64,000 bases of DNA from an uncultured Gammaproteobacteria bacterium (GCA_963759075.1 CAVWXZ010000018.1:49278-113277), one strand, 5' to 3'; numbered from the stretch's first letter, positions 1 through 64,000 are shown. Notes: generated from the sequence alone by a model not told the origin. Translations and numbers: made by a program.

Positions 1-491
1 TAGATGTATTTTGATTCCGGAAAAGAAGCTACCAGTCGCTCCAGCGTGGCCAGCGCGTCAGCGGACCTGACCGGCGCTTTCCAGTGCTCGCGCGAGTTGA
101 TACAGCACGCGATCATTACCGGAGTCATCGCCATGTCGTGCGAGCAGCGACTGATAGAGTTCAATGGCGTCATTGAATTCGTCGCCGTCGGGCAGGCGCC
201 TCACTTTCCAGCAGTGACTCCTCGGCAAATTCCAGCTCGAGGTCGGCGAGTCGCCGCAAGGCTTCTGCCTCCATGCGTGGATTCGCGGTCGCAGCCAGGG
301 CCTCACGATACGTCGCCGCTGCTTTCTCCCGCCCGCCCAGCAACATTCTGGTCAGCCTCAAGCGCAACTGTCTTGCCCTTCAGGCTGGCAAGCGTGGGCT
401 CGCGGCGCTCCACGCTGATGGCATCCAGGACGGCGCAGCCACCCGCCAGAGCACACAGCGCCGCTACGAGCAGGTGCCGAAGCATCTTCAC
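1..491 (-). pseudogene. TPR-repeat lipoprotein (runs off window start); reading frame broken at least 3 times
   Basis: Consecutive minus-strand pieces lie in different frames (303-491, 170-367, 58-306, then 1-57). The N-terminus MKMLRHLLVAALCALAGGC is a lipobox signal. TPR-like text is present (AIELYQSLLARHGDD..VLYQLARALESAGQ), continuing as DALATLERLVASFPESKYI if one base near 57 is removed. Confidence 0.5.
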
Positions 492-2356
492 GGTGCGCCC
501 TCCGCCGCGCCCGCCCGGTCATACACTGCGGCCAACGCGAAACGCGCCTGCAGCGCGAAAGCATCCAGGACTTCCTTGCGCTCGGTAAGCACCGTTACCG
601 CGGTCTCGTTCAGCGCGGCGGCCTGCCTGGCGAGCAGTTGCTCCAGGCTGTAGTTGAGGCCCAGCAAACGATTGTGTGCGTCGTCGATCCGGGTCTCAAA
701 TCCGGAAAAGCGTTTTGGTGCTTCATCAATAGCCCTGGCAAGTCGCACTGCTCCCGCTCGTGCAGCATCCAGTTCGGACCGGGCGTTATCCAGCGCCTTG
801 CTTAGCTGCCACAAACGCTCGCTGCGTTGCGCCTGAATTTCGAACAGCATGACGCCACGCAAGCGTTGCAGCCTTTCTGATTGGCGGATGCGCAGCTGCT
901 CCTCGGGGAGCCCCGCTAGCTGCTTCTCCAGTGCCGCAATCTTTTGCAGCTGGCGGAGTTCAGACTGATTGGCGAGCCCAAAAGGCTCCTCATCTGCGCG
1001 GGCGGCGTCCAGCCGAGCCTGCAGGTCCGTGACCCGCTTGCCGGGCAGGCTGAGATCCATGCGCGCGTAGCGTTCCTTGATTCCGGGCAGGCGTTCAGTG
1101 TGCGCCCGGCGGCTGAGTGCGAGCATGTCATCGTAGGCCCCGATGTTCTCGGCCCAGCGCGCAAGGTTCTTGCGCAGGAAAAGCAGGTCGCGATAGTTCT
1201 TCAGATTCTCCTGAAAAGCATGGTCGGCCATGAGTTCGTAGAGGTAGCGACCCTCGGGGGCATCGCCGATGTTCTGTGGGTGCCAGAACCAGCCCATGCG
1301 TTCAGGTTCGCCGTCGGCAAGCAATGCGGAAATCATGTCGCCGTTTCTTATTGCGTCCATGCTCGCTGAAAGACGCGCTGATTCCGCAGAAAAACTGCCA
1401 ATGGCCAACTCATAGGCTTCGGCGGCCTGGCGCGATGCCTTGAGACTTGCGAGCGCGTAGGGCTGGGCCAGCAAGCCTTCCTGAACTGCAACATCTCTTG
1501 GCTCGCGGCTGCCAAGGACCTGCAAGGGCACCAACGCTGCCCGGAAGCGGTCCTGCGCAATGTCTGCCCAGGCCGCAGCCAGCAGCGCCTTGTTTGAGTA
1601 AGGACCTTCGAGGCGCACGGTGTTGAGCGCCGCGCGTGCCGCATCCGGCTCGGCGCGCTGCAACAGCGAGAAAGCGCGGGTGATATTTGCCCGGTCACGC
1701 AAGGCTCGCATCTCCTCGCCGTGTGCCCTGCGTTCTCCCAGGCGGGCCAGCACGGCCTCACCCTCTTCAAAACGCGCCGCACGTATGAGCGCGACGCCAA
1801 GATTGAACTGCATGAAGGCAGCCCAGTTGCCCTTGAGCGCGTTCTTTTCGAGGAGCTCGGCCGCTCGCGCATATTCGTTTTGTTGCATCAGCAGCTGCAC
1901 TGCGAGCTGGCGGCGCAGGGGTTCCAGCTTGTCGTCCAGCTCATCCTCTATGCGCGCCAGTGCATCAGACGACTCAGCGTAAAAGCCGCGCTGAAAGCGC
2001 AGGCGTGCCAGGTAAAACCAGGCTCGGTCGCGCACGGCGCCAGCCTGACTGTCGAGCAGCCGTGTGAATATGGCCTCCGCGCGCCGATGCTGGCCATACG
2101 CCAGATGCATGCCGCCCATCAGCAGTTCGGCTTCTTCACCGTGATAGCTGAGCTCACCGCGCTCGAGCGCCGCGCCCATCCGGGTCATAGCGGTAAAATA
2201 GTCGTCCTGGTAGAAGTAGAACAACGCGTCGCCAAACTGCAGTTCGCGAACGGATTCCGGTGCCTGCGCCGCGAGCGGTCCGGACAGCGCAAGGCAGGCA
2301 ACAAGCGCAAGCCCTGGCAGCAGGTTCTCCACGGCTTTGTAGTGCGGGAAGGTCAC
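488..2356 (-). CDS. secreted TPR-like helical-repeat protein, 622 aa
   Basis: Single intact ORF with a signal-like N-terminus (LLPGLALVACLALSGPLAAQA). Helical-repeat text is present (FGDALFYFYQDDYFTAM, WFYLARLRFQRGFYAES). Its stop overlaps the start of the downstream lipoprotein gene by 4 nt. Confidence 0.6.
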   Translation of the reverse strand: MTFPHYKAVENLLPGLALVACLALSGPLAAQAPESVRELQFGDALFYFYQDDYFTAMTRMGAALERGELSYHGEEAELLMGGMHLAYGQHRRAEAIFTRLLDSQAGAVRDRAWFYLARLRFQRGFYAESSDALARIEDELDDKLEPLRRQLAVQLLMQQNEYARAAELLEKNALKGNWAAFMQFNLGVALIRAARFEEGEAVLARLGERRAHGEEMRALRDRANITRAFSLLQRAEPDAARAALNTVRLEGPYSNKALLAAAWADIAQDRFRAALVPLQVLGSREPRDVAVQEGLLAQPYALASLKASRQAAEAYELAIGSFSAESARLSASMDAIRNGDMISALLADGEPERMGWFWHPQNIGDAPEGRYLYELMADHAFQENLKNYRDLLFLRKNLARWAENIGAYDDMLALSRRAHTERLPGIKERYARMDLSLPGKRVTDLQARLDAARADEEPFGLANQSELRQLQKIAALEKQLAGLPEEQLRIRQSERLQRLRGVMLFEIQAQRSERLWQLSKALDNARSELDAARAGAVRLARAIDEAPKRFSGFETRIDDAHNRLLGLNYSLEQLLARQAAALNETAVTVLTERKEVLDAFALQARFALAAVYDRAGAAEGAP

Positions 2357-2360
2357 CAGG

Positions 2361-2891
2361 TCAGTCCCAGTCCTTCACCGTGAATTCGGGCTGCAGCTTT
2401 GCGGTCGTGTCATCTATGCGCAGTTCGATAAATTTCGGGCCCGGAGACTTCTCGAATACCAGCTTTGCACCGCGACGGTAGTCACGTCCGTGCGGACCCT
2501 TACCCGTGAAAAAAGCAACAAGCTCGTGCTCACCGGCTGGAAGATTGCCCACGAACAGGCGCTGCACGCCTCCGCTGAACAGCGCATGCACTTCCCGCTC
2601 GGTGTACAGATAGCTGGTGATGCTCTTGTCATCGAGCTTTACTTCCACCGAGTCCAGCGCAAAGAAGGTACCTACATCCATGGACAGGAAGACCGCGACC
2701 TGAGTATTGGCCGGAAACAGCAACTCCTCCTCCAGAATGAAGAGCTCACGATTAAGGTCCAACACCTGCTGCTTGAGATCTTCAACATCAGTGTCCAGGG
2801 CCTGTGCGGGCGCCAGTGCCTCCGTATCGGCAAGGAGTACGCCACAGGCGAGTGTCAGGCTTACAAGGCAAGCGGTCAGGATTTTCTTCAT
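2361..2891 (-). CDS. lipoprotein of unknown function, 176 aa
   Basis: Intact ORF with lipobox MKKILTACLVSLTLAC. It ends 4 nt upstream of the start of the next gene in the operon (the 488-2356 TPR gene). No family recognised. Confidence 0.55.
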   Translation of the reverse strand: MKKILTACLVSLTLACGVLLADTEALAPAQALDTDVEDLKQQVLDLNRELFILEEELLFPANTQVAVFLSMDVGTFFALDSVEVKLDDKSITSYLYTEREVHALFSGGVQRLFVGNLPAGEHELVAFFTGKGPHGRDYRRGAKLVFEKSPGPKFIELRIDDTTAKLQPEFTVKDWD

Positions 2892-2939
2892 AGCATTCTC
2901 CAGCGAAGCTAACGTGGCATCGGCTCACGCGCCGTCGCG

Positions 2940-3998
2940 CTAGTACCAGACGGACAAATAGAGCTGCAACACATGGCTGTTGAAGCCATACGGCTCGGCA
3001 GTCCTGGAATCGGTGAAATCGTCGTAATCAAAGCGGATGAACTCGTAGCCCAGATTCAGCGTGCCGCGCTCCAGGGCTTTATCGGCATGCTCAAACAAGG
3101 TGTAAGTCAGGCGTGCACCGGCCGAGGCGCTGCGAAAAGTGCTGAGCTCTTTGTCACGGGCCATGTAGTTGAGCGGCTGCTCGAAGTTGTCGCTGTAAAA
3201 AGACGCCTTGTCCTGGCTGTAAGCGCGCAGGAAGGCGTCCAACAGCCACTGTTCACCAAAGTAACGGCTGGCGCCCAGTTCAAAGCTATGCGCCTGGATG
3301 TCCCAGGTGTCTTCAAAATAGCGATACTCGAAGCGGGCGGACGTGCGGGGCTGCCAATAGCGGATGGCGCGCACGGCCACTGCGTTGGAGGTGCGCGTGC
3401 GGGGATACGCCTCGGGCACGGAGGCGCCCAGCAGTCGCGCTGAGCGGTAGGGATTATTCAGAAAGCCTTCGTCCGCCACTGCTTCGTAGCTGAGATTAGC
3501 AATCATGCGCTTGCTCAGCACCTGGGAAAACCCGATCCGGTACTGGCGCCGTTCGATGGTATCGCTGAAGTCGGTATCTGACCGTCCGACTTCATCATCT
3601 CCCAGCGTAAAGCCCATCAACAGCGTACTCATGCCGCCGAAAAAGTCCTGGGCAACGCTGAGATCGAAGGTGCTCGCCTTGTAGTCACTCTCGTCACTCG
3701 CTGTGAAGCTTGCACTGACCAGGGTGTCGCGATGCAGGTAGTCGAGACCAAGTCCGGACTCGGTGCGCTTTTCCCGATAGGGACTGGCGTTGGTCAGCAC
3801 GTCGATCGACGCGCTCGACACACTGTCGACGTAGTAGCTGGCGGATACCGAGAGCGATTCCGCAATGCCTTTGCGCACCAGCACCGCGGGCCCGTCCACC
3901 TGCACACCACCGCCGCTGTAGCTGTGGTACATAGCCTCGCTGCGATCGTCGGGCAGCTCCGCCGCTGCGCATGCGCCAGCGACAACGAAGGCACACAC
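2940..3998 (-). CDS. DUF3570-like outer-membrane beta-barrel protein
   Basis: Long ORF 2940-4187 with alternating beta-strand text and a C-terminal aromatic end (..LYLSVWY). The neighbourhood DUF4266 + TlpA + ApbE is typical for DUF3570 (from memory). The start is uncertain. There is no in-frame ATG before residue 86, the 5' part of the ORF overlaps the DUF4266 gene, and an in-frame GTG at 3998 or a start near 4040 is possible. Confidence 0.5.
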   Translation of the reverse strand: MCAFVVAGACAAAELPDDRSEAMYHSYSGGGVQVDGPAVLVRKGIAESLSVSASYYVDSVSSASIDVLTNASPYREKRTESGLGLDYLHRDTLVSASFTASDESDYKASTFDLSVAQDFFGGMSTLLMGFTLGDDEVGRSDTDFSDTIERRQYRIGFSQVLSKRMIANLSYEAVADEGFLNNPYRSARLLGASVPEAYPRTRTSNAVAVRAIRYWQPRTSARFEYRYFEDTWDIQAHSFELGASRYFGEQWLLDAFLRAYSQDKASFYSDNFEQPLNYMARDKELSTFRSASAGARLTYTLFEHADKALERGTLNLGYEFIRFDYDDFTDSRTAEPYGFNSHVLQLYLSVWY

Positions 3999-4030
3999 CT
4001 GTACTGCGGCGAGCAGAAGCCCTGATGCGA

Positions 4031-4288
4031 CTAGTTGCAGCCACAGCCACCTCCCTGTGCCTGACCGGCGCCGCGCGCGCCTTCGCGCACCTCGAACACA
4101 TGCTGACGGTGCTTGTCGGCAAGCGGATCGCGCGAGAACGACATGATGGGATCGGCGAGCAGCCCGCGCTCGTAGGGCTTTACCCAAGGTTGCAGCAGCG
4201 GCTCGCCGGCCCGCAGTGCGGCACAGCCGCCGGTAAAGACCAGCAGGCAGGCGATCAAGGCAACGCGTGAAATCGTCATCGTCATCAT
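4031..4288 (-). CDS. DUF4266 family lipoprotein, 85 aa
   Basis: Lipobox LLVFTGGC, a conserved WVKPYERGLLADPIMSF segment, and the family-typical C-terminus GGGCGCN. Confidence 0.65.
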   Translation of the reverse strand: MMTMTISRVALIACLLVFTGGCAALRAGEPLLQPWVKPYERGLLADPIMSFSRDPLADKHRQHVFEVREGARGAGQAQGGGCGCN

Positions 4289-4785
4289 TCCTTCAGCAAG
4301 TCCCGGACTTCGGACTGGTAGCGCTCGGCGGTGCCAGCGCGAAAGCCGCGATGTACGGCCCGCACCTGTCCATCGCGGTCCACAAGGACCGTCGCCGGCA
4401 TGGCATCCACGTCATACAGCTGGCTGACGGCCTGCTGCACGTCGTGCATCACCGGAAAGGTCACACCAAGACGCTTGGCCATTTTTTTTGCCGCCGCCGC
4501 GCTGTCATCCATGTTCACGCCCAGCACCGTGAAGCCGGCCTCCCGGTAGCGCACGTAAAGCTCATCGAGAAACGGCATCTCGTCACGGCAAGGCCCGCAC
4601 CAGGAGGCCCAGAAGTTGATCATCACCACCTGGCCACGCAGCTCGCTCAGGCGCAGGTTCTTGCCATCTGTGCTTTTCAGGACGAAGTCCGGCGCCGTCC
4701 GGCCGGACAGATCAGCGAGCGCCAGAGCCACCCCCGAAGTCAAAACAAGGACAGCAACGACCGCAAGCAAAAAAGGCTTGTGCAT
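4285..4785 (-). CDS. TlpA-like periplasmic thiol:disulfide oxidoreductase (thioredoxin fold)
   Basis: N-terminal anchor, then INFWASWCGPCRDEMPF (a CGPC active site in TlpA/ResA context). Its stop overlaps the DUF4266 start by 4 nt. Confidence 0.8.
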   Translation of the reverse strand: MHKPFLLAVVAVLVLTSGVALALADLSGRTAPDFVLKSTDGKNLRLSELRGQVVMINFWASWCGPCRDEMPFLDELYVRYREAGFTVLGVNMDDSAAAAKKMAKRLGVTFPVMHDVQQAVSQLYDVDAMPATVLVDRDGQVRAVHRGFRAGTAERYQSEVRDLLKE

Positions 4786-4797
4786 AATGTGCTCCGC

Positions 4798-5478
4798 TCA
4801 AAAGAACGCCGACAGGGAGAATGCTGATGGCGAAGTTGTGAGTCAGCTTGTTCTCACCGAGCAGGTCCGACTCGAACAGGTAGTCGCGCGCATCGAGGCG
4901 TAGCGCCAGCCAGTCCGCGGGCAGCACTTTCAGGCCAAAGCCCACCTGGTAGGTCAGCCGATCCTCGTTGATGAAATCGGTGTTGCCAACGCCGCCCTGC
5001 ATATACATGATGCTGGTGAAGGCCCGACCCTTACCCAGGAACACCTCACCTGGCAAGAAAGTTGAAGCCGACGTTGAAACCGTAATGCGTGAGGTCTTCT
5101 TCCTCCTGCGGGAAAATCGGCAGACCCACCTGGCGGAACGACTGTGTCGGACACCTGTGAGCGACCGTAGCTGCCTTCGACGAAGACATCCTCGCTCACA
5201 TGGTAAGCAAGGCGCACGGCGGTGAAGCTGCTGCCGCCAAAGTCCTCGACGTTGAGCGCACCGAATTCCACGCCAAGTTCGAAGTCCTCGGTATCAATCC
5301 GCGGCACGCGAATGTCGCGGCGCTCCAGCTCCGGATCGATCACCGCACCCGGATCAACAAGCTCGGCGCTGGCCTCGTCGCGAGCTTTGTCGTTGCCAAA
5401 GCCGAACATGCTGCAGCCGCCGAGCATCAGCGCTGATAGCAGGAGAAGAGAGAGTGAAACTACTTTGTTCATGGGCAT
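4798..5478 (-). pseudogene. outer-membrane beta-barrel lipoprotein; frame broken at least twice
   Basis: ORF 4954-5478 has a lipobox (LSALMLGGC) and barrel-like text, and continues in ORF 4712-5056 (another frame). A third frame restores a typical OMP terminus ..FSLSAFF with its stop at 4798-4800. Confidence 0.5.
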
Positions 5479-5506
5479 ACGTCCGGTAGCTGATGTGAGT
5501 GCTTAG

Positions 5507-6268
5507 TCAGAAAAAGAAAGACACGCCGATGAGCACTTCATCGAAGTCCTCGTAGTCTTCGGTTTTGACCAGGGCCAGGTGGTGGCGGAACTCCGCACGC
5601 AGCATGAAGCGCTCGCTGACATAGCTGCGCATGCCGAGCGCGACGCTGGCGAGCTCTGACGAAGTCTTTTCGGCATCCACCAGCACTACTTTCGGTTCGT
5701 TGCTGAAATTGCCGATGCCGATACTGAAATACGGGGACAGGCGGCTTGTGCCGTAGGGCTGGATCGCAAGGTTCGCGCCGTAGGCGCGGGAACTTGAGAA
5801 GTTGCCCGAGACCTGGGTCAGAAAGGTCTCGAACAGGATGTTGTCGGTGGCGCGCAGGCCGAGACGCGCACCGAGCGCCGGGTCGCCGCCGAATGAGCCG
5901 CCCGAGAAACCAAACTCCAGCCGCCTCGCGAGGTAGTCGTCGCGCACGATGTCGCGAAAACTGCGCGGCACGCCTGCAGCATCCAGGGTTTGTGCGAGCT
6001 GCGCTCGATTGACCCAGCCCGATACGCCGCGCGCTGTGTGCACACGAAACCAGTCCGTGCGGCGCTTGACGATGTCCAGCCAGTCGCCCTCGGCGACGAC
6101 ATGAAATACCGGGTAGCCGCGACCGGGGCCCGTATGAAGCTCTATGTATGGTTCCGCCACCTGCGCGCGCGGCAGCTCATCCGCCAGGGCAATACCGCCA
6201 GGCATGCTCGCCACAAGCACCAGCACGGCGAATGTGCAGAGCGAGCCGAATGTGCGCAACTGGTTCAT
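5507..6268 (-). CDS. SH3b-domain protein fused to a C-terminal beta-barrel domain
   Basis: Start taken at MNQLRTFGSL (6268), followed by a signal peptide. SH3b-like segment: YIELHTGPGRGYPVFHVVAEGDWLDIVKRRTDWFRVHTARGVSGWV. C-terminal barrel text ends ..IGVSFFF. Confidence 0.55.
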   Translation of the reverse strand: MNQLRTFGSLCTFAVLVLVASMPGGIALADELPRAQVAEPYIELHTGPGRGYPVFHVVAEGDWLDIVKRRTDWFRVHTARGVSGWVNRAQLAQTLDAAGVPRSFRDIVRDDYLARRLEFGFSGGSFGGDPALGARLGLRATDNILFETFLTQVSGNFSSSRAYGANLAIQPYGTSRLSPYFSIGIGNFSNEPKVVLVDAEKTSSELASVALGMRSYVSERFMLRAEFRHHLALVKTEDYEDFDEVLIGVSFFF

Positions 6269-6282
6269 TGGCGGCCTTGCTC

Positions 6283-6819
6283 TCAGTACCCGCACGCAGC
6301 GGTGTCGGGCACGACACACTGACCGCAGGCCGAGCTGTCGCTGGCATCGACCTGGTTCGAGATCCAGTCGTGAATCGCGACATAGCAGACGTCGCCGGTG
6401 TCGGGAAAAATATCGCCACCGGTATGCGTGCCCGTGATGGATGACACGCCCTGCAAAGGCTCCAGCAACAGCTTGCTCTGCTCCGGGTCATCGAGGTTGG
6501 CGAAAGCGCGCGCAGCAAAAAAGTTGGCAAGCATCTCGGCAGAAGCCGGCGCGGGCTGAGCATAGATCTTGAACGCACCGCCGGAACCGGCCGCCTGGTC
6601 GTGGCAACCGCTGGCAGCACAGGTGACGGGCCCCGAACGCCCCGACAACTGCGCATCCAGGATCGGACTGACGCACAGCTCGAAGTCGGCGTAGCACAGG
6701 GTGCGATTCTCTGCCGCCACAGGCGTAACCTCGACCTCTTTGCATGCGCCTGCAGACAGCAGCAAGGCCAGGATGAACCCGGCCTTTCCAAGCTGCGTAA
6801 GGTTGCTATTCGATGTCAT
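6283..6819 (-). CDS. Cys-rich lipoprotein, 178 aa, with an SGCH motif
   Basis: Lipobox LLLSAGAC and 9 further Cys residues, including VTCAASGCHD, which resembles the NCSGCH heme-type motif of the upstream giant gene. No family recognised. Confidence 0.5.
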   Translation of the reverse strand: MTSNSNLTQLGKAGFILALLLSAGACKEVEVTPVAAENRTLCYADFELCVSPILDAQLSGRSGPVTCAASGCHDQAAGSGGAFKIYAQPAPASAEMLANFFAARAFANLDDPEQSKLLLEPLQGVSSITGTHTGGDIFPDTGDVCYVAIHDWISNQVDASDSSACGQCVVPDTAACGY

Positions 6820-6825
6820 GCGCCC

Positions 6826-9697
6826 TCACTCACCGCTGCACGCCGCCAGGATCCAGTCGTAAACAGGCTGGTAATCGGGCTCAGTGGTCATCCACACCGG
6901 AACGTCGTCCGCGGCGGGATCTTCGGGGTCATCAGCAACCGCGGGGTCATCCACCAGCGGATGCGCCGGTTGATCTTCGGGTCCGCTTACCGGGCGCAGC
7001 AGCAACATGCTGAGTTCCGGCTGGCAGGCATTGTTGACCATGCCAACGGTGACACTAAAGTCGCCTTCGACGCTGCCGGTCAGCACAAAGCGATTGGGTA
7101 CCACACCAGGATCGGGCGTTTCGCCGCCACCGCTACCACCGGGCCGGTGACAGCCGCTGCAGTTTTGCATCAGCACAGGCTGGACAGACCGTGCGAACAC
7201 ACCCTCGTCCAGGCCGTTTACGCCACCACGCAATTCGGACAGGGCGCGAAAGCCGTCGCCGTCTGCATCATCGAAAGGATCGTTGAAATACTGCGCGCCA
7301 AGATCGATCCATTCGGCGATCAGGCGCAGCTCCGAGGCATTCAGCATGCCACTATGATCAACAGTGGCAGTGGCCAGGGTTTGCGGCGCACGCAGCTGTT
7401 GTTCGAAAAGTTTTTGCACCAGGCCACTTGTGCGTGAACTCCGCGCCGAGCTGCCGGTGATCACCAGCGCGGGCTCGCGCACCAGTTCGAGCTCGCCGTC
7501 GTTGTTCATACGTACCACCGCACGACCGGTCACCGGATCTATAACCGGATCACCGATCAGGAGTTCCTCGTAGGAAAACACGCGGCCGGTGCCGGCCAGC
7601 GTGTCCTGCAGATCGAGGCCCGCCGACAGCGGATCAACGCGGATCGTTGCTGGCGTGACAGGTGACGCAGGTGTTAACACCACGGTCGTGCATCCACAGA
7701 GGCTGAATGTGCTCCGGATAGTTAATGATGCCGGCCACCGGAACGAGTGTTGCCAGCCCGCTGTAGTCGATGACCAGGTCAGGATCGGCTGCGCGCCCTG
7801 CCGCAACCTCATCGGTCCACACGTCCTGGAAAACCATGTGTGCCTTCAGGGCGAGATCCGGCGGGTTCAGGCGTGTGCGGGTTTCCGCCATGGATTCGCC
7901 GGGCTCGGCGCTCATCGTGACATTGGCATGTAAGCCGGCGATGGGCGTGGTGTTGAGCGCACTGCCGCGACGCGGTGAATGGCAGCCGTTGCAGGTGCGG
8001 GTTTCGCCCGGACGAACCTGCAGCCAGTTGGTGTGGGTCTGAAAAGCACGACCGTCTGCATCTACCACAGCAATGGCCAGCGGCGTATCGGCCGGCACCT
8101 CGATGCGCGCTGAACCATCCGGCTCAACCTCGGCGTAGCCGACAACCTGCTGCATCTCGAACATGGTTTCGCCGATGGCTTCGCGGGACACGCCGCGCGG
8201 CATGGGTACCGCCTTGCTCACTCTCAGAAAACGCGCGGGGCGCTCGGCCGCGGTGGTCATCGCCGGATCTTTGAGTAGGGCAATGTCGGCCACCTGGCCA
8301 CGGCTGTCGCCGGACGGCGGCGCGGTCATCGGCAAGGACTCACCCTGGACCAGAACACGCTGACCCATGATGTCCAGGCCATCGGTGTCATACACGCTCT
8401 TGATGTTGAGCACACCGAGACCCTGGCTTGCCAGGGATTGGTTCAGGCTTTTGTCGGCAATAACGTTCGGTACCGGGCGCGCAATGATGGCCACCGCATC
8501 CGTGAGTGCAAAGCCCTCGGGCGCAAGCACGACCGGACGCAAGGTCTGAGCGTCCATGTCGAACATGTAGATGCCGTAGACCGGATCGCCCTCCACCTCC
8601 ATCGGATCGCCGCTCACCGGATCGATCTCGGTGGCCGGCACGAACGGCGTCCAGCTCACCAGCGCGCGGTTAGTGCCGTCCCAGAGCGGGATAAGGCGTA
8701 GTGTAGCGCCCGGCCTCGGACACACCTCGGCCAAAGTCGATGTCGAACAGCGTCACCTGCTCCTGGCCTACGGCCCCTGCGGGCGCAGTGGCGGCAGGCT
8801 GGTTGTGCTCGGAAAAGTTGCGAATGTCCACGGCCATCAGGGCACCGCCTTCGCGCGTACCGGACAAGGGCATGAGCGAACTCAGCACGCGACCGTCCGG
8901 CATTTCTCGCGGGTGCAGAAAACTGTTGCCCGGACTGAAGGCACCGTATTGCACGAAGATATTGGTGCCGTCCGGATTGGTAAAGAAGATCGGGAAATGG
9001 TTGTTGCCGGCGACGTGATCCCAGCGTGCAAACATGATTTCACCGGTCGAGAGCACCGTCGGGTTGCGATCGTGACTCTGGTTGAAGGAGATCTGGCGAA
9101 TATCCGACGCCGTCGCCATCCATCACATGCAGCACGATGGAACGCTCACGCTCGTACTCATCGAGGAAGGCATAGGGCTCGGTGTTGTCCGCTTCGATCA
9201 ACTGGCGGGTTTTTTCCTGACGGTTGGAAGAAAACACGATGCGCCCGTCCGGCAGGTAAGCGGATCGACGTCGTCACCCAGATTGGCTGTAGCGTCATCG
9301 GCGATGACCCGCGTCAATGACTCGTCGCCAGCGATTCGTATTCCCAGACGTCGAAGGTGGGGTCGTTGGGGCCGCGCATGGCAAACAGCAAACGCTCGCC
9401 ATCAAAAGAGACTTCCGGGTCTGACACGTCACCCTGGCCGCCGGTGTAGCTTTCGGTGACGTTGCGCAGCGGCGCGGTCGGCGAAGACAGGTCGCGAATG
9501 AACAGATCGCCACCGGGACGAAACATGACGCCATCGGTCGGATTGCCGACCGCGGCGACGTCTCGCTGTACAAATGCCACGGCGAAGTCACCCTCGACTA
9601 CGATGGCGCTATCGGTGGTTTGCTCTTCCTGGCATGCTGCAAGCAGCACCAGGGCAGGCAGACAAATCCGAAGTTTCAAGTAGTCTGGAAAGATCAT
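6826..9697 (-). pseudogene. large (~957 codons) secreted beta-propeller / CXXCH protein, HzsA-related; frame broken at least 5 times
   Basis: The pieces read as one protein. 9314-9697 has a signal (LVLLAAC) and DLFIRDL..ERLLFAMRGP. Next come 9040-9237 and 8670-9119 (IMFARWDHVAGNNHFPIFFTNPDG). 7634-8734 has CNGCH and CVTCH, and 6826-7812 has CSGCH. It resembles proteins annotated as hydrazine-synthase alpha-subunit middle-domain relatives (from memory, not searched). Confidence 0.5.
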
Positions 9698-10030
9698 GAC
9701 CGTGCATCAGAGAGGGCTCCAGCCCGCTGCACGGGCCTGTTGAGCTGGGGTCAACAGTAGGCCGACGCAAAGCGCGGAGTACCGGGAGCAAGGAAGACGG
9801 GCAGTCTTCGGGAGCAGTGGCGACAGCAGAAACGTGCGCGTCCGTGCACAATGAGTACTTGTTGCCATCCTGGTAACTCCGCTGTCTTAGGGCGAACCCC
9901 GTAGACCGGTAGCTTTGCGTCCCCGCCTTTCGACGGGTTTGCCTTTGTCAGTTCGGCGCTCACACTCGCACAGCTGTAGGCAGTCGTCAACGCGTACGAA
10001 GCCAAAGTGTGACCTGCGTCACAGAAAGTT

Positions 10031-11050
10031 TTATATGTTAAAACAACTAGTTAGGGGCGTCTGGCTGCGCTTTTCGGCGGCGAGTCGGCAGGATTCAACT
10101 GACTGAATCCATGAGAGAAATGCAGCGCCTCGGCTGTCAACGACCACTGCTTCAAAGCCTTCCAGCCCGTCAATAACGGCCAGGCCTTCGGCGACACCGA
10201 GCACGAATACGCTGGTGGATAAGGCGTCGGTCAGCGTGCCGTCCGGCCCCACCACCGTGGCGGAGCGCACGGCGGACGGCGGACTTGCCTGTGCCGGGAT
10301 TAATGATGTGGTGATAGCGCTCGCCGTCCGCTTCGAAGTACCGCTCGTAGTCGCCCGAGGTTGAAATCGCCTCGTCACTAACGGCAGCAACGCTACCATT
10401 TCGCCATCACGCCGCGGATCACGAATGCCCACCCGCCAGGGACGACCCAAGACGGTCGCCCAACACGCGCGTGTCACCGCCGGCGCTGACCAGCGCATGT
10501 TCCACGCCACGCTCACGCAATATCGCAACGCCACGTTCCACTGCGTAGCCCTTGGCAATGCCGCCCAGGTCTATACGCACGCCCTCACGCGCAAAGGCGA
10601 CGGTACCACCCTCATCGTCAACAGAGACGAAACGGTAGTCAATCGACCTCAGCGCATCCTGCACGATCGCTTCGTCTGGCTTGACCCGCTCGCGATAGTC
10701 ATAAAGAAAGCCCACGCTGGCATAGGTAATGTCGAAGGCGCCCCGGGTACGCTCGGAGATCGTCTGCTGCCTTTCTGAATCAGCATGCGCAACTCGTCGC
10801 TGGCCACAACCGGGCCCGCGGCCGCCTCTCGATTGACGCGGGAGATCTCGCTTTCAGGTTTCCAGGTGCTCATCAGACGGTCGATGCGGTGCATTTCTTC
10901 GATGACGGCGGCAATGGCCAGTCTCGCCTTGGTTTCGGTCATCGGCCCAAACCTGCACCTGTATGGCCGTGCCCATGATGGCCTTTTCGGTTTGCAGCCA
11001 TTCCGCCGACTCGCCGGAACGGCCACCACCAGCGCGGCAAAAGCGAGCAA
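10031..11050 (-). pseudogene. apbE: FAD:protein FMN transferase ApbE; frame broken at least 4 times
   Basis: ApbE text is spread over three frames. 10649-11050 has EEMHRIDRLMSTWKPESEISRVN. 10419-10715 has DLGGIAKGYAVERGVAILRERGVEHALVSAGGD. 10031-10558 has LTDALSTSVFVLG. The N-terminal AEWLQTEKAIMGTAIQVQVW motif is only readable in an alternative frame. The start is TTG 11050 or up to 11070, and the 3' end is uncertain. Confidence 0.7.
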
Positions 11051-11074
11051 AACAAGCTTCAGATATTCATCGGT

Positions 11075-12052
11075 TCAAGCATCGTGACCCTCAATGACGT
11101 CCAACGGACTCGAAACGCCCTGCGCGCCTTTGTTGAGAACATGGGTATAGATCATGGTTGTGTTGACGTGCGAATGGCCGAGCAGTTTCTGCACAGTACG
11201 GATGTCGTAGCCATTTTCAAGCAGATGCGTCGCAAAACTGTGACGCAATACGTGCGCTGAAATCCGTTTCGTGAGGCCAATTCGTCGTGCCGCCTCTTTC
11301 AGCGCACGGCCAGGCGTTGACGGAGACGCGTGAAAACGTTGAATCTCCCCGGTCTGATGATTGGCGGTTCGCTTTGCGGCAGGAAACACAAATTGCCAGC
11401 GCCACTCACTGTCTGCACCGGGATATTTCCGGCCAAGCGCGTACGGTAGCGGTGCGCGACCGTAGCCGTCCTTCAGGTCGCGTCGGTGTATTGCCTCGAC
11501 CTGTTGCAGATGCACTTTCAGATGGTCCGCCAGGCTGGCCGGCAGAATTGTTACCCTGTCCTTGTTGCCTTTACCGCAACGAACTGTAATCTGGTGATAT
11601 CCGAAGTCGATATCCTTGACGCGCAGACGCAGACACTCCATCAGGCGCATACCTGATCCGTACAACAGCGATAGCATGAGCCATCTCGTACCGGCGACTT
11701 CGCCCAGCACCCGCCTGACCTCCTCGGCGGTGAGCACAACCGGCAAGCGTCTCGGACGCTTCGCACGATCAATGTCGGAAAGCCAAGGCAGCTCTATATC
11801 CAGGACTTTCTGATATAGGAACAAAATGGCGCTGAGGGCCTGGTTCTGCGTTGATGCCGCGACCCGTTTTTTGGTCGCCAGATGGTTCAAGAAAGCAGTC
11901 ACCTCGTGCGCGCCCATGTCGCGCGGGTGACGTTTGCCATGAAAAAGAATAAACCTCCGAATCCACTGAATGTAAGTCGCTTCCGTACGATAGCTAAAGT
12001 GCTTACGCCGGATAACCGTGCGCACCTCGTCAAGCAATCGTGGCCTGTGCAT
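11075..12052 (-). CDS. intI: integron integrase (tyrosine recombinase IntI), 325 aa
   Basis: ATG at 12052 with GGAGG 7 nt upstream. N-terminus: MHRPRLLDEVRTVIRRKHFSYRTEATYIQWIRRFILFH. IntI-specific insertion text: YALGRKYPGADSEWRWQFVFPAA. Catalytic context: AHVLRHSFATHLL..LLGHSHVNTTMIYTHV. It is divergent from an attC-bounded cassette array. Confidence 0.9.
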   Translation of the reverse strand: MHRPRLLDEVRTVIRRKHFSYRTEATYIQWIRRFILFHGKRHPRDMGAHEVTAFLNHLATKKRVAASTQNQALSAILFLYQKVLDIELPWLSDIDRAKRPRRLPVVLTAEEVRRVLGEVAGTRWLMLSLLYGSGMRLMECLRLRVKDIDFGYHQITVRCGKGNKDRVTILPASLADHLKVHLQQVEAIHRRDLKDGYGRAPLPYALGRKYPGADSEWRWQFVFPAAKRTANHQTGEIQRFHASPSTPGRALKEAARRIGLTKRISAHVLRHSFATHLLENGYDIRTVQKLLGHSHVNTTMIYTHVLNKGAQGVSSPLDVIEGHDA

Positions 12053-12199
12053 CCTTGCACCTCCTGAGTATCTGATCTTGGGTGTTTTCCCCCATTGCCT
12101 CGAACTAAACGAGTGTCTAAAGTAAGCATGAGGAACGCAAGACGCAGAGTACAAGGCGCCAGGCAAATTCGCCAAACTGCCAGACCCAGGCCTGGCGTT

Positions 12200-12291
12200 G
12201 TTAAACAATTGATTTAACGGGAGAAGACCGTGGGCCAGCCAGCGCTCCGCAAATTCGCTTTTTGCGTTGAGCCTTCTATTAATAGTTAGGC
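12200..12291 (+). other. attI-like region; putative crossover core GTTAGGC at 12285-12291
   Basis: This is the first GTTRRRY core downstream of the divergent intI start. It is preceded by the inverted repeat GTTAAAcaattgaTTTAAC (12200-12218). The first cassette ORF starts at 12414. Confidence 0.45.
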
Positions 12292-12413
12292 CGCATCTGG
12301 AGCGCTGCAGCCGCCGTCCGTCAGCTGCGCAGATCTTCAGTACTACTTGGACAGATTCGGCTGGCAGCTCAAGTACGCCATTCAAATATTTTTAGGACGA
12401 GGCGGTATAAAAA

Positions 12414-12815
12414 ATGCCAATGCAAGAATCAATGTCAATTGACCTTGTCTACCAAGCGATCTACGAGGCGCTCAATCTCTCGGATTCGACGCTACAGATT
12501 TGGATGACATTTACGTTTGCACTCATTGCTGCAGCGCACTTGGGGGGAAGTCGCATAAACGGATCTACATACAAACTTGTATCGAGTTTGTACGGGGTCT
12601 ACGCAGGCGTTCTGGTTGTTAAATATGTCAGCGCAGCTCATCAAATACTGCACTATCAAAATGTAATGAACCTGCGTGGATTCGAGCCGTGGCCCGTCCC
12701 TAAACCAGTTGGAGCTATCATTGGAGCAGGCACATTGCTACTCATGGTTGGAGGAACTATAGCGACCCTATGGTTCGTTAACAAAATCCGGCGAGAGAAT
12801 AGTGCTGATCAGTAA
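12414..12815 (+). CDS. cassette 1: small membrane protein, 133 aa, unknown function
   Basis: Intact ORF with 3-4 hydrophobic segments (IWMTFTFALIAAAHLGG, LYGVYAGVLVV, GAGTLLLMVGGTIATLWFV). It is the first ORF after attI. Confidence 0.6.
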   Translation: MPMQESMSIDLVYQAIYEALNLSDSTLQIWMTFTFALIAAAHLGGSRINGSTYKLVSSLYGVYAGVLVVKYVSAAHQILHYQNVMNLRGFEPWPVPKPVGAIIGAGTLLLMVGGTIATLWFVNKIRRENSADQ

Positions 12816-12912
12816 CGTGTCAGCGAAACCTTCACAAGAGCTCCTTGTCGACAGGCGACAGAGACGGAGTGGAAGTCATATGCTTTTTCGAATAGTTGCC
12901 GTCCGATTAGGC
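12810..12912 (+). repeat. degenerate attC-like site (CAGTAAC ... ATTAGGC)
   Basis: The left end AGTAACGTGTCAGCG and right end GTTGCCGTCCGATTAGGC resemble the consensus ends of the neighbouring attC sites. The R-prime core has A instead of G. Confidence 0.35.
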
Positions 12913-12920
12913 GCACTATT

Positions 12921-13301
12921 ATGAGCCAGTTACTTCGTCGTGCCCTATATGTGCTTTTTGGAGTACTCCCCTGCGCGGGCGCTATAACCTTCATTTTCTA
13001 TGCCCTGGCGCATCCGGAAAAACAAGTCAGTTTCTCCTTCGCGGTTTTCAGCACCCTCTCGCTCATCGGTTTTGTCTCCGGTCTAGTCGCAGTTCTCTTT
13101 ATGAACAGTTTGAAACCAAACAGTCGCCGCATCATTCGATTCGGTGTAATAGCGGGATCAGTCATCTATTTTCCGTTCGCCGTTTTCGGCCTCTTGTATC
13201 TCCGGTCTTTTTTATTGCTCGCGCCCCTCATGGTCGGTATTGCACTTACATTTGAACTTAGTGCGCCTAACAAGGCGCTGCAGCGGACGGAACATGAATA
13301 A
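12921..13301 (+). CDS. cassette 2: small membrane protein, 126 aa, unknown function
   Basis: Intact ORF with four hydrophobic helices. The last 12 codons (..APNKALQRTEHE) are encoded by the attC site. Confidence 0.6.
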   Translation: MSQLLRRALYVLFGVLPCAGAITFIFYALAHPEKQVSFSFAVFSTLSLIGFVSGLVAVLFMNSLKPNSRRIIRFGVIAGSVIYFPFAVFGLLYLRSFLLLAPLMVGIALTFELSAPNKALQRTEHE

Positions 13302-13352
13302 AGTGCAACAAAAGAGCGACGGCGTTGCCGCCGCTGAGCTTGGACGTTAGGT
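13265..13352 (+). repeat. attC site (88 bp, subfamily A)
   Basis: GCCTAAC AAGGCGCTGCAGCGGACGG ... GCCGCCGCTGAGCTTGGAC GTTAGGT. It has RYYYAAC and GTTRRRY cores with imperfect internal dyad symmetry. Confidence 0.8.
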
Positions 13353-13376
13353 GGCTACAGGAGGCGTTGTTTTGGA

Positions 13377-14048
13377 ATGTCGGTGAATACTCGGGCACGC
13401 ATCGTCGAAGGGGGCGTCATCGTCGGGAGCATTCTCCTTGCGTTCGCGATTGACGCAGGCTGGTCGGCTCGGGGCGAGGCGCGGGACCAGGCGGTGATCC
13501 GGGGTGCCTTGTACTCCGAGATGCAGTCCACCGTCGACCGCATCGATGGGCACTTGGAACGTCGGCGTCAGTTCGCGGAATCGCTGGCGACCTTCCTCGG
13601 GTCGTCACCCACCGCACTGGCCGACCTTAGTTCGGATTCGGCCGGAAGTCTCCTGAGATCACTGACATTTCTTGCTCCGTTCACGGCCTCGATTGACCCC
13701 GTCCGCTCCGCCGACGTCGCGAGACTGGACGACGTTGCGCTCCGGACCCTGCTTGGTGACTGGATGGGCGCCGCTGAGAACGTGGCCGAGGATCAGACGT
13801 TCCTTGTAGCCGCCTCCATCGAACTAGCCAGGCTCTCCGGACTCGTTGGAGGACCTCGCGCCCTCTCGAGGTTCGACTTTCCGGAGGTGCCGCAGCCCAA
13901 TGTGGGCCTAAGCCGACTGCGATCGGAGGGCCAGTTCGTCGACGCCATACTGGTCTTCGATAGAAGGGAGCAAAACAACCTCCGGAAGATCCGCGAACTC
14001 CGTGAACACACGGTGTCGGTTCTGTTCCAACTGGAGTCCAGACGGTAG
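13377..14048 (+). CDS. cassette 3: N-terminally anchored protein, 223 aa, unknown function
   Basis: Intact ORF with AGGAGG 9 nt upstream of the ATG. It has one N-terminal TM segment (GGVIVGSILLAFAIDAGW) followed by a helical soluble domain. Confidence 0.6.
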   Translation: MSVNTRARIVEGGVIVGSILLAFAIDAGWSARGEARDQAVIRGALYSEMQSTVDRIDGHLERRRQFAESLATFLGSSPTALADLSSDSAGSLLRSLTFLAPFTASIDPVRSADVARLDDVALRTLLGDWMGAAENVAEDQTFLVAASIELARLSGLVGGPRALSRFDFPEVPQPNVGLSRLRSEGQFVDAILVFDRREQNNLRKIRELREHTVSVLFQLESRR

Positions 14049-14053
14049 TAGCC

Positions 14054-14171
14054 ACCTAACAAGGAATTGCTGCTGACGCGGTCTGCTCAAAAGGTCCGGA
14101 GTTGTTCGGCTTGCACCTCACAACTCCGGGTCAGCATCTTGGTCGCGCAGCAGAATTCCGGGTCGTTAGGT
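14054..14171 (+). repeat. attC site (118 bp, subfamily B)
   Basis: ACCTAAC AAGGAATTGCTGCTGACGCG ... CGCGCAGCAGAATTCC GGGTC GTTAGGT. The arms pair with two unpaired left-arm bases, as expected for attC extrahelical bases. Confidence 0.8.
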
Positions 14172-14175
14172 CTGC

Positions 14176-14204
14176 TTGACGCGTAAATACGTTGTACGTA
14201 CAAT
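14176..14204 (+). promoter_or_regulatory. cassette-internal sigma70-like promoter with palindromic operator
   Basis: TTGACG (14176-14181), a 17-nt spacer, then TACAAT (14199-14204). The perfect 12-bp palindrome TTGTACGTACAA (14192-14203) overlaps the -10. The ATG at 14211 is 6 nt after the -10. Confidence 0.45.
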
Positions 14205-14210
14205 GTACAT

Positions 14211-14720
14211 ATGCTTAAGTTCGAATGGGATACAAGGAAGGATGCCTCGAACCGCCGGAAACATGGCGTTTCTTTTGAGGAAGCTCAAACGGTTTTCTTT
14301 GACGAATTCGCCACACAGTTTTACGACAATGAGCATTCGGGAGACGAGGATCGTTTCATCATGCTGGGCTTAAGTAGCCAGCTACGAATCCTGGTCGTTT
14401 GTCACTGCGAAAAATCGGGTGGCAACATCATACGGATCATCTCTGCAAGGAAGGCGACGAGATCTGAACGCAAATTTTACGCCGGTGACAAAACGATGAA
14501 AGCTGAATACGATTTTTCAAAGATGAAGGGGCGAAAGAACCCGTATGCATCAAAGTTGAAAAAGCAGGTCACAATTCGCATGAGTGAAGATGTGATCGGT
14601 TATTTCAAAGACATGGCAGAAGAAACCGGAATACCGTACCAGAGCCTGATTAATCTTTATTTGCGCGATTGCGTATCCAAGCATCGCAAGATTAACCTAA
14701 AGTGGGCAACGCAGACCTAA
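14211..14720 (+). CDS. brnT: cassette 4: in-frame BrnT toxin-BrnA antitoxin fusion ORF, 169 aa
   Basis: The N-terminal 90 aa are BrnT/DUF497 (MLKFEWDTRKDASNRRKHGVSFEEA..IIRIISARKATRSERKFY). The C-terminal part from M96 (14496) is BrnA (MKAEYDFSKMKGRKNPYASKLKKQVTIRMSEDVIGYF..YQSLINLYLRD). The paralogous cassette at 17109-17617 has the two genes separate. Confidence 0.75.
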   Translation: MLKFEWDTRKDASNRRKHGVSFEEAQTVFFDEFATQFYDNEHSGDEDRFIMLGLSSQLRILVVCHCEKSGGNIIRIISARKATRSERKFYAGDKTMKAEYDFSKMKGRKNPYASKLKKQVTIRMSEDVIGYFKDMAEETGIPYQSLINLYLRDCVSKHRKINLKWATQT

Positions 14721-14803
14721 CAAGGCGCTGCAGCGGACGGAGGAAACATAAAGTGCAAGCAGTGAAAAAGGCGGCGTGTAGCCGCTGAGCTAAGACGTTA
14801 GTC
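14715..14803 (+). repeat. attC site (89 bp, subfamily A)
   Basis: ACCTAAC AAGGCGCTGCAGCGGACGG ... GTAGCCGCTGAGCTAAGAC GTTAGTC. The TAA inside the left core is the stop codon of the fusion ORF. Confidence 0.75.
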
Positions 14804-14814
14804 AGCTTTTTCGC

Positions 14815-14843
14815 TTGTTGCGTGATGCGCACCGTGCTACACT
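14815..14843 (+). promoter_or_regulatory. cassette-internal sigma70-like promoter (higBA)
   Basis: TTGTTG (14815-14820), a 17-nt spacer, then TACACT (14838-14843). The ATG at 14850 is 6 nt after the -10. Confidence 0.4.
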
Positions 14844-14849
14844 AATGGC

Positions 14850-15128
14850 ATGATTAAGTCATTTCGCCACAAGGGACTGCGGCGTTTTTACATAAGTGGA
14901 AGCAAGGCAGGGATTCAATCCAAGCACGCTTCTCGCTTACGAATGCAATTGGCCGCTCTTGATACAGCTCATACTATAGAAGACATGGATATACCGGGTT
15001 ATCGACTACACCCGCTGAAAGGTCGAAAGAAACGACGTTGGTCAATTTGGGTGAGCGGAAATTGGCGTCTTACATTTGAAATTGAGGATGGCAACATCCA
15101 TGTCATTGATTACGAGGACTACCACTGA
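14850..15128 (+). CDS. higB: cassette 5: HigB-type toxin (RelE/ParE superfamily, plasmid-maintenance killer family)
   Basis: MIKSFRHKGLRRFY..LDTAHTIEDMDIPGYRLHPLKGRKKRRWSIWVSGNWRLTFEIEDGNIHVIDYEDYH, 92 aa. Its stop overlaps the start of higA (ATGA). Confidence 0.8.
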   Translation: MIKSFRHKGLRRFYISGSKAGIQSKHASRLRMQLAALDTAHTIEDMDIPGYRLHPLKGRKKRRWSIWVSGNWRLTFEIEDGNIHVIDYEDYH

Positions 15129-15448
15129 TGTCTATGCATAATCCGCCGCATCCAGGTGAGTTTATTAAGGCAACTTATATTGCTCCTTTTGAGATTAGCA
15201 TTCGCTCGCTCGCGGAGAGTCTGGACGTATCGCCCTCAACGTTGACCCGTGTTATTAACGGTCGTAGTGGAATTAGCCCCGAGATGGCATTGAGGCTTGC
15301 CAAGGCGCTTGGTCGGTCTCCTGAGAGTTGGCTGGCTATGCAGCACAGCTATGACCTATGGCATGCCAAGAAATCGGCGAATCTGACTGATGTTCAGAAG
15401 GTTCGGTTTGAAGCTGCCGACCATATCGCTGCAGCGGACGGATCATGA
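15128..15448 (+). CDS. higA: HigA-type antitoxin (XRE HTH)
   Basis: HPGEFIKATYIAPFEISIRSLAESLDVSPSTLTRVINGRSGISPEMALRLAKALGRSPESWLAMQ. The last codons run into the attC site. Confidence 0.8.
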   Translation: MSMHNPPHPGEFIKATYIAPFEISIRSLAESLDVSPSTLTRVINGRSGISPEMALRLAKALGRSPESWLAMQHSYDLWHAKKSANLTDVQKVRFEAADHIAAADGS

Positions 15449-15503
15449 ATAGAGTGCAACAGAATTGCATCGGCGTTGCCGCCGCTGAGCTTGTACGTTA
15501 GGT
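15416..15503 (+). repeat. attC site (88 bp, subfamily A) with degenerate left core
   Basis: GCCGACC ATATCGCTGCAGCGGACGG ... GCCGCCGCTGAGCTTGTAC GTTAGGT. The left core is GACC instead of TAAC. Confidence 0.65.
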
Positions 15504-15552
15504 CGCTCCTTCCCGACGCTACGCATCGAAGATTTGGTGGACGAAGCCGCCA

Positions 15553-15771
15553 CTATTCTCCGTACTGAAACACCTTCTCGAGTGGCGCGTGGAACACGCG
15601 AGCGATCCTGAAGGCGACTTCCAGCGATGGGGAGTACTTGTTCCTCTCGATCGCGTTGACGGTCTGACGCGTGACGCCGATGCGGTCCGCCAACTCCTGC
15701 TGCGTCATCTCACCATGCTGAAATCGAAGGACGCGGATCTCGTTCGTGATGAGGCCACCGGACTTGCCCAT
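15553..15771 (-). CDS. cassette 6 (inverted): short XRE-family HTH regulator, 72 aa
   Basis: IRVLRFQHGEMTQQELADRIGVTRQTVNAIERNKYSPSLEVAFRIARVFHAPLEKVF. Its start lies 3 nt downstream of the stop of the membrane-protein gene. Confidence 0.75.
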   Translation of the reverse strand: MGKSGGLITNEIRVLRFQHGEMTQQELADRIGVTRQTVNAIERNKYSPSLEVAFRIARVFHAPLEKVFQYGE

Positions 15772-15774
15772 GGA

Positions 15775-16188
15775 TCAGGCACCCCGACGGTACATGACGA
15801 GTTGCGACCCGATCTCGACGAGCTGCGCGATCACCCAGAAGCCGAGCAGCACGTGAGTGAAAAGGAAGTTTCCCTCCGAGACCACGGCCAGGCAAAGGGC
15901 GAAGAAGACTCCAGTCGCCAGAACGTACCCGGCGTTGCGCATGCCTTTCAGCTGAATCAGCGTGTCTCGCTCGTCGGTGGTCGAACGACGGTCCACGACG
16001 GCGATCACCACGTGTCCGGCGATCTGTATCGCCACGAGCACGACGACCGCGAGGACGAACAGTGCTACATCCTGCGGCATGACATTTGCCGCGTCGCTCG
16101 GCAGCACACTGGCAAAGTAGAATGCAAAGACTGCGACGAGGCTACCGCCCATCAGCCACAGGCTCTTCTCTTGAAACGACAGGTCCAC
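15775..16188 (-). CDS. 4-TM membrane protein partner of the XRE regulator, 137 aa
   Basis: GTG start with AGGAGG upstream and four hydrophobic helices. The gene order (membrane protein, then short XRE) matches 49236-49884. The upstream palindrome TGACAnnnTGTCA lies at 16218-16230. Confidence 0.6.
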   Translation of the reverse strand: MDLSFQEKSLWLMGGSLVAVFAFYFASVLPSDAANVMPQDVALFVLAVVVLVAIQIAGHVVIAVVDRRSTTDERDTLIQLKGMRNAGYVLATGVFFALCLAVVSEGNFLFTHVLLGFWVIAQLVEIGSQLVMYRRGA

Positions 16189-16308
16189 GACGGCCTCCTA
16201 GTGGTGTCTGGATAATATGACAGTGTGTCAAATAAACACGACAGGCTCGAGATGTCAACTATTTGCGACACGGCGGAGCTGAATCGGGCTATGGCAAGCG
16301 TCGGAGCG

Positions 16309-16407
16309 ACCTAACAAGCGATTGCTACTGACGCCGAAGAAGGGGTAGGTACGCGCTTCGCGCTTGCGGGGGTGCGGGCGGCGCAGCAGAATCGCGAGAC
16401 GTTAGCC
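16309..16407 (+). repeat. attC site (99 bp, subfamily B)
   Basis: ACCTAAC AAGCGATTGCTACTGACGCCG ... CGGCGCAGCAGAATCGC GAGAC GTTAGCC. The arms pair, leaving bulged left-arm bases. Confidence 0.75.
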
Positions 16408-16426
16408 AGCATAAAAAGGCACATTC

Positions 16427-16456
16427 TTGACGTGTATGTACATTTGTGCATATACT
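16427..16456 (+). promoter_or_regulatory. cassette-internal sigma70-like promoter (second brnTA family)
   Basis: TTGACG (16427-16432), an 18-nt spacer, then TATACT (16451-16456). The ATG at 16464 is 7 nt after the -10. Confidence 0.4.
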
Positions 16457-16463
16457 TCCTTCA

Positions 16464-16733
16464 ATGGACTACGAATGGGATCCGGCCAAGGCCCAGGCCA
16501 ACCTCCAAAAGCACGGCGTTGATTTCGCCGATGCCGTCATTGCTCTTGAGGATGAACTGGCGCTAACACAACCCGATCCCGACTCTGTTGACGAGGAAAG
16601 ACTGATTTCTCTTGGCATGGACGCAATCGGTCGCTTACTGGTTACGGTGTTTACCTACCGCAGCGATCGCATACGAATCATTTCCTCTCGAAAAGCGAAA
16701 CGGTCGGAATGCCGACGCTACGAGGAAAACTAA
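16464..16733 (+). CDS. brnT: cassette 7: BrnT-family toxin (DUF497), divergent paralog
   Basis: MDYEWDPAKAQANLQKHGVDFADAV..RIRIISSRKAKRSECRRYEE. The start is taken at the MDYEWD ATG rather than the upstream ORF start at 16446. Confidence 0.75.
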   Translation: MDYEWDPAKAQANLQKHGVDFADAVIALEDELALTQPDPDSVDEERLISLGMDAIGRLLVTVFTYRSDRIRIISSRKAKRSECRRYEEN

Positions 16734-16734
16734 T

Positions 16735-16989
16735 ATGCGTGACGAATACGATTTCAGTAAGGCCAAGCGTGGTTCGGTTGTCAAATCGCCAACCGGAAAA
16801 ACCCGCATTACAATTCGCATTGACGACGATCTATTGGCTTGGTTCAAGGACCAGGTGAACAAGGCCGGCGGTGGAAATTATCAGACGCTGATTAACCAAG
16901 CTCTCCGTGAATTCATTTCTCAGAGCAATGAACCGCTCGAAGCGACCCTTCGCCGAGTGCTCCGCGAAGAACTGCGAGATGCTGGCTAA
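16735..16989 (+). CDS. brnA: BrnA-family antitoxin
   Basis: MRDEYDFSKAKRGSVVKSPTGKTRITIRIDDDLLAWFKDQVNKAGGGNYQTLINQALREF. The ATG is 1 nt after the brnT stop. The TAA stop lies in the attC left core. Confidence 0.75.
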   Translation: MRDEYDFSKAKRGSVVKSPTGKTRITIRIDDDLLAWFKDQVNKAGGGNYQTLINQALREFISQSNEPLEATLRRVLREELRDAG

Positions 16990-17069
16990 CAAGGCGCTGC
17001 AGCGGACGGAGGACAGATAAAGTGCAATTGAAAACAGCGGCGTGCCGCCGCTGAGCTTAGACGTTAGGT
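16984..17069 (+). repeat. attC site (86 bp, subfamily A)
   Basis: GGCTAAC AAGGCGCTGCAGCGGACGG ... GCCGCCGCTGAGCTTAGAC GTTAGGT. Confidence 0.8.
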
Positions 17070-17073
17070 CTGC

Positions 17074-17102
17074 TTGACACGTAAATACGTTGTACGTACA
17101 CT
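17074..17102 (+). promoter_or_regulatory. cassette-internal sigma70-like promoter (duplicate brnTA)
   Basis: TTGACA (17074-17079), a 17-nt spacer, then TACACT (17097-17102). A GTACGTAC palindrome sits in the spacer. The ATG at 17109 is 6 nt after the -10. Confidence 0.45.
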
Positions 17103-17108
17103 GTACGT

Positions 17109-17393
17109 ATGCTCAAGTTCGAATGGGATACAAGGAAGGATGCCTCGAACCGCCGGAAACATGGCGTTTCTTTTGAGGAAGCTCAAACGGTTTTCTTTGA
17201 CGAGTTCGCCACACAGTTTTACGACAATGAGCATTCGGGAGACGAGGATCGTTTCATCATGCTGGGCCTAAGTAGCCAGCTACGAATCCTGGTCGTTTGT
17301 CACTGCGAAGAATCGGGTGGCAACATCATACGGATCATCTCTGCAAGGAAGGCGATGAGATCTGAACGCAAATTCTATGCTGGTACAAAATGA
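17109..17393 (+). CDS. brnT: cassette 8: BrnT-family toxin, 94 aa
   Basis: About 94 percent nucleotide identity by eye to 14211-14495. It ends ..RKFYAGTK with a TGA that overlaps the brnA ATG. Confidence 0.8.
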   Translation: MLKFEWDTRKDASNRRKHGVSFEEAQTVFFDEFATQFYDNEHSGDEDRFIMLGLSSQLRILVVCHCEESGGNIIRIISARKAMRSERKFYAGTK

Positions 17394-17617
17394 TGAAAGC
17401 TGAATACGATTTTTCAAAGATGAAGGGGCGAAAGAACCCGTATGCATCTAAGCTGAAAAAGCAAGTAACCATTCGCATGAGCGAAGATGTCATTGGCTAT
17501 TTCAAAGGCATGGCAGAGGAAACCGGAATACCCTACCAGAGCCTTATTAATCTTTATTTGCGCGATTGCGTGTCCAAGCATCGCAAGATCAGCCTCAAGT
17601 GGGCAACGCAGACCTAA
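17390..17617 (+). CDS. brnA: BrnA-family antitoxin, 75 aa
   Basis: MMKAEYDFSKMKGRKNPYASKLKKQVTIRMSEDVIGYFKGMAEETGIPYQSLINLYLRD. The TAA stop lies in the attC left core. Confidence 0.8.
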   Translation: MMKAEYDFSKMKGRKNPYASKLKKQVTIRMSEDVIGYFKGMAEETGIPYQSLINLYLRDCVSKHRKISLKWATQT

Positions 17618-17699
17618 CAATGCGCTGCAGCGGGCGGATCATGAATAAAGTGCAACAAAAGAGCGACGGCATTGCCGCCGCTGAGCTTAGACGTTAGGT
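17612..17699 (+). repeat. attC site (88 bp, subfamily A)
   Basis: ACCTAAC AATGCGCTGCAGCGGGCGG ... GCCGCCGCTGAGCTTAGAC GTTAGGT. The centre is nearly identical to the site at 13265. Confidence 0.8.
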
Positions 17700-18039
17700 G
17701 GCTTTGAAAAGCACCGCAGTTCTGGCATTGGCACTTCTCGCGGGCGCGTCGGTTTCTGCCGGCGCCGAGAACAATATAGCAGGCTGCCGATACGATCTTG
17801 ACGTGCTGAACAAGGTCATACCCGCCTATCCGTATGTCGAATTTTCGCCGTTGGAAGGATATGTAGTCTTGGACTTCATCGTAAACAAGGCGGGACACCC
17901 AATAGATATCACGGTCGTGGGGTCGTCGAGTAAAATCTTTCATCGTTCGGCTATCGCAGCAATGAGTGGCTGGCTTTTCGAGCCGCCCGGAAGGCCGTGT
18001 CGCCGAGTGTTTCGAATGGAGTATTTGTTTGAAAACTGA
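17698..18039 (+). CDS. cassette 9: secreted TonB C-terminal-domain-like protein, 113 aa
   Basis: Signal peptide MALKSTAVLALALLAGASVSAGA. TonB_C-like text: PAYPYVEFSPLEGYVVLDFIVNKAGHPIDITVVGSSSKIFHRSAIAAMSGWLFEP. The GTG start overlaps the GTTAG-GTG core of the preceding attC. Confidence 0.55.
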   Translation: MALKSTAVLALALLAGASVSAGAENNIAGCRYDLDVLNKVIPAYPYVEFSPLEGYVVLDFIVNKAGHPIDITVVGSSSKIFHRSAIAAMSGWLFEPPGRPCRRVFRMEYLFEN

Positions 18040-18138
18040 ATGCGACAAGGCGCTGCGGCAGACGTTTGACCCGGCCAGCCGGTCGGCTGTCGCCAAACGC
18101 CTGTCCGCCTCAAATGCTGCTTGGCTTAGACGTTGGGT
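18040..18138 (+). repeat. attC site (99 bp) with degenerate left core
   Basis: ATGCGAC AAGGCGCTGCGGCAGACG ... GCTGCTTGGCTTAGAC GTTGGGT. Confidence 0.6.
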
Positions 18139-18181
18139 GGCACTGGAGAAGTCTTAACAAGCTCATGAGCAGGGGGAGCTT

Positions 18182-18661
18182 ATGGAAACGGAAACGATGA
18201 TATTAAGTTGGGAGAACCCGGTGTTTCTGACCTATGTTCTCGCGGCATCGGTCATGCTGTTGAAGCTCGCGCTTCAACCTTGGATGACTGTTTATCGAAT
18301 GATGAAAGTTCGCGGTGGGTTTCGCAGTCCGGAGGATGCCAGGAAAAGCCCTTTGAATCCGCATCCTGAGTCAGGCCAGCTTGAACCGAACGAGTATGTC
18401 GAACGATCTCGCCGCATGAATCTGAATGACTTGGAAAACATACCGGCCTTTCTCGTGGCGGGACTACTGTTTGTGCTTACGGAGCCGCCGTTGGTGCTTG
18501 CGCATGTGCTTTTATGGGCCTTTGTAGCATCACGCGCGGCGCACTTCATAGCCTATGCCACAGCGCAGCTGCATGATGTACGAGCCACACTTTGGACCGT
18601 GAGTTCGTTTTCAGTTATCACGATGGTAGTGTATACGCTCATCTACGCGGCAACTCTCTGA
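18182..18661 (+). CDS. cassette 10: MAPEG-family membrane protein (microsomal glutathione S-transferase-like)
   Basis: 159 aa with 4 TM segments and ERSRRMNLNDLENIPAFLVAGLLF, resembling the MGST RxHxNxxENxxxF motif. Confidence 0.65.
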   Translation: METETMILSWENPVFLTYVLAASVMLLKLALQPWMTVYRMMKVRGGFRSPEDARKSPLNPHPESGQLEPNEYVERSRRMNLNDLENIPAFLVAGLLFVLTEPPLVLAHVLLWAFVASRAAHFIAYATAQLHDVRATLWTVSSFSVITMVVYTLIYAATL

Positions 18662-18675
18662 TAGGACGCGGTGCC

Positions 18676-18775
18676 ACCTAACAAAGAGGTGGAGCCGACA
18701 GTCAAAGAGCGTCACGTCCTTTGCATGCGGAAAGGCCGCGCCACTTTTGTGCGCGGCTCCTCCCCGACGTTAGGA
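18676..18775 (+). repeat. attC site (100 bp)
   Basis: ACCTAAC AAAGAGGTGGAGCCG ... GCGCGGCTCCTCCCCGAC GTTAGGA. The GGAGCCG / CGGCTCC arms pair. Confidence 0.7.
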
Positions 18776-18856
18776 AGCCGTGCAGGGCACAGGAAGTAAG
18801 TGGCTTCCAAATATTGCTTTCCTGAAAGAGCAACTCTTGAAGGAACAGAAAGCCAT

Positions 18857-20647
18857 ATGAACCGAGTTTATTTTATAGTTGTTGTATTGGCCGCTGTTCT
18901 TATCGGTTGCGGTAGCACCGGTTCTCGGTCCGACGAGGGCGCACCAGATCCGGCCAGTGAAGCAGTGATTCACGAGTCCGAAATCGCCGAGAGGGTCGAT
19001 CGCTATCTCTCGGCTATGGAATCGCTCGGCTTTTCCGGGGCAATCATCGTCGACCACGAGGGTGATGTGGTGCTGCGCAAAGGGTACGGGTTCGCAGACC
19101 GTGAGACGCGTCGTCCCTATAGGCCCACGACCGTCCAGTCACATGGGTCGATCACCAAGCAGATGACGGCTGCAGCTATCCTCTTGCTCGAGTCTCGTGG
19201 CGATCTCTCTGTCGACGATTCGATCGAGCTGTTCTTCGACGAGGTTCCGGAAGACAAGCGAGGCATTACCCTTCACCAGCTCCTGACGCACTCTTCCGGT
19301 ATGTCCGGAGGGATCGGTCCCGACGACGAGCCCATCGCGGCACAGGCCTACATAAAGCGCGCGATGGCAGAACCTCTTGGGTTCGAACCGGGCACGGGAT
19401 ACGGCTATTCCAATGTCGGGTACGCGCTGCTGGGTCTCATCGTGGAACGGGTGTCGGGAGAGACGTACGAGGCATTTCTGCGCCAGCAGCTACTGTTGCC
19501 TGCCGGGCTGGCCGATACGGGATACGTGTTGCCCGAGTGGGAACGAGATCGGGTCGCGGTGGGCTACCGGAATGGCGAGCGCTGGGGATATGTGCATGGG
19601 CGCGGCTGGCTCGAAGACGGGCCGAATTGGAATCTGCGCGCCAACGGCGGCCTTCACACTACCGTCAACGACATGAACAGGTGGCTGAATACTGTCCGGG
19701 GTCAGGGGGTGTTGAGCGCCGAAGCAACCCGACGCTGGACCACGGGCTACGTCAAAGAGGAGAGCAGTGAATCCCGGTACGGCTATGGCTGGGTGGTGCG
19801 CGATACCCAATGGGGTAGGATGATCAACCACGGTGGCAGCAACCTCATCTTCTCCGCCGAGCTTGTCTGGCTGCCGGACCAGGATTTGTTCTTCTATATT
19901 CAGGGCAACGCGTCGATGATCTCTACGTCGATGATCTCTGCATTGGGGCAACGCGACCGGCTTCTCGCTGCCGCGTTCGATGCTGAGTTTCTTGTACCGC
20001 CTCTGGTCGAGCCCGACCCTGATGCCCGCCCGGAAGACGCCAGCGAGCGGGCAGGAAACTACCATCTGGATGAGGGGGCGCTGGAACTGACGGCCGACGA
20101 CACGCGGCTTGTCGCCAAGCTCTCCGGCCAGGCAGTGCTGAACGCCATGTTGGATCCTGCTGAGGAGCAGCGAACGCGGTTTGCAGAACTCAACCGGCGC
20201 ACCAGAGATGCAATGGATAGGTTGGAAGCGGGCCAGGAGGACGCGCTTGCAGGCATGATCCGCGCGAATGAAGATCCAGTCGAACTCACCCGCCCCTTCC
20301 TGGACCGTATCTCTCAAATCAGCAGCCAATTCGGTGACCTGCAATCCCTGCATCTGATCGGTTCCTTTGAGAATGTTCCGGGCTCGCGCTTTGCTGACCT
20401 TGGACCTTGGACTACGTTCGTGTATGCAGAGTTTGAGCACTGGAATCAGTACTGGAACCTCATCTGGAACAGCGATGGCACCTATCGTGGAAACTGGAGC
20501 GGATCCTGGCCGTCATTAATCCTGGTCCCGACGGCGGAGGGGCGATATACAGGCGTCGGGCAGGAGCCACCCTGGCAGACTGTAGAACTTCGTTTCGAAG
20601 ATGAATGCCTCGTGGCCACAGAGCTGCGTGCCTGCCGGGAGAAATAG
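18857..20647 (+). CDS. cassette 11: beta-lactamase-family serine hydrolase lipoprotein with a ~250-aa C-terminal extension
   Basis: Start taken at MNRVYFIVVVLAAVLIGC (lipobox). SxxK motif: GSITKQ. YxN motif: YGYSNVGYALLG. HGG at INHGGSN sits in the KTG position. About 596 aa in total. Confidence 0.7.
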   Translation: MNRVYFIVVVLAAVLIGCGSTGSRSDEGAPDPASEAVIHESEIAERVDRYLSAMESLGFSGAIIVDHEGDVVLRKGYGFADRETRRPYRPTTVQSHGSITKQMTAAAILLLESRGDLSVDDSIELFFDEVPEDKRGITLHQLLTHSSGMSGGIGPDDEPIAAQAYIKRAMAEPLGFEPGTGYGYSNVGYALLGLIVERVSGETYEAFLRQQLLLPAGLADTGYVLPEWERDRVAVGYRNGERWGYVHGRGWLEDGPNWNLRANGGLHTTVNDMNRWLNTVRGQGVLSAEATRRWTTGYVKEESSESRYGYGWVVRDTQWGRMINHGGSNLIFSAELVWLPDQDLFFYIQGNASMISTSMISALGQRDRLLAAAFDAEFLVPPLVEPDPDARPEDASERAGNYHLDEGALELTADDTRLVAKLSGQAVLNAMLDPAEEQRTRFAELNRRTRDAMDRLEAGQEDALAGMIRANEDPVELTRPFLDRISQISSQFGDLQSLHLIGSFENVPGSRFADLGPWTTFVYAEFEHWNQYWNLIWNSDGTYRGNWSGSWPSLILVPTAEGRYTGVGQEPPWQTVELRFEDECLVATELRACREK

Positions 20648-20725
20648 AGTGCCGGCGGTCCGAGAGCGGGCGGTTGTTGCAAGAGGCACAGGAATCACGA
20701 CCGAGGAGCCAAGTGGAGCCTGGCT

Positions 20726-20810
20726 TCCTAACAAGGCGTTGCGCCTGGTAAATGTGCCGGGTAAGGCGAGGATATTCGTTTTGGACCCAGGTCGCCGCCT
20801 CCGAATAGGA
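20726..20810 (+). repeat. attC-like site with inactivated right core (AATAGGA)
   Basis: TCCTAAC AAGGCGTTGCGCCTGG ... CCAGGTCGCCGCCTCCG AATAGGA. The arms are complementary, but GTT is replaced by AAT. Confidence 0.45.
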
Positions 20811-20820
20811 AATTGCCAGA

Positions 20821-21456
20821 ATGTTACAGATAGCCAGAGTCATTTGGGTCACAATAGGCGCCTCGTTATTGGTGGGGAATGCTGTGGCCACGGAGGAAGC
20901 GAAATATACGGTGCTCCGTGAAGAAGACGGATTCGAACTGCGACTATACGAATCCCACATTCTCGCCGAGACCATGGTGAAAGGCGACTTTGAAGATGCG
21001 GGTAATGAAGCATTTGGTCGTTTGTTTAAATACATTTCTGGTAACAATGAGCAGCAGCAAAAAGTTGCGATGACATCTCCTGTCGGACAAGAAGCATCGA
21101 GTCAGAAGATCGAGATGACATCACCGGTAAGCCAGCAAAAGCAGGATGGCAAGTGGGTTGTCAGCTTCATGATGCCTGCGTCATTCACCCTGGAAACAAC
21201 TCCTGAGCCGAAGGATCCGAGTGTCTCTATTCGCCAGGTTCCGGCACGTCACATTGCCGCGGTACGTTATTCCGGTTTTTGGAACGAAAAGGGTTACCGT
21301 CGCAACTTAACAAAACTTCAGAATTGGATAGAAAGAAGTGGCTTAAAGCCGCTAGGCGAACCGCTTTGGGCACGTTACAACCCTCCGTTTATGCCTTGGT
21401 TCCTGCGTCGAAATGAAATCCTGGTGCAGGTTGCATCCCCAGAATCAGGCGATTGA
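20821..21456 (+). CDS. cassette 12: SOUL heme-binding family protein, secreted
   Basis: Signal peptide, then EEAKYTVLREEDGFELRLYESHILAET..AFGRLFKYISGNNEQQQKVAMTSPV..ARYNPPFMPWFLRRNEILVQV. Confidence 0.7.
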   Translation: MLQIARVIWVTIGASLLVGNAVATEEAKYTVLREEDGFELRLYESHILAETMVKGDFEDAGNEAFGRLFKYISGNNEQQQKVAMTSPVGQEASSQKIEMTSPVSQQKQDGKWVVSFMMPASFTLETTPEPKDPSVSIRQVPARHIAAVRYSGFWNEKGYRRNLTKLQNWIERSGLKPLGEPLWARYNPPFMPWFLRRNEILVQVASPESGD

Positions 21457-21472
21457 GCATGGTGCAGTTGAC

Positions 21473-21570
21473 GCCCAACAAGGCGTTGCATCGGACCATT
21501 GCGCTGCCACGCATTTGGCTGCAGCGAAATGCGAGTCAGCCTCAATTTCAGATGAACCTTGGCATTAGGC
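21473..21570 (+). repeat. attC-like site (98 bp), right core ATTAGGC
   Basis: GCCCAAC AAGGCGTTGCATCGGACC ... GAACCTTGGC ATTAGGC. This is the last attC-type element I can recognise. Confidence 0.5.
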
Positions 21571-21584
21571 CGCAGGAGAACCCA

Positions 21585-22352
21585 ATGAAGCGTACGTCGA
21601 CGATCATTAACCCTTTAGGAAACCAAATGCGACGCCTGCTTTGTTGTACGGCTGTTGCGCTATTTATCTCTGGTTGCGCAACTTACATACCGCCCGGCGC
21701 GAAAGCTGATTTCGATGCTTTTGCGCCCCCGGATATCCAGGCCGGATTCGCTGCCAGGCCTACGAACCCTTTTCCGGGAAGCATCGCCGTCGTAAGGGTC
21801 CAGTCCCCAACGTACACCAACTATTACCTGCAGCAACGCGGTGGAATTTACGGCACGGGTCGTTATTCAGTCGTTCTCACGAAAGAGGCCGACGAGGACA
21901 AACAGCTTGAGCGTGTGACGAAGCTTCCACAGCTCACAGGGCTGGTAACTATCAATCGAATGCTCCTGCCCGAGCAGCTGGAAAGTGACAACGAGATTCG
22001 GGCAGCTGCGTCGCGCCTTCAGGCCGACCTGCTGTTCTTGTACACCTTTGACACGTCATTCTTCGATTCCGACAAGTCAAAGCCTCTGAGTGTAATAACA
22101 CTCGGCCTCTCGCCTACGCGAAAGATTTCTGCGATCACTACATGCTCGGCTCTTTTGCTGGATACCCGCACCGGATATATATATTCAGCGTATGAAGTCA
22201 CGGAAAGGGCGGAAACATTCTCGACATCATGGGGCGCCCGGGATACAGCGGACGAGGCACGTCGAAACAACGAGCGGGAGGCTTTCAAAAAGCTAAGCGA
22301 TGAATTCATCAGCTCGTGGCCGAAGCTACTCGAGCGCTATGACGAGCACTGA
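21585..22352 (+). CDS. cassette 13: lipoprotein of unknown function, 255 aa
   Basis: ATG at 21585 with AGGAGA upstream, and lipobox VALFISGC. The longer ORF start at 21453 lies inside the attC and was not used. Confidence 0.55.
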   Translation: MKRTSTIINPLGNQMRRLLCCTAVALFISGCATYIPPGAKADFDAFAPPDIQAGFAARPTNPFPGSIAVVRVQSPTYTNYYLQQRGGIYGTGRYSVVLTKEADEDKQLERVTKLPQLTGLVTINRMLLPEQLESDNEIRAAASRLQADLLFLYTFDTSFFDSDKSKPLSVITLGLSPTRKISAITTCSALLLDTRTGYIYSAYEVTERAETFSTSWGARDTADEARRNNEREAFKKLSDEFISSWPKLLERYDEH

Positions 22353-22596
22353 CACGTCTATCGGGTATGTGGCGATTGAGCAAGCAGCCCGCGTACTGGA
22401 CGGAAAGCGAGGAAGCTTTGTTCTGCAACACGCCGGCTCCGTGAATCGTGGCGCTGCATCTCTCACAGTAACCGCAGTGCCGGACTCTGGCACGGAGGGG
22501 TTGGTCGGACTGGAAGGGAAATTCAGAATCAATATCGAAGATGTCGGAAACAGTTGCGAATTCGCCGATCACCTGCCTGCCCGGGATGGTGAATGA
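22339..22596 (+). CDS. DUF3224-like protein, apparently N-terminally truncated
   Basis: GKRGSFVLQHAGSVNRGAASLTVTAVPDSGTEGLVGLEGKFRINI resembles the C-terminal half of DUF3224 (from memory). It overlaps the end of the preceding gene. Confidence 0.35.
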   Translation: MTSTDTSIGYVAIEQAARVLDGKRGSFVLQHAGSVNRGAASLTVTAVPDSGTEGLVGLEGKFRINIEDVGNSCEFADHLPARDGE

Positions 22597-22825
22597 CGTC
22601 TATGGATTTTCAAATGGCCAACCATCCTTTGCGACCGCTTCACTCAAGCACCGAGCGCATTATCAATCAGAAACGGGCGACGATTATCGCGACGCCTACA
22701 TTGAAAAGGCGGCAAGGCCGAGGTTTATTAACCATGCAGGCTTCTATGCAGCCGCGCGACTTTCTGCTACTGAATGAAAAAATCAGTCTTATGAGAGGCG
22801 GCATCACAACGGGAGTAAGTATGTA

Positions 22826-23170
22826 ATGCAAATCCACTACCTTGAGATTGTCGCGAAGGGCGCGGAGGCGGTGTGTGCCGCTTACGCCGCAGCGAATGAT
22901 GTACAGTTCGGCGCACCGGAGGCCATGCTGGGTAATGCCCGGACAGCCCCACTTAAGGGGGGCGGGCTGGTCGGAGTCCGGGAGCCGATGCACGAGGCCG
23001 AAGAACCCGTGGTGCGACCCTATTGGCTCGTTCGGGACATTACGAAGGCTGTCGCCGCCGTGGTGGATGCCGGCGGTGAGATCATTCATCCGCCCCTCGA
23101 GATTCCCGGTTTGGGGACGTTTGCAATCTATACTATAGGCGGCAATCAACATGGTTTATGGGAGCTGTAG
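22826..23170 (+). CDS. VOC/glyoxalase-family protein, 114 aa
   Basis: MQIHYLEIVAKGAEAVCAAY..VRPYWLVRDITKAVAAVVDAGGEIIHPPLEIPGLGTFAIYTIGGNQHGLWE. Confidence 0.6.
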   Translation: MQIHYLEIVAKGAEAVCAAYAAANDVQFGAPEAMLGNARTAPLKGGGLVGVREPMHEAEEPVVRPYWLVRDITKAVAAVVDAGGEIIHPPLEIPGLGTFAIYTIGGNQHGLWEL

Positions 23171-23279
23171 CCTTGCCTCAGGCAGCGTTTCTTAGCCTGG
23201 GCGGTCACTCACGGCGACCTGCGACAGCTTGCGGTGCCTCCTTACCGCAGCGTGCCACCCAAATAGAACAGGAATAGCA

Positions 23280-23819
23280 ATGACAAAATGGATAGCGCTG
23301 CTGCGCGGCATTAATGTTGGCGGCAACAACATGCTGCCCATGAAAAGACTTAAAACTGACCTTGAATCACTGAATCTCAAGAACGTCCAAACGTATATCC
23401 AAAGCGGAAATGTTGTGTTCGATGCAAGCGCCAGAACGCCCTCATCGCTATCCAACAAAATTGCCCGGTTGATCGAGAAAAACTATGGGTTTCGTCCGCA
23501 GCTTCTGCTACTTGAAAAGAAACACCTGCTGAAAGCGATCCGATCGAATCCGTTCACCACAGCTGTGTCGGACCCCAAGACGCTGCATTTCTTTTTCCTT
23601 GCGGAACGCCCCTCCAGGCCAGATATCAAAGCCATCGATGCGGCAAAGTCAGCGAGCGAACACTACAAATTGATCGACAGCGTGTTTTATCTTCACGCCC
23701 CGGACGGGATTGCCCGCTCCAAGCTGGCCGCAAACGCGGAAAAGTATCTTGGTGTTGTTACTACTGCACGAAACTATCGCACTGTGGAAAAACTCGCATC
23801 CATGCTGACGGAAGCCTGA
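23280..23819 (+). CDS. DUF1697 family protein
   Basis: MTKWIALLRGINVGGNNMLPMKRLKTDLESLNLKNVQTYIQSGNVVF ... TARNYRTVEKL. Confidence 0.7.
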   Translation: MTKWIALLRGINVGGNNMLPMKRLKTDLESLNLKNVQTYIQSGNVVFDASARTPSSLSNKIARLIEKNYGFRPQLLLLEKKHLLKAIRSNPFTTAVSDPKTLHFFFLAERPSRPDIKAIDAAKSASEHYKLIDSVFYLHAPDGIARSKLAANAEKYLGVVTTARNYRTVEKLASMLTEA

Positions 23820-23892
23820 CACTCAGTATCGCATCGCCATGCAGCGGGCTGCTGGCATCACGCTTTCCGGGGTTAAGGTGTTTCCCCGGCAG

Positions 23893-25245
23893 CTACTGAA
23901 AACCGAAAACCAGCGGAAAAATCAGCACGACTAACCACGCCCACACCGCGTAAACCGGCAGGTACGACGTCTGCCATCGCTCAAGCAGCGCGAAGTCGCC
24001 CTGCCCGCGTATGAACCTCGCGTAAAGCACAGCCGACCACCCGAGGTTTGCTACCAGAATGAGGTTCTCGCCCAGTGCGGCGACTCTGTTGGGGCTGAAT
24101 CCGAATTCGGAGATCCGGCCTACGATCGCCCACAGTGCCAGTGCGTCCACCAGCAGCGCGCAGACTATTAGCAGGAGCTGCAGGTGATCGAACATGCCTG
24201 GCGCCTTCCGGGAGTCCCGCGCCGAGATGGAATAAAGGAGCAGGCCCACCACCACGATCAGGAGCAGGTCGAAGCCGATAAGCACCTCGCGGCCGACGTT
24301 GATGCCGCTTCCCGTGAACAGCATAGTGCCCAGGAACGCCAGTAGCATCAGCGTGAAAAGAGGCGTGAAAAGCATCGTAAGCACCGGCGCCATGTTCTCA
24401 ATAACGCTTTGCTTGGCCTCAACGAGCCAGCCGGCAATGATAACGGCGCCCATGACACCGCAGGGTAGTATCCACTCATTGACGAGCCATTCGGGGTCAA
24501 CGCCGATGGCGCTGAATATGAAAAAGGTGGTCCCCATCAGGACGCCACCGCCAGCAGCGATGAGCGCATAATAAATAAACCACTCTCCGGAAAAGCGGAT
24601 GTAGTTCATGCGCTGTTGATGGTCGCGCCACAGTCCGCCGGCATAGGCGACGCCCACAATCAACCACAGTGCCATGGGCAGGTGCAGAGCGGCGAGCATC
24701 TCCGAGCTACCCATCGGGGTAAACGGAAGAAGGTTTACCGCGACGGCCGCGACCACAAAAGTGGCGGCAATCCAGAACCGCTGGGCGGACTCCAGCCCTC
24801 GCTTCCATGCGAAGAACCAGGCGAGGAAAGGGAGCACGAAAAGACTCAGGTTTCTGAAATAAAAAGATGGGCTCGGGTCAGGGTCGTCAAGCATGATGCC
24901 GAAGAGTTCCGGCACTTTGATAGCCACGCCTGCAGCAACAGCCAGACCCACGGCCACCACGGCCTCCTTCTTCCACTCCGCCGCGCTTTCGCCAGTCTCC
25001 GGCGCGACGACCAGCCGCTTCCATAGTCGCTCTGAGTACTCCCGTGCGTACTCCCCTGACAGTGCATCGAGAGCTCCCAGGCGCTTGACGGCGATGAGGA
25101 AGGCCTCTTCCTCGTCGAGCCCTGCTTCCAGCAGATCGGCGACCTGGGTTCGAAGGTGGTCTTCGAGTTCATCCACGTCGGGCCTGTCGATGGCAGGCCG
25201 TCCGAGCACGTAGGCACGCCACTCAGCGACTCGTTTTTCCAGCAT
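23893..25245 (-). CDS. polytopic membrane protein, 450 aa, partner of the PadR regulator
   Basis: A cytoplasmic N-terminal helical domain (WRAYVLGRPAIDRPDVDELEDHLRTQVADLLEAGLDEEEAFLIAVKRLG), typical of PadR-linked membrane proteins, is followed by about 10 TM helices. Confidence 0.6.
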   Translation of the reverse strand: MLEKRVAEWRAYVLGRPAIDRPDVDELEDHLRTQVADLLEAGLDEEEAFLIAVKRLGALDALSGEYAREYSERLWKRLVVAPETGESAAEWKKEAVVAVGLAVAAGVAIKVPELFGIMLDDPDPSPSFYFRNLSLFVLPFLAWFFAWKRGLESAQRFWIAATFVVAAVAVNLLPFTPMGSSEMLAALHLPMALWLIVGVAYAGGLWRDHQQRMNYIRFSGEWFIYYALIAAGGGVLMGTTFFIFSAIGVDPEWLVNEWILPCGVMGAVIIAGWLVEAKQSVIENMAPVLTMLFTPLFTLMLLAFLGTMLFTGSGINVGREVLIGFDLLLIVVVGLLLYSISARDSRKAPGMFDHLQLLLIVCALLVDALALWAIVGRISEFGFSPNRVAALGENLILVANLGWSAVLYARFIRGQGDFALLERWQTSYLPVYAVWAWLVVLIFPLVFGFQ

Positions 25246-25269
25246 TTTTCGCCTCCGTGAATTGAGTGG

Positions 25270-25632
25270 TCAGATCGCCTGTGGCGCAAATTGGAGTTCA
25301 TGAAACGGGGTTGCCCGGAGGGCGGAGTTGACCACCTGCCACTGTCGCCGCTGACTGGCCAGCTCGTCTGAGCCTCGGTCGGTCAGTCGGTAATACTTCC
25401 TGCGCCTTCCGCTTTCCGACTTACCCCAGGTCGCTTCCACGTAGCCGTTGCGGTCGAGTCGGTGAAGCACCGGATAGAGCATGCCATCCGTCCACTGGAG
25501 CTCACCACCTGAAAGCTCGTCCACGCGTTTGATGATGGCGTACCCGTAGCTCTCGCCCTCGCTGAGGATGGACAGCACAAGGGGTGTGGCACATGCCGCG
25601 ACGAGGTCTTTGCCGATATTCATGCCGGACAA
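25270..25632 (-). CDS. PadR-family transcriptional regulator
   Basis: LVLSILSEGESYGYAIIKRVDELSGGELQWTDGMLYPVLHRLDRNGYVEATWGKSESGRRRKYYRLTDRG. Confidence 0.8.
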   Translation of the reverse strand: MSGMNIGKDLVAACATPLVLSILSEGESYGYAIIKRVDELSGGELQWTDGMLYPVLHRLDRNGYVEATWGKSESGRRRKYYRLTDRGSDELASQRRQWQVVNSALRATPFHELQFAPQAI

Positions 25633-25840
25633 GTCTCTCGAGTTCGGGCTGGATTTGGTAGATACATAGAGGTAGTATACATAGAACTGCTATGGTTAAA
25701 AAGACAAGTGTATACCAGACATAGGCTCCAGGTGTGCCTGAGGGCATTCCGCGGTGCCCGTACGCTGCAACTATTTGTTTTGGATAAATATTGGCAGTGG
25801 TCGCTCGGCACAATCGATAAGACTGGTGGGAGACAAAGCA

Positions 25841-26413
25841 ATGACAGAACATACTGAAAGCGCTGGCGGACAGCCCATGCACCAATGGAATAAAGCGGCC
25901 TGGAGCACCGCAGCAGTTATTCTGCTTCTGCCCGTTGTCGCAATGCAGTTCACCGACGAGGTGGCCTGGGACCTGGCGGATTTTCTTGTCTTTGGCGCGA
26001 TGCTGGTGGCCGCTTGCGGGGCCTACGAGCTGGCGTCGAGGATGTCGGCCAATACCGCATACAGGGCCGGCGTCGGTGTTGCAATCGCGACAGCATTTGT
26101 CCTCGTCTGGGTGAATCTTGCCGTTGGCATCATCGGCAATGAGAGCAACCCGGCTAATCTGATTTATTTCGGGGTGCTTGCACTTGCTATCATCGGTGCC
26201 AGCATCGCGCGCTTCCAATCAACCGGCATGGCACGCGCGTTGGTTGCGATGGCGCTCGCTCAGGCGCTGGTTGCTGTGTTTGCCCTGATGGCAGGGATGG
26301 ACGTCACCTTGATCATTACCGGAATACTTGTCGCACTTTGGTTGACTTCAGCCTGGCTGTTTCGAAAAGCGGCGCGGCAAGTGCCGGCTGCGGAGTCAAT
26401 TTCAGGCAGCTGA
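25841..26413 (+). CDS. membrane protein, 190 aa, unknown function
   Basis: Start taken at MTEHTESAGG. It has five or six hydrophobic helices. Confidence 0.5.
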   Translation: MTEHTESAGGQPMHQWNKAAWSTAAVILLLPVVAMQFTDEVAWDLADFLVFGAMLVAACGAYELASRMSANTAYRAGVGVAIATAFVLVWVNLAVGIIGNESNPANLIYFGVLALAIIGASIARFQSTGMARALVAMALAQALVAVFALMAGMDVTLIITGILVALWLTSAWLFRKAARQVPAAESISGS

Positions 26414-26427
26414 CGTCTGCGACGTCA
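26411..26427 (+). terminator. possible intrinsic terminator hairpin
   Basis: TGACGTC tgc GACGTCA (7-bp stem) overlaps the stop codon and is followed by TTGCATTTTG. The stem is short and only moderately GC-rich. Confidence 0.3.
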
Positions 26428-26450
26428 TTGCATTTTGCAGAGAAACAATT

Positions 26451-26924
26451 TTGAGTACGTCGTTTAGATTTATCGCTTTGCCGTCTGAGCAGTTCACGCC
26501 AATGTTCAGTCAGAGCGATAAGCAACTGCAGGCAGTGGGCGCACGCCGCCTCGTTGTCGATGAGAAGCCAGGCACCCCATGCCGGGTGAGCCTCTCTGAT
26601 GCGGAAGTTGGTGAGACCGTGCTGCTGGTGCCATTTGCCCACCATGACGTATCCTCCCCTTATTCAGCATCCGGGCCCATATTCGTCCGCAGAGATGCAA
26701 GAACAGTGAATCCGGAAATCAATGAAATCCCAACCATGTTCAGACACCGGCAACTTTCTGTTCGCGGATATGACAAGGCGGCCATGATGGTTGACGCCGA
26801 AGTCGTGAATGGCAGAGACCTCGGGGACGCCATTTTGCGCCTCTTTTCGAACGAGTCGGTGAGTTACCTGCACGTCCACAATGCCGGTCCGGGTTGTTAC
26901 AACTGCCGGGTTGAGCGCGCCTGA
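26451..26924 (+). CDS. DUF1203 family protein
   Basis: GTPCRVSLSDAEVGETVLLVPFAHHDVSSPYSASGPIFVR ... YLHVHNAGPGCYNCRVER. Confidence 0.65.
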   Translation: MSTSFRFIALPSEQFTPMFSQSDKQLQAVGARRLVVDEKPGTPCRVSLSDAEVGETVLLVPFAHHDVSSPYSASGPIFVRRDARTVNPEINEIPTMFRHRQLSVRGYDKAAMMVDAEVVNGRDLGDAILRLFSNESVSYLHVHNAGPGCYNCRVERA

Positions 26925-27042
26925 TAGCCGCCGCTTGAATCCGGGTTACCGGATTGTGTGGTGCCGGGGAGGCGGCACTGCCGCGCAAACTGTCGCAACG
27001 GTAAGCGCTTAATTTGCAGTAAATCGCAGAAAAGGGGGCAGC

Positions 27043-27444
27043 ATGATCACAGGGGGTTGTTTCTGCAACGCAGTGCGCTATGAGATAGTGGGCGTTCTGT
27101 GCAAGGCCCGCGCATGTCATTGCTCGAAATGCCGCAAAGTATTCAGTGGTGCGGGGTCTGCTTATGCAGAGGTCGACGAATCGGCGAAGTTCCGCTGGAC
27201 AGCGGGAGAGGACAACATCACTCGCTTCAGTTCCACGCCCGGTTGGGCAGTGGCCTTCTGCTCCACCTGTGGCACGTCCTTGTGCGGACTTTTTGAGGAC
27301 ACTGTTCACGGCGTCACCCTGGGCACGGTCGATGGCGATCCTGGCGTCGAGATCGAGATGCATTTGTTCGTTGGGTCGAAGGCACCGTGGGACCATATTG
27401 GTGGTCCAGCGCCGCAGTATGAGGAAATGCCACCGCAGCCTTGA
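27043..27444 (+). CDS. GFA (glutathione-dependent formaldehyde-activating / CENP-V) family protein
   Basis: GGCFCNAVRYEI..ACHCSKCRKVFSGAGS..FCSTCGTSL. These are the Cys clusters of the GFA zinc sites. Confidence 0.7.
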   Translation: MITGGCFCNAVRYEIVGVLCKARACHCSKCRKVFSGAGSAYAEVDESAKFRWTAGEDNITRFSSTPGWAVAFCSTCGTSLCGLFEDTVHGVTLGTVDGDPGVEIEMHLFVGSKAPWDHIGGPAPQYEEMPPQP

Positions 27445-27512
27445 CACTGCCGCTGCCGAGGGAATGGTGAAGTGCATAGACACAATGGTGGTTCGGTCAC
27501 CGATTCGATAAA

Positions 27513-28673
27513 TTGTCGCGAGGCTTAAGGTCTGTGAAGAGTCGTACACTTCAAATTGGATTGCGCCACGCTATTCTCAGTGTAATCGCCGGCCTTGCGA
27601 TAAGCGAAGCATCGGGCGAGTGGCCCAGCCACCTTGAGCTGGAGTTTGCTGATGGACAGGAAGCTCTGGCTATTGCCGATGTGAACAACGACAAGCTCCC
27701 GGATATCGTGGCGGCATTTGAAGATCGAAACGAATTTCAGGTCCTGCTTGCTGATGGCAAAGGCCTGTGGGCAAAGGCCCGCACCTTTTCTGCTGGCGAG
27801 AATCCCACGTCGATTGCTATTGCAGATTTTGATGCTGATGGAGATCCGGACATTATCATCGCCAATCACGAAAAGCCTTACTTGTCATTCGCCCGCGGTG
27901 ACGGCGACGGCACATTCAGGACCTTTGAGGCATTTGTTGGAGTTGATGTGCGTCCGCATCCGCACGAGGTCAACGCGGTCGACCTCAATGACGACCAGCT
28001 GATTGATCTCATCGTGGACAGTCGCGACAGGCGTAGTATCGTTGCCATCCCGGGATCGCCCGATGGGAAGTTCGCTGCGCCTGGCACTGCCTTCGATGTT
28101 AAAGGTGCGCCCTATCTTGGTTTCGCTGTAGGAGACATCAATGGCGATGGTCGTCCCGATGTCGTCACACCGAATGCGGATCACGTAGCGATAATACTGA
28201 ACGAAAGTTCACCAGCAGCGATCATGCTCACCCACAGCCACACTGTGCCATTTCCGAGGCCCTTCGCTGTCGGCCTGGGCGATTTCGATGGTGATGGCAA
28301 AATCGATCTGGTCGTTGCATCTGAAGAAGCGGGCAAGAACGTTGCGATTTTTTCCGGCGACGGGAAGGGACAGATCAGTGCCGCACCGACTTCGATGTTC
28401 GAACTCGCCGCCGGTGCGAAGCAGCTTACTATTGGCGACTTCGATGGCGATTCCGTATCCGACGTCGTAGTCAGCAGCTGGAATCAAGATGCAATCATAG
28501 TTTCAAGAAACGGGGAAGATTTTGCGGCGGGCAAATTGCCATTGGGCGGGATCCAGGTGCCCTGGGGCATCGCCGCCGGCGACATTGATGGGGATGGCCG
28601 GGATGATCTTGTTATTTCTGACGGGGAAAGTGCTTTGGCAAACCTGTACCTGGGTAGCGACTTCAGAAAATAG
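27513..28673 (+). CDS. FG-GAP/VCBS-repeat beta-propeller protein, secreted
   Basis: Seven repeats of the D-x-[ND]-x-D-G-x-x-D type: DVNNDKLPDIV, DFDADGDPDII, DLNDDQLIDLI, DINGDGRPDVV, DFDGDGKIDLV, DFDGDSVSDVV, DIDGDGRDDLV. Confidence 0.75.
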   Translation: MSRGLRSVKSRTLQIGLRHAILSVIAGLAISEASGEWPSHLELEFADGQEALAIADVNNDKLPDIVAAFEDRNEFQVLLADGKGLWAKARTFSAGENPTSIAIADFDADGDPDIIIANHEKPYLSFARGDGDGTFRTFEAFVGVDVRPHPHEVNAVDLNDDQLIDLIVDSRDRRSIVAIPGSPDGKFAAPGTAFDVKGAPYLGFAVGDINGDGRPDVVTPNADHVAIILNESSPAAIMLTHSHTVPFPRPFAVGLGDFDGDGKIDLVVASEEAGKNVAIFSGDGKGQISAAPTSMFELAAGAKQLTIGDFDGDSVSDVVVSSWNQDAIIVSRNGEDFAAGKLPLGGIQVPWGIAAGDIDGDGRDDLVISDGESALANLYLGSDFRK

Positions 28674-28916
28674 GTGGCTCCGCCCCTCACGCCTGTCGAA
28701 ACTTCAACTACTACGGACCGTCAACCGCCAGTCGGAATCGGCTTGGTGCTCTTGGTCGCCTTCACACTCATCAGCATCGGTGTCAAACTGCAACGGAGAG
28801 CCAGGCGGGAACGCCTGGCGCTACAACGGTCAGCATTGGACGAGACGATTAGCTGCGGGGTTAAGCGACTGACTCTCGACCCGACCTCCGATCCTGGCGA
28901 GAATGACTGGCACTGA
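28674..28916 (+). CDS. possible single-pass membrane peptide, 80 aa
   Basis: The GTG start directly abuts the FG-GAP stop codon. It has one TM segment (VGIGLVLLVAFTLISIGV) followed by RRARRER. No family recognised; weak call. Confidence 0.25.
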   Translation: MAPPLTPVETSTTTDRQPPVGIGLVLLVAFTLISIGVKLQRRARRERLALQRSALDETISCGVKRLTLDPTSDPGENDWH

Positions 28917-29044
28917 ATGTGGATGTATTGAATGAACGCAGAGGGTGATGTCGTGAACCTCCACAGCTACAGGCAAGGTTATTTCAGTACACATGTCGCG
29001 CAATTTGAATTTGCCGACAGAGACAATGTACAAACAAGAGGCGA

Positions 29045-29485
29045 ATGAATACCCCAACGACAAAGCTTGGCGCGAGGCTCATTCAGCTTGGAGTACTCTT
29101 GTTTCTGATCGGGCTACTGACTGGATTTGCCGTTCCAGCACTTGAGAACCCGCGCATGGGGCTGACCAGCCACCTGGAAGGCATTATGAACGGGATGTTT
29201 CTTGTGATCCTGGGTTTGATATGGCCGGGAATCCACCTGAATCGGCCCTGGCTGATCCTGACATTCTGGTTGGCCGTCTATGCCGCCTTTGCCAACTGGC
29301 TGGCGACACTTTTGGCGGCTATCTGGGCCGCAGGGTATTCCATGCCGATAGCCGGTCTCGGCAACAAGGGATCGCCTGCGCAGGAAATGACCATCGATTT
29401 GCTGCTCTTCTCGTTGGCATTCGCGATGATCGGTGCCTGTGTCCTTGCTCTGTGGGGACTGAGCGCCAGAGGACAAAGCGAATAG
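29045..29485 (+). CDS. 4-TM membrane protein, possibly hydroxylaminobenzene-mutase-like
   Basis: LIQLGVLLFLIGLLTGFAVPALENPRMGLTSHLEGIMNGMFLVILGLIW. The family assignment is from memory only. Confidence 0.4.
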   Translation: MNTPTTKLGARLIQLGVLLFLIGLLTGFAVPALENPRMGLTSHLEGIMNGMFLVILGLIWPGIHLNRPWLILTFWLAVYAAFANWLATLLAAIWAAGYSMPIAGLGNKGSPAQEMTIDLLLFSLAFAMIGACVLALWGLSARGQSE

Positions 29486-29566
29486 CAAGAATAAGTATGA
29501 CGTATCGGAGCCGCCGCAATAGTAGCCAGCTATCGAGCTCTTGAAGCAGGCACGAACGGAGCGCTA

Positions 29567-30046
29567 GTGGACTATTCGTACTGGAAGTTGCTGCACATCA
29601 TCGGTGCAATACTATTTCTTGGAAACATCACAACAGGGCTGTTCTGGGCCGCCTTTGCCCACAGACAGAGGGACCTTCGGTTAGTGTCATCTACCTTTCG
29701 TGGCATCATCCAAAGCGACAGGTGGTTCACGGTTCCAGGCGTCTTCGCGCTTTTAGCCGGTGGCTTTGGGTCTGCCATAAGCGGGAACATCCCTGTACTG
29801 CGTACGGGGTGGGTGTTCTGGGCAATTGTTTTGTTCTCTGTTTCAGGGATTGTTTTCGGACTCTTTGTTGCTCCTTTACAGAAACAGATTCAGGATTTTG
29901 CCGAACGCCAGCCCGAGTCGCCGGAGAATTGGGAAAATTATTGCGGCCTGTATCGACGCTGGAGCTTGTGGGGGCTCATAAGCTGGTTAACGCCGGTGGT
30001 CGCTGTGGTTATTATGGTATTAAAGCCGCCCATTCCCGGTCTCTGA
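29567..30046 (+). CDS. DUF2269-like integral membrane protein
   Basis: YWKLLHIIGAILFLGNITTGLFWAAFA, then three further helices; 159 aa. Confidence 0.5.
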   Translation: MDYSYWKLLHIIGAILFLGNITTGLFWAAFAHRQRDLRLVSSTFRGIIQSDRWFTVPGVFALLAGGFGSAISGNIPVLRTGWVFWAIVLFSVSGIVFGLFVAPLQKQIQDFAERQPESPENWENYCGLYRRWSLWGLISWLTPVVAVVIMVLKPPIPGL

Positions 30047-30147
30047 TACGGCGTGTAATTTCGTGAAAGTTGTCGCTCAGCCTTGCTAATACCTGACCTC
30101 AGTCTATCCTTAGCGACAGGTCACCTGCTTAGCGCTGTAAGCAGTGG

Positions 30148-30408
30148 TTGCGGTTGCGAATCCGGAAGAGCAAAGCGTGGACACAGGCAGGAGTTGAATC
30201 CAAATTGAATGAAGCGTGGCTTCTCTGGGGGGTGCTTTTCGGTGCCGTCGGTCTCGGATTCTTTGTTTATGGAAAGAAGCAGAAGGCCATCGTCCCGCTC
30301 GTTTGCGGTTTGGCGCTTATGGCGTTTCCATATTTTATCTCTAACACGGTGCTGCTTGTGGCCTTCGGCGCGCTGCTGATGGCGATTCCCTACTTTGTCA
30401 AAATCTAG
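30148..30408 (+). CDS. small 2-TM membrane protein
   Basis: WLLWGVLFGAVGLGFFVYGKKQKAIVPLVCGLALMAFPYFISNTVLLVAFGALLMAIPYF. The true start is probably downstream of 30148. Confidence 0.45.
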   Translation: MRLRIRKSKAWTQAGVESKLNEAWLLWGVLFGAVGLGFFVYGKKQKAIVPLVCGLALMAFPYFISNTVLLVAFGALLMAIPYFVKI

Positions 30409-30442
30409 GTGGCGCTTGCGCTAACAGAACGTCTGCTGATAG

Positions 30443-30934
30443 TTGAGAGCTGCTTCCGTGACCATTGAAATTCGCAGGGCCCTGAGTTCGGAAGCCAGTG
30501 TGCTTACCGAGATCGCGTTTGCCGCAAAGCGGCGCTGGGATTACCCGGAGGAATGGATATTGCTGTGGTCCGAAGATCTGACCGTGGACAATACATACAT
30601 AGAAGAACACTACGTGTACACCGCCAGTGAGGACTCTCGAGTTGTCGGGTGGTGTGCATTATCGATCGGTCAGGAGTCGCTCTCGATCGAACATTGCTGG
30701 GTTATACCGGACTCCGCCGGACGTGGCATCGGTCGCATGCTCGTTGACCAGGCGTTCGCTCTTGCTGCCGAGCTGAACTGGCCTGCACTCTCTGTGATTT
30801 CGGACCCCAATGCCGAGGGCTTTTATCGTCAGCTCGGTTTCCGGCGCATCGGCGAACGCCCGTCCGTACCAGAAGGCAGGCGTCTGCCCATTCTCGAAGC
30901 CCAGGTGCGTAAACCTGACGATGCTCAATCGTGA
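30443..30934 (+). CDS. GNAT-family N-acetyltransferase
   Basis: VVGWCALS..IEHCWVIPDSAGRGIGRMLVDQA..NAEGFYRQLGFRRIG. The start is TTG 30443 or GTG 30458. Confidence 0.75.
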   Translation: MRAASVTIEIRRALSSEASVLTEIAFAAKRRWDYPEEWILLWSEDLTVDNTYIEEHYVYTASEDSRVVGWCALSIGQESLSIEHCWVIPDSAGRGIGRMLVDQAFALAAELNWPALSVISDPNAEGFYRQLGFRRIGERPSVPEGRRLPILEAQVRKPDDAQS

Positions 30935-31356
30935 CGCCCAAGGAGCCCAAGGCTAAACCTCGCGCCACGGACAACAGGCAAACCATGACAGGCAGCGAAG
31001 CCACTACCCAATATCTCTTCTCCTACGGAACGCTTCAGCTCCGGCCAGTTCAGCAAGCATTGTTTGGCCGCCATCTGACTGGCGCTGAGGACACTCTTTG
31101 CGGCTTCAGGGTGGTGGAGCTCGCGATTCACGACGAGTCTGTGGTTGCGATCAGCGGCAAGGCAATACACACGATGGCCACATATACGGGTCAATCTTCC
31201 GATATGGTTGACGGGATGGTGTTCGCTGTCACGCCCGAAGAAATTGAGCATGCTGACAAGTACGAAGTGTCTGCTGTCAGGAGAGTGAAAGTTGTTCTGG
31301 GGTCCGGGCTATCAGCATGGACCTTTATTGATGCGCAATGCACGGCCTTTTCATAG
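30931..31356 (+). CDS. gamma-glutamylcyclotransferase (GGCT/AIG2-like) family protein
   Basis: YLFSYGTLQLRPVQQALFGR ... DGMVFAVTPEEIEHADKYE. The start is GTG 30931 (overlapping the GNAT stop) or ATG 30985. Confidence 0.65.
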   Translation: MTPKEPKAKPRATDNRQTMTGSEATTQYLFSYGTLQLRPVQQALFGRHLTGAEDTLCGFRVVELAIHDESVVAISGKAIHTMATYTGQSSDMVDGMVFAVTPEEIEHADKYEVSAVRRVKVVLGSGLSAWTFIDAQCTAFS

Positions 31357-31450
31357 TGGGCGGTGAGCTTGCCAGGGCACTCTCTGGTCCGGGCACTCAG
31401 TCGACGGGCACAAGGGCGGCGCCCAGGCCACCCTCGCCAAGGGACCAGGG

Positions 31451-31981
31451 ATGACAGACGTCCTGATTCGCGGAGCGATCGAGTCGGACTTTGACGACAT
31501 ACTCCGACTCAACACGGGTGCAGTGCAGCACACCAGCCCTTTGGACATTGAGCGCCTTCGTCACCTTCACGAACTGTCTTCGTATCATGTTGTTGTGGAG
31601 GCTGAAAGCAGCATCGCTGGCTTCCTGCTTGCAATGCGTGAGGGCTGTTTATATGGCAACGCAAACTATGCCTGGTTTTCGGCGCGTTTCCCGATATTCC
31701 TCTATGTGGACCGTGTAGTGATCGCCGAGCGCTTTCGCGGCCTGGGGCTGGGCTCGCGTTTATACGAGCAGTTTTTCAACTTTGCTCGTTCCAACAGCGT
31801 TCCAACCATTACCTGTGAATACAACATTGTCCCGCCCAACGAGGGGTCAGCTATATTTCACCGACGTTTCGAATTTCAGGAACTGGGCACTCAATGGCTG
31901 AACCAGCGCACCAAAAAGGTTTCTATGCAGGCGGCCGCGTCCGGATTATTTGCTGCGGCAGATAAGAAAACGATAAAGTGA
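31451..31981 (+). CDS. GNAT-family N-acetyltransferase
   Basis: IRGAIESDFDDILRLN..LYVDRVVIAERFRGLGLGSRLYEQFFNFAR. Confidence 0.7.
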   Translation: MTDVLIRGAIESDFDDILRLNTGAVQHTSPLDIERLRHLHELSSYHVVVEAESSIAGFLLAMREGCLYGNANYAWFSARFPIFLYVDRVVIAERFRGLGLGSRLYEQFFNFARSNSVPTITCEYNIVPPNEGSAIFHRRFEFQELGTQWLNQRTKKVSMQAAASGLFAAADKKTIK

Positions 31982-32034
31982 GCCATCACAGCACCGTACC
32001 GCTTGCAAAGACGGGATTGCCAGGAACGAAATAC

Positions 32035-32460
32035 ATGGCTACCTTTAAGCACGCGAGTTCCGACAGAGATATAGCAGCGTGCTTCTCCGTAATGGCTGAG
32101 CTGCGCACTCATCTGCGCCGGGAGTCATTTGTTGAACTCATACGCCTGCTTATATCAGAGGGCTACCAGTTGGCCTGCCTGGAAGACGCAGGCCAGGTCG
32201 TTACCGTCGCCGGATATCAGATCTCAACCAGCCTGTTCATGGGTAAAAATCTATATGTCTATGACCTGGTAACTGCTGACGACGCGCGCTCCCGTGGTCA
32301 CGGTGCGGCGATGTTGGACCACTTACGCGAAATAGCCCGCATGAATGGGTGTGAATACATGCACCTGGACTCGGGCACGCAAAGACGCGAGGCGCATAAA
32401 TTCTACTTCAGGGAAGGCATGACGGTTTCCAGTTTCCACTTCGATGAGAAGCTCAGCTAG
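32035..32460 (+). CDS. GNAT-family N-acetyltransferase
   Basis: Start taken at MATFKHASS. LYVYDLVTADDARSRGHGAAMLDHLREIAR..AHKFYFREGM. Confidence 0.7.
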   Translation: MATFKHASSDRDIAACFSVMAELRTHLRRESFVELIRLLISEGYQLACLEDAGQVVTVAGYQISTSLFMGKNLYVYDLVTADDARSRGHGAAMLDHLREIARMNGCEYMHLDSGTQRREAHKFYFREGMTVSSFHFDEKLS

Positions 32461-32462
32461 CC

Positions 32463-33404
32463 TTGAATATTCCTCCCCCAGTGCTTTTCGAACAGCGATT
32501 CTGTTGTGGTCGGGACCGCTCGAGCCTGCACCGTTTCCTTGGCTGCATGGTTGGGCTGTTCGCGCTGTCCTCGGTCTTGATTCTGCCAACATCGAACGCA
32601 GAGAGCGCTCCGGATTACGAAGAATTTGTATACGCCGTGGCAAACGAACAGCCTCTCAGAGCCCTGGTTTCCCGACCAGCTGGACACACAGAGCTGGAGA
32701 GCCGCCCGGCAATTGTCATCGCACATGGCGGCGGTTGGACGATTGGCGAGCCGGAGTGGGGCCTCGGCGTCGCACAGGAATTTGTCAGCATGGGTTTGGT
32801 CGCCGTATCCATCCAATACCGCTTGTCTGGCGAGGGCACCGATTCAACGCCGCTTGATGCGATGGCCGACGCCTGCGCCGCCATACGCTGGGTCCGTGCA
32901 AATGCGAAGGATCTTGGAATCGCGCCTGACCGGATCGCCGCCTATGGTTGGTCTGCCGGGGCTCATCTTCTGGTTTCAACAGCAATTTTTCAGATTCCCG
33001 AAGGAGGCGATAAGACAAGCTGCGTGCCTGACGCCATCATTTTGTCTTCACCTGCCGTAGCCATCAGCGAGTCTGCGTGGGTTGAGAAGATTCTCGACGG
33101 CCGAGCCAGGGCCGCGGACATCTCGCCGGATTTGCATGTACGATCATCCATGCCGCCCACGCTGCTGCTGCAGGGACGAACCGACACGGTCACACCACTT
33201 GCCGGTACTCAGCAATTCCATGCGGCCATGCTTGCAGCGGGAAACTCGAGCCAGCTGATCGTGTACGACGATGTCGGCCATTTGTTCACTCCCTCCAGCG
33301 AACCCGATGACGGGTGGCCAAACCCGGATCCGGTGGTGCGCGCAGCTTCCTTCGCCGCCGCCAAGGCGTTTCTGCGCGAGCAAGACTTCCTTTCTGAACA
33401 ATAG
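32463..33404 (+). CDS. alpha/beta hydrolase (esterase/lipase type), secreted
   Basis: HGGGW oxyanion motif (VIAHGGGWTIGE), nucleophile elbow GWSAGAHL, and a later DDVGH. The start may be the MVGLFALSS ATG at 32547. Confidence 0.7.
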   Translation: MNIPPPVLFEQRFCCGRDRSSLHRFLGCMVGLFALSSVLILPTSNAESAPDYEEFVYAVANEQPLRALVSRPAGHTELESRPAIVIAHGGGWTIGEPEWGLGVAQEFVSMGLVAVSIQYRLSGEGTDSTPLDAMADACAAIRWVRANAKDLGIAPDRIAAYGWSAGAHLLVSTAIFQIPEGGDKTSCVPDAIILSSPAVAISESAWVEKILDGRARAADISPDLHVRSSMPPTLLLQGRTDTVTPLAGTQQFHAAMLAAGNSSQLIVYDDVGHLFTPSSEPDDGWPNPDPVVRAASFAAAKAFLREQDFLSEQ

Positions 33405-33636
33405 GCCTGTGGCTATCAGCAACTCTTGGACCAGCGATAGTTATGAGAAGAAGGAGCAACAATTGTTGTTGAGATTCCTTCTAAAGGATAGCCAACACTC
33501 GTGCTGATAGTCGCTGCGTTGCTCGCAAACTTTATTAGTCTGGCATATCACTACCGTCAAGTGGTTTGGGTTTGGCGTGCTTCTTGCTGACCCGCCTCTA
33601 CAAAAAGCCTGCCGCACAAATGAATGAGGACAGAAG

Positions 33637-34095
33637 ATGAGTCACCTGAACGATGTCGGCGAGCGTGATCAATGGCGATGCTGGTTGTGTGACGAACCGG
33701 TCGATCGCGAAATGCCATCAAGCGATGCTCGTGGTCCGAGTGTGGATACCCGGATTACCAAGGCTCGCGCGAGGAAGCTGAAGAAGGACAAGGTCGGGAT
33801 ACCACCAGAGCGATTGGCTCATGTGGGCTGCAACACGGGCAAGGGAGCAAGCGATCCAGTCATTACCTGGCCAGAACATTTGATCGTGGTCGACACAGCG
33901 CCGATCATCTCAACGGCCGAGCGATTGGTGCGCAAGGGTGGCCGCCAGGCAATGGCTCGCTGCCCAAGCAATGAAGACGCCGAGGCCGCCGCCGCTTGGT
34001 TGATCGATCGCCTGTCTCGCCTGGAACCAGATTTAGCGGTTCGTTACCAGATTGAACAGTCCGGCGGCCAGTATTTGGTCAGCGTTCGCGTCTAG
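33637..34095 (+). CDS. small HNH-like protein, 152 aa, atypical motif
   Basis: CWLCDEPVD ... SVDTRI ... LAHVGCNTGKG. The second half matches the HNH H-x-x-C-N-x-x-K-G pattern. The first half has D-T where D-H is expected. Confidence 0.4.
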   Translation: MSHLNDVGERDQWRCWLCDEPVDREMPSSDARGPSVDTRITKARARKLKKDKVGIPPERLAHVGCNTGKGASDPVITWPEHLIVVDTAPIISTAERLVRKGGRQAMARCPSNEDAEAAAAWLIDRLSRLEPDLAVRYQIEQSGGQYLVSVRV

Positions 34096-34475
34096 ATCCA
34101 GTCTTTCCGGAAATAGCGGGCGAGTGGCGCATTTACGCGTTCGAAGCTATGCCCTGTCGGTTGAAAAGGTGGCTTACCGGAATCCGGCTACGCGCAGTTT
34201 CTGATAGTCAGCGAAAGACCCACATTTATCACAAGTAGAGCCTTGCTTTTATAGAGACAGGCCACTAAAGCATGACTTCAGTGCGACATGTCGCGGAGAC
34301 ACGCTTCTGACTACTGGGACAAACTTCGGCAGCACCGTAGCAATCGCACTCATAGCAATCAAAGCCGCGTATCCGCCATGGGTGATATTTGGTTTCATAG
34401 CTGCTATTTGTTACGTTTCGATGACTGTGGCCTGAACGAGCATTTTCGCCCACAGCGGTCAAGAAGGAGACGGGA

Positions 34476-34865
34476 ATGAATATCCGTTTAGGGCGAATCA
34501 TTTTGATCGCATTGCTCGCCGAGTTCCTTGCGGTGCTGACTCTTGTGTTGATCGTCGCCGTTTTCGGACCACCCGGCCCGGCAGATGCACAAGCCTTCGC
34601 TGAACGGATCGGCTATTGGATTGGCCCAATAGCGGGATTTTCTTTTACCCTGCTGGGTGGCTGGTGGATCGCCAGAGACCTGGACAAGTCGCAGATTCTG
34701 AACGGATTCGCGCTTGGTGTTGCTGTAGCAGCGGTTGATATCGCAATTCTTTTGCTGATGAGCTCAGGATTTGAATTGATATTCGTTTTCTCGAATCTCG
34801 GCAGAGTTGTGGCGGGTACTATCGGCGGCTGGCTCGCCAGCCGCTATCCGAAACAGGCGGTGTGA
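34476..34865 (+). CDS. 4-TM membrane protein, 129 aa
   Basis: GGAGA upstream of the ATG and four hydrophobic helices. No family recognised. Confidence 0.5.
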   Translation: MNIRLGRIILIALLAEFLAVLTLVLIVAVFGPPGPADAQAFAERIGYWIGPIAGFSFTLLGGWWIARDLDKSQILNGFALGVAVAAVDIAILLLMSSGFELIFVFSNLGRVVAGTIGGWLASRYPKQAV

Positions 34866-34944
34866 TGGTTTTTAGGCGGCCTTGCAACGTGGGTCTGCCG
34901 CCGACGGTCGCCGAACACGACCGTCGAGCCTTAATGAGGAAACC

Positions 34945-35706
34945 GTGAGCACCGAGACTCTCTACGACAGCATTGGGCAAGGCTACTCATCCGGCCGCCA
35001 ATCAGACCCGCGTATTGCGAGTCAAATTCACGGTTTTCTTGCCGGTGCCCAATCAATCCTGAATCTAGGCGCTGGGGCCGGGTCGTATGAGCCACCGCAG
35101 GCGAACCTGGTTGCAGTTGAACCATCCGAGACCATGATAAGGCAACGGCCGCGCTCTGCGCATAGGGTGGTCAGGGCCTTTGCCGAATCGCTGCCGTTCG
35201 CGGACAGTTCTTTCTCACACTGCATGTCAGTCCTGTCGATGCACCACTGGACTAATCGACAAGCTGCCTTCAGGGAAATCCTGCGCGTCACACGAGACCA
35301 ACTCGTCGTAGTCACATGGGACCCGAACGCCGAGGGCTTCTGGCTCACTCGCGACTACTTCCCTGAAATCTATCAAATTGACAAAGACATTTTTCCACCA
35401 TTGGCCGAGTTTGCACGCGCCTTCGGCGAGATTCAGGTCGTAACGCTGCCGATACCGGCGACCTGCACTGACGGGTTCACGGGTGCATACTGGCGCCGAC
35501 CCGACGCCTATCTCGACCGTGGGATTCTCGAGCGCATGTCTACGTTCGCGAAGATTTCCGACACTGAGACCGGCCTGGCTCAGTTACAGCGAGATCTGCG
35601 AACGGGCGAATGGTTAAGACGAAACGTTGACCTGCTGGACAAAGAAGAGCTTGATATCGGATATCGAATCGTTCTTGCGAGAATGTCCGACAAGGCCGTT
35701 AAATGA
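34945..35706 (+). CDS. class I SAM-dependent methyltransferase
   Basis: GTG start after GAGGA. Motif I: ILNLGAGAGSY. Also LPFADSSFSHCMSVLSMHHW. Confidence 0.7.
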   Translation: MSTETLYDSIGQGYSSGRQSDPRIASQIHGFLAGAQSILNLGAGAGSYEPPQANLVAVEPSETMIRQRPRSAHRVVRAFAESLPFADSSFSHCMSVLSMHHWTNRQAAFREILRVTRDQLVVVTWDPNAEGFWLTRDYFPEIYQIDKDIFPPLAEFARAFGEIQVVTLPIPATCTDGFTGAYWRRPDAYLDRGILERMSTFAKISDTETGLAQLQRDLRTGEWLRRNVDLLDKEELDIGYRIVLARMSDKAVK

Positions 35707-35870
35707 CGGCCGTATCGGAGCATTCGTTGAGATTATGAAGTATTTGTCTACTGATCTGTACTCAGGAGATTGAATGTTGTCAACTCGCAGTGTTTTGACA
35801 TCAAACTACGATTATTTATTGGTTTTTCGTTGCCTCGTCTGCTGATGCGTGCTGTCAAACACACCATTGG

Positions 35871-36278
35871 ATGTCTGATATGAAACAATCCCTGGGTTTG
35901 ACGGCACTGGTAGTTCGCGACTACGACGAGGCTATTGCCTTTTATACCGAGATGCTCGGTTTCGAACTACTCGAAGATACTCCGGTACCAGAGCAGAAAA
36001 AGCGCTGGGTTGTGGTTGCGCCACCGGGGGCGCGTGAATCTCGTCTGTTGCTGGCGCGCGCGGTGGGGGATGAACAGTCCTCCCGGATCGGCAATCAAAC
36101 AGGTGGCCGGGTATTCCTGTTTCTCTATACCGATGATTTCTGGCGAGATTACAACGCATACACCGGGCGTGGCATCGTCTTTGTTCGCCAACCAAGCAAA
36201 GAAAGCTATGGCACAGTAGCGGTGTTTGAGGACCTGTATGGCAATCTCTGGGACCTGGTCCAACTCGGGGCCGCATAG
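35871..36278 (+). CDS. VOC/glyoxalase-family protein, 135 aa
   Basis: LTALVVRDYDEAIAFYTEMLGFELLEDT..RVFLFLYTDDFWRDY..YGTVAVFEDLYGNLWDLVQ. Confidence 0.7.
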   Translation: MSDMKQSLGLTALVVRDYDEAIAFYTEMLGFELLEDTPVPEQKKRWVVVAPPGARESRLLLARAVGDEQSSRIGNQTGGRVFLFLYTDDFWRDYNAYTGRGIVFVRQPSKESYGTVAVFEDLYGNLWDLVQLGAA

Positions 36279-36528
36279 TTGCCATGCCGGCTCGTTTAAA
36301 CAGGACGTCAAATCCGTTCTGCAATCTGCGGGCCACCGCTGACAAGCTGAGTATCGGTGCAACAAAACCAGGGCGCCTTGTCTGGTCAACTACTCTACCG
36401 GGCTATGTTATTGTTAGGAAATCGGGTAGACACGAAACTCGCTGCACACATACTTTTACCTGATGATATTTCCGGCGCCTGTTGCGACCGGCATGGAAAT
36501 CTGCTTCCCCACCTGAGGCCAGACCAGC

Positions 36529-37491
36529 ATGAAAGCACCCGATACCCCGGCAGACGAGAGAACAAGACTTGAGACGCTTCGCTCGCTGAATCTTCTTGAT
36601 ACGGCGCCGGAAGAGCGCTTTGATCGGTTGACCCGGCTGGCCAGACGGATGTTTGGCGTGCCGATATCACTGGTCAGCATCGTGGACAGCGACCGTCAGT
36701 GGTTCAAGTCCAAGCAGGGCCTCGAGGCCGACGAGACACCGCGGGATATTTCCTTTTGTGGGCACGCAATTCTGGGCGACGAGATTCTCATGATTCCCGA
36801 TGCGCTCAAAGATGAGAGGTTTGCAGACAACCCGCTGGTCGTCAACGCGCCGAATATTCGTTTTTATGCGGGCTGTCCTCTTACAGTTCTTAACGGCAGC
36901 AAGCTGGGGACGCTTTGCCTGATCGATCGCGAGCCGCGGAAATTCACCGAGGAAGATCTTGGCTTACTCAGAGATCTGGCGACCATGGCAGAACAGGAGA
37001 TTGCCGCGGTACAGCTCGCCACCCTGGATGAACTTACCCTCATCTCGAACCGACGCGGGTTTACCGCTCTCGCCCAGCACACACTGAACGTATGCCACAG
37101 GAAGAACATGCCCGCGACCTTGCTCGCTTTTGACCTCGATGGATTCAAGGAGATTAATGATCGCTACGGCCACGCGGAGGGGGACAAAGCCCTGGTTGCC
37201 TTCGCCGAGCAGATGCGCAATGTCTTTCGTGATTCGGATGTTTTTGCCAGAACCGGTGGCGATGAGTTTGTTGCATTACTCACCGACACAGACAGAACTA
37301 AGATTGACGTCGTCATTGCACGATTCGAAAAGGCCATGGACACATACAATAAAGAAGCAAAGCGCGGCTATGACATCAGATACAGCATTGGCCAGGTCGA
37401 CTACATACCGGACGATAATGAATCGATAGAGCGGCTCCTCGAAAAAGCTGACTCAAGGATGTATCAACACAAGAGGGCACAGGCACGTTAA
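36529..37491 (+). CDS. GAF-domain diguanylate cyclase (GGDEF)
   Basis: GAF-like N-terminal half (RLARRMFGVPISLVSIVDSDRQWFKS..FYAGCPL), then NRRGF..DLDGFKEINDRYGHAEGD..ARTGGDEFVALL. Confidence 0.8.
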   Translation: MKAPDTPADERTRLETLRSLNLLDTAPEERFDRLTRLARRMFGVPISLVSIVDSDRQWFKSKQGLEADETPRDISFCGHAILGDEILMIPDALKDERFADNPLVVNAPNIRFYAGCPLTVLNGSKLGTLCLIDREPRKFTEEDLGLLRDLATMAEQEIAAVQLATLDELTLISNRRGFTALAQHTLNVCHRKNMPATLLAFDLDGFKEINDRYGHAEGDKALVAFAEQMRNVFRDSDVFARTGGDEFVALLTDTDRTKIDVVIARFEKAMDTYNKEAKRGYDIRYSIGQVDYIPDDNESIERLLEKADSRMYQHKRAQAR

Positions 37492-38402
37492 TGGCTTTGG
37501 CAGTTACCGTACAGATTCTTGTGCCCTTACTGCTGGTCGGTGTCATTGCGTTTACACGACAACCGGGCCGGTTGCGATGGCTCGGGACGGTAGTGGCCTT
37601 CGGGATGGTGATCTCGTATCTCCTGGTCAGCGCGCGCTGGGATTTGTCCAGCGTGTATATGCGACCGATGATTGTCATGCTTTTCATCGCTGCAGGCTTT
37701 GTGGGCTACCGGAGGATTCGAAAACCCGAAACTAAAGCAGGGATTTTTCAGTCCCTGGTGTTTTGGACAATCACCCTGTCCCTCATGATCCTGATGTCCG
37801 GGTTTCTCTGGTTCTCGCTGCGCGGATTTTTCAAGCCTGACGGGGCAGTGGATCTCGCCTCCCCATTGCAGGGCCGCCACCTCGTATTGAACGGCGGCGC
37901 CAGCCCGTTTACCAATGCTCATTTCAGAATCAGGCCGCAAGACTACGCTCTGGACATCATCGGCGTAAACGCATTTGGTGGGCGTGCCGTGCTGTCCGGC
38001 GATCCTCGCAACCTGGAGACCTACGTCATCTACGGGCAGCCTGTGTTCAGCCCGTGTGATGGAAAAATCACTGTCATGGTTGATGATAAACCTGACCTGG
38101 TTCCACCGGAACGAGATACAGAGAATCTCGCCGGCAATCATATTCTTATCGAATGCGATGACTATGAGGTACTTATGGCCCACCTGATGCAAGGCAGCGT
38201 GCGGGTGCAGGTCAATGAGCAAGTAGTCATCGGCACTCCCCTCGGGAGGGTTGGTAATTCAGGCAATACAAGCGAACCGCACTTGCATATTCATGCGGAG
38301 CGCGGGGGCGAACCCGGCATCATTCTTAATGGAACGGCCGTCCCTATTACGATAGGTGGTCGATTTCTGGTCAGGAATAATGTCTTTGGGAACCACCTGT
38401 AG
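37491..38402 (+). CDS. membrane-anchored M23 (LytM-type) metallopeptidase
   Basis: Four N-terminal TM helices, then NHILIECDD (HxxxD) and GNSGNTSEPHLHIH (HxH). The ATG shares one base with the GGDEF gene stop (TAATG). Confidence 0.75.
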   Translation: MALAVTVQILVPLLLVGVIAFTRQPGRLRWLGTVVAFGMVISYLLVSARWDLSSVYMRPMIVMLFIAAGFVGYRRIRKPETKAGIFQSLVFWTITLSLMILMSGFLWFSLRGFFKPDGAVDLASPLQGRHLVLNGGASPFTNAHFRIRPQDYALDIIGVNAFGGRAVLSGDPRNLETYVIYGQPVFSPCDGKITVMVDDKPDLVPPERDTENLAGNHILIECDDYEVLMAHLMQGSVRVQVNEQVVIGTPLGRVGNSGNTSEPHLHIHAERGGEPGIILNGTAVPITIGGRFLVRNNVFGNHL

Positions 38403-38501
38403 TGACTTTGGCAGTGTACTCTCTGTCGCGGCCCGTTCTCGTTCCGATAGACAGGTACGCGATGGGCCTATGTAGCGCGTTTATGACATTGTAAGGCGAC
38501 G

Positions 38502-39011
38502 ATGCCGCTATTGTGGCCCGCTGCCAACGGCGACGGCTGTAACCTGGCGGTGAAACGCCACACGGCATTGTCAGATTTGAGCAGACAGGTTCACGAATCT
38601 GAAGGCGAGAGCACTTTGAACATACTTGCAGGCATCGTGGTTTCAATCGCAGGCATGTACCTGGTGGGATTGGCGATGGCCAGTTTCTTTTTGCCTTCCT
38701 TGTCGGTGCGTTTTCTGGAAGCTTTTGCCAGTTCTGCCCGCGCGCATTACCTGGAACAGTTTGTGCGCCTGGTGGTTGGCACCGCCCTGGTATTGTTTTC
38801 GCCAATGATGAACTATGCGGAAGTATTCCATGGTTTCGGTTGGCTCATCATTGTAACGACATTTGGTCTGCTGCTCATACCATGGCAGTGGCATCACAGA
38901 TTCGGTCAGTGGGCGATTCCGCTGGCGGTTAAGAACCTGAAGCTATTTGCTGTTGGCGCCCTGCTGCTGGGTGTTTTCATATTTTACGGCCTGGCCCGCG
39001 CGATCGTCTGA
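38502..39011 (+). CDS. membrane protein, unknown function
   Basis: Four hydrophobic helices from LNILAGIVVSIAGMYLV onwards. The real start is probably near TTG 38616. Confidence 0.45.
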   Translation: MPLLWPAANGDGCNLAVKRHTALSDLSRQVHESEGESTLNILAGIVVSIAGMYLVGLAMASFFLPSLSVRFLEAFASSARAHYLEQFVRLVVGTALVLFSPMMNYAEVFHGFGWLIIVTTFGLLLIPWQWHHRFGQWAIPLAVKNLKLFAVGALLLGVFIFYGLARAIV

Positions 39012-39094
39012 ATGTGCCTGCCGTGCCCTTCCTGCCGGAGTATCCAGGGCCTGGCGACCGCTTTTGATGATTCGCCCTGTCGTATACTAGGGGG

Positions 39095-39547
39095 ATGAAA
39101 ATCTGGGTCGACGCTGATGCCTGCCCCGCTGTGATCAAAGACATTTTGTTCAGGGCGGCCGAGCGCACAAAGACGGAGCTTACGCTGGTTGCCAATCAGT
39201 CACTCAGCACGCCGCCCTCGCGCTACATCAGCATGCTGCGTGTTGGCGCAGGCTTTGATGTTGCGGACAACGAGATAGTAAAGCGACTGAGCGCAGGAGA
39301 CCTTGTGGTCACGGGAGATATCCCGCTGGCCGCGGAAGTAATCGAAAAAGGCGGTTCGGCGCTGAATCCGCGCGGTGAATTGTACTCGACAGAAAATGTC
39401 AGGTCGCTGCTGAATATGCGGGACTTTATGGATACGATGCGAGCCAGCGGTATGGCCACAGGCGGCCCGCCGGCGCTGAACCAGCGGGATCGAAAGTCCT
39501 TTGCTGACAAGCTGGACAGCCTGCTTTGCAAGGCGTCGCAGGACTGA
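39095..39547 (+). CDS. YaiI/YqxD family protein (UPF0178/DUF188)
   Basis: [56 protein letters not shown]. Confidence 0.8.
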
Positions 39548-39614
39548 TTGAGCACAGCCAGACTATCTGGTTGATCTTTTCAAGAAACGTTACTCAGAAC
39601 GAAGGGCTGAACTG

Positions 39615-40241
39615 ATGACCTCTGGTTATGATGCGCTGGAACGCCTGAAGGCGGGCAATCAAAGATATGTTGACGAAGTTCGGCGACATGCCGCGCGCGC
39701 GACGCAGAAGCGGCGCAACGAGCTTGTGGACGGCCAGAACCCCTTCGCCATCATCCTGGGATGTTCCGACTCAAGGGTGCCGGGCGAGATCGTATTTGAT
39801 CAGGGCCTGGGGGATCTGTTTGTCATTCGTGTGGCCGGAAACATCGTGGCGCCGTCGCAGGTGGGCAGCGTCGAATTTGCGGCGGAGGTGTTTGGTACCC
39901 GGCTTGTGGTTGTACTCGGGCACACGAAGTGTGGTGCCGTCGAGGCTACCGTAGAACAGCTGCAGCAGGATACAGAACATCGTTCACCAAACCTGCGGTC
40001 AATCGTGGACCGAATCCGACCCTCGGTGGAACCACTGATTGAAGGCGGACATCGGTACAGTAAAAACGAACTGTTGGAGCGAGCCATTCGGGCCAACACT
40101 TTCGCTGCAGCTGACGATCTTCGCCACGGTTCGGCTATTCTGGAGAGGCTCATTACTGACGAGGGGCTATTGATTATCCCGGCCGAGTATTCTTTGGAAA
40201 CCGGCGTTGTGGAATTCTTTGAAGACAGGCGGCAAAAATGA
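39615..40241 (+). CDS. beta-class carbonic anhydrase
   Basis: LKAGNQRYV..PFAIILGCSDSRVPGEIVFDQGLGDLFVIRVAGN..VVLGHTKCGAV (zinc ligands C, H, C). Confidence 0.85.
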   Translation: MTSGYDALERLKAGNQRYVDEVRRHAARATQKRRNELVDGQNPFAIILGCSDSRVPGEIVFDQGLGDLFVIRVAGNIVAPSQVGSVEFAAEVFGTRLVVVLGHTKCGAVEATVEQLQQDTEHRSPNLRSIVDRIRPSVEPLIEGGHRYSKNELLERAIRANTFAAADDLRHGSAILERLITDEGLLIIPAEYSLETGVVEFFEDRRQK

Positions 40242-40984
40242 CCTGGCTGCTTATCTTTCTGGTTTACGGGCTCGCCCTTTCAATTGCGCTGGGAAGAGCG
40301 GGCTACCGGGGCGCAGTCGACAGCTCCACTGGCGAGTCGCTCAGCCCTCCGAAAAGTATTCTCGTAATTGGAGCAACCGGTGGAACCGGTCGCGAGCTTG
40401 TCTCGCAGGCACTGGAGCGAGGACTACAGGTTACGGCGCTCGCCCGGGACCCAACCCGACTGCAGATCGATCACCCCAATCTTTCTGTAGTACAGGGTGA
40501 CGTTCTGGACGCTCCGTCGATACAGGCCGCGATGCGCGGTCAGGACGCAGTGATATCGGCACTCGGACACAAGCGTTTTTTCATGCCGACCCGTATTCTC
40601 TCAGGGGGCACTGGCAACGTTCTGGCGGCGATGGACACTCACGGCGTCAAGCGTTTTGTGTGTGAAACGAGCCTGGGTATCGGGAGCAGTGCGGGGCGTA
40701 TGGGTTTGTACTACACCTTTTTTGTGATTCCGGTAATTCTTCCGTTTTATTTCTGGGACAAGACGCGTCAGGAACGAATCATCTCGCAGAGCAACGCCGA
40801 ATGGACGCTGGTCAGGCCGGGCGCGCTGACTGACGGAGAGGGTCGCCGCGTATATCGCGAAGGGCCCAAGATTGGCAGCCTCCTCACCACTGTACGCATA
40901 TCAAGATCCGACGTTGCGAGTTTTATGCTCAATCAGCTGTTTACCGACACCTGGCGACGTGCTGCGCCCGGCGTCTGCTGGTAA
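40238..40984 (+). CDS. NAD(P)H-binding (atypical SDR, NmrA/BVR-B-like) protein with N-terminal TM
   Basis: ILVIGATGGTGRELVSQALERGLQVTALARDP. The ATG overlaps the carbonic anhydrase stop (ATGA). Confidence 0.7.
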   Translation: MTWLLIFLVYGLALSIALGRAGYRGAVDSSTGESLSPPKSILVIGATGGTGRELVSQALERGLQVTALARDPTRLQIDHPNLSVVQGDVLDAPSIQAAMRGQDAVISALGHKRFFMPTRILSGGTGNVLAAMDTHGVKRFVCETSLGIGSSAGRMGLYYTFFVIPVILPFYFWDKTRQERIISQSNAEWTLVRPGALTDGEGRRVYREGPKIGSLLTTVRISRSDVASFMLNQLFTDTWRRAAPGVCW

Positions 40985-41203
40985 TACAAAGCAAAGGCGT
41001 CAGCTTCAGGGCGTACGGACCAACAGGCACCTGCAGATTGTCTGCCGGGGGGAACGGCGCACCGTCAAAGGTTTTGGAGAAGGACCGGCCTTGCTATGTA
41101 TAGCTACCCGATTCACCACAAGACTGTCCCTTCTTATTCAGTGTAATCATGCGGGGCACGGCCGCAAGGTGCCTTCCTGCCCGGGATCGGGGATAATATC
41201 CCG

Positions 41204-42046
41204 ATGACCGCCCCTGACTATTCTCACTATTCGTTTCGGCAACTCTATGAAGCGCTTAATGGTGTTCGTGGCGACCTGTATCCTGAAGTACTTAACGCGC
41301 TCGAAGCTGAGATTACCAAGCGCCATGATGTGCCGAAGGCGGATCTTGAGGAAGCGTACTTCTTGCTTGATCACGCCAAGTACCCGGAACACCAGCAACG
41401 ACTGGCAGATCTGGTGGCTGCGCGAGGCGGCTTCGATTCAATCGCCCCCGAGGTTGTAAACGAAGACAACAAATACCATACGGGCTGGCGCCGCTTCTGG
41501 GCCCTGCTCTTTGACACTTTGATTGGCCTGCTCGTACTCGGTGTGTGCACCTTGCCATTACTCAAGCAGGCGCAGGGTGACGTCGTAATGACGACGTTTA
41601 TCAATCTCGGCTCCCAGTTGCTCATGCTTTGTTACTTCATCCTGATGCATGCGACCTTTGGCCAAACGCTTGGCAAGATGATTACCGGTGTGAAAGTCGT
41701 GCGCAATGCAGATGAAGGCCCAATCAGTTTTTTGCGTGCCCTGCTGCGTGACCTGGTGCCCCTCATGCTGCTGGCTGCTGCCGTATTCATGCTCCCTCAC
41801 TCGGATATCATCGTCACCTCCGGCAAGAAAGTGGCGCTGCAGCCGCCCGCTATGCTTGGGATCGTATCGATGCTGAGCTTTCTCTGGGGTCTTATGGAAA
41901 TTGTGACCTTTTTGTTCAATAAAAGGCGACGGGCTGTACATGACCTCATTGCCGGCACAGTCGTGATTCGCTATCTTCGCTTGTCATCCACCGCCGCTCA
42001 TGATCTGGCCGCGCCCCTGCGGACAAGTGTCCCCACCCATGAATAG
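41204..42046 (+). CDS. RDD-family membrane protein
   Basis: WRRFWALLFDTLIGLLVL ... FGQTLGKMITGVKVV ... RRAVHDLIAGTVVI. Confidence 0.65.
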   Translation: MTAPDYSHYSFRQLYEALNGVRGDLYPEVLNALEAEITKRHDVPKADLEEAYFLLDHAKYPEHQQRLADLVAARGGFDSIAPEVVNEDNKYHTGWRRFWALLFDTLIGLLVLGVCTLPLLKQAQGDVVMTTFINLGSQLLMLCYFILMHATFGQTLGKMITGVKVVRNADEGPISFLRALLRDLVPLMLLAAAVFMLPHSDIIVTSGKKVALQPPAMLGIVSMLSFLWGLMEIVTFLFNKRRRAVHDLIAGTVVIRYLRLSSTAAHDLAAPLRTSVPTHE

Positions 42047-42446
42047 TCCTGAGATATTGCTTGTTTACGACAAGCAATGTCCGGCCTGTGATTTCTATTG
42101 CGGCCTGGCGCGTATCAGGGATTCTGTCGGAACGCTCGTTTTGGTTGATGCGAGACAGGGTGGCCCTGTCATCGATGAAATCACGGCCGCCGGATTCGAT
42201 ATCGACCAGGGCATGGTCCTTAAAATGGGCGACCAGCTCTACTACGGATCTGACGCCATACACATGCTCTCGCTGCTCAGCACCCGCTCCGGCCTCTTTA
42301 ACAAGCTGACTTACTGGACCTTTCGTTCCCGCTCTATATCAGGCATCTTGTATCCGATTCTGAGAGCGGGCAGGAATTTGCTATTGAAACTGCTTCGAAA
42401 AACCAAAATAAACAACCTTGGACGAGAGGGTCAGGAGAGGTTTTAG
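42039..42446 (+). CDS. DCC1-like thiol-disulfide oxidoreductase (DUF393)
   Basis: Start at MNSPEILLVYDKQCPACDFY (CxxC). It overlaps the RDD gene end by 8 nt. Confidence 0.6.
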   Translation: MNSPEILLVYDKQCPACDFYCGLARIRDSVGTLVLVDARQGGPVIDEITAAGFDIDQGMVLKMGDQLYYGSDAIHMLSLLSTRSGLFNKLTYWTFRSRSISGILYPILRAGRNLLLKLLRKTKINNLGREGQERF

Positions 42447-42462
42447 TTTCAGGAGTGTTGGA

Positions 42463-42984
42463 ATGACGACGAAATCGATGTACGACTATCGGTTCCTGCT
42501 CGGTCTGGGTTTGCTGGCCACGCTGGTCTTCGTTTTTGCGACTCGCATCAGCGCCGAGGAGGCGGGTCCACTGTTTGTTAAGGTCTATGCAGGACCGGCC
42601 CTGAACACAGCACGGGAATTCCATAAGGCTGTACAACACAATCTGAAAAAGAAGGTGGATATCCCAGACGAAACGCTCGTGGCATGCGAGCCAGGGAACC
42701 GTTACGGACTTGGGGTCATCGTGAGCGCGCCCGGAAAGCAGACGTTCAGCTTTGAGACCACTGCAATCTGGCGTGATTCGGACCCGGACAAGCCGCCCCG
42801 ACGGTCCTCCCGTGAGCATACTTTACGTAAGAACCAGTATGGGACCCGGCGATTTTTCTTCACCATCCGGGAGAATGGAGTTGATCACGACATGACATTT
42901 ATCGCTCATGTTGGTAAGCAGGTATTCCTTCGCCATAAATTTCTGATTCGCGGCTGCCCGGATGCCGGACGAACTTCCGAGTAG
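42463..42984 (+). CDS. secreted protein of unknown function, 173 aa
   Basis: Start at MTTKSMYDYRFLLGLGLLATLVFVFATRISA (signal peptide). No family recognised. Confidence 0.45.
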   Translation: MTTKSMYDYRFLLGLGLLATLVFVFATRISAEEAGPLFVKVYAGPALNTAREFHKAVQHNLKKKVDIPDETLVACEPGNRYGLGVIVSAPGKQTFSFETTAIWRDSDPDKPPRRSSREHTLRKNQYGTRRFFFTIRENGVDHDMTFIAHVGKQVFLRHKFLIRGCPDAGRTSE

Positions 42985-43026
42985 ATGGAGACTCTGAATG
43001 CATTACCGTTGCGCATGATCTGATTA

Positions 43027-43575
43027 ATGCTTCTCGTTTCCGATAACGGCAGGATCGTACTCCGCGAGCTTTCGCCGGAGGATGCCGGGTTCATACTGGA
43101 GCTGGTTAACGATCCGGATTGGCTGCGCTTTATCGGGGACCGCAACGTCAGCAACCTGACCGAGGCACGCCGTTATATCGAAGATGGACCAGTCAGGAGC
43201 TACCGGAAACATCGGTTCGGGCTGTGGGCGGTGATGCTCAGAGATTCAGGGCTACCAATCGGGCTGTGCGGGTTTTTGCAACGCGAGCAGCTGGAGGCAG
43301 CAGACCTGGGCTTCGCCTTTCTTCCAGCATATCGAAAGCAGGGTTATGCGTTAGAGAGCTGTCAGGCAGCTTTGTCGTATGCGGCCAGCTCGCTCGGGCG
43401 GTCGGGGGTGCTGGCGATTACGTCCCCTGAAAACCAGCGCTCGATTCGGCTGTTGGAGAAGCTTGGCTTTGAGTTTGTACGAACCTTTCTGTTCGAGCAC
43501 GAACAGCGGGCTTCGAACCTGTATCGTAAAGACCTGAGCCAGGCTGAAGCGGCAGCACCTCAACCACTCCCGTAA
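43027..43575 (+). CDS. GNAT-family N-acetyltransferase (RimJ/RimL-like)
   Basis: IVLRELSPEDAGFILELVNDPDWLRFIGDR..IGLCGF..GFAFLPAYRKQGYALES..NQRSIRLLEKLGFEFV. Confidence 0.75.
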   Translation: MLLVSDNGRIVLRELSPEDAGFILELVNDPDWLRFIGDRNVSNLTEARRYIEDGPVRSYRKHRFGLWAVMLRDSGLPIGLCGFLQREQLEAADLGFAFLPAYRKQGYALESCQAALSYAASSLGRSGVLAITSPENQRSIRLLEKLGFEFVRTFLFEHEQRASNLYRKDLSQAEAAAPQPLP

Positions 43576-43593
43576 ACTTTCGAGGTCGTTGCA

Positions 43594-43830
43594 ATGACAG
43601 CAAAGCGATTGCCACTCCCGAAGCGATTCAATGTGGCGATGTCCGACAAGGCCTATGCGGCGCTGCGCAAGCTCAACGTGAAGTACGGCTATGGCAACAA
43701 TTACCTGCTCACTATCCTGCTGGTGAATCTGGAGGAGATCGTAAAACAGCCAGCAATTGAGAAGGTTTTTGCCCAGTTCGCAGCGGAGTTCGGGGCGCCG
43801 GCCGCCGGGCAGATGAAGAGCAAAGGGTAG
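43594..43830 (+). CDS. hypothetical protein, 78 aa
   Basis: Intact ORF with good spacing to its neighbours. No family recognised. Confidence 0.35.
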   Translation: MTAKRLPLPKRFNVAMSDKAYAALRKLNVKYGYGNNYLLTILLVNLEEIVKQPAIEKVFAQFAAEFGAPAAGQMKSKG

Positions 43831-43837
43831 CGTAGGC

Positions 43838-44548
43838 TTGTTCTACTGGGCTACAACGGCCGTTCTGTCACCGATCTTGATTGCTCAGGGCCTTCTGACA
43901 CGCTCGCGGACACCATTGCTACCGGAGCCTGCTGGTGATCGGGTCGGGAGCGAGGGCAGCGGCAAGCTGCTACGCCTGCTGGTCACCGGTGACTCGGCCG
44001 CTGCGGGTGTCGGTGCACGGGACCAGGACGAGGCGCTACTCGGTCAGCTGCGTGAACGGCTGCGCCCTGCGCGGGAACTTGAGTGGTGCCTCATGGCAAA
44101 AACCGGCGCCACCACCTTGTCCACGCGCCGACACCTTGAAACCGTGCCAGCAAGTCAATTTGATGTCGTGGTCACGTCACTCGGGGTCAATGATCTGACC
44201 CGTGGGATGACCATTCGCAGCTGGTTGTCCGGGCAGGCTGAACTCAGGGCGCTCCTGCGGAGTCGTTTCAGCGTCAGGCTGATCGTGGTGTCCGGCCTTC
44301 CGCCGGTGCACCGTTTTCCTGCGCTGCCCCAGCCCCTGCGCTGGCACCTGGGCCGCAGGGCCCGGCAAATGGACCGTGCACTGAGTGCCGAAGTCGCGCG
44401 GGAGGCGGATTGCCTTTTCGTACCGCTGGATATGGATGGCGACAAGGACATGATGGCAAGCGATGGCTTCCATCCCGGGCCTCCCGTCTACAAACTGTGG
44501 GCGGCTCAGGTCGCCGACCTTATCGAGAGAGAATTCCCGCTAGAATAA
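43838..44548 (+). CDS. SGNH/GDSL-family hydrolase
   Basis: Block I: LLVTGDSAAAGVG. Block III: GVNDLT. Block V: DGFHPG. Confidence 0.7.
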   Translation: MFYWATTAVLSPILIAQGLLTRSRTPLLPEPAGDRVGSEGSGKLLRLLVTGDSAAAGVGARDQDEALLGQLRERLRPARELEWCLMAKTGATTLSTRRHLETVPASQFDVVVTSLGVNDLTRGMTIRSWLSGQAELRALLRSRFSVRLIVVSGLPPVHRFPALPQPLRWHLGRRARQMDRALSAEVAREADCLFVPLDMDGDKDMMASDGFHPGPPVYKLWAAQVADLIEREFPLE

Positions 44549-44797
44549 TAGCGGCGGGAGGCCTGCTACCTGGCCCGCCAACTGGTGCCCCATAAACCGA
44601 ATCCGACTGATGGGATTGCTGATGAACAACGACCAGGAAGCAAATGAGCCGGGTGCGTCTTGCGAGATGACCCGGCGACGCAGGTTCGTTAATGCTGCAA
44701 AGGTCGCCGATCCAATTGCCCCCCGCCAAGACTCGTGCACGGGTGAAAGCACGGGCAGCTGCCAATTCGGCATTCGCTATACGAGTGCAGGTTCTCG

Positions 44798-45415
44798 ATG
44801 ACCAGCAAAGCACATTGGGAAAAAGTATACGGCAGCAAATCACCGAAGGAGGTCAGTTGGTACCAGGCTGAGCCAACCGTTTCTCTGGATTTGATTCGCG
44901 CCTCTGGCATCGTTGATGAGGCGCCAATTATCGATGTGGGCGGCGGCGCTTCCGTTCTTGCTGATAGTCTGCTGGATGAGGGATTCAAACACATCACGGT
45001 TCTGGATATTTCCGGTGCGGCGCTGGCCTGCGCCAGAAACCGGATGTTACGAAAGGCGGCGGCTATCAATTGGATCGAAGCCGACGTTACGCAATTCAGC
45101 CCACCGCAGCCATTCGCATTGTGGCATGACCGTGCTGTCTTTCATTTTCTCACCGAGGAAGATGATCGTGAGAAATATGCAGCGGCGCTGCGGCAGGGCC
45201 TGGTGCCCGGCGGGCATCTCATTGTTGCTACGTTCGCCAAAGGCGGGCCGGAACGCTGCAGCGGCCTCGATATCGTGCAGTATGACTCAGACAAGCTCCT
45301 CGGTGTGCTAGGCTCAGACTTTCGGCTCGCAGACCAACGCACAGAGCAGCACCTTACGCCGGGCGGCACGCAGCAAAAGTTCGCCTGGTTTCACCTCACG
45401 CGAGAGGTGGCATAA
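44798..45415 (+). CDS. class I SAM-dependent methyltransferase
   Basis: HWEKVYGSKSPKEVSWYQ..IIDVGGGASVLADSLLDEGFKHITVLDIS. Confidence 0.7.
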   Translation: MTSKAHWEKVYGSKSPKEVSWYQAEPTVSLDLIRASGIVDEAPIIDVGGGASVLADSLLDEGFKHITVLDISGAALACARNRMLRKAAAINWIEADVTQFSPPQPFALWHDRAVFHFLTEEDDREKYAAALRQGLVPGGHLIVATFAKGGPERCSGLDIVQYDSDKLLGVLGSDFRLADQRTEQHLTPGGTQQKFAWFHLTREVA

Positions 45416-45490
45416 GCCGCGCACCTGGTTTTGACAATGTAACCGCGAAGACTATTCTCACTCTGCGGTGTAAGCGTCGGGGATAGCATT

Positions 45491-45874
45491 ATGGTCTACC
45501 TGGTTGCACTCTTCGGTCTGATGATGATCGGGCTCAGCACCTTTGGGATGGTAAAGCCGCTTGCCCTGTTCAACCTCGTTCGGCGCGCCGCGGACGGGCC
45601 ATTCATGTTGATCGCGGTAGGTGTTCGCGTCGTCATGGCAGTGATGCTGTGGCTTGCGGCCCCGCTCTCACGCCACCCCGGCGTATTTCGAATCATTGCA
45701 ACTATTGCGCTCATCGCAGCAGTTGCGATTCTGCTCGTTGGCAAACCAAGAATAATGCGGATGATTGAGTGGTGGGCCCGCAGGCCTGTCAACTTTCAGC
45801 GCGCCTGGATTACGCTCGGTCTGGTGTTCGGTGCTTACCTGGTCTGGGCAGTATGGCCCGCGATCGTCAGGTAA
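45491..45874 (+). CDS. 4-TM membrane protein, 127 aa
   Basis: Intact ORF with four hydrophobic helices. No family recognised. Confidence 0.45.
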   Translation: MVYLVALFGLMMIGLSTFGMVKPLALFNLVRRAADGPFMLIAVGVRVVMAVMLWLAAPLSRHPGVFRIIATIALIAAVAILLVGKPRIMRMIEWWARRPVNFQRAWITLGLVFGAYLVWAVWPAIVR

Positions 45875-46350
45875 ATCGCCGGGCTCTGTGTGAGGCAGCC
45901 TCCACTCGGCAGAAACGGTCAGAAATCGGCATATTTTTCGCCCCAGGTCATCCTGTGACCTGCAGCATTGGCTCAATCCGCAGACTGTGCTAAATAGTGG
46001 CTATGCCTAAGCCCGTTGTACAACAGCACTCCGGCCCGAACTGATTGTGGATGCCCGATGACGTCGTTGAAAAGTGAAGTGGAAAAACTGCTCCCTAACT
46101 GGGAACGCTGGTATCCCAGTCTCTTCCATGCTGCGGAAGACCTTGGTCTGATCCGCGCCAGAGTTTGCTCGCCATCATCACTGATGCTGTCCAACCGTCA
46201 TGCGAGTGTTAACAGCGAAGCCCTCAATGCATTCCGCGAGAAATGGGGCGGCAACGGCTGAGCGGATTTATGCCCCGCCAAGCGCCCCTCAGACCAGCGT
46301 GCGTGGCCGCGCCGGATTTGGAACAGGGCCGGGTTTCCGGCAGGCGCCGG

Positions 46351-47394
46351 TCAATTCGCCTTGAGCACCCGCGACGGCGTCGGGTCCATGCAGGCAACCT
46401 GGTACTTCGCATCGATTTTTCCCGGCATCTCTGGTTCAACGATAATTAACCGATACCAGCCATCATGGTCCCAATCCTTGCGTGAGCCGCCTGCGCCCGG
46501 GGCTGCAAGTGCTGTCGGCGCTTTCGCTTCAGGCTCAGACAAGGTGCGCGACCAGTCCCGGGTCGCCAGCGACTCTGCTCTGGTGAACTTGAGCGTAAAG
46601 ACCGGTGATTCTCGCCCGTCATGACTGACATACCTGTACTTGACGGTGCCAGGGCGCCCAGACGTAATGCTGCCTTTGAAGCGGATGCCAACCGGGCACT
46701 TGCCCCTGTGTGTTGCGGGCTCTGCTACGAAGCTCGCACTTTTGACCAGCGCCGCAAGTTTCGCCCGCTTGGGCTTGGGCTTCGGCTTGGGTATCTTTTG
46801 CGCGGCGAGATCTGAAGCCTCGCATTTGATCCGCGCATTGACCAGTGTTGAGTCGGAGCCAAGATCTGACCGGCCGATACCGGTGGCGTGACAAAACATC
46901 CGGTACTTGACGCTGTAGGCCCCGGGATAATTGATCGTGAATCCTTTCCCGATGATGTGATACCTGGTCAGATCCGCATCAGCGGACAGTCGCTTTGTCA
47001 GTTCGGTATTGCAGATTGCCACCGCGTTGACCGGTTGTCCCGCACCATCCCCATACCGGAATGTGCCCTCTGCGGTATTTGCATGTGGGATCAGAAAATG
47101 CGCGGGGTCAGTGTCGCCGATGATTTCGAAGCCAGATACAAGCATGTCGCCTTCATACGCTTTGTTACCCCGGCCTTCAAAACGACACTCGGCATTTAAC
47201 CGCACCTTGAACTTCACGGCCTTGGACTTATCTATGGCATCCCATTTTTCACCGTTCGTAGAATAAACATGCACGGTTGGCGCTTCCTCGTAGCCTTCGA
47301 GCGCCCAAATATCAAGCTTGGTGATCTTGTTCGCGGATACTGAAACCGGTAAAACGAGACCCGCCACCAACAAAACGAGAGCGCGCTGAAACAT
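46351..47394 (-). CDS. secreted two-domain protein with PKPKPKPK linker, 347 aa, unknown function
   Basis: Signal peptide MFQRALVLLVAGLVLPVSVSA. Two beta-rich halves are separated by AAQKIPKPKPKPKRAKL. No family recognised. Confidence 0.55.
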   Translation of the reverse strand: MFQRALVLLVAGLVLPVSVSANKITKLDIWALEGYEEAPTVHVYSTNGEKWDAIDKSKAVKFKVRLNAECRFEGRGNKAYEGDMLVSGFEIIGDTDPAHFLIPHANTAEGTFRYGDGAGQPVNAVAICNTELTKRLSADADLTRYHIIGKGFTINYPGAYSVKYRMFCHATGIGRSDLGSDSTLVNARIKCEASDLAAQKIPKPKPKPKRAKLAALVKSASFVAEPATHRGKCPVGIRFKGSITSGRPGTVKYRYVSHDGRESPVFTLKFTRAESLATRDWSRTLSEPEAKAPTALAAPGAGGSRKDWDHDGWYRLIIVEPEMPGKIDAKYQVACMDPTPSRVLKAN

Positions 47395-47845
47395 GGCCTA
47401 CACCTCACGATTACTCAGGACATGCGAGTAAGTATAGGTAACCAGATACTGAGCGGGTGTTGCCAGGAGCAATTTAGATAAAGTCTAATTCATCGTCCGC
47501 TGCTGTTGCTTACCAGCCCTGAACCAGGTGAAAGCGGGCGCACTATCACTTGCTGCACCGCAGCCAGGCCAGCTTCGGGCGTACGTTTTAAGCCCATTCG
47601 GATTGCCGTGAATATTTGCTTCATCGATCCGACGTAGTGAACAACGTTAGCTCAAACCTGAAACGGAATTCTTCCACACAAGCATTTCTCCTGGCCTTCG
47701 ATTGAATGCCAGGCGCCGCTTCGCGGTCGCTCAAATGTTAGTATTTGCCGAATGCCAGATGGCTGTCAGTGACATGAAGCGATCATTCGTGGTCTGGTGC
47801 TCTGGATAACCTCCCCCGGCTCTTTCTTTATTACAGAGAACCCCG

Positions 47846-49135
47846 ATGGCAAATGAACTGGCCGCCGCCTTGAACAGGGATTGCTACTGTATTGGCGTAA
47901 ACAAAGACGTGCTTCGGCAAAGCCTGGAAGCTCATCTCAGAGACGCAGGCCTTCCGGAACAGCTCCTGGACGAAAACAGACATCTTTTCGCTGCCTCGCC
48001 GGTATTCTTGGCGGAGGAACATCTCCAGGAGATGAAAAGGCTTATTCATTCAGTCGAAACAATTGCCCACAACGATGCCTATCGCGAGTCAGTTTTAGCT
48101 GGCGTCCCGCTCCCTACGCCCCTGCAAACTGGTTCCAGTGGTGTTTTTTTTGGCTATGATTTTCATCTTGGCGCGGAAGGTCCCCGGCTGATAGAGATCA
48201 ATACCAATGCAGGCGGAGTGTTGCTTACTCTGTACCTGGCGTCGGCCCAGCAAGCTTGCTGCGACGAAGTGAGCACCTTCTTTGCAGGACAAACCAGCTT
48301 CTCCGACGCCGAGCGCAAAATAGTCTCGATGTTCCAGGAAGAATGCTCGTCGCAGATGGGAGACAGAAGTCTGCGCACAATCGCGATCGTGGACAATGAG
48401 CCTTCCTCTCAGTTCCTCTACCCTGAGTTCCGACTGTTTAAGTCACTCTTTGAGAGACACGGGATCGACGCGATAATCGCGGATCCCGGGGATCTCAGCA
48501 TCAGTAACAATGCATTGTATTCGGGTGGGCAAAAAATCGACCTCGTCTACAACCGGCTCACCGACTTTTATCTGGACAAGGCTGAATCGAACTGCCTGCG
48601 GGAGGCTTACCAAAAGGGGCTGGCCGTGCTGACGCCGTCCCCATACCACTACGCGCTCTATGCAGATAAACGCAATCTTCCGCTGCTGTCAGACCCCAGC
48701 CGACTCCGGAACTTTGGTGTTGAGGAGGACGTCATCGCTGCGCTGGGTAAGTCGCTGCCGGCAGCAGTTCCGGTTACCAGTGACAACGCCGCGCAGCTTT
48801 GGTCCGATCGTAAACGGTACTTTTTTAAACCCACTACCGGGCATGGCAGCCGAGGCGTGTATCGCGGTGCCAAGCTCACAAAACGGGTGTGGAACGACAT
48901 TGTCCACGGGGATTACATCGCCCAGGTCGTGGCTCCGCCCAGCGAGCGACAACTCATCATCGATGGGAAAAAGCAGTCCCTGAAGCTCGATATTCGCTGC
49001 GTAAGCTACAAGGGCGAAGTTCAACAGATATCCGCCCGCCTCTACCAGGGCCAGACCACCAACTTGAGAACAGAAGGCGGCGGGCTCGCTACCGTGTTTG
49101 CGACCCCGGGCGTCAACTTGAGCTGGCAGTCTTGA
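47846..49135 (+). CDS. circularly permuted ATP-grasp / glutathionylspermidine-synthase-like amidoligase, 429 aa
   Basis: FFGYDFHLGAEGPRLIEINTNAGG at residues 101-124 is an E-x-N metal-binding strand that is normally C-terminal. FFKPTTGHGSRGVYRG at 326-341, YIAQVVAP, and DIRCVSYKG..TTNLRTEGGGLATV lie near the C-terminus. Confidence 0.5.
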   Translation: MANELAAALNRDCYCIGVNKDVLRQSLEAHLRDAGLPEQLLDENRHLFAASPVFLAEEHLQEMKRLIHSVETIAHNDAYRESVLAGVPLPTPLQTGSSGVFFGYDFHLGAEGPRLIEINTNAGGVLLTLYLASAQQACCDEVSTFFAGQTSFSDAERKIVSMFQEECSSQMGDRSLRTIAIVDNEPSSQFLYPEFRLFKSLFERHGIDAIIADPGDLSISNNALYSGGQKIDLVYNRLTDFYLDKAESNCLREAYQKGLAVLTPSPYHYALYADKRNLPLLSDPSRLRNFGVEEDVIAALGKSLPAAVPVTSDNAAQLWSDRKRYFFKPTTGHGSRGVYRGAKLTKRVWNDIVHGDYIAQVVAPPSERQLIIDGKKQSLKLDIRCVSYKGEVQQISARLYQGQTTNLRTEGGGLATVFATPGVNLSWQS

Positions 49136-49167
49136 AACTGACGAATCAGCCTAGCCAGCATTCAACA

Positions 49168-49211
49168 ATGTAACCTTGACGTTACTTTTCTTTTAAGTTA
49201 GCATGTAACCT
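49168..49211 (+). promoter_or_regulatory. sigma70-like promoter flanked by direct ATGTAACCT repeats (candidate operator)
   Basis: ATGTAACCT (49168-49176), TTGACG (49176-49181), a 17-nt spacer, TAGCAT (49199-49204), then ATGTAACCT (49203-49211). It lies upstream of the membrane-protein/XRE pair. Confidence 0.4.
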
Positions 49212-49235
49212 CAAGGTGACACATCGAGATAAGTC

Positions 49236-49679
49236 ATGAACCAAGATCCCGAACTCGCCTCGCGTCGGCGCCGCATCCTGCTGATGGTCATGGCCTCGGC
49301 TTTTCTGGTGTGGCAGGTGCCGGGTATGGACTTCTTCGAGCGGCTGGCGGGCGCGGGCGGAAGTACCGCGTCAAGCGTAGCCGTGGCGGGCTTTGCGGTC
49401 TGGGCAATTGCCCTGGTAGCGCTGTTGGCAAGCGGCAAGGGTTTTCTGTGGAGTGCAAGCAAGCAGATGCGCTACGTGCTCGAAGACGAGCTCGTAAAAG
49501 CCAACCGCTCCACAGCTTTTTTGATCGGCTATCTTGTAACGCTTGCTGCCGCGGTGTTGATGTTCGCGGTGAGTCTTTACTGGCCAGTATCCGGGACAGA
49601 GGCGGCGCATCTCATCATGGTGCTCGGCGTGGTCGCGCCCATGTACGCCTTTGCCTTGCTGGATCGCTTCAATGCCTGA
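49236..49679 (+). CDS. 4-TM membrane protein partner of XRE regulator, 147 aa
   Basis: Four hydrophobic helices, with the same architecture and gene order as 15775-16188. Confidence 0.55.
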   Translation: MNQDPELASRRRRILLMVMASAFLVWQVPGMDFFERLAGAGGSTASSVAVAGFAVWAIALVALLASGKGFLWSASKQMRYVLEDELVKANRSTAFLIGYLVTLAAAVLMFAVSLYWPVSGTEAAHLIMVLGVVAPMYAFALLDRFNA

Positions 49680-49884
49680 TCATCCCGAACTCGTCAATCA
49701 ACTGAAAGTACTGCGCGCAGAAGCAGCTTTGACCCAGGCGGAGCTGGCAGAGCGCGTAGGCGTGAGTCGCAAGACTATCAACACGGTGGAGAATGGCGTA
49801 TTTGTGCCGTCAACCATTCTTGCCCTCAGGCTGGCGCGTGCGCTGGCGATTAGCGTGGAACAGATTTTCTCACTCAGATCGTAG
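49672..49884 (+). CDS. short XRE-family HTH regulator
   Basis: Start at MPDHPELVNQLKVLRAEAALTQAELAERVGVSRKTINTVENGVFVPSTILALRLARAL. It overlaps the upstream stop by 8 nt. Confidence 0.7.
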   Translation: MPDHPELVNQLKVLRAEAALTQAELAERVGVSRKTINTVENGVFVPSTILALRLARALAISVEQIFSLRS

Positions 49885-49918
49885 CGCACGTGGTGCCGCT
49901 ATTTCTATTGGCCCTTTT

Positions 49919-49988
49919 GGGAAATGGGGTCAGATTTATTTCTCGAAGGTAATGGGAAATGGGGTCAGATTTATTTCTCGAAGGTAAG
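49919..49988. repeat. two tandem copies of a 35-bp unit (REP/MITE-like)
   Basis: GGGAAATGGGGTCAGATTTATTTCTCGAAGGTAAT occurs twice, differing only at the last base. An inverted GGGGTCAG partner (CTGACCCC) lies at 50051-50058, and the 14-bp palindrome TCCGGAATTCCGGA at 50021-50034. Confidence 0.8.
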
Positions 49989-50304
49989 ACAACTGCCATG
50001 GTTTCTCTATTCTGATCGAGTCCGGAATTCCGGAGAGCCAAAAAACGAACCTGACCCCTTTTTTCGTATCTGTTCGAGGCTGCGGACGTCAGCAGACGTG
50101 CGCTGCGACGCAGAATCAGCATCAGGCTAATGGGGGCTTTGAATCGGCAGCAGACACCATGCCCGGGTCGCGGGTGATTAGGGCCCACAGGCGCTGCCGG
50201 CCAATTCCAGACATCTGACGTTACCGCGGTAACTTTTTCTGGACTACCGCTCCCGGCCAGAAGCAGGCATCGCGAGAAATCATATGCCTGCTCAAACGAG
50301 CGCT

Positions 50305-50685
50305 CTACTTCGAGAGGTACGCCCCTAATGCAAGCATCGCGGCAAAGAATACTGCGATGCCGATTAGAATGCGTCGGCCGATGCGGAAACGCATGAGAAA
50401 GCCGGCGGCCGCACCGAGGACGACAAAACCACCCACGGCACCAACGAGCACGTTGACGCCGACCTCTGACAACCCGGCGCCGAAAATCCCGCCTAAAATA
50501 GAGAACACCCAGACGACCGGATGGGCTTTCGCGCGAGGCGCTGCGCCGCCTACCGCCCGGGCGTCGCCACCCGAGCCACCACAATGGCGGCAATCGACCA
50601 TGCTCCAAACTGCATTGACCTTGTAGCCAGGCTGAGCGCCCGCACTAACGCGTCCGGTTCCGTTGCAATAAACGCATCTCGCCAT
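50305..50685 (-). CDS. membrane protein with N-terminal DnaJ-type zinc-finger motifs
   Basis: CVYCNGTG and CRHCGGSG (two CxxCxGxG motifs), followed by two or three Gly-rich TM helices; 126 aa. Confidence 0.5.
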   Translation of the reverse strand: MARCVYCNGTGRVSAGAQPGYKVNAVWSMVDCRHCGGSGGDARAVGGAAPRAKAHPVVWVFSILGGIFGAGLSEVGVNVLVGAVGGFVVLGAAAGFLMRFRIGRRILIGIAVFFAAMLALGAYLSK

Positions 50686-50823
50686 TTACGCCACCCTGTC
50701 TGGTTGCGACGTGTTACCCGGAGCGTGCAACCCCGTTGTCGATTGCTGGTCTTCTTAAGGCAATTTACCAGCGGCCGTTTTGGGCCAGTGGCAGACTCAT
50801 TTTTCAGTCTAGACGAGCAATCA

Positions 50824-51013
50824 CGAAATATCTGCTTCGGGTCGGTAGCGGAAGCAGCTGCAATGCAACATTCAGAATCTGTCTAACTTCCGCTTTGGGT
50901 CGGTAGCGGGAGCAGCTGCAATGCAGCATTCAGAATCTGTCCAACTTCCGCTTCGGGTCGTTAGCCGTCGTAAAGCAAAAGTTGGCCATCAACACCCGAA
51001 TATCTGCCTTCGG
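50824..51013. repeat. tandem array with 58-bp period (2 good copies plus diverged copies)
   Basis: CTTCGGGTCGG recurs at 50835, 50893 (CTTTGGGTCGG) and 50951. Copies 1 and 2 are near-identical (..GGTAGCGGRAGCAGCTGCAATGCARCATTCAGAATCTGTCYAAC). CGAA(A)TATCTGC(C)TTCGG recurs at 50824 and 50997, 173 bp (3x58-1) apart. Confidence 0.75.
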
Positions 51014-51189
51014 AGCACACTAGCCTGGTTGCCAGTTACGCCTGTTGGGAAAAGCCAGGAAACCTGAGCAGGGGGTACTGGCCATAGACAGGTGCCCGAA
51101 CGGCTCAAGGTTGCGGTAACCGAACGTCTTTGGTCAAAAAGTGACGGAGTTAATTAATCAGGACCAGCGGGGCACATCTCGTGCCTGCC

Positions 51190-53025
51190 CTACTCGACGG
51201 TTACCGACTTTGCCAGGTTACGCGGTTGATCTACATCCGTGCCGCGCAGCACGGCTACATGATATGCAAGCAGTTGCAGCGGTATTGTGAAGACGGCCGG
51301 CGCCTGGAACTCTTCACAGTGGACCGGCAAGTTCATGACTGTGACGCCTTCCGAGCCCTTGAGACCGGAGCCTGGGTCCGCAAACACGTAAAGCCGCCCT
51401 CCGCGAGCATGTACTTCCTGCAGGTTGGATTTCAGCTTTTCGAGTAGCTTGTTATTAGGGGCCACCGCGAACACCGGCATATCAGCGTCCACCAGCGCCA
51501 GCGGCCCGTGCTTCAGCTCACCGGCCGCATACGCTTCCGCGTGAATGTAGGAAATTTCTTTGAGCTTCAGCGCCCCTTCCATTGCGACGGGAAACTGACT
51601 ACCGCGCCCGAGGAACAGCGCGTGATGTTTCTCGGGAAACTGCTCCGCCAGATGGGCGATCTTGTCATCCAGGGTCAGTGTATCCTCGATAAGACCTGGC
51701 AGCGCCTGCAGCTGCCGAGTCAACCGCTCTGCCTTTTCGGCTTTCAGCCCGTTGTGATTGGCCAGCGCCAGCGACAGCAAACCGAACGCCGCAAGCTGCG
51801 TGGTGAATGCCTTGGTAGAAGCAACACCAATTTCCGGCCCGGCGCGCGTCATCAGCACCAGATCTGATTCGCGGACCAGCGAACTTTCGGGGGCGTTACA
51901 GATTGCGAGCGAAGACAGATAACCAATTTGTTTGGCGGACCGGAGCGCGGCCAGCGTATCTGCTGTTTCGCCAGATTGAGAGATCGTCACAAACAGCGAG
52001 CCTTCGGGCACCACAAGCGTCCGGTAGCGATACTCGCTGGCAATTTCTACCGTGCACGGAATACCGGCATATTTCTCTATCCAGTAGCGCGCGATCATCC
52101 CCGCATGGTAGCTGGTGCCGCAGGCGACAATATGTACGCACCGCGTCGCAGAAAAAATCTTCGCTGCCTCGGGGCCAAATGCAGCATCCAGGACTTTGCC
52201 ATTGGCAATACGCTCGGAAAGCGTATCGGCGAAAGCCTTGGGCTGCTCGTAAATTTCCTTGAGCATGTAATGACGATATTCACCGCGATCAGAAGCGTCA
52301 GCCGACAACTTGCTTTCCTTTATTTCACGTTCCGCGGGGCGGCCGTGCACGTCCAGCACTTTGACGGCATCGCGACTGACCGTGGCGACGTCGCCTTCTT
52401 CCAGAAAGATGAATCGACGCGTGACTGGCAGCAGCGCCGCTACATCTGACGCTACGAAATTCTCTCCGACACCAAGCCCGATCACCACCGGGCAGCCCTG
52501 ACGGGCGAGCACCAGCCGGTCCGGGTCGTCTTTGCTCATCACCACCAGCGCGTAGGCCCCCTCGATCTCGGCAACCGTCGCTCGCACAGCGCCCAGCAGA
52601 TCCTGACCTGATTTCATGTAATGACGAATCCGATGCGCTACTACTTCCGTGTCGGTATCAGATGTAAAGGTGTAGCCCTTCTCTTTGAGATCGACCCGCA
52701 ATGCCTCGTAATTCTCGATGATGCCGTTGTGCACCAGTGCAATGCTGTCATCCGAAAAGTGTGGATGGGCATTCTGCTCACTGGGCACACCATGGGTGGC
52801 CCAGCGCGTGTGGGCGATGCCACGAAAACCCTGCAGGGGATCCTTGTCGAGCGAATCCTGAAGTTCTCTGACCTTCCCGACGGAGCGCCGGCGCGACAAG
52901 CTACCGCTGCCATTAAGGACAGCAATGCCCGCCGAGTCATAGCCTCGATACTCCAGGCGCCGCAGGCCTTCCATCAGCACCGGTACGACGTTCCTTTCGG
53001 CGACGGCCCCTACAATTCCACACAT
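51190..53025 (-). CDS. glmS: glutamine--fructose-6-phosphate aminotransferase
   Basis: Intact 611-aa ORF. It starts [36 protein letters not shown], has SIS domains, and ends ..[11 protein letters not shown]. Confidence 0.95.
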
Positions 53026-53115
53026 GCGTTTCGCCTCTCGCGAAGATTCTCAGGCGGCAAAGATTAAGCTAAGGATTATTGTTAAAAAAGACACTCGCAG
53101 GCCAGTAACTGCGTC

Positions 53116-54485
53116 TCATTTCGAGGTCGTCCTGGTGGGCCGTCGCCAGCCATCAATGGTCTTCTGCTGGGCCCTGGATAGCGTGAGCTGCCCATCGGGC
53201 GTATCCCGGGTAATGACTGACCCTGCACCAATGGTAGCGCCGGCCCCGATACGCACGGGCGCCACCAGCTGCACGCCGGAGCCGATGAACGCGTCATCAC
53301 CAATCAAGGTGCGGTGTTTATTGGCGCCATCGTAGTTACAGGTAATGGTGCCTGCTCCCAGGTTCGCGCGCTCGCCCACCGAGCTGTCGCCTACGTATGT
53401 CAGGTGATTGACCTTGCTGCCAAATCCCAGGTCGCTTTTCTTGATTTCTACGAAGTTGCCGACTTTTACCTGGTCAGCCAGCCGCGCGTCGGGCCGCAGG
53501 CGCGCGAACGGCCCGATCTGGCAGCGTGCACCTAGCTGCGAGCTGTCGATCACACAATTCGGGTGGATCTGGGTGTCGTTGCCGACCTGGCAATTAGTGA
53601 TGACAGCATTGGCGCCAACACTCACGCGGTCTCCCAACACGACATCACCCTCGAAAACGCAGTTCACATCGATGATGACATCCCGACCGCAGCTCAAGTT
53701 ACCACGTACATCGATCCGCAGAGGATCGATGATGGTTACGCCGTCGCGCATCAGAGTTTTCCGCTATCGTGCGCCGATAAATCTGTTCCGCCTCGGCCAG
53801 CTGTACCTTGTCGTTGATGCCTAGCACCTCGTCGGCACTCACTGCCTCAACGGCTTCAACCGGAACACCGTCGGCAACTGCCAGCCCGACAATATCGGTC
53901 AGGTAGTACTCGCCCTGCGCATTGTTGTTGTCCAACTGACCAAGCCAGCGCTTCAGATTCGCCGCGGCGCAGGCAATCAGGCCCGTGTTAACTTCGCGCA
54001 CCAGCCGCTGCTCCGGCGTTGCGTCACGCTCTTCAACGATCGCCTCGATCTGTCCCTCGGGACCACGCAGAATTCGCCCATAGCCCGTCGGATCGTCCAG
54101 CACCACCGTCAGCACTGCGAGGCCCGACGACGCCGGCATCCACCAGCTGCTGCAAGGTAAACAGCGAGGTCAGCGGAACATCGCCGCACAGGACCAACAC
54201 CGTGTGATTCTCGGGAATCCTGCCGATCGCCTGCGCCGTCGCGTGACCGGTGCCAAGCTGCTCGGCCTGGTGTACCCAGTGCAGCGTTTCGTGCGCGAAA
54301 GCCTCCTTGACGAGTTCGCCACCATGCCCGTAGACGACATAGCGTGCGTCTGCGCCCAGCTTGCTGGCCACTTCGAGGACGTGGCCGAGCATCGGCCGGC
54401 CAGCAAGGGGCTGCAGCACCTTGGGCAGGTCCGACTTCATGCGCTTGCCCTGGCCCGCCGCGAGGATAATGGTGCTCAGAGGCAT
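53116..54485 (-). pseudogene. glmU: bifunctional GlcNAc-1-P uridyltransferase / GlcN-1-P acetyltransferase GlmU; two frameshifts
   Basis: Three overlapping ORFs lie in three frames. 54033-54485 has MPLSTIILAAGQGKRMKSDLPKVLQPLAGRPM. 53699-54139 is the middle piece. 53116-53751 has the hexapeptide-repeat C-terminal domain. Confidence 0.9.
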
Positions 54486-54584
54486 GAGGAATTCAACTCC
54501 CGGATGACCGCTGCCGAATCATAGCCCAAGACGTGACCCGTAGGCTCGGTGGCCCGACTACGCCGGCAGGCGCTCGGCACGGTT

Positions 54585-57312
<2,728 letters not shown>

Positions 57313-57335
57313 TCCTGAAATCCCTAGTTCGCCGC

Positions 57336-58881
57336 TCAGTAAGCGCCGGTGTCAATGAAATCCTGGATGGCCGTGTCGCAGGCCCGCCTTGATTTCATCA
57401 TTGTAGTCACCACTTTCATCAATCTTGTCGAGCAGCGCCTGATTGTTGGCTGCGTACGTGCGCATGCAGGGCCGTCTTCGAAGTCCACGACCTTCTTAAC
57501 ATCCACGTCGTCGATATGACCCTCGTTCACGGCGAACAGAGAAACCGCCATCTCGCCAACGGAAAGCGGGCTGTACTGCTTCTGCTTCATAAGCTCGGTC
57601 ACGCGCTGACCACGCTCCAGCTGCTTGCGGGTCGTCTCGTCGAGATCCGATGCGAACTGCGCAAACGCCGCCAGTTCGCGATACTGAGCGAGGGCCAGAC
57701 GAATACCGCCACCCAGCTTCTTGATGATCTTGGTCTGCGCCGCACCACCCACACGTGATACCGACAGGCCCGCGTTAATGGCGGGCCGAATGCCGGCATT
57801 AAACAGATCTGACTCCAGGAAGATCTGGCCGTCGGTAATGGAAATCACGTTGGTGGGCACGAACGCCGAAACGTCACCCGCCTGGGTTTCGATAATCGGC
57901 AGCGCGGTCAGCGAACCGGTCTTGCCCTTCACCTTGCCACCGGTCAGCTTCTCGACGTATTCCGCGTTGATCCGGGCCGCACGTTCCAGCAGGCGGGAGT
58001 GCAGGTAGAAGACGTCACCGGGATAGGCTTCACGGCCGGGCGGACGACGCAGCAGCAGAGACACCTGTCGATAGGCCCATGCCTGCTTGGTCAGATCGTC
58101 ATAAATGATCAGCGCGTCTTCGCCCTTGTCGCGGAAGTATTCGCCCATCGAGCAGCCGGCATACGGTGCGATGTATTGCATGGCCGCCGAGTTGGCCGCG
58201 GGCGCTGCAACAACAATGGTGTGCTCCATCGCGCCATGTTCTTCAAGCTTGCGTACAACGCTGGCGATGGAAGAGTTCTTCTGGCCCACGGCAACATAGA
58301 TACACTTAATGCCGGTGCCCTTCTGATTAATGATCGTATCTACAGCAACGGCCGTCTTGCCGGTCTGGCGATCGCCGATAATCAGCTCGCGCTGGCCGCG
58401 CCCGATCGGCACCATGGAGTCAATGGCCTTGAGGCCGGTCTGCACTGGCTGGTCAACTGACTTACGGCTGATAACGCCCGGTGCAACTTTTTCGATGGGT
58501 GAGCTTTCGGAGGTTGCAGATCGGACCCTTGCCGTCGATGGGCTGACCCAGCGAATTCACGACGCGACCGAGCAAGCCCTCGCCGACGGGGACCTCGAGG
58601 ATACGCCCGGTCGTCTTGACCTCGTTGCCTTCGGAAATGTGCTTGTAATCACCCAGCACCACGGCGCCGACCGAATCCTGCTCGAGGTTCAGGGCAATAC
58701 CGAAAGTATTGCCCGGGAACTCCAGCATTTCGCCATAACGGGCATCGCCCAGACCATGGATGCGCACGATGCCGTCGGTGACGGTCAGTACGGTTCCTAC
58801 GTCGCGCGCTTCGGCAGGCGCCTGGAAGTTCTTGATTCGTTCTTTGATCAGGTCGCTGATTTCAGATGCTTTAATCGACAT
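57336..58881 (-). pseudogene. atpA: F0F1 ATP synthase subunit alpha; at least four indels
   Basis: The N-terminus is in 58462-58881 ([19 protein letters not shown]). The body is in 57336-58445 (GDRQTGKT Walker A). The last ~45 codons read correctly (..[31 protein letters not shown]) only after three further frame changes. Confidence 0.9.
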
Positions 58882-58893
58882 TTCCTAAACCTC

Positions 58894-59451
58894 TTACTGC
58901 GCCATCACGCCGGCCAGCTTTTCGAGCTCGCCGCGCAATGACCCATCGATAACCATATCGTCCGCCTGAATCACTGCGCCGCCGATGAGCGATTCATCGA
59001 CTTCACAATGCAGGCGCACGCTGCGACCCAGTTTCTTTTCCAGGGCCATCGTAAATTTTCGCTGGAGCGCTTCTCCGACCGGGGTCGCCGACACCAGCCG
59101 CACATCGAGCATGTTCTCTTTTTCCGATTTCAGGTCACTGAACAGCTCGGCCACCTCGGACAGTACATGCAGCCGCCGGTTCTCCGCCATGATCCTGAAC
59201 ATGTTGCCGACCTGCAGATCGATTTCACCCGGATGACCACCCAAGGACATGGGTCACGACGTCACCCAGCAGGTCTGCAAGCTGGCCAGGCAGCACGTGG
59301 GGGCTCCCGAGCAGCGCCTCGAAGCCCGGATCCTTCGCCGCAGCCGCCGCAGATTCAATGCCACGGACCAGGCGTCGAGCTGACCCGATTCGGCCGCCAG
59401 GTCGAAAGCGGCGCGTGCATAAGGCCTTGCGATGGTGATGTTCTCAGCCAT
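58894..59451 (-). pseudogene. atpH: F0F1 ATP synthase subunit delta; one frameshift
   Basis: MAENITIARPYARAAFDLAAESGQLDAWS (59254-59451) continues in 58894-59250 (..LIGGAVIQADDMVIDGSLRGELEKL). Confidence 0.85.
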
Positions 59452-59456
59452 TCAGA

Positions 59457-59930
59457 TCAGATCTCGTCGGCCAGTTTCTGGAGCAGGTCGGCATTCGCCG
59501 CCTCGTTTATCTCGCGGCCCAGCAACTGGCGCGCGCCGTCAATCGCAATGCCCGGCCACCTCTTTGCGCAACATCGCTCGGGCCTGCTCGATTTCCTGCT
59601 CAATCTCGGCCTGAGCCTGAGCCTTGACGCGCTCGCCGACCGCGACCGCCTTGTCGCGCGCTTCGTCGATCATGTCATTAGAACGCTGGTTTGCCTGGGC
59701 CACGATATCCAGCGCATTCTGCCTGTGCCTCGGCAATGATCTTGCAGACCTCCACCTTGGCATTTTCGAGGTCGTGCTGCGCACGTTCACCGGCAGCCAG
59801 GCCGTCGGCAATCTTTTCGCGGCGCTCTTCCAGGGCTGCCACCAACGGTGGCCATATGAACTTCATGCAGAACCACACGAATACCAGCATGGCAATCGAT
59901 TGACCGATTATGGTTGCGTTGATAGTCCAC
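59457..59930 (-). pseudogene. atpF: F0F1 ATP synthase subunit b; at least three indels
   Basis: GTG at 59930 after [46 protein letters not shown] lies in a frame one base off the start codon. Later parts lie in two more frames. The C-terminus ADLLQKLADEI has its stop at 59457-59459. Confidence 0.8.
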
Positions 59931-59982
59931 CTGATCGCTCCTGTCTCGTCCGTTTCACGTTATAGCGGGGCGTGCTGCCTGA

Positions 59983-60264
<282 letters not shown>

Positions 60265-60292
60265 TCAAGAATCAAGTCCAAGTCCAATCCAA

Positions 60293-61127
<835 letters not shown>

Positions 61128-61128
<1 letters not shown>

Positions 61129-61504
61129 TATTCGCTTCCCGCTCCCCGCGAGTTCAACCTCGTCTGAATACGACCAGTGCTGCCCAGCTCGATCACTTGT
61201 ACGACAATAAAGCCGACCAGAAACCAGCCCGGATGTGTTGGTCGAACAAACCCGAAAACTGCTGCCATCAACAATATGGTCAGCAACAGTTTCCCAAGTT
61301 CACCTGCCCAGGCAGCGCGCAACAGCTGACTGGGCATCGGTTGCTGTGCCGAAACCAGTAATGCGCATACCCAAGATAGGCGTTCGGGATCACTCCCACC
61401 AATGTGCCAAGGAGAAACCCGAACGACTCAGAAGACCCCGCCAGCATCAAGGCCGCCAGCGCGATCGCCGCGCCAGTGCCAAGCTGCAGCAGCAGGATTT
61501 TCAT
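61128..61504 (-). pseudogene. atpI: ATP synthase protein I; one frameshift
   Basis: Hydrophobic pieces lie at 61280-61576 (start taken at MKILLLQLG, 61504) and 61128-61337. The stop overlaps the atpB ATG (TAATG). Confidence 0.6.
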
Positions 61505-61733
61505 GATCGTCCGTGAGGGCGCACCCTCCCATGTCGGATTTACGCTCACGATTTCCCTTGCTAACAAAAACGCCACTTCCCAGCTCGTCGCGGTCTGTGG
61601 CGTCTTTCCGGAGACCTCCTCCCCGGGAGGGCCTCAGAGCCGCAGTATTATAGTGTGGGCGGTGCGCAGGTACAACAACCCATGGCCGCAAAAAAGCCTG
61701 TGTTTTCGGAATTTTGCGGTCGCAGACCGGCCG

Positions 61734-62635
61734 CTACTTGATGTGCTCGAGAATCCCTTCCAGCTCGTCCAGGCTGTTGTAGGGAATCACGCAGCTTGCC
61801 CTTGCCTTTGCCGGCTTGCTGCAGCTGGACCCGGGCACCGAGCTTTTCGCTGAGATCGGACTCCAGCGCCCGAATATTCGGGTCGATCTTGCGGGTCGGC
61901 TGGGGCTTTTCCGGGCTCTGGACTTGCTTGACGAGTTGTTCTGTCTCGCGCACCGACAGGCCGACCTCTCGCAATCTGGCGGGCCACCTCGATTTGCCTG
62001 CCGGCTGGCAGCCCCAGCAGGGCCCGCGCATGGCCCATTTCCAGCTCCCGGGCCTCGACCATCGCCCGCACGCCTTCATCAAGTTCCAGCAATCTCAACA
62101 AGTTACTGACGGCACTGCGCGAACGCCCCACCGACTTTCGCCGCCTGTTCATGGGTCATTTCGAACTCGGCGGTCAGCCGGTACAGGGCCCGCGCTTCCT
62201 CGAGCGGATTCAGGTTCTCGCGCTGGATATTCTCGATCAGCGACATCGCGACGGCGGCCTCATCCGGGCACGTCGCGGATGACCGCCGGAATCTCGTCGA
62301 GGCCGGCCAGCTGCGCCGCCCGCCAGCGGCGCTCGCCGGCGATGATCTCGTAACGGGTCTCCGCGCCGGCGCCGGGCAGCGGCCGGACAACGATCGGCTG
62401 CACGACGCCCTGCGCACGTATCGAATCGGCCAGGTTATCGAGCGTCTCGGTGCGCATGTCGTCGCGCGGCTGATACTGACCTCGCTGCAACAGATCCAGC
62501 GGGCAAAGTACGCTTAGCTGGTCCTTGGAGGAGGCACGCGCCTCTGGCTCAACCTCCTCGGTTGAGGAGGCTCGTTGCCGACGTACCCAGCAGGGCGGCA
62601 AGATCGCGGCCCAGTCCTCTTCGTTTCGTAGCCAT
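61734..62635 (-). pseudogene. parB: chromosome partitioning protein ParB; at least four indels
   Basis: ATG at 62635 (MATKRRGLGRDLAALLG). ParB box text QPRDDMRTETLDNLADSIRAQGVVQPIVVRPL..YEIIAGERRWRAAQLAGL lies in ORF 62260-62934. Later parts lie in other frames. The C-terminus LVIPYNSLDELEGILEHIK is restored by removing one base. Confidence 0.85.
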
Positions 62636-62863
62636 GTGGATAACCCAGTATTACTGCACAGTTTGTTCGCCGGCGCACGAAATGCGCCTGGCGCGACCGG
62701 AGATTCTAGCAGCTTCCGCTTCGAATCAGGCTCTGCGGCGTGCCTGGGCTGGGGGCGTCGCCCGGACCCCGGATCTCGGCCGAATCGCCAACCTGAGCTG
62801 CCTCCGGTGCGCGGGGAATGATGCATCGCCGGCCCGCCGATGAGCGGCGACGGCCGTAGCCGC

Positions 62864-63642
62864 TCAGGCGCCCGGCCGGGGATTCTCCCGATAGTTGAGC
62901 TCGCTTGCCAGCGCCAGATACGACATCGCACCACGGGAATTCTTGTCGTGCAAGAGCACCGGCACGCCGTAACTCGGCGCTTCTGCGAGCCGCACGTTGC
63001 GCGGAATCACGGTGCGAAACACCTTGTCGCCGAAATGCATGATGAGCTGCGCCGACACGTCGTTGGCCAGGTTGTTGCGCGGGTCGAACATCGTGCGCAG
63101 GATGCCGAGCACTTCGAGATCCGGATTCACGGCTTCGCGGATCTGTTCGACGGTGCGCACCAGGGCGCTGAGCCCCTCGAGCGCGTAGTACTCGCACTGG
63201 ATCGGAATCAGGACGCTGTCGGCCGCGCTCAGCGCGTTGATCGTCAGCATGTTCAGCGACGGCGGGCAGTCGATCAGCACATAATCATAGCGGTCGCGAT
63301 CGGCTCCAGCGCCCGCCGCAGCCGACCTTCGCGGCTGAACTCGTTGATCAGGCTGACTTCGGCGGCGGTCAGGTCGGAGTTCGCCGGCAGCAGGTCGTAG
63401 CCGGCCTCGGCCGCGGGAACGATGACCTCTGCGGCGCTGCATTCACCGAGCATGACATCGCACGCCGACTTGCCGAGCTTGCTCTTGTCGACACCCGATC
63501 CCATCGTGGCGTTGCCCTGGGGATCCAGATCGACCAGCAAAACCCTGTGGCGATTGACGGCCAGGGACGCCGCCAGATTGACGCTGGTGGTGGTTTTTCC
63601 AACCCCGCCCTTCTGATTGGCGACTGCGATTATCCTGGCCAT
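62864..63642 (-). pseudogene. parA: ParA/Soj chromosome partitioning ATPase; one frameshift
   Basis: MARIIAVANQKGGVGKTTTSVNLAASLA (63274-63642) continues in 62864-63442 (YDYVLIDCPPSLNMLTINALSAADSVLIPIQCEYYALEGL). Confidence 0.9.
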
Positions 63643-63648
63643 TGTTGT

Positions 63649-64000
63649 CTATCCGCCCTTCTTGCCGGGGGCTTGCGTCAAAATTACAAGGTGCCTCTGC
63701 GCTGCCAGCCCGGGCACCGCCAGCGCATGGACTGCGCTCGCACGCCACGATTCCGGCAGGCCCGCGATTTCGTCCTCCGGGAGCTGGCCCTTCATGGCCA
63801 GCAATTGCCCGCCTTACCGCAAAGGTGGCCCGGCTGCTGACACAAAGCCCGCCAGCGAGGCGAAGGCACGGCTTATCACGGTATCAAAGCCTGATTCCGG
63901 GCGGTAGTCCTCAGCCCGCGCCCGGACTACCGCTGACGTTGCCCAAACCAAGCGTGGCAGCGGCCTGGGTCACGAACCGCGTGCGCTTGGCGGCACTGTC
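63649..64000 (-). pseudogene. rsmG: 16S rRNA (guanine527-N7)-methyltransferase RsmG (GidB), 5' part outside window; frameshifted
   Basis: Reverse-strand reading gives DSAAKRTRFVTQAAATLGLGNV, then, in other frames, ARAEDYRPESGFDTVISRAFASLAGF and [26 protein letters not shown]. The stop is at 63649-63651, directly upstream of parA. Confidence 0.7.

Follow-up and report, generated by a model that had tools for sequence, protein, structure and literature searches.

The DNA analysed here, referred to as the window, is a stretch of 64,000 nucleotides from an uncultured marine-sediment gammaproteobacterium. A gene for an integron integrase of 325 amino acids, intI, occupies 11075-12052 on the minus strand, with an AGGAGG ribosome-binding site upstream. 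Beside it lies the intI-attI intergenic region (12053-12291, plus strand), which carries the attI crossover core GTTAGGC at 12285-12291, and from there 11 gene cassettes run rightwards to 21570, where the array ends. We interpret the locus as a sedentary chromosomal integron, and put the probability of this reading at roughly 0.92. Demonstrated here are an IntI that is intact and keeps its catalytic residues, covariation in the attC structure, attI and attC junctions in environmental contigs, and whole cassettes held in common, at 94-98% identity but in another order, with a genome whose intI locus is only 70% identical. The integron is real but ordinary, and belongs to a known kind of system.

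The integrase matches the TIGR02249 model over its full length (1-314 of 315 positions) with a score of 458.4 bits against a cutoff of 265, and contains the Pfam domains PF13495 and PF00589. Aligned with VchIntIA (2a3v; E 8e-83), to which it is about 45% identical on a rough estimate from the alignment, it keeps all of the R, K, HxxR, H and Y catalytic positions; its nearest database relatives are 62-76% identical. The original prediction, made from the sequence alone, had assigned to this open reading frame an integron-specific insertion, and the sequence YALGRKYPGADSEWRWQFVFPAA is indeed present; the insertion aligns without gaps to 2a3v (residues 190-240), with a single one-residue gap preceding it. 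The models for XerC and XerD, the alternative that had been set against an integron integrase, give only 149-154 bits against cutoffs of 330-335, and the protein is thus not XerC/D. A second integron-integrase equivalog in NCBIfam, NF011946, scores 338.7 bits, under its curated cutoff of 435; we take this model to represent the class-1 type of integrase. The enzyme is predicted to be active in the present strain.

The attI crossover, G|TT, falls between 12285 and 12286. The GTTAGGC core had been proposed at this position, and contigs from environmental metagenomes break there. In one contig (X2) a stretch 100% identical to 12285-12479 of the window comes after GCTTAGAC, an attC 3' spacer, so that cassette 1 is joined to an attC; another (X3) follows the window over 12202-12290 and then passes into unrelated sequence, so that attI is joined to a different cassette. 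Differing first cassettes are therefore found at an identical attI, with breaks at 12285 and 12290. The genome of a sister lineage (loci L081 and L082) likewise retains TAGTAGTTAG at attI and diverges beyond it. In a MAFFT alignment of the attI regions of the window and L082, a 28-nt block at 12072-12099 is identical except for a C/G difference at 12077, and this block is missing from the other 80 intI loci. A weak TTGCCT-N17-TAAAGT element at 12094-12122 on the plus strand, which overlaps the block and has its spacing conserved in L082, may be a candidate Pc. A strict sigma-70 scan around attI gave no consensus Pc or Pint, and no LexA box (CTGT-N8-ACAG) was seen on reading the attI region by eye. 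Since the strict promoter scan was empty, any function of the 28-nt block is putative, as are the Pc promoter itself and any regulation by stress.

Eleven attC-type sites, 85-118 nt in length and all on the plus strand, were found in the window, and the number of cassettes is accordingly 11. A generic hairpin scan for RYYYAAC...GTTRRRY, thresholded on folding energy, could not tell the sites apart from a background rich in G+C, and covariance models were therefore used instead. Model R1 was built from the window's own sites, and model R2 was trained solely on 112 attC sites from other genomes; because a full-length MAFFT alignment misregistered the 3' arms of sites b and e, it was replaced by trimmed, arm-only sequences. 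R1 gave 126 matches, grouped next to intI, in 80 unrelated genomes. R2 serves in place of the IntegronFinder attC covariance model that had been proposed for these sites, and its matches were significant: it recovers nine of the 11 at full length (86-118 nt), at their exact coordinates and on the plus strand, with E values from 1.2e-13 to 2.1e-4, and finds nothing further at E<0.9 on either strand of the 64 kb. Run on some 66 kb of relatives' DNA outside integrons (L083 and L085-L087), it gives no match at E<=0.1, with one marginal match (E 0.037) in a further contig, L084; all 17 significant matches in the same search fall in the intI locus L081.

The seven proximal sites all have R2 E values at or below 4e-7. 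They are site a (13265-13352; 63.7 bits, E 3.8e-13), site b (14054-14171, 118 nt; E 3.5e-10, bottom-strand fold z -6.5), site c (14715-14803; E 6.1e-10), site d (15416-15503; E 3.8e-7, with a degenerate R'', GCCGACC), site e (16309-16407, top strand; E 2.7e-9, its fold placing two bulges on the 3' arm of the bottom strand), site f (16984-17069; 65.8 bits, E 1.2e-13) and site g (17612-17699; E 8.5e-12). Further along the array are site i (18676-18775; E 2.1e-4, fold z -3.6) and the terminal site k (21473-21570; R' ATTAGGC, E 1.7e-4, fold z -2.1). The remaining two are decayed. Site h (18040-18138) has the R'' ATGCGAC and reaches only E=6 with R2 and 0.011 with R1, whose training set included site h itself; in L082 a significant attC at 19037-19129 matches it at 73% identity. 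Site j (20726-20810), with R' AATAGGA and a mispaired L', has no R2 match, and its 5' arm has no mismatches to the family motif. The original prediction was right in describing imperfect palindromes of 85-118 nt that follow short co-oriented reading frames, start RYYYAAC and end GTTRRRY, but its count of 12 sites and 13 cassettes was too high: the sole candidate for a twelfth site, at 12811-12912, gave no fold (z +1.0) and was matched by neither model.

The sites share the layout R''(7)-spacer(5)-L''(3+bulge+6+bulge+3)...L'(12)-spacer(6 or 8)-R'(7). Their stems covary, with 89.5% of cells paired and compensatory changes in nine of the 19 pairs; none of 500 shuffles was as good, and slid controls reached 26-46%. 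In folds of the bottom strands both bulges lie on one arm, and the single unpaired bases that had been noticed on one arm at 14054 and 16309 appear there and at most other sites. The extrahelical pattern is T-N6-C, the second extrahelical base being C in all 11 sites, and the same pattern is the majority among the attC sites of this IntI clade (86 of 112). Under the established integron mechanism the attC bottom (minus) strand would fold into a hairpin in which the two bulged bases, here T-N6-C, direct IntI to the strand that it binds; IntI would then cut at the R' core, in attC x attC recombination for excision and attI x attC recombination for insertion at attI, and the single-strand exchange would be resolved by replication. 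Sites with T-N6-C are reported to be recombined by IntI1, IntI3, IntI2*179E and SonIntIA, and to be rare in mobile cassettes (PMC3053210). Described as rare in clinical cassettes, T-N6-C may be the usual pattern of environmental integrons, and it is the commoner one among the attC sites recovered beside relatives of the present IntI. Compared with the mobile attC sites of aadA1 and aadA7, the present sites have the same R''7-spacer5-3 bp-bulge-6 bp-bulge-3 bp arrangement, a 5/6-nt unpaired central spacer and both bulges on the same bottom-strand arm, and differ in having T-N6-C rather than T-N6-G.

Five of the 11 sites form a family of 88 nt that recurs in the sister array. The original prediction had not recognised the family. 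Its arms, however, match the HS286 and HS287 '59-be' primers (Stokes et al. 2001; sequences as quoted in PMC2669170) within 2-3 mismatches, at five and three sites, against an expectation by chance of about zero, and resemble the attC of many environmental integrons. The mismatch to HS287 is the second extrahelical base, where the primer has the G of the canonical T-N6-G and the window has C. Judged by its sequence, the family is not new, and T-N6-C is its only deviation.

What do the cassettes carry? Cassette 1 (12286-13346, with attC a) holds two reading frames for small membrane proteins (12414-12815 and 12921-13301), for which Pfam gives nothing significant (a single match to MFS_1 lies under threshold) and NCBIfam gives no match; there is no attC between them. 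Cassette 2 (13347-14165, attC b) encodes a 223-residue protein of unassigned function (13377-14048). Toxin-antitoxin pairs make up four of the 11 cassettes. Three are BrnT-BrnA systems: cassette 3 (14166-14797, attC c), with the Pfam domains BrnT_toxin and BrnA_antitoxin in a fused reading frame of 169 residues (14211-14720); cassette 6 (16402-17063, attC f), with BrnT at 16464-16733 and BrnA at 16735-16989; and cassette 7 (17064-17693, attC g), with BrnT at 17109-17393 and BrnA at 17390-17617, supported by Pfam. As repeat families D1 and D2 show, cassette 7 duplicates cassette 3 (91-97%), and the fusion in cassette 3 may be a 1-nt indel, since one contig (X4) lacks a base at 14489. The fourth, cassette 4 (14798-15497, attC d), encodes HigB (14850-15128; Pfam HigB-like_toxin) and HigA (15128-15448; Pfam HTH_3). 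These four cassettes probably stabilise the array.

Cassette 5 (15498-16401, attC e), with an HTH_3 regulator identified by Pfam at 15553-15771 and a membrane protein of 137 residues at 15775-16188, is the only one of the 11 in reverse orientation, on the minus strand; all the others are on the plus strand. The distal cassettes, again assigned by Pfam, encode a protein with a TonB C-terminal domain (TonB_C; cassette 8, 17694-18132, attC h, reading frame 17698-18039), a MAPEG-family membrane protein (cassette 9, 18133-18769, attC i, 18182-18661), a serine hydrolase of 596 residues with a beta-lactamase fold (PF00144, 206 bits; cassette 10, 18770-20804, attC j, 18857-20647) and a haem-binding protein of the SOUL family (cassette 11, 20805-21570, attC k, 20821-21456). 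Cassette 10 was considered as a resistance gene and rejected, as it lies far below every curated beta-lactamase cutoff (for class C, 59 against 415 bits). None of the 11 cassettes passes the curated NCBIfam resistance-gene (beta-lactamase) thresholds, and no clinical relevance was found.

Comparison with the sister genome bears on both the chromosomal setting and the movement of cassettes. In this one relative examined, intI again adjoins apbE, and about 10 kb of flanking DNA is collinear at 70-90% amino-acid identity; the conserved intI-apbE synteny supports the sedentary chromosomal reading, as originally proposed. The sister IntI is 68% identical to the present one, and the intI/apbE DNA 69.8% identical. 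The sister array comprises at least 31 attC sites in 18.8 kb, every one co-oriented. Three cassettes (2, 3 and 6) are common to the two genomes at 94-98% nucleotide identity, compared with about 70% for the backbone, implying that they were transferred long after the lineages split. Cassette 6 is the best case: positions 16399-17068 are 97.8% identical to L082 9936-10607, and the identity begins in the upstream R' core and ends in the cassette's own R' core. Cassette 2 is 96.7% identical to L082 16040-16935 and cassette 3 is 93.8% identical to L082 15482-16115, with the order of the two swapped. In these breakpoints and in the swapped order, the cassettes act as separate mobile units whose boundaries fall at G|TT. 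Cassette traffic is thus visible from public data alone, as near-unchanged cassettes on backbones that are about 70% identical.

Environmental contigs add to this picture. Metagenome contigs switch partner at 13264, 14801, 16311 and 17612. An observation that speaks against the integron reading is that in runs X1 and X2 the 223-residue reading frame of cassette 2, directly past 14053, continues into sequence other than that of attC b. Cassette 2 reaches a depth of about 47x in run X5 and is present in metatranscriptome contigs.

Could the integron nevertheless be a decaying, inactive relic in the present strain, its shared cassettes recording past activity only? Departures from the core consensus occur at four sites: the R'' of d and h is degenerate, and in j and k the GTT crossover triplet of R' is mutated to AAT and ATT. 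R2 misses h and j, the promoter scan found no promoter, and none of the eight sediment runs compared with the window, metagenomes and metatranscriptomes together, contains cassettes 9-10. Against these observations, IntI is full length with every catalytic position kept, the proximal attC sites a-g are strong matches to R2, cassettes have moved between the lineages long after their split, and different first cassettes stand at the same attI in environmental contigs. We consider an inactive relic unlikely. The deviations at d, h, j and k may mean that some of the array is frozen, and decay of the distal sites h, j and k would have immobilised cassettes 8-11. Cassette order and some of the 'degenerate' details may also be artefacts, as the window seems to carry indel errors and repeated short attC sites could mislead an assembler.

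A different challenge concerns the extent of the array. Beyond site k, from 21.6 to about 39.6 kb, lie some 18 kb of small, unrelated accessory genes in the same orientation, with cassette-like functions (three GNAT acetyltransferases, a glyoxalase, GFA and several DUF families) and, as in the array, a G+C content below that of the flanks; these could be fossil cassettes that have lost their attC sites. Neither R1 nor R2 finds an attC there even with filters off (best E 1.2), however, and outside the array the motif occurs no more often than chance would give. The gene that comes first beyond site k has over 480 homologues (73-84% identity), which in two long contigs sit in non-integron contexts (no attC in L083, and only the marginal match in L084), almost none of the reading frames of 21.6-39.6 kb has homologues in 81 integron loci, and the DNA from 39.6 to 53 kb is collinear with attC-free DNA beside glmS in two relatives. 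A longer array is therefore very unlikely. That the locus is a mobile integron (classes 1-5), or belongs to a Tn7-like element inserted on the downstream side of glmS, is scarcely credible: the entire region does lie past the glmS stop codon, on the side where Tn7 classically attaches, and another intI (L060) is found 1.3 kb from glmU-atpCD, but the NF011946 score is below its cutoff, the left flank is chromosomal backbone that stays collinear in the relative with an only 68% identical IntI, and, in keeping with the absence of flanking transposition genes noted at the outset, the reading frames scanned gave no transposase-, integrase- or Tn7-type Pfam match outside intI and, from 21.6 to 51 kb, none of transposase, TnsABC or resolvase type, several of them, including some on the glmS side, matching nothing.

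The sedentary chromosomal integron described here has the divergent intI and attI and the co-oriented cassette array of the Vibrio cholerae superintegron and of its counterparts in Xanthomonas, Pseudomonas and Shewanella. Like other proteobacterial integrons of this kind, it has many toxin-antitoxin cassettes, functions that are mostly unassigned, and a fixed chromosomal site in related genomes; unlike the larger ones, it is small, with 11 cassettes where the sister has at least 31 and Vibrio over 100. It extends the set of well-documented chromosomal integrons to a further uncultured gammaproteobacterial lineage of sediments, and nothing in it alters the current understanding of integrons.

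Gene orientation and skew suggest that the attC bottom strands may lie on the lagging-strand template, an arrangement found in a minority of sedentary chromosomal integrons (5 of 30; PMC5371416). This unfavourable orientation raises cassette excision, and published surveys tie it to arrays of at most 22 cassettes. It is possible, though doubtful, that the lineage keeps sizeable arrays (11 cassettes here, at least 31 in the sister) in the unfavourable orientation, some 40 kb from the ori-proximal parAB-atp-glmUS genes. If so, the locus would represent a chromosomal integron with naturally high turnover, kept together by its heavy toxin-antitoxin load (4 of 11 cassettes) and with T-N6-C attC sites throughout.

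Some minor observations concern the window as a whole. It seems to carry indel errors, with atpD, glmU and apbE each split across frames. Rfam holds no attC family, and its sole match was to a c-di-GMP-I riboswitch. Exact-protein look-ups gave no match for IntI, GlmS or the GTG-start form of BrnT, and a match for the ATG-start form. GlmS is 73-77% identical to the proteins of Steroidobacteraceae metagenome-assembled genomes.

We conclude that the element is a real chromosomal integron, and one that belongs to a well-known kind; here the original prediction was correct, apart from its count of attC sites and its remark that their family was unknown. The recombinase, a 325-residue protein that starts at 12052 within the minus-strand open reading frame 11075-12385 and has an AGGAGG site upstream of its start, carries the motif quoted in that prediction and is an IntI, not a protein of the XerC/D type. 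It scores 458 bits against the NCBIfam 'integron integrase' model TIGR02249 (cutoff 265), with the entire profile covered, whereas the XerC and XerD models give only ~150 bits against cutoffs of ~330. Against NF011946, an NCBIfam integron-integrase equivalog that we take to model integrases of the class-1 type, it reaches 338.7 bits (cutoff 435). Its top match among solved structures is VchIntIA (2a3v; E 8e-83), with which it aligns with one 1-residue gap only, placed ahead of the IntI-specific insertion, and with the catalytic positions R, K, HxxR, H and Y kept. At the positions that contact the second extrahelical base (numbering of PMC3053210) the protein has K, R, K, Y and W, like IntI1 and unlike VchIntIA.

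Reading of the sequence and dissection in register defined 11 attC sites, labelled a to k (13265-13352, 14054-14171, 14715-14803, 15416-15503, 16309-16407, 16984-17069, 17612-17699, 18040-18138, 18676-18775, 20726-20810 and 21473-21570), each closing the cassette of corresponding number. The predicted array is thus present, but not the 12 sites and 13 cassettes once attributed to it: the likely twelfth site, 12811-12912, neither folds (z +1.0) nor receives a model score, which leaves 11 sites and as many cassettes. All 11 sites share the layout R''(7), spacer(5), L''(3 + bulge + 6 + bulge + 3), variable loop, L'(12), spacer, R'(7), the spacer before R' being 6 nt, or 8 nt in b and e. When the bottom strands are folded as DNA, the hairpin expected of an attC forms in sites a, b, e, g, i, k and, in part, in d and j; in c, f and h the minimum-energy fold lacks it. 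Where the hairpin forms, the two bulges share one arm. Fold z-scores are strong for b (-6.5) and for i (-3.6), and modest for sites of the 88-nt family. When only the arms of 10 sites are aligned, 89.5% of cells are paired, with compensatory changes in 9 of the 19 stem pairs. None of 500 shuffles does as well, and pairing falls to 26-46% once the partner is shifted by 1-3 columns.

A covariance model trained on those 10 sites (R1) matches nothing in the window but the sites described here, always on the plus strand, and yields 126 matches, clustered as arrays adjoining intI, across 80 loci around intI of other genomes. A second model (R2), trained solely on 112 of these foreign matches, recovers a-g, i and k at full length and at exactly the coordinates listed above (E 1.2e-13 to 2.1e-4); h falls short of significance (E 6), and j has no match. 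Nothing else in the 64 kb, on either strand, scores under E 0.9 with R2, and ~66 kb of non-integron DNA of relatives (L083, L085-L087) gives no match; a further control locus, L084, has a single marginal one (E 0.037).

Judged by its arms, the attC family is not new. The arms fit HS286 and HS287, the classical degenerate primers for cassette PCR (sequences from PMC2669170), with at most 2-3 mismatches in the 88-nt family at 5 and 3 sites, respectively, where ~0 would be expected by chance. One of the HS287 mismatches is the second extrahelical base: the canonical attC bottom strand reads T-N6-G, whereas the window sites read T-N6-C. The latter form, termed rare among mobile cassettes, is recombined well by IntI1, IntI3, IntI2*179E and SonIntIA (PMC3053210), and is the majority among the 112 foreign sites (86 versus 25).

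The sedentary, chromosomal character of the integron is borne out by a sister genome, that of the nearest IntI having a long contig (ENA ERZ25039499 contig_14208; IntI 68% identical). There, too, intI adjoins apbE, and for a further 10 kb the contig is collinear with window 488-11050, the encoded amino-acid sequences being 70-90% identical. The sister array holds 31 attC sites within 18.8 kb, all co-oriented and of the same two size classes. The intI/apbE DNA of the two genomes is 69.8% identical, and three cassettes common to both are 93.8-97.8% identical. For cassette 6 (16402-17063), identity starts at the R' core of the preceding site and stops at that of the cassette's own site, the sequences beyond these points being unrelated; cassettes 2 (13347-14165) and 3 (14166-14797) occur in reversed order; and metagenome contigs change partners at window 13264, 14801, 16311 and 17612. 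This pattern is the hallmark of cassettes moved by IntI long after the split of the two lineages. Many related loci (L023, L027, L028, L041, L045, L067 and others) have the attC array downstream of intI on the same strand, an 'inverted integrase' arrangement, in contrast to the window, where intI is divergent from the array. Another metagenomic bin (L060, 1051-5820) has an integron integrase distinct from the present one (52% identical) at a distance of 1.3 kb from glmU-atpC-atpD, so that integrons occur near atp-glmUS in more than a single lineage.

Two contigs of sediment metagenomes locate the attI crossover. One is 100% identical to window 12285-12479 and is preceded by the attC 3' spacer GCTTAGAC, so cassette 1 also occurs behind another cassette; the second matches 12202-12290 and then continues into unrelated sequence, so the same attI also bears a different first cassette. 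The two breaks therefore place the crossover at G|TTAGGC at 12285. Upstream of intI, at 20-47 nt from its start, a 28-nt block (12072-12099) is the same in the sister genome bar one position, within diverged surroundings, and was not found in 80 other intI loci; a weak -35/-10 pair facing the cassettes overlaps it.

Cassette 1 encodes two small membrane proteins, cassette 2 a 223-residue protein of unknown function, cassette 3 BrnT-BrnA, read as a fusion, cassette 4 HigB/HigA, and cassette 5 a reverse-oriented HTH regulator and membrane protein. Cassettes 6 and 7 each carry a BrnT/BrnA pair, and one of them is a 91-97% duplicate of cassette 3. Cassettes 8, 9 and 11 encode a TonB C-terminal domain protein, a MAPEG-family protein and a SOUL-family protein, and cassette 10 a 596-residue serine hydrolase of beta-lactamase fold that falls far under every curated beta-lactamase threshold. 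Cassette 2 reaches ~47x depth in metagenome run X5, against ~5x for intI, and two metatranscriptomes also have contigs that contain it. Directly after its open reading frame, runs X1 and X2 show sequence other than attC b.

The window probably carries indel errors, since each of apbE, a PD40-like gene, glmU and atpD is broken up over 2-3 frames (8670-11050, 53116-56447) and environmental contigs differ from it by 1-nt indels at 9109, 9261, 10449, 11004, 11008, 11066 and 14489. A truncated DUF3224 gene, the BrnT-BrnA fusion and some attC defects may be artefacts. The fusion is a single in-frame 169-residue product (14211-14720); the two proteins are separate in the duplicate cassette (17109-17617) and in the sister array, and a 1-nt insertion and one substitution suffice to explain the difference, so that the fusion in particular may be artefactual. 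Between apbE and the PD40-like gene lies a c-di-GMP-I riboswitch (RF01051; 9869-9953, minus strand; 83.5 bits, gathering score 35), of which a ~50-nt stretch is the sole matching part of many metagenome and metatranscriptome contigs.

Runs containing the window sequence are marine and beach sediment metagenomes. Its GlmS is 86-90% identical to proteins of 'Gammaproteobacteria' or unnamed MAGs, and 73-77% identical to those of Steroidobacteraceae MAGs. The parAB-atp-glmUS cluster lies on the minus strand at the right end (54500-63500) and plus-strand GC skew is negative in both flanks; replication therefore probably runs from right to left. In that case the cassettes would be transcribed head-on to replication, and the lagging-strand template would carry the bottom strands of the attC sites, an orientation seen in 5 of 30 SCIs, each of at most 22 cassettes (PMC5371416).

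Beyond site k (21570), the covariance models detect no attC in the rest of the window, and motif matches are at chance level. For the first gene there, a lipoprotein (21585-22352), more than 480 homologues exist that are 73-84% identical; in two long contigs they lie in unrelated contexts lacking significant attC sites. Directly after the array, from 21.6 to 39.6 kb, are ~25 small, co-oriented plus-strand accessory genes, including three GNAT acetyltransferases, a glyoxalase, GFA, DUF1203, DUF1697 and DUF2269 proteins, a methyltransferase and a GGDEF protein, with G+C below that of the flanks. An origin of these genes in a fossil array is possible but unsupported; no attC sites were found among them, nor any mobility-gene family in the reading frames scanned. 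From ~39.6 kb to glmS, gene order is collinear with attC-free glmS-side DNA of two relatives (GlmS 90% identical). Two short tandem duplications lie in the variable region immediately downstream of glmS, at 49918-49987 (35 nt x 2, 100%) and 50831-50946 (58 nt x 2, 91%).
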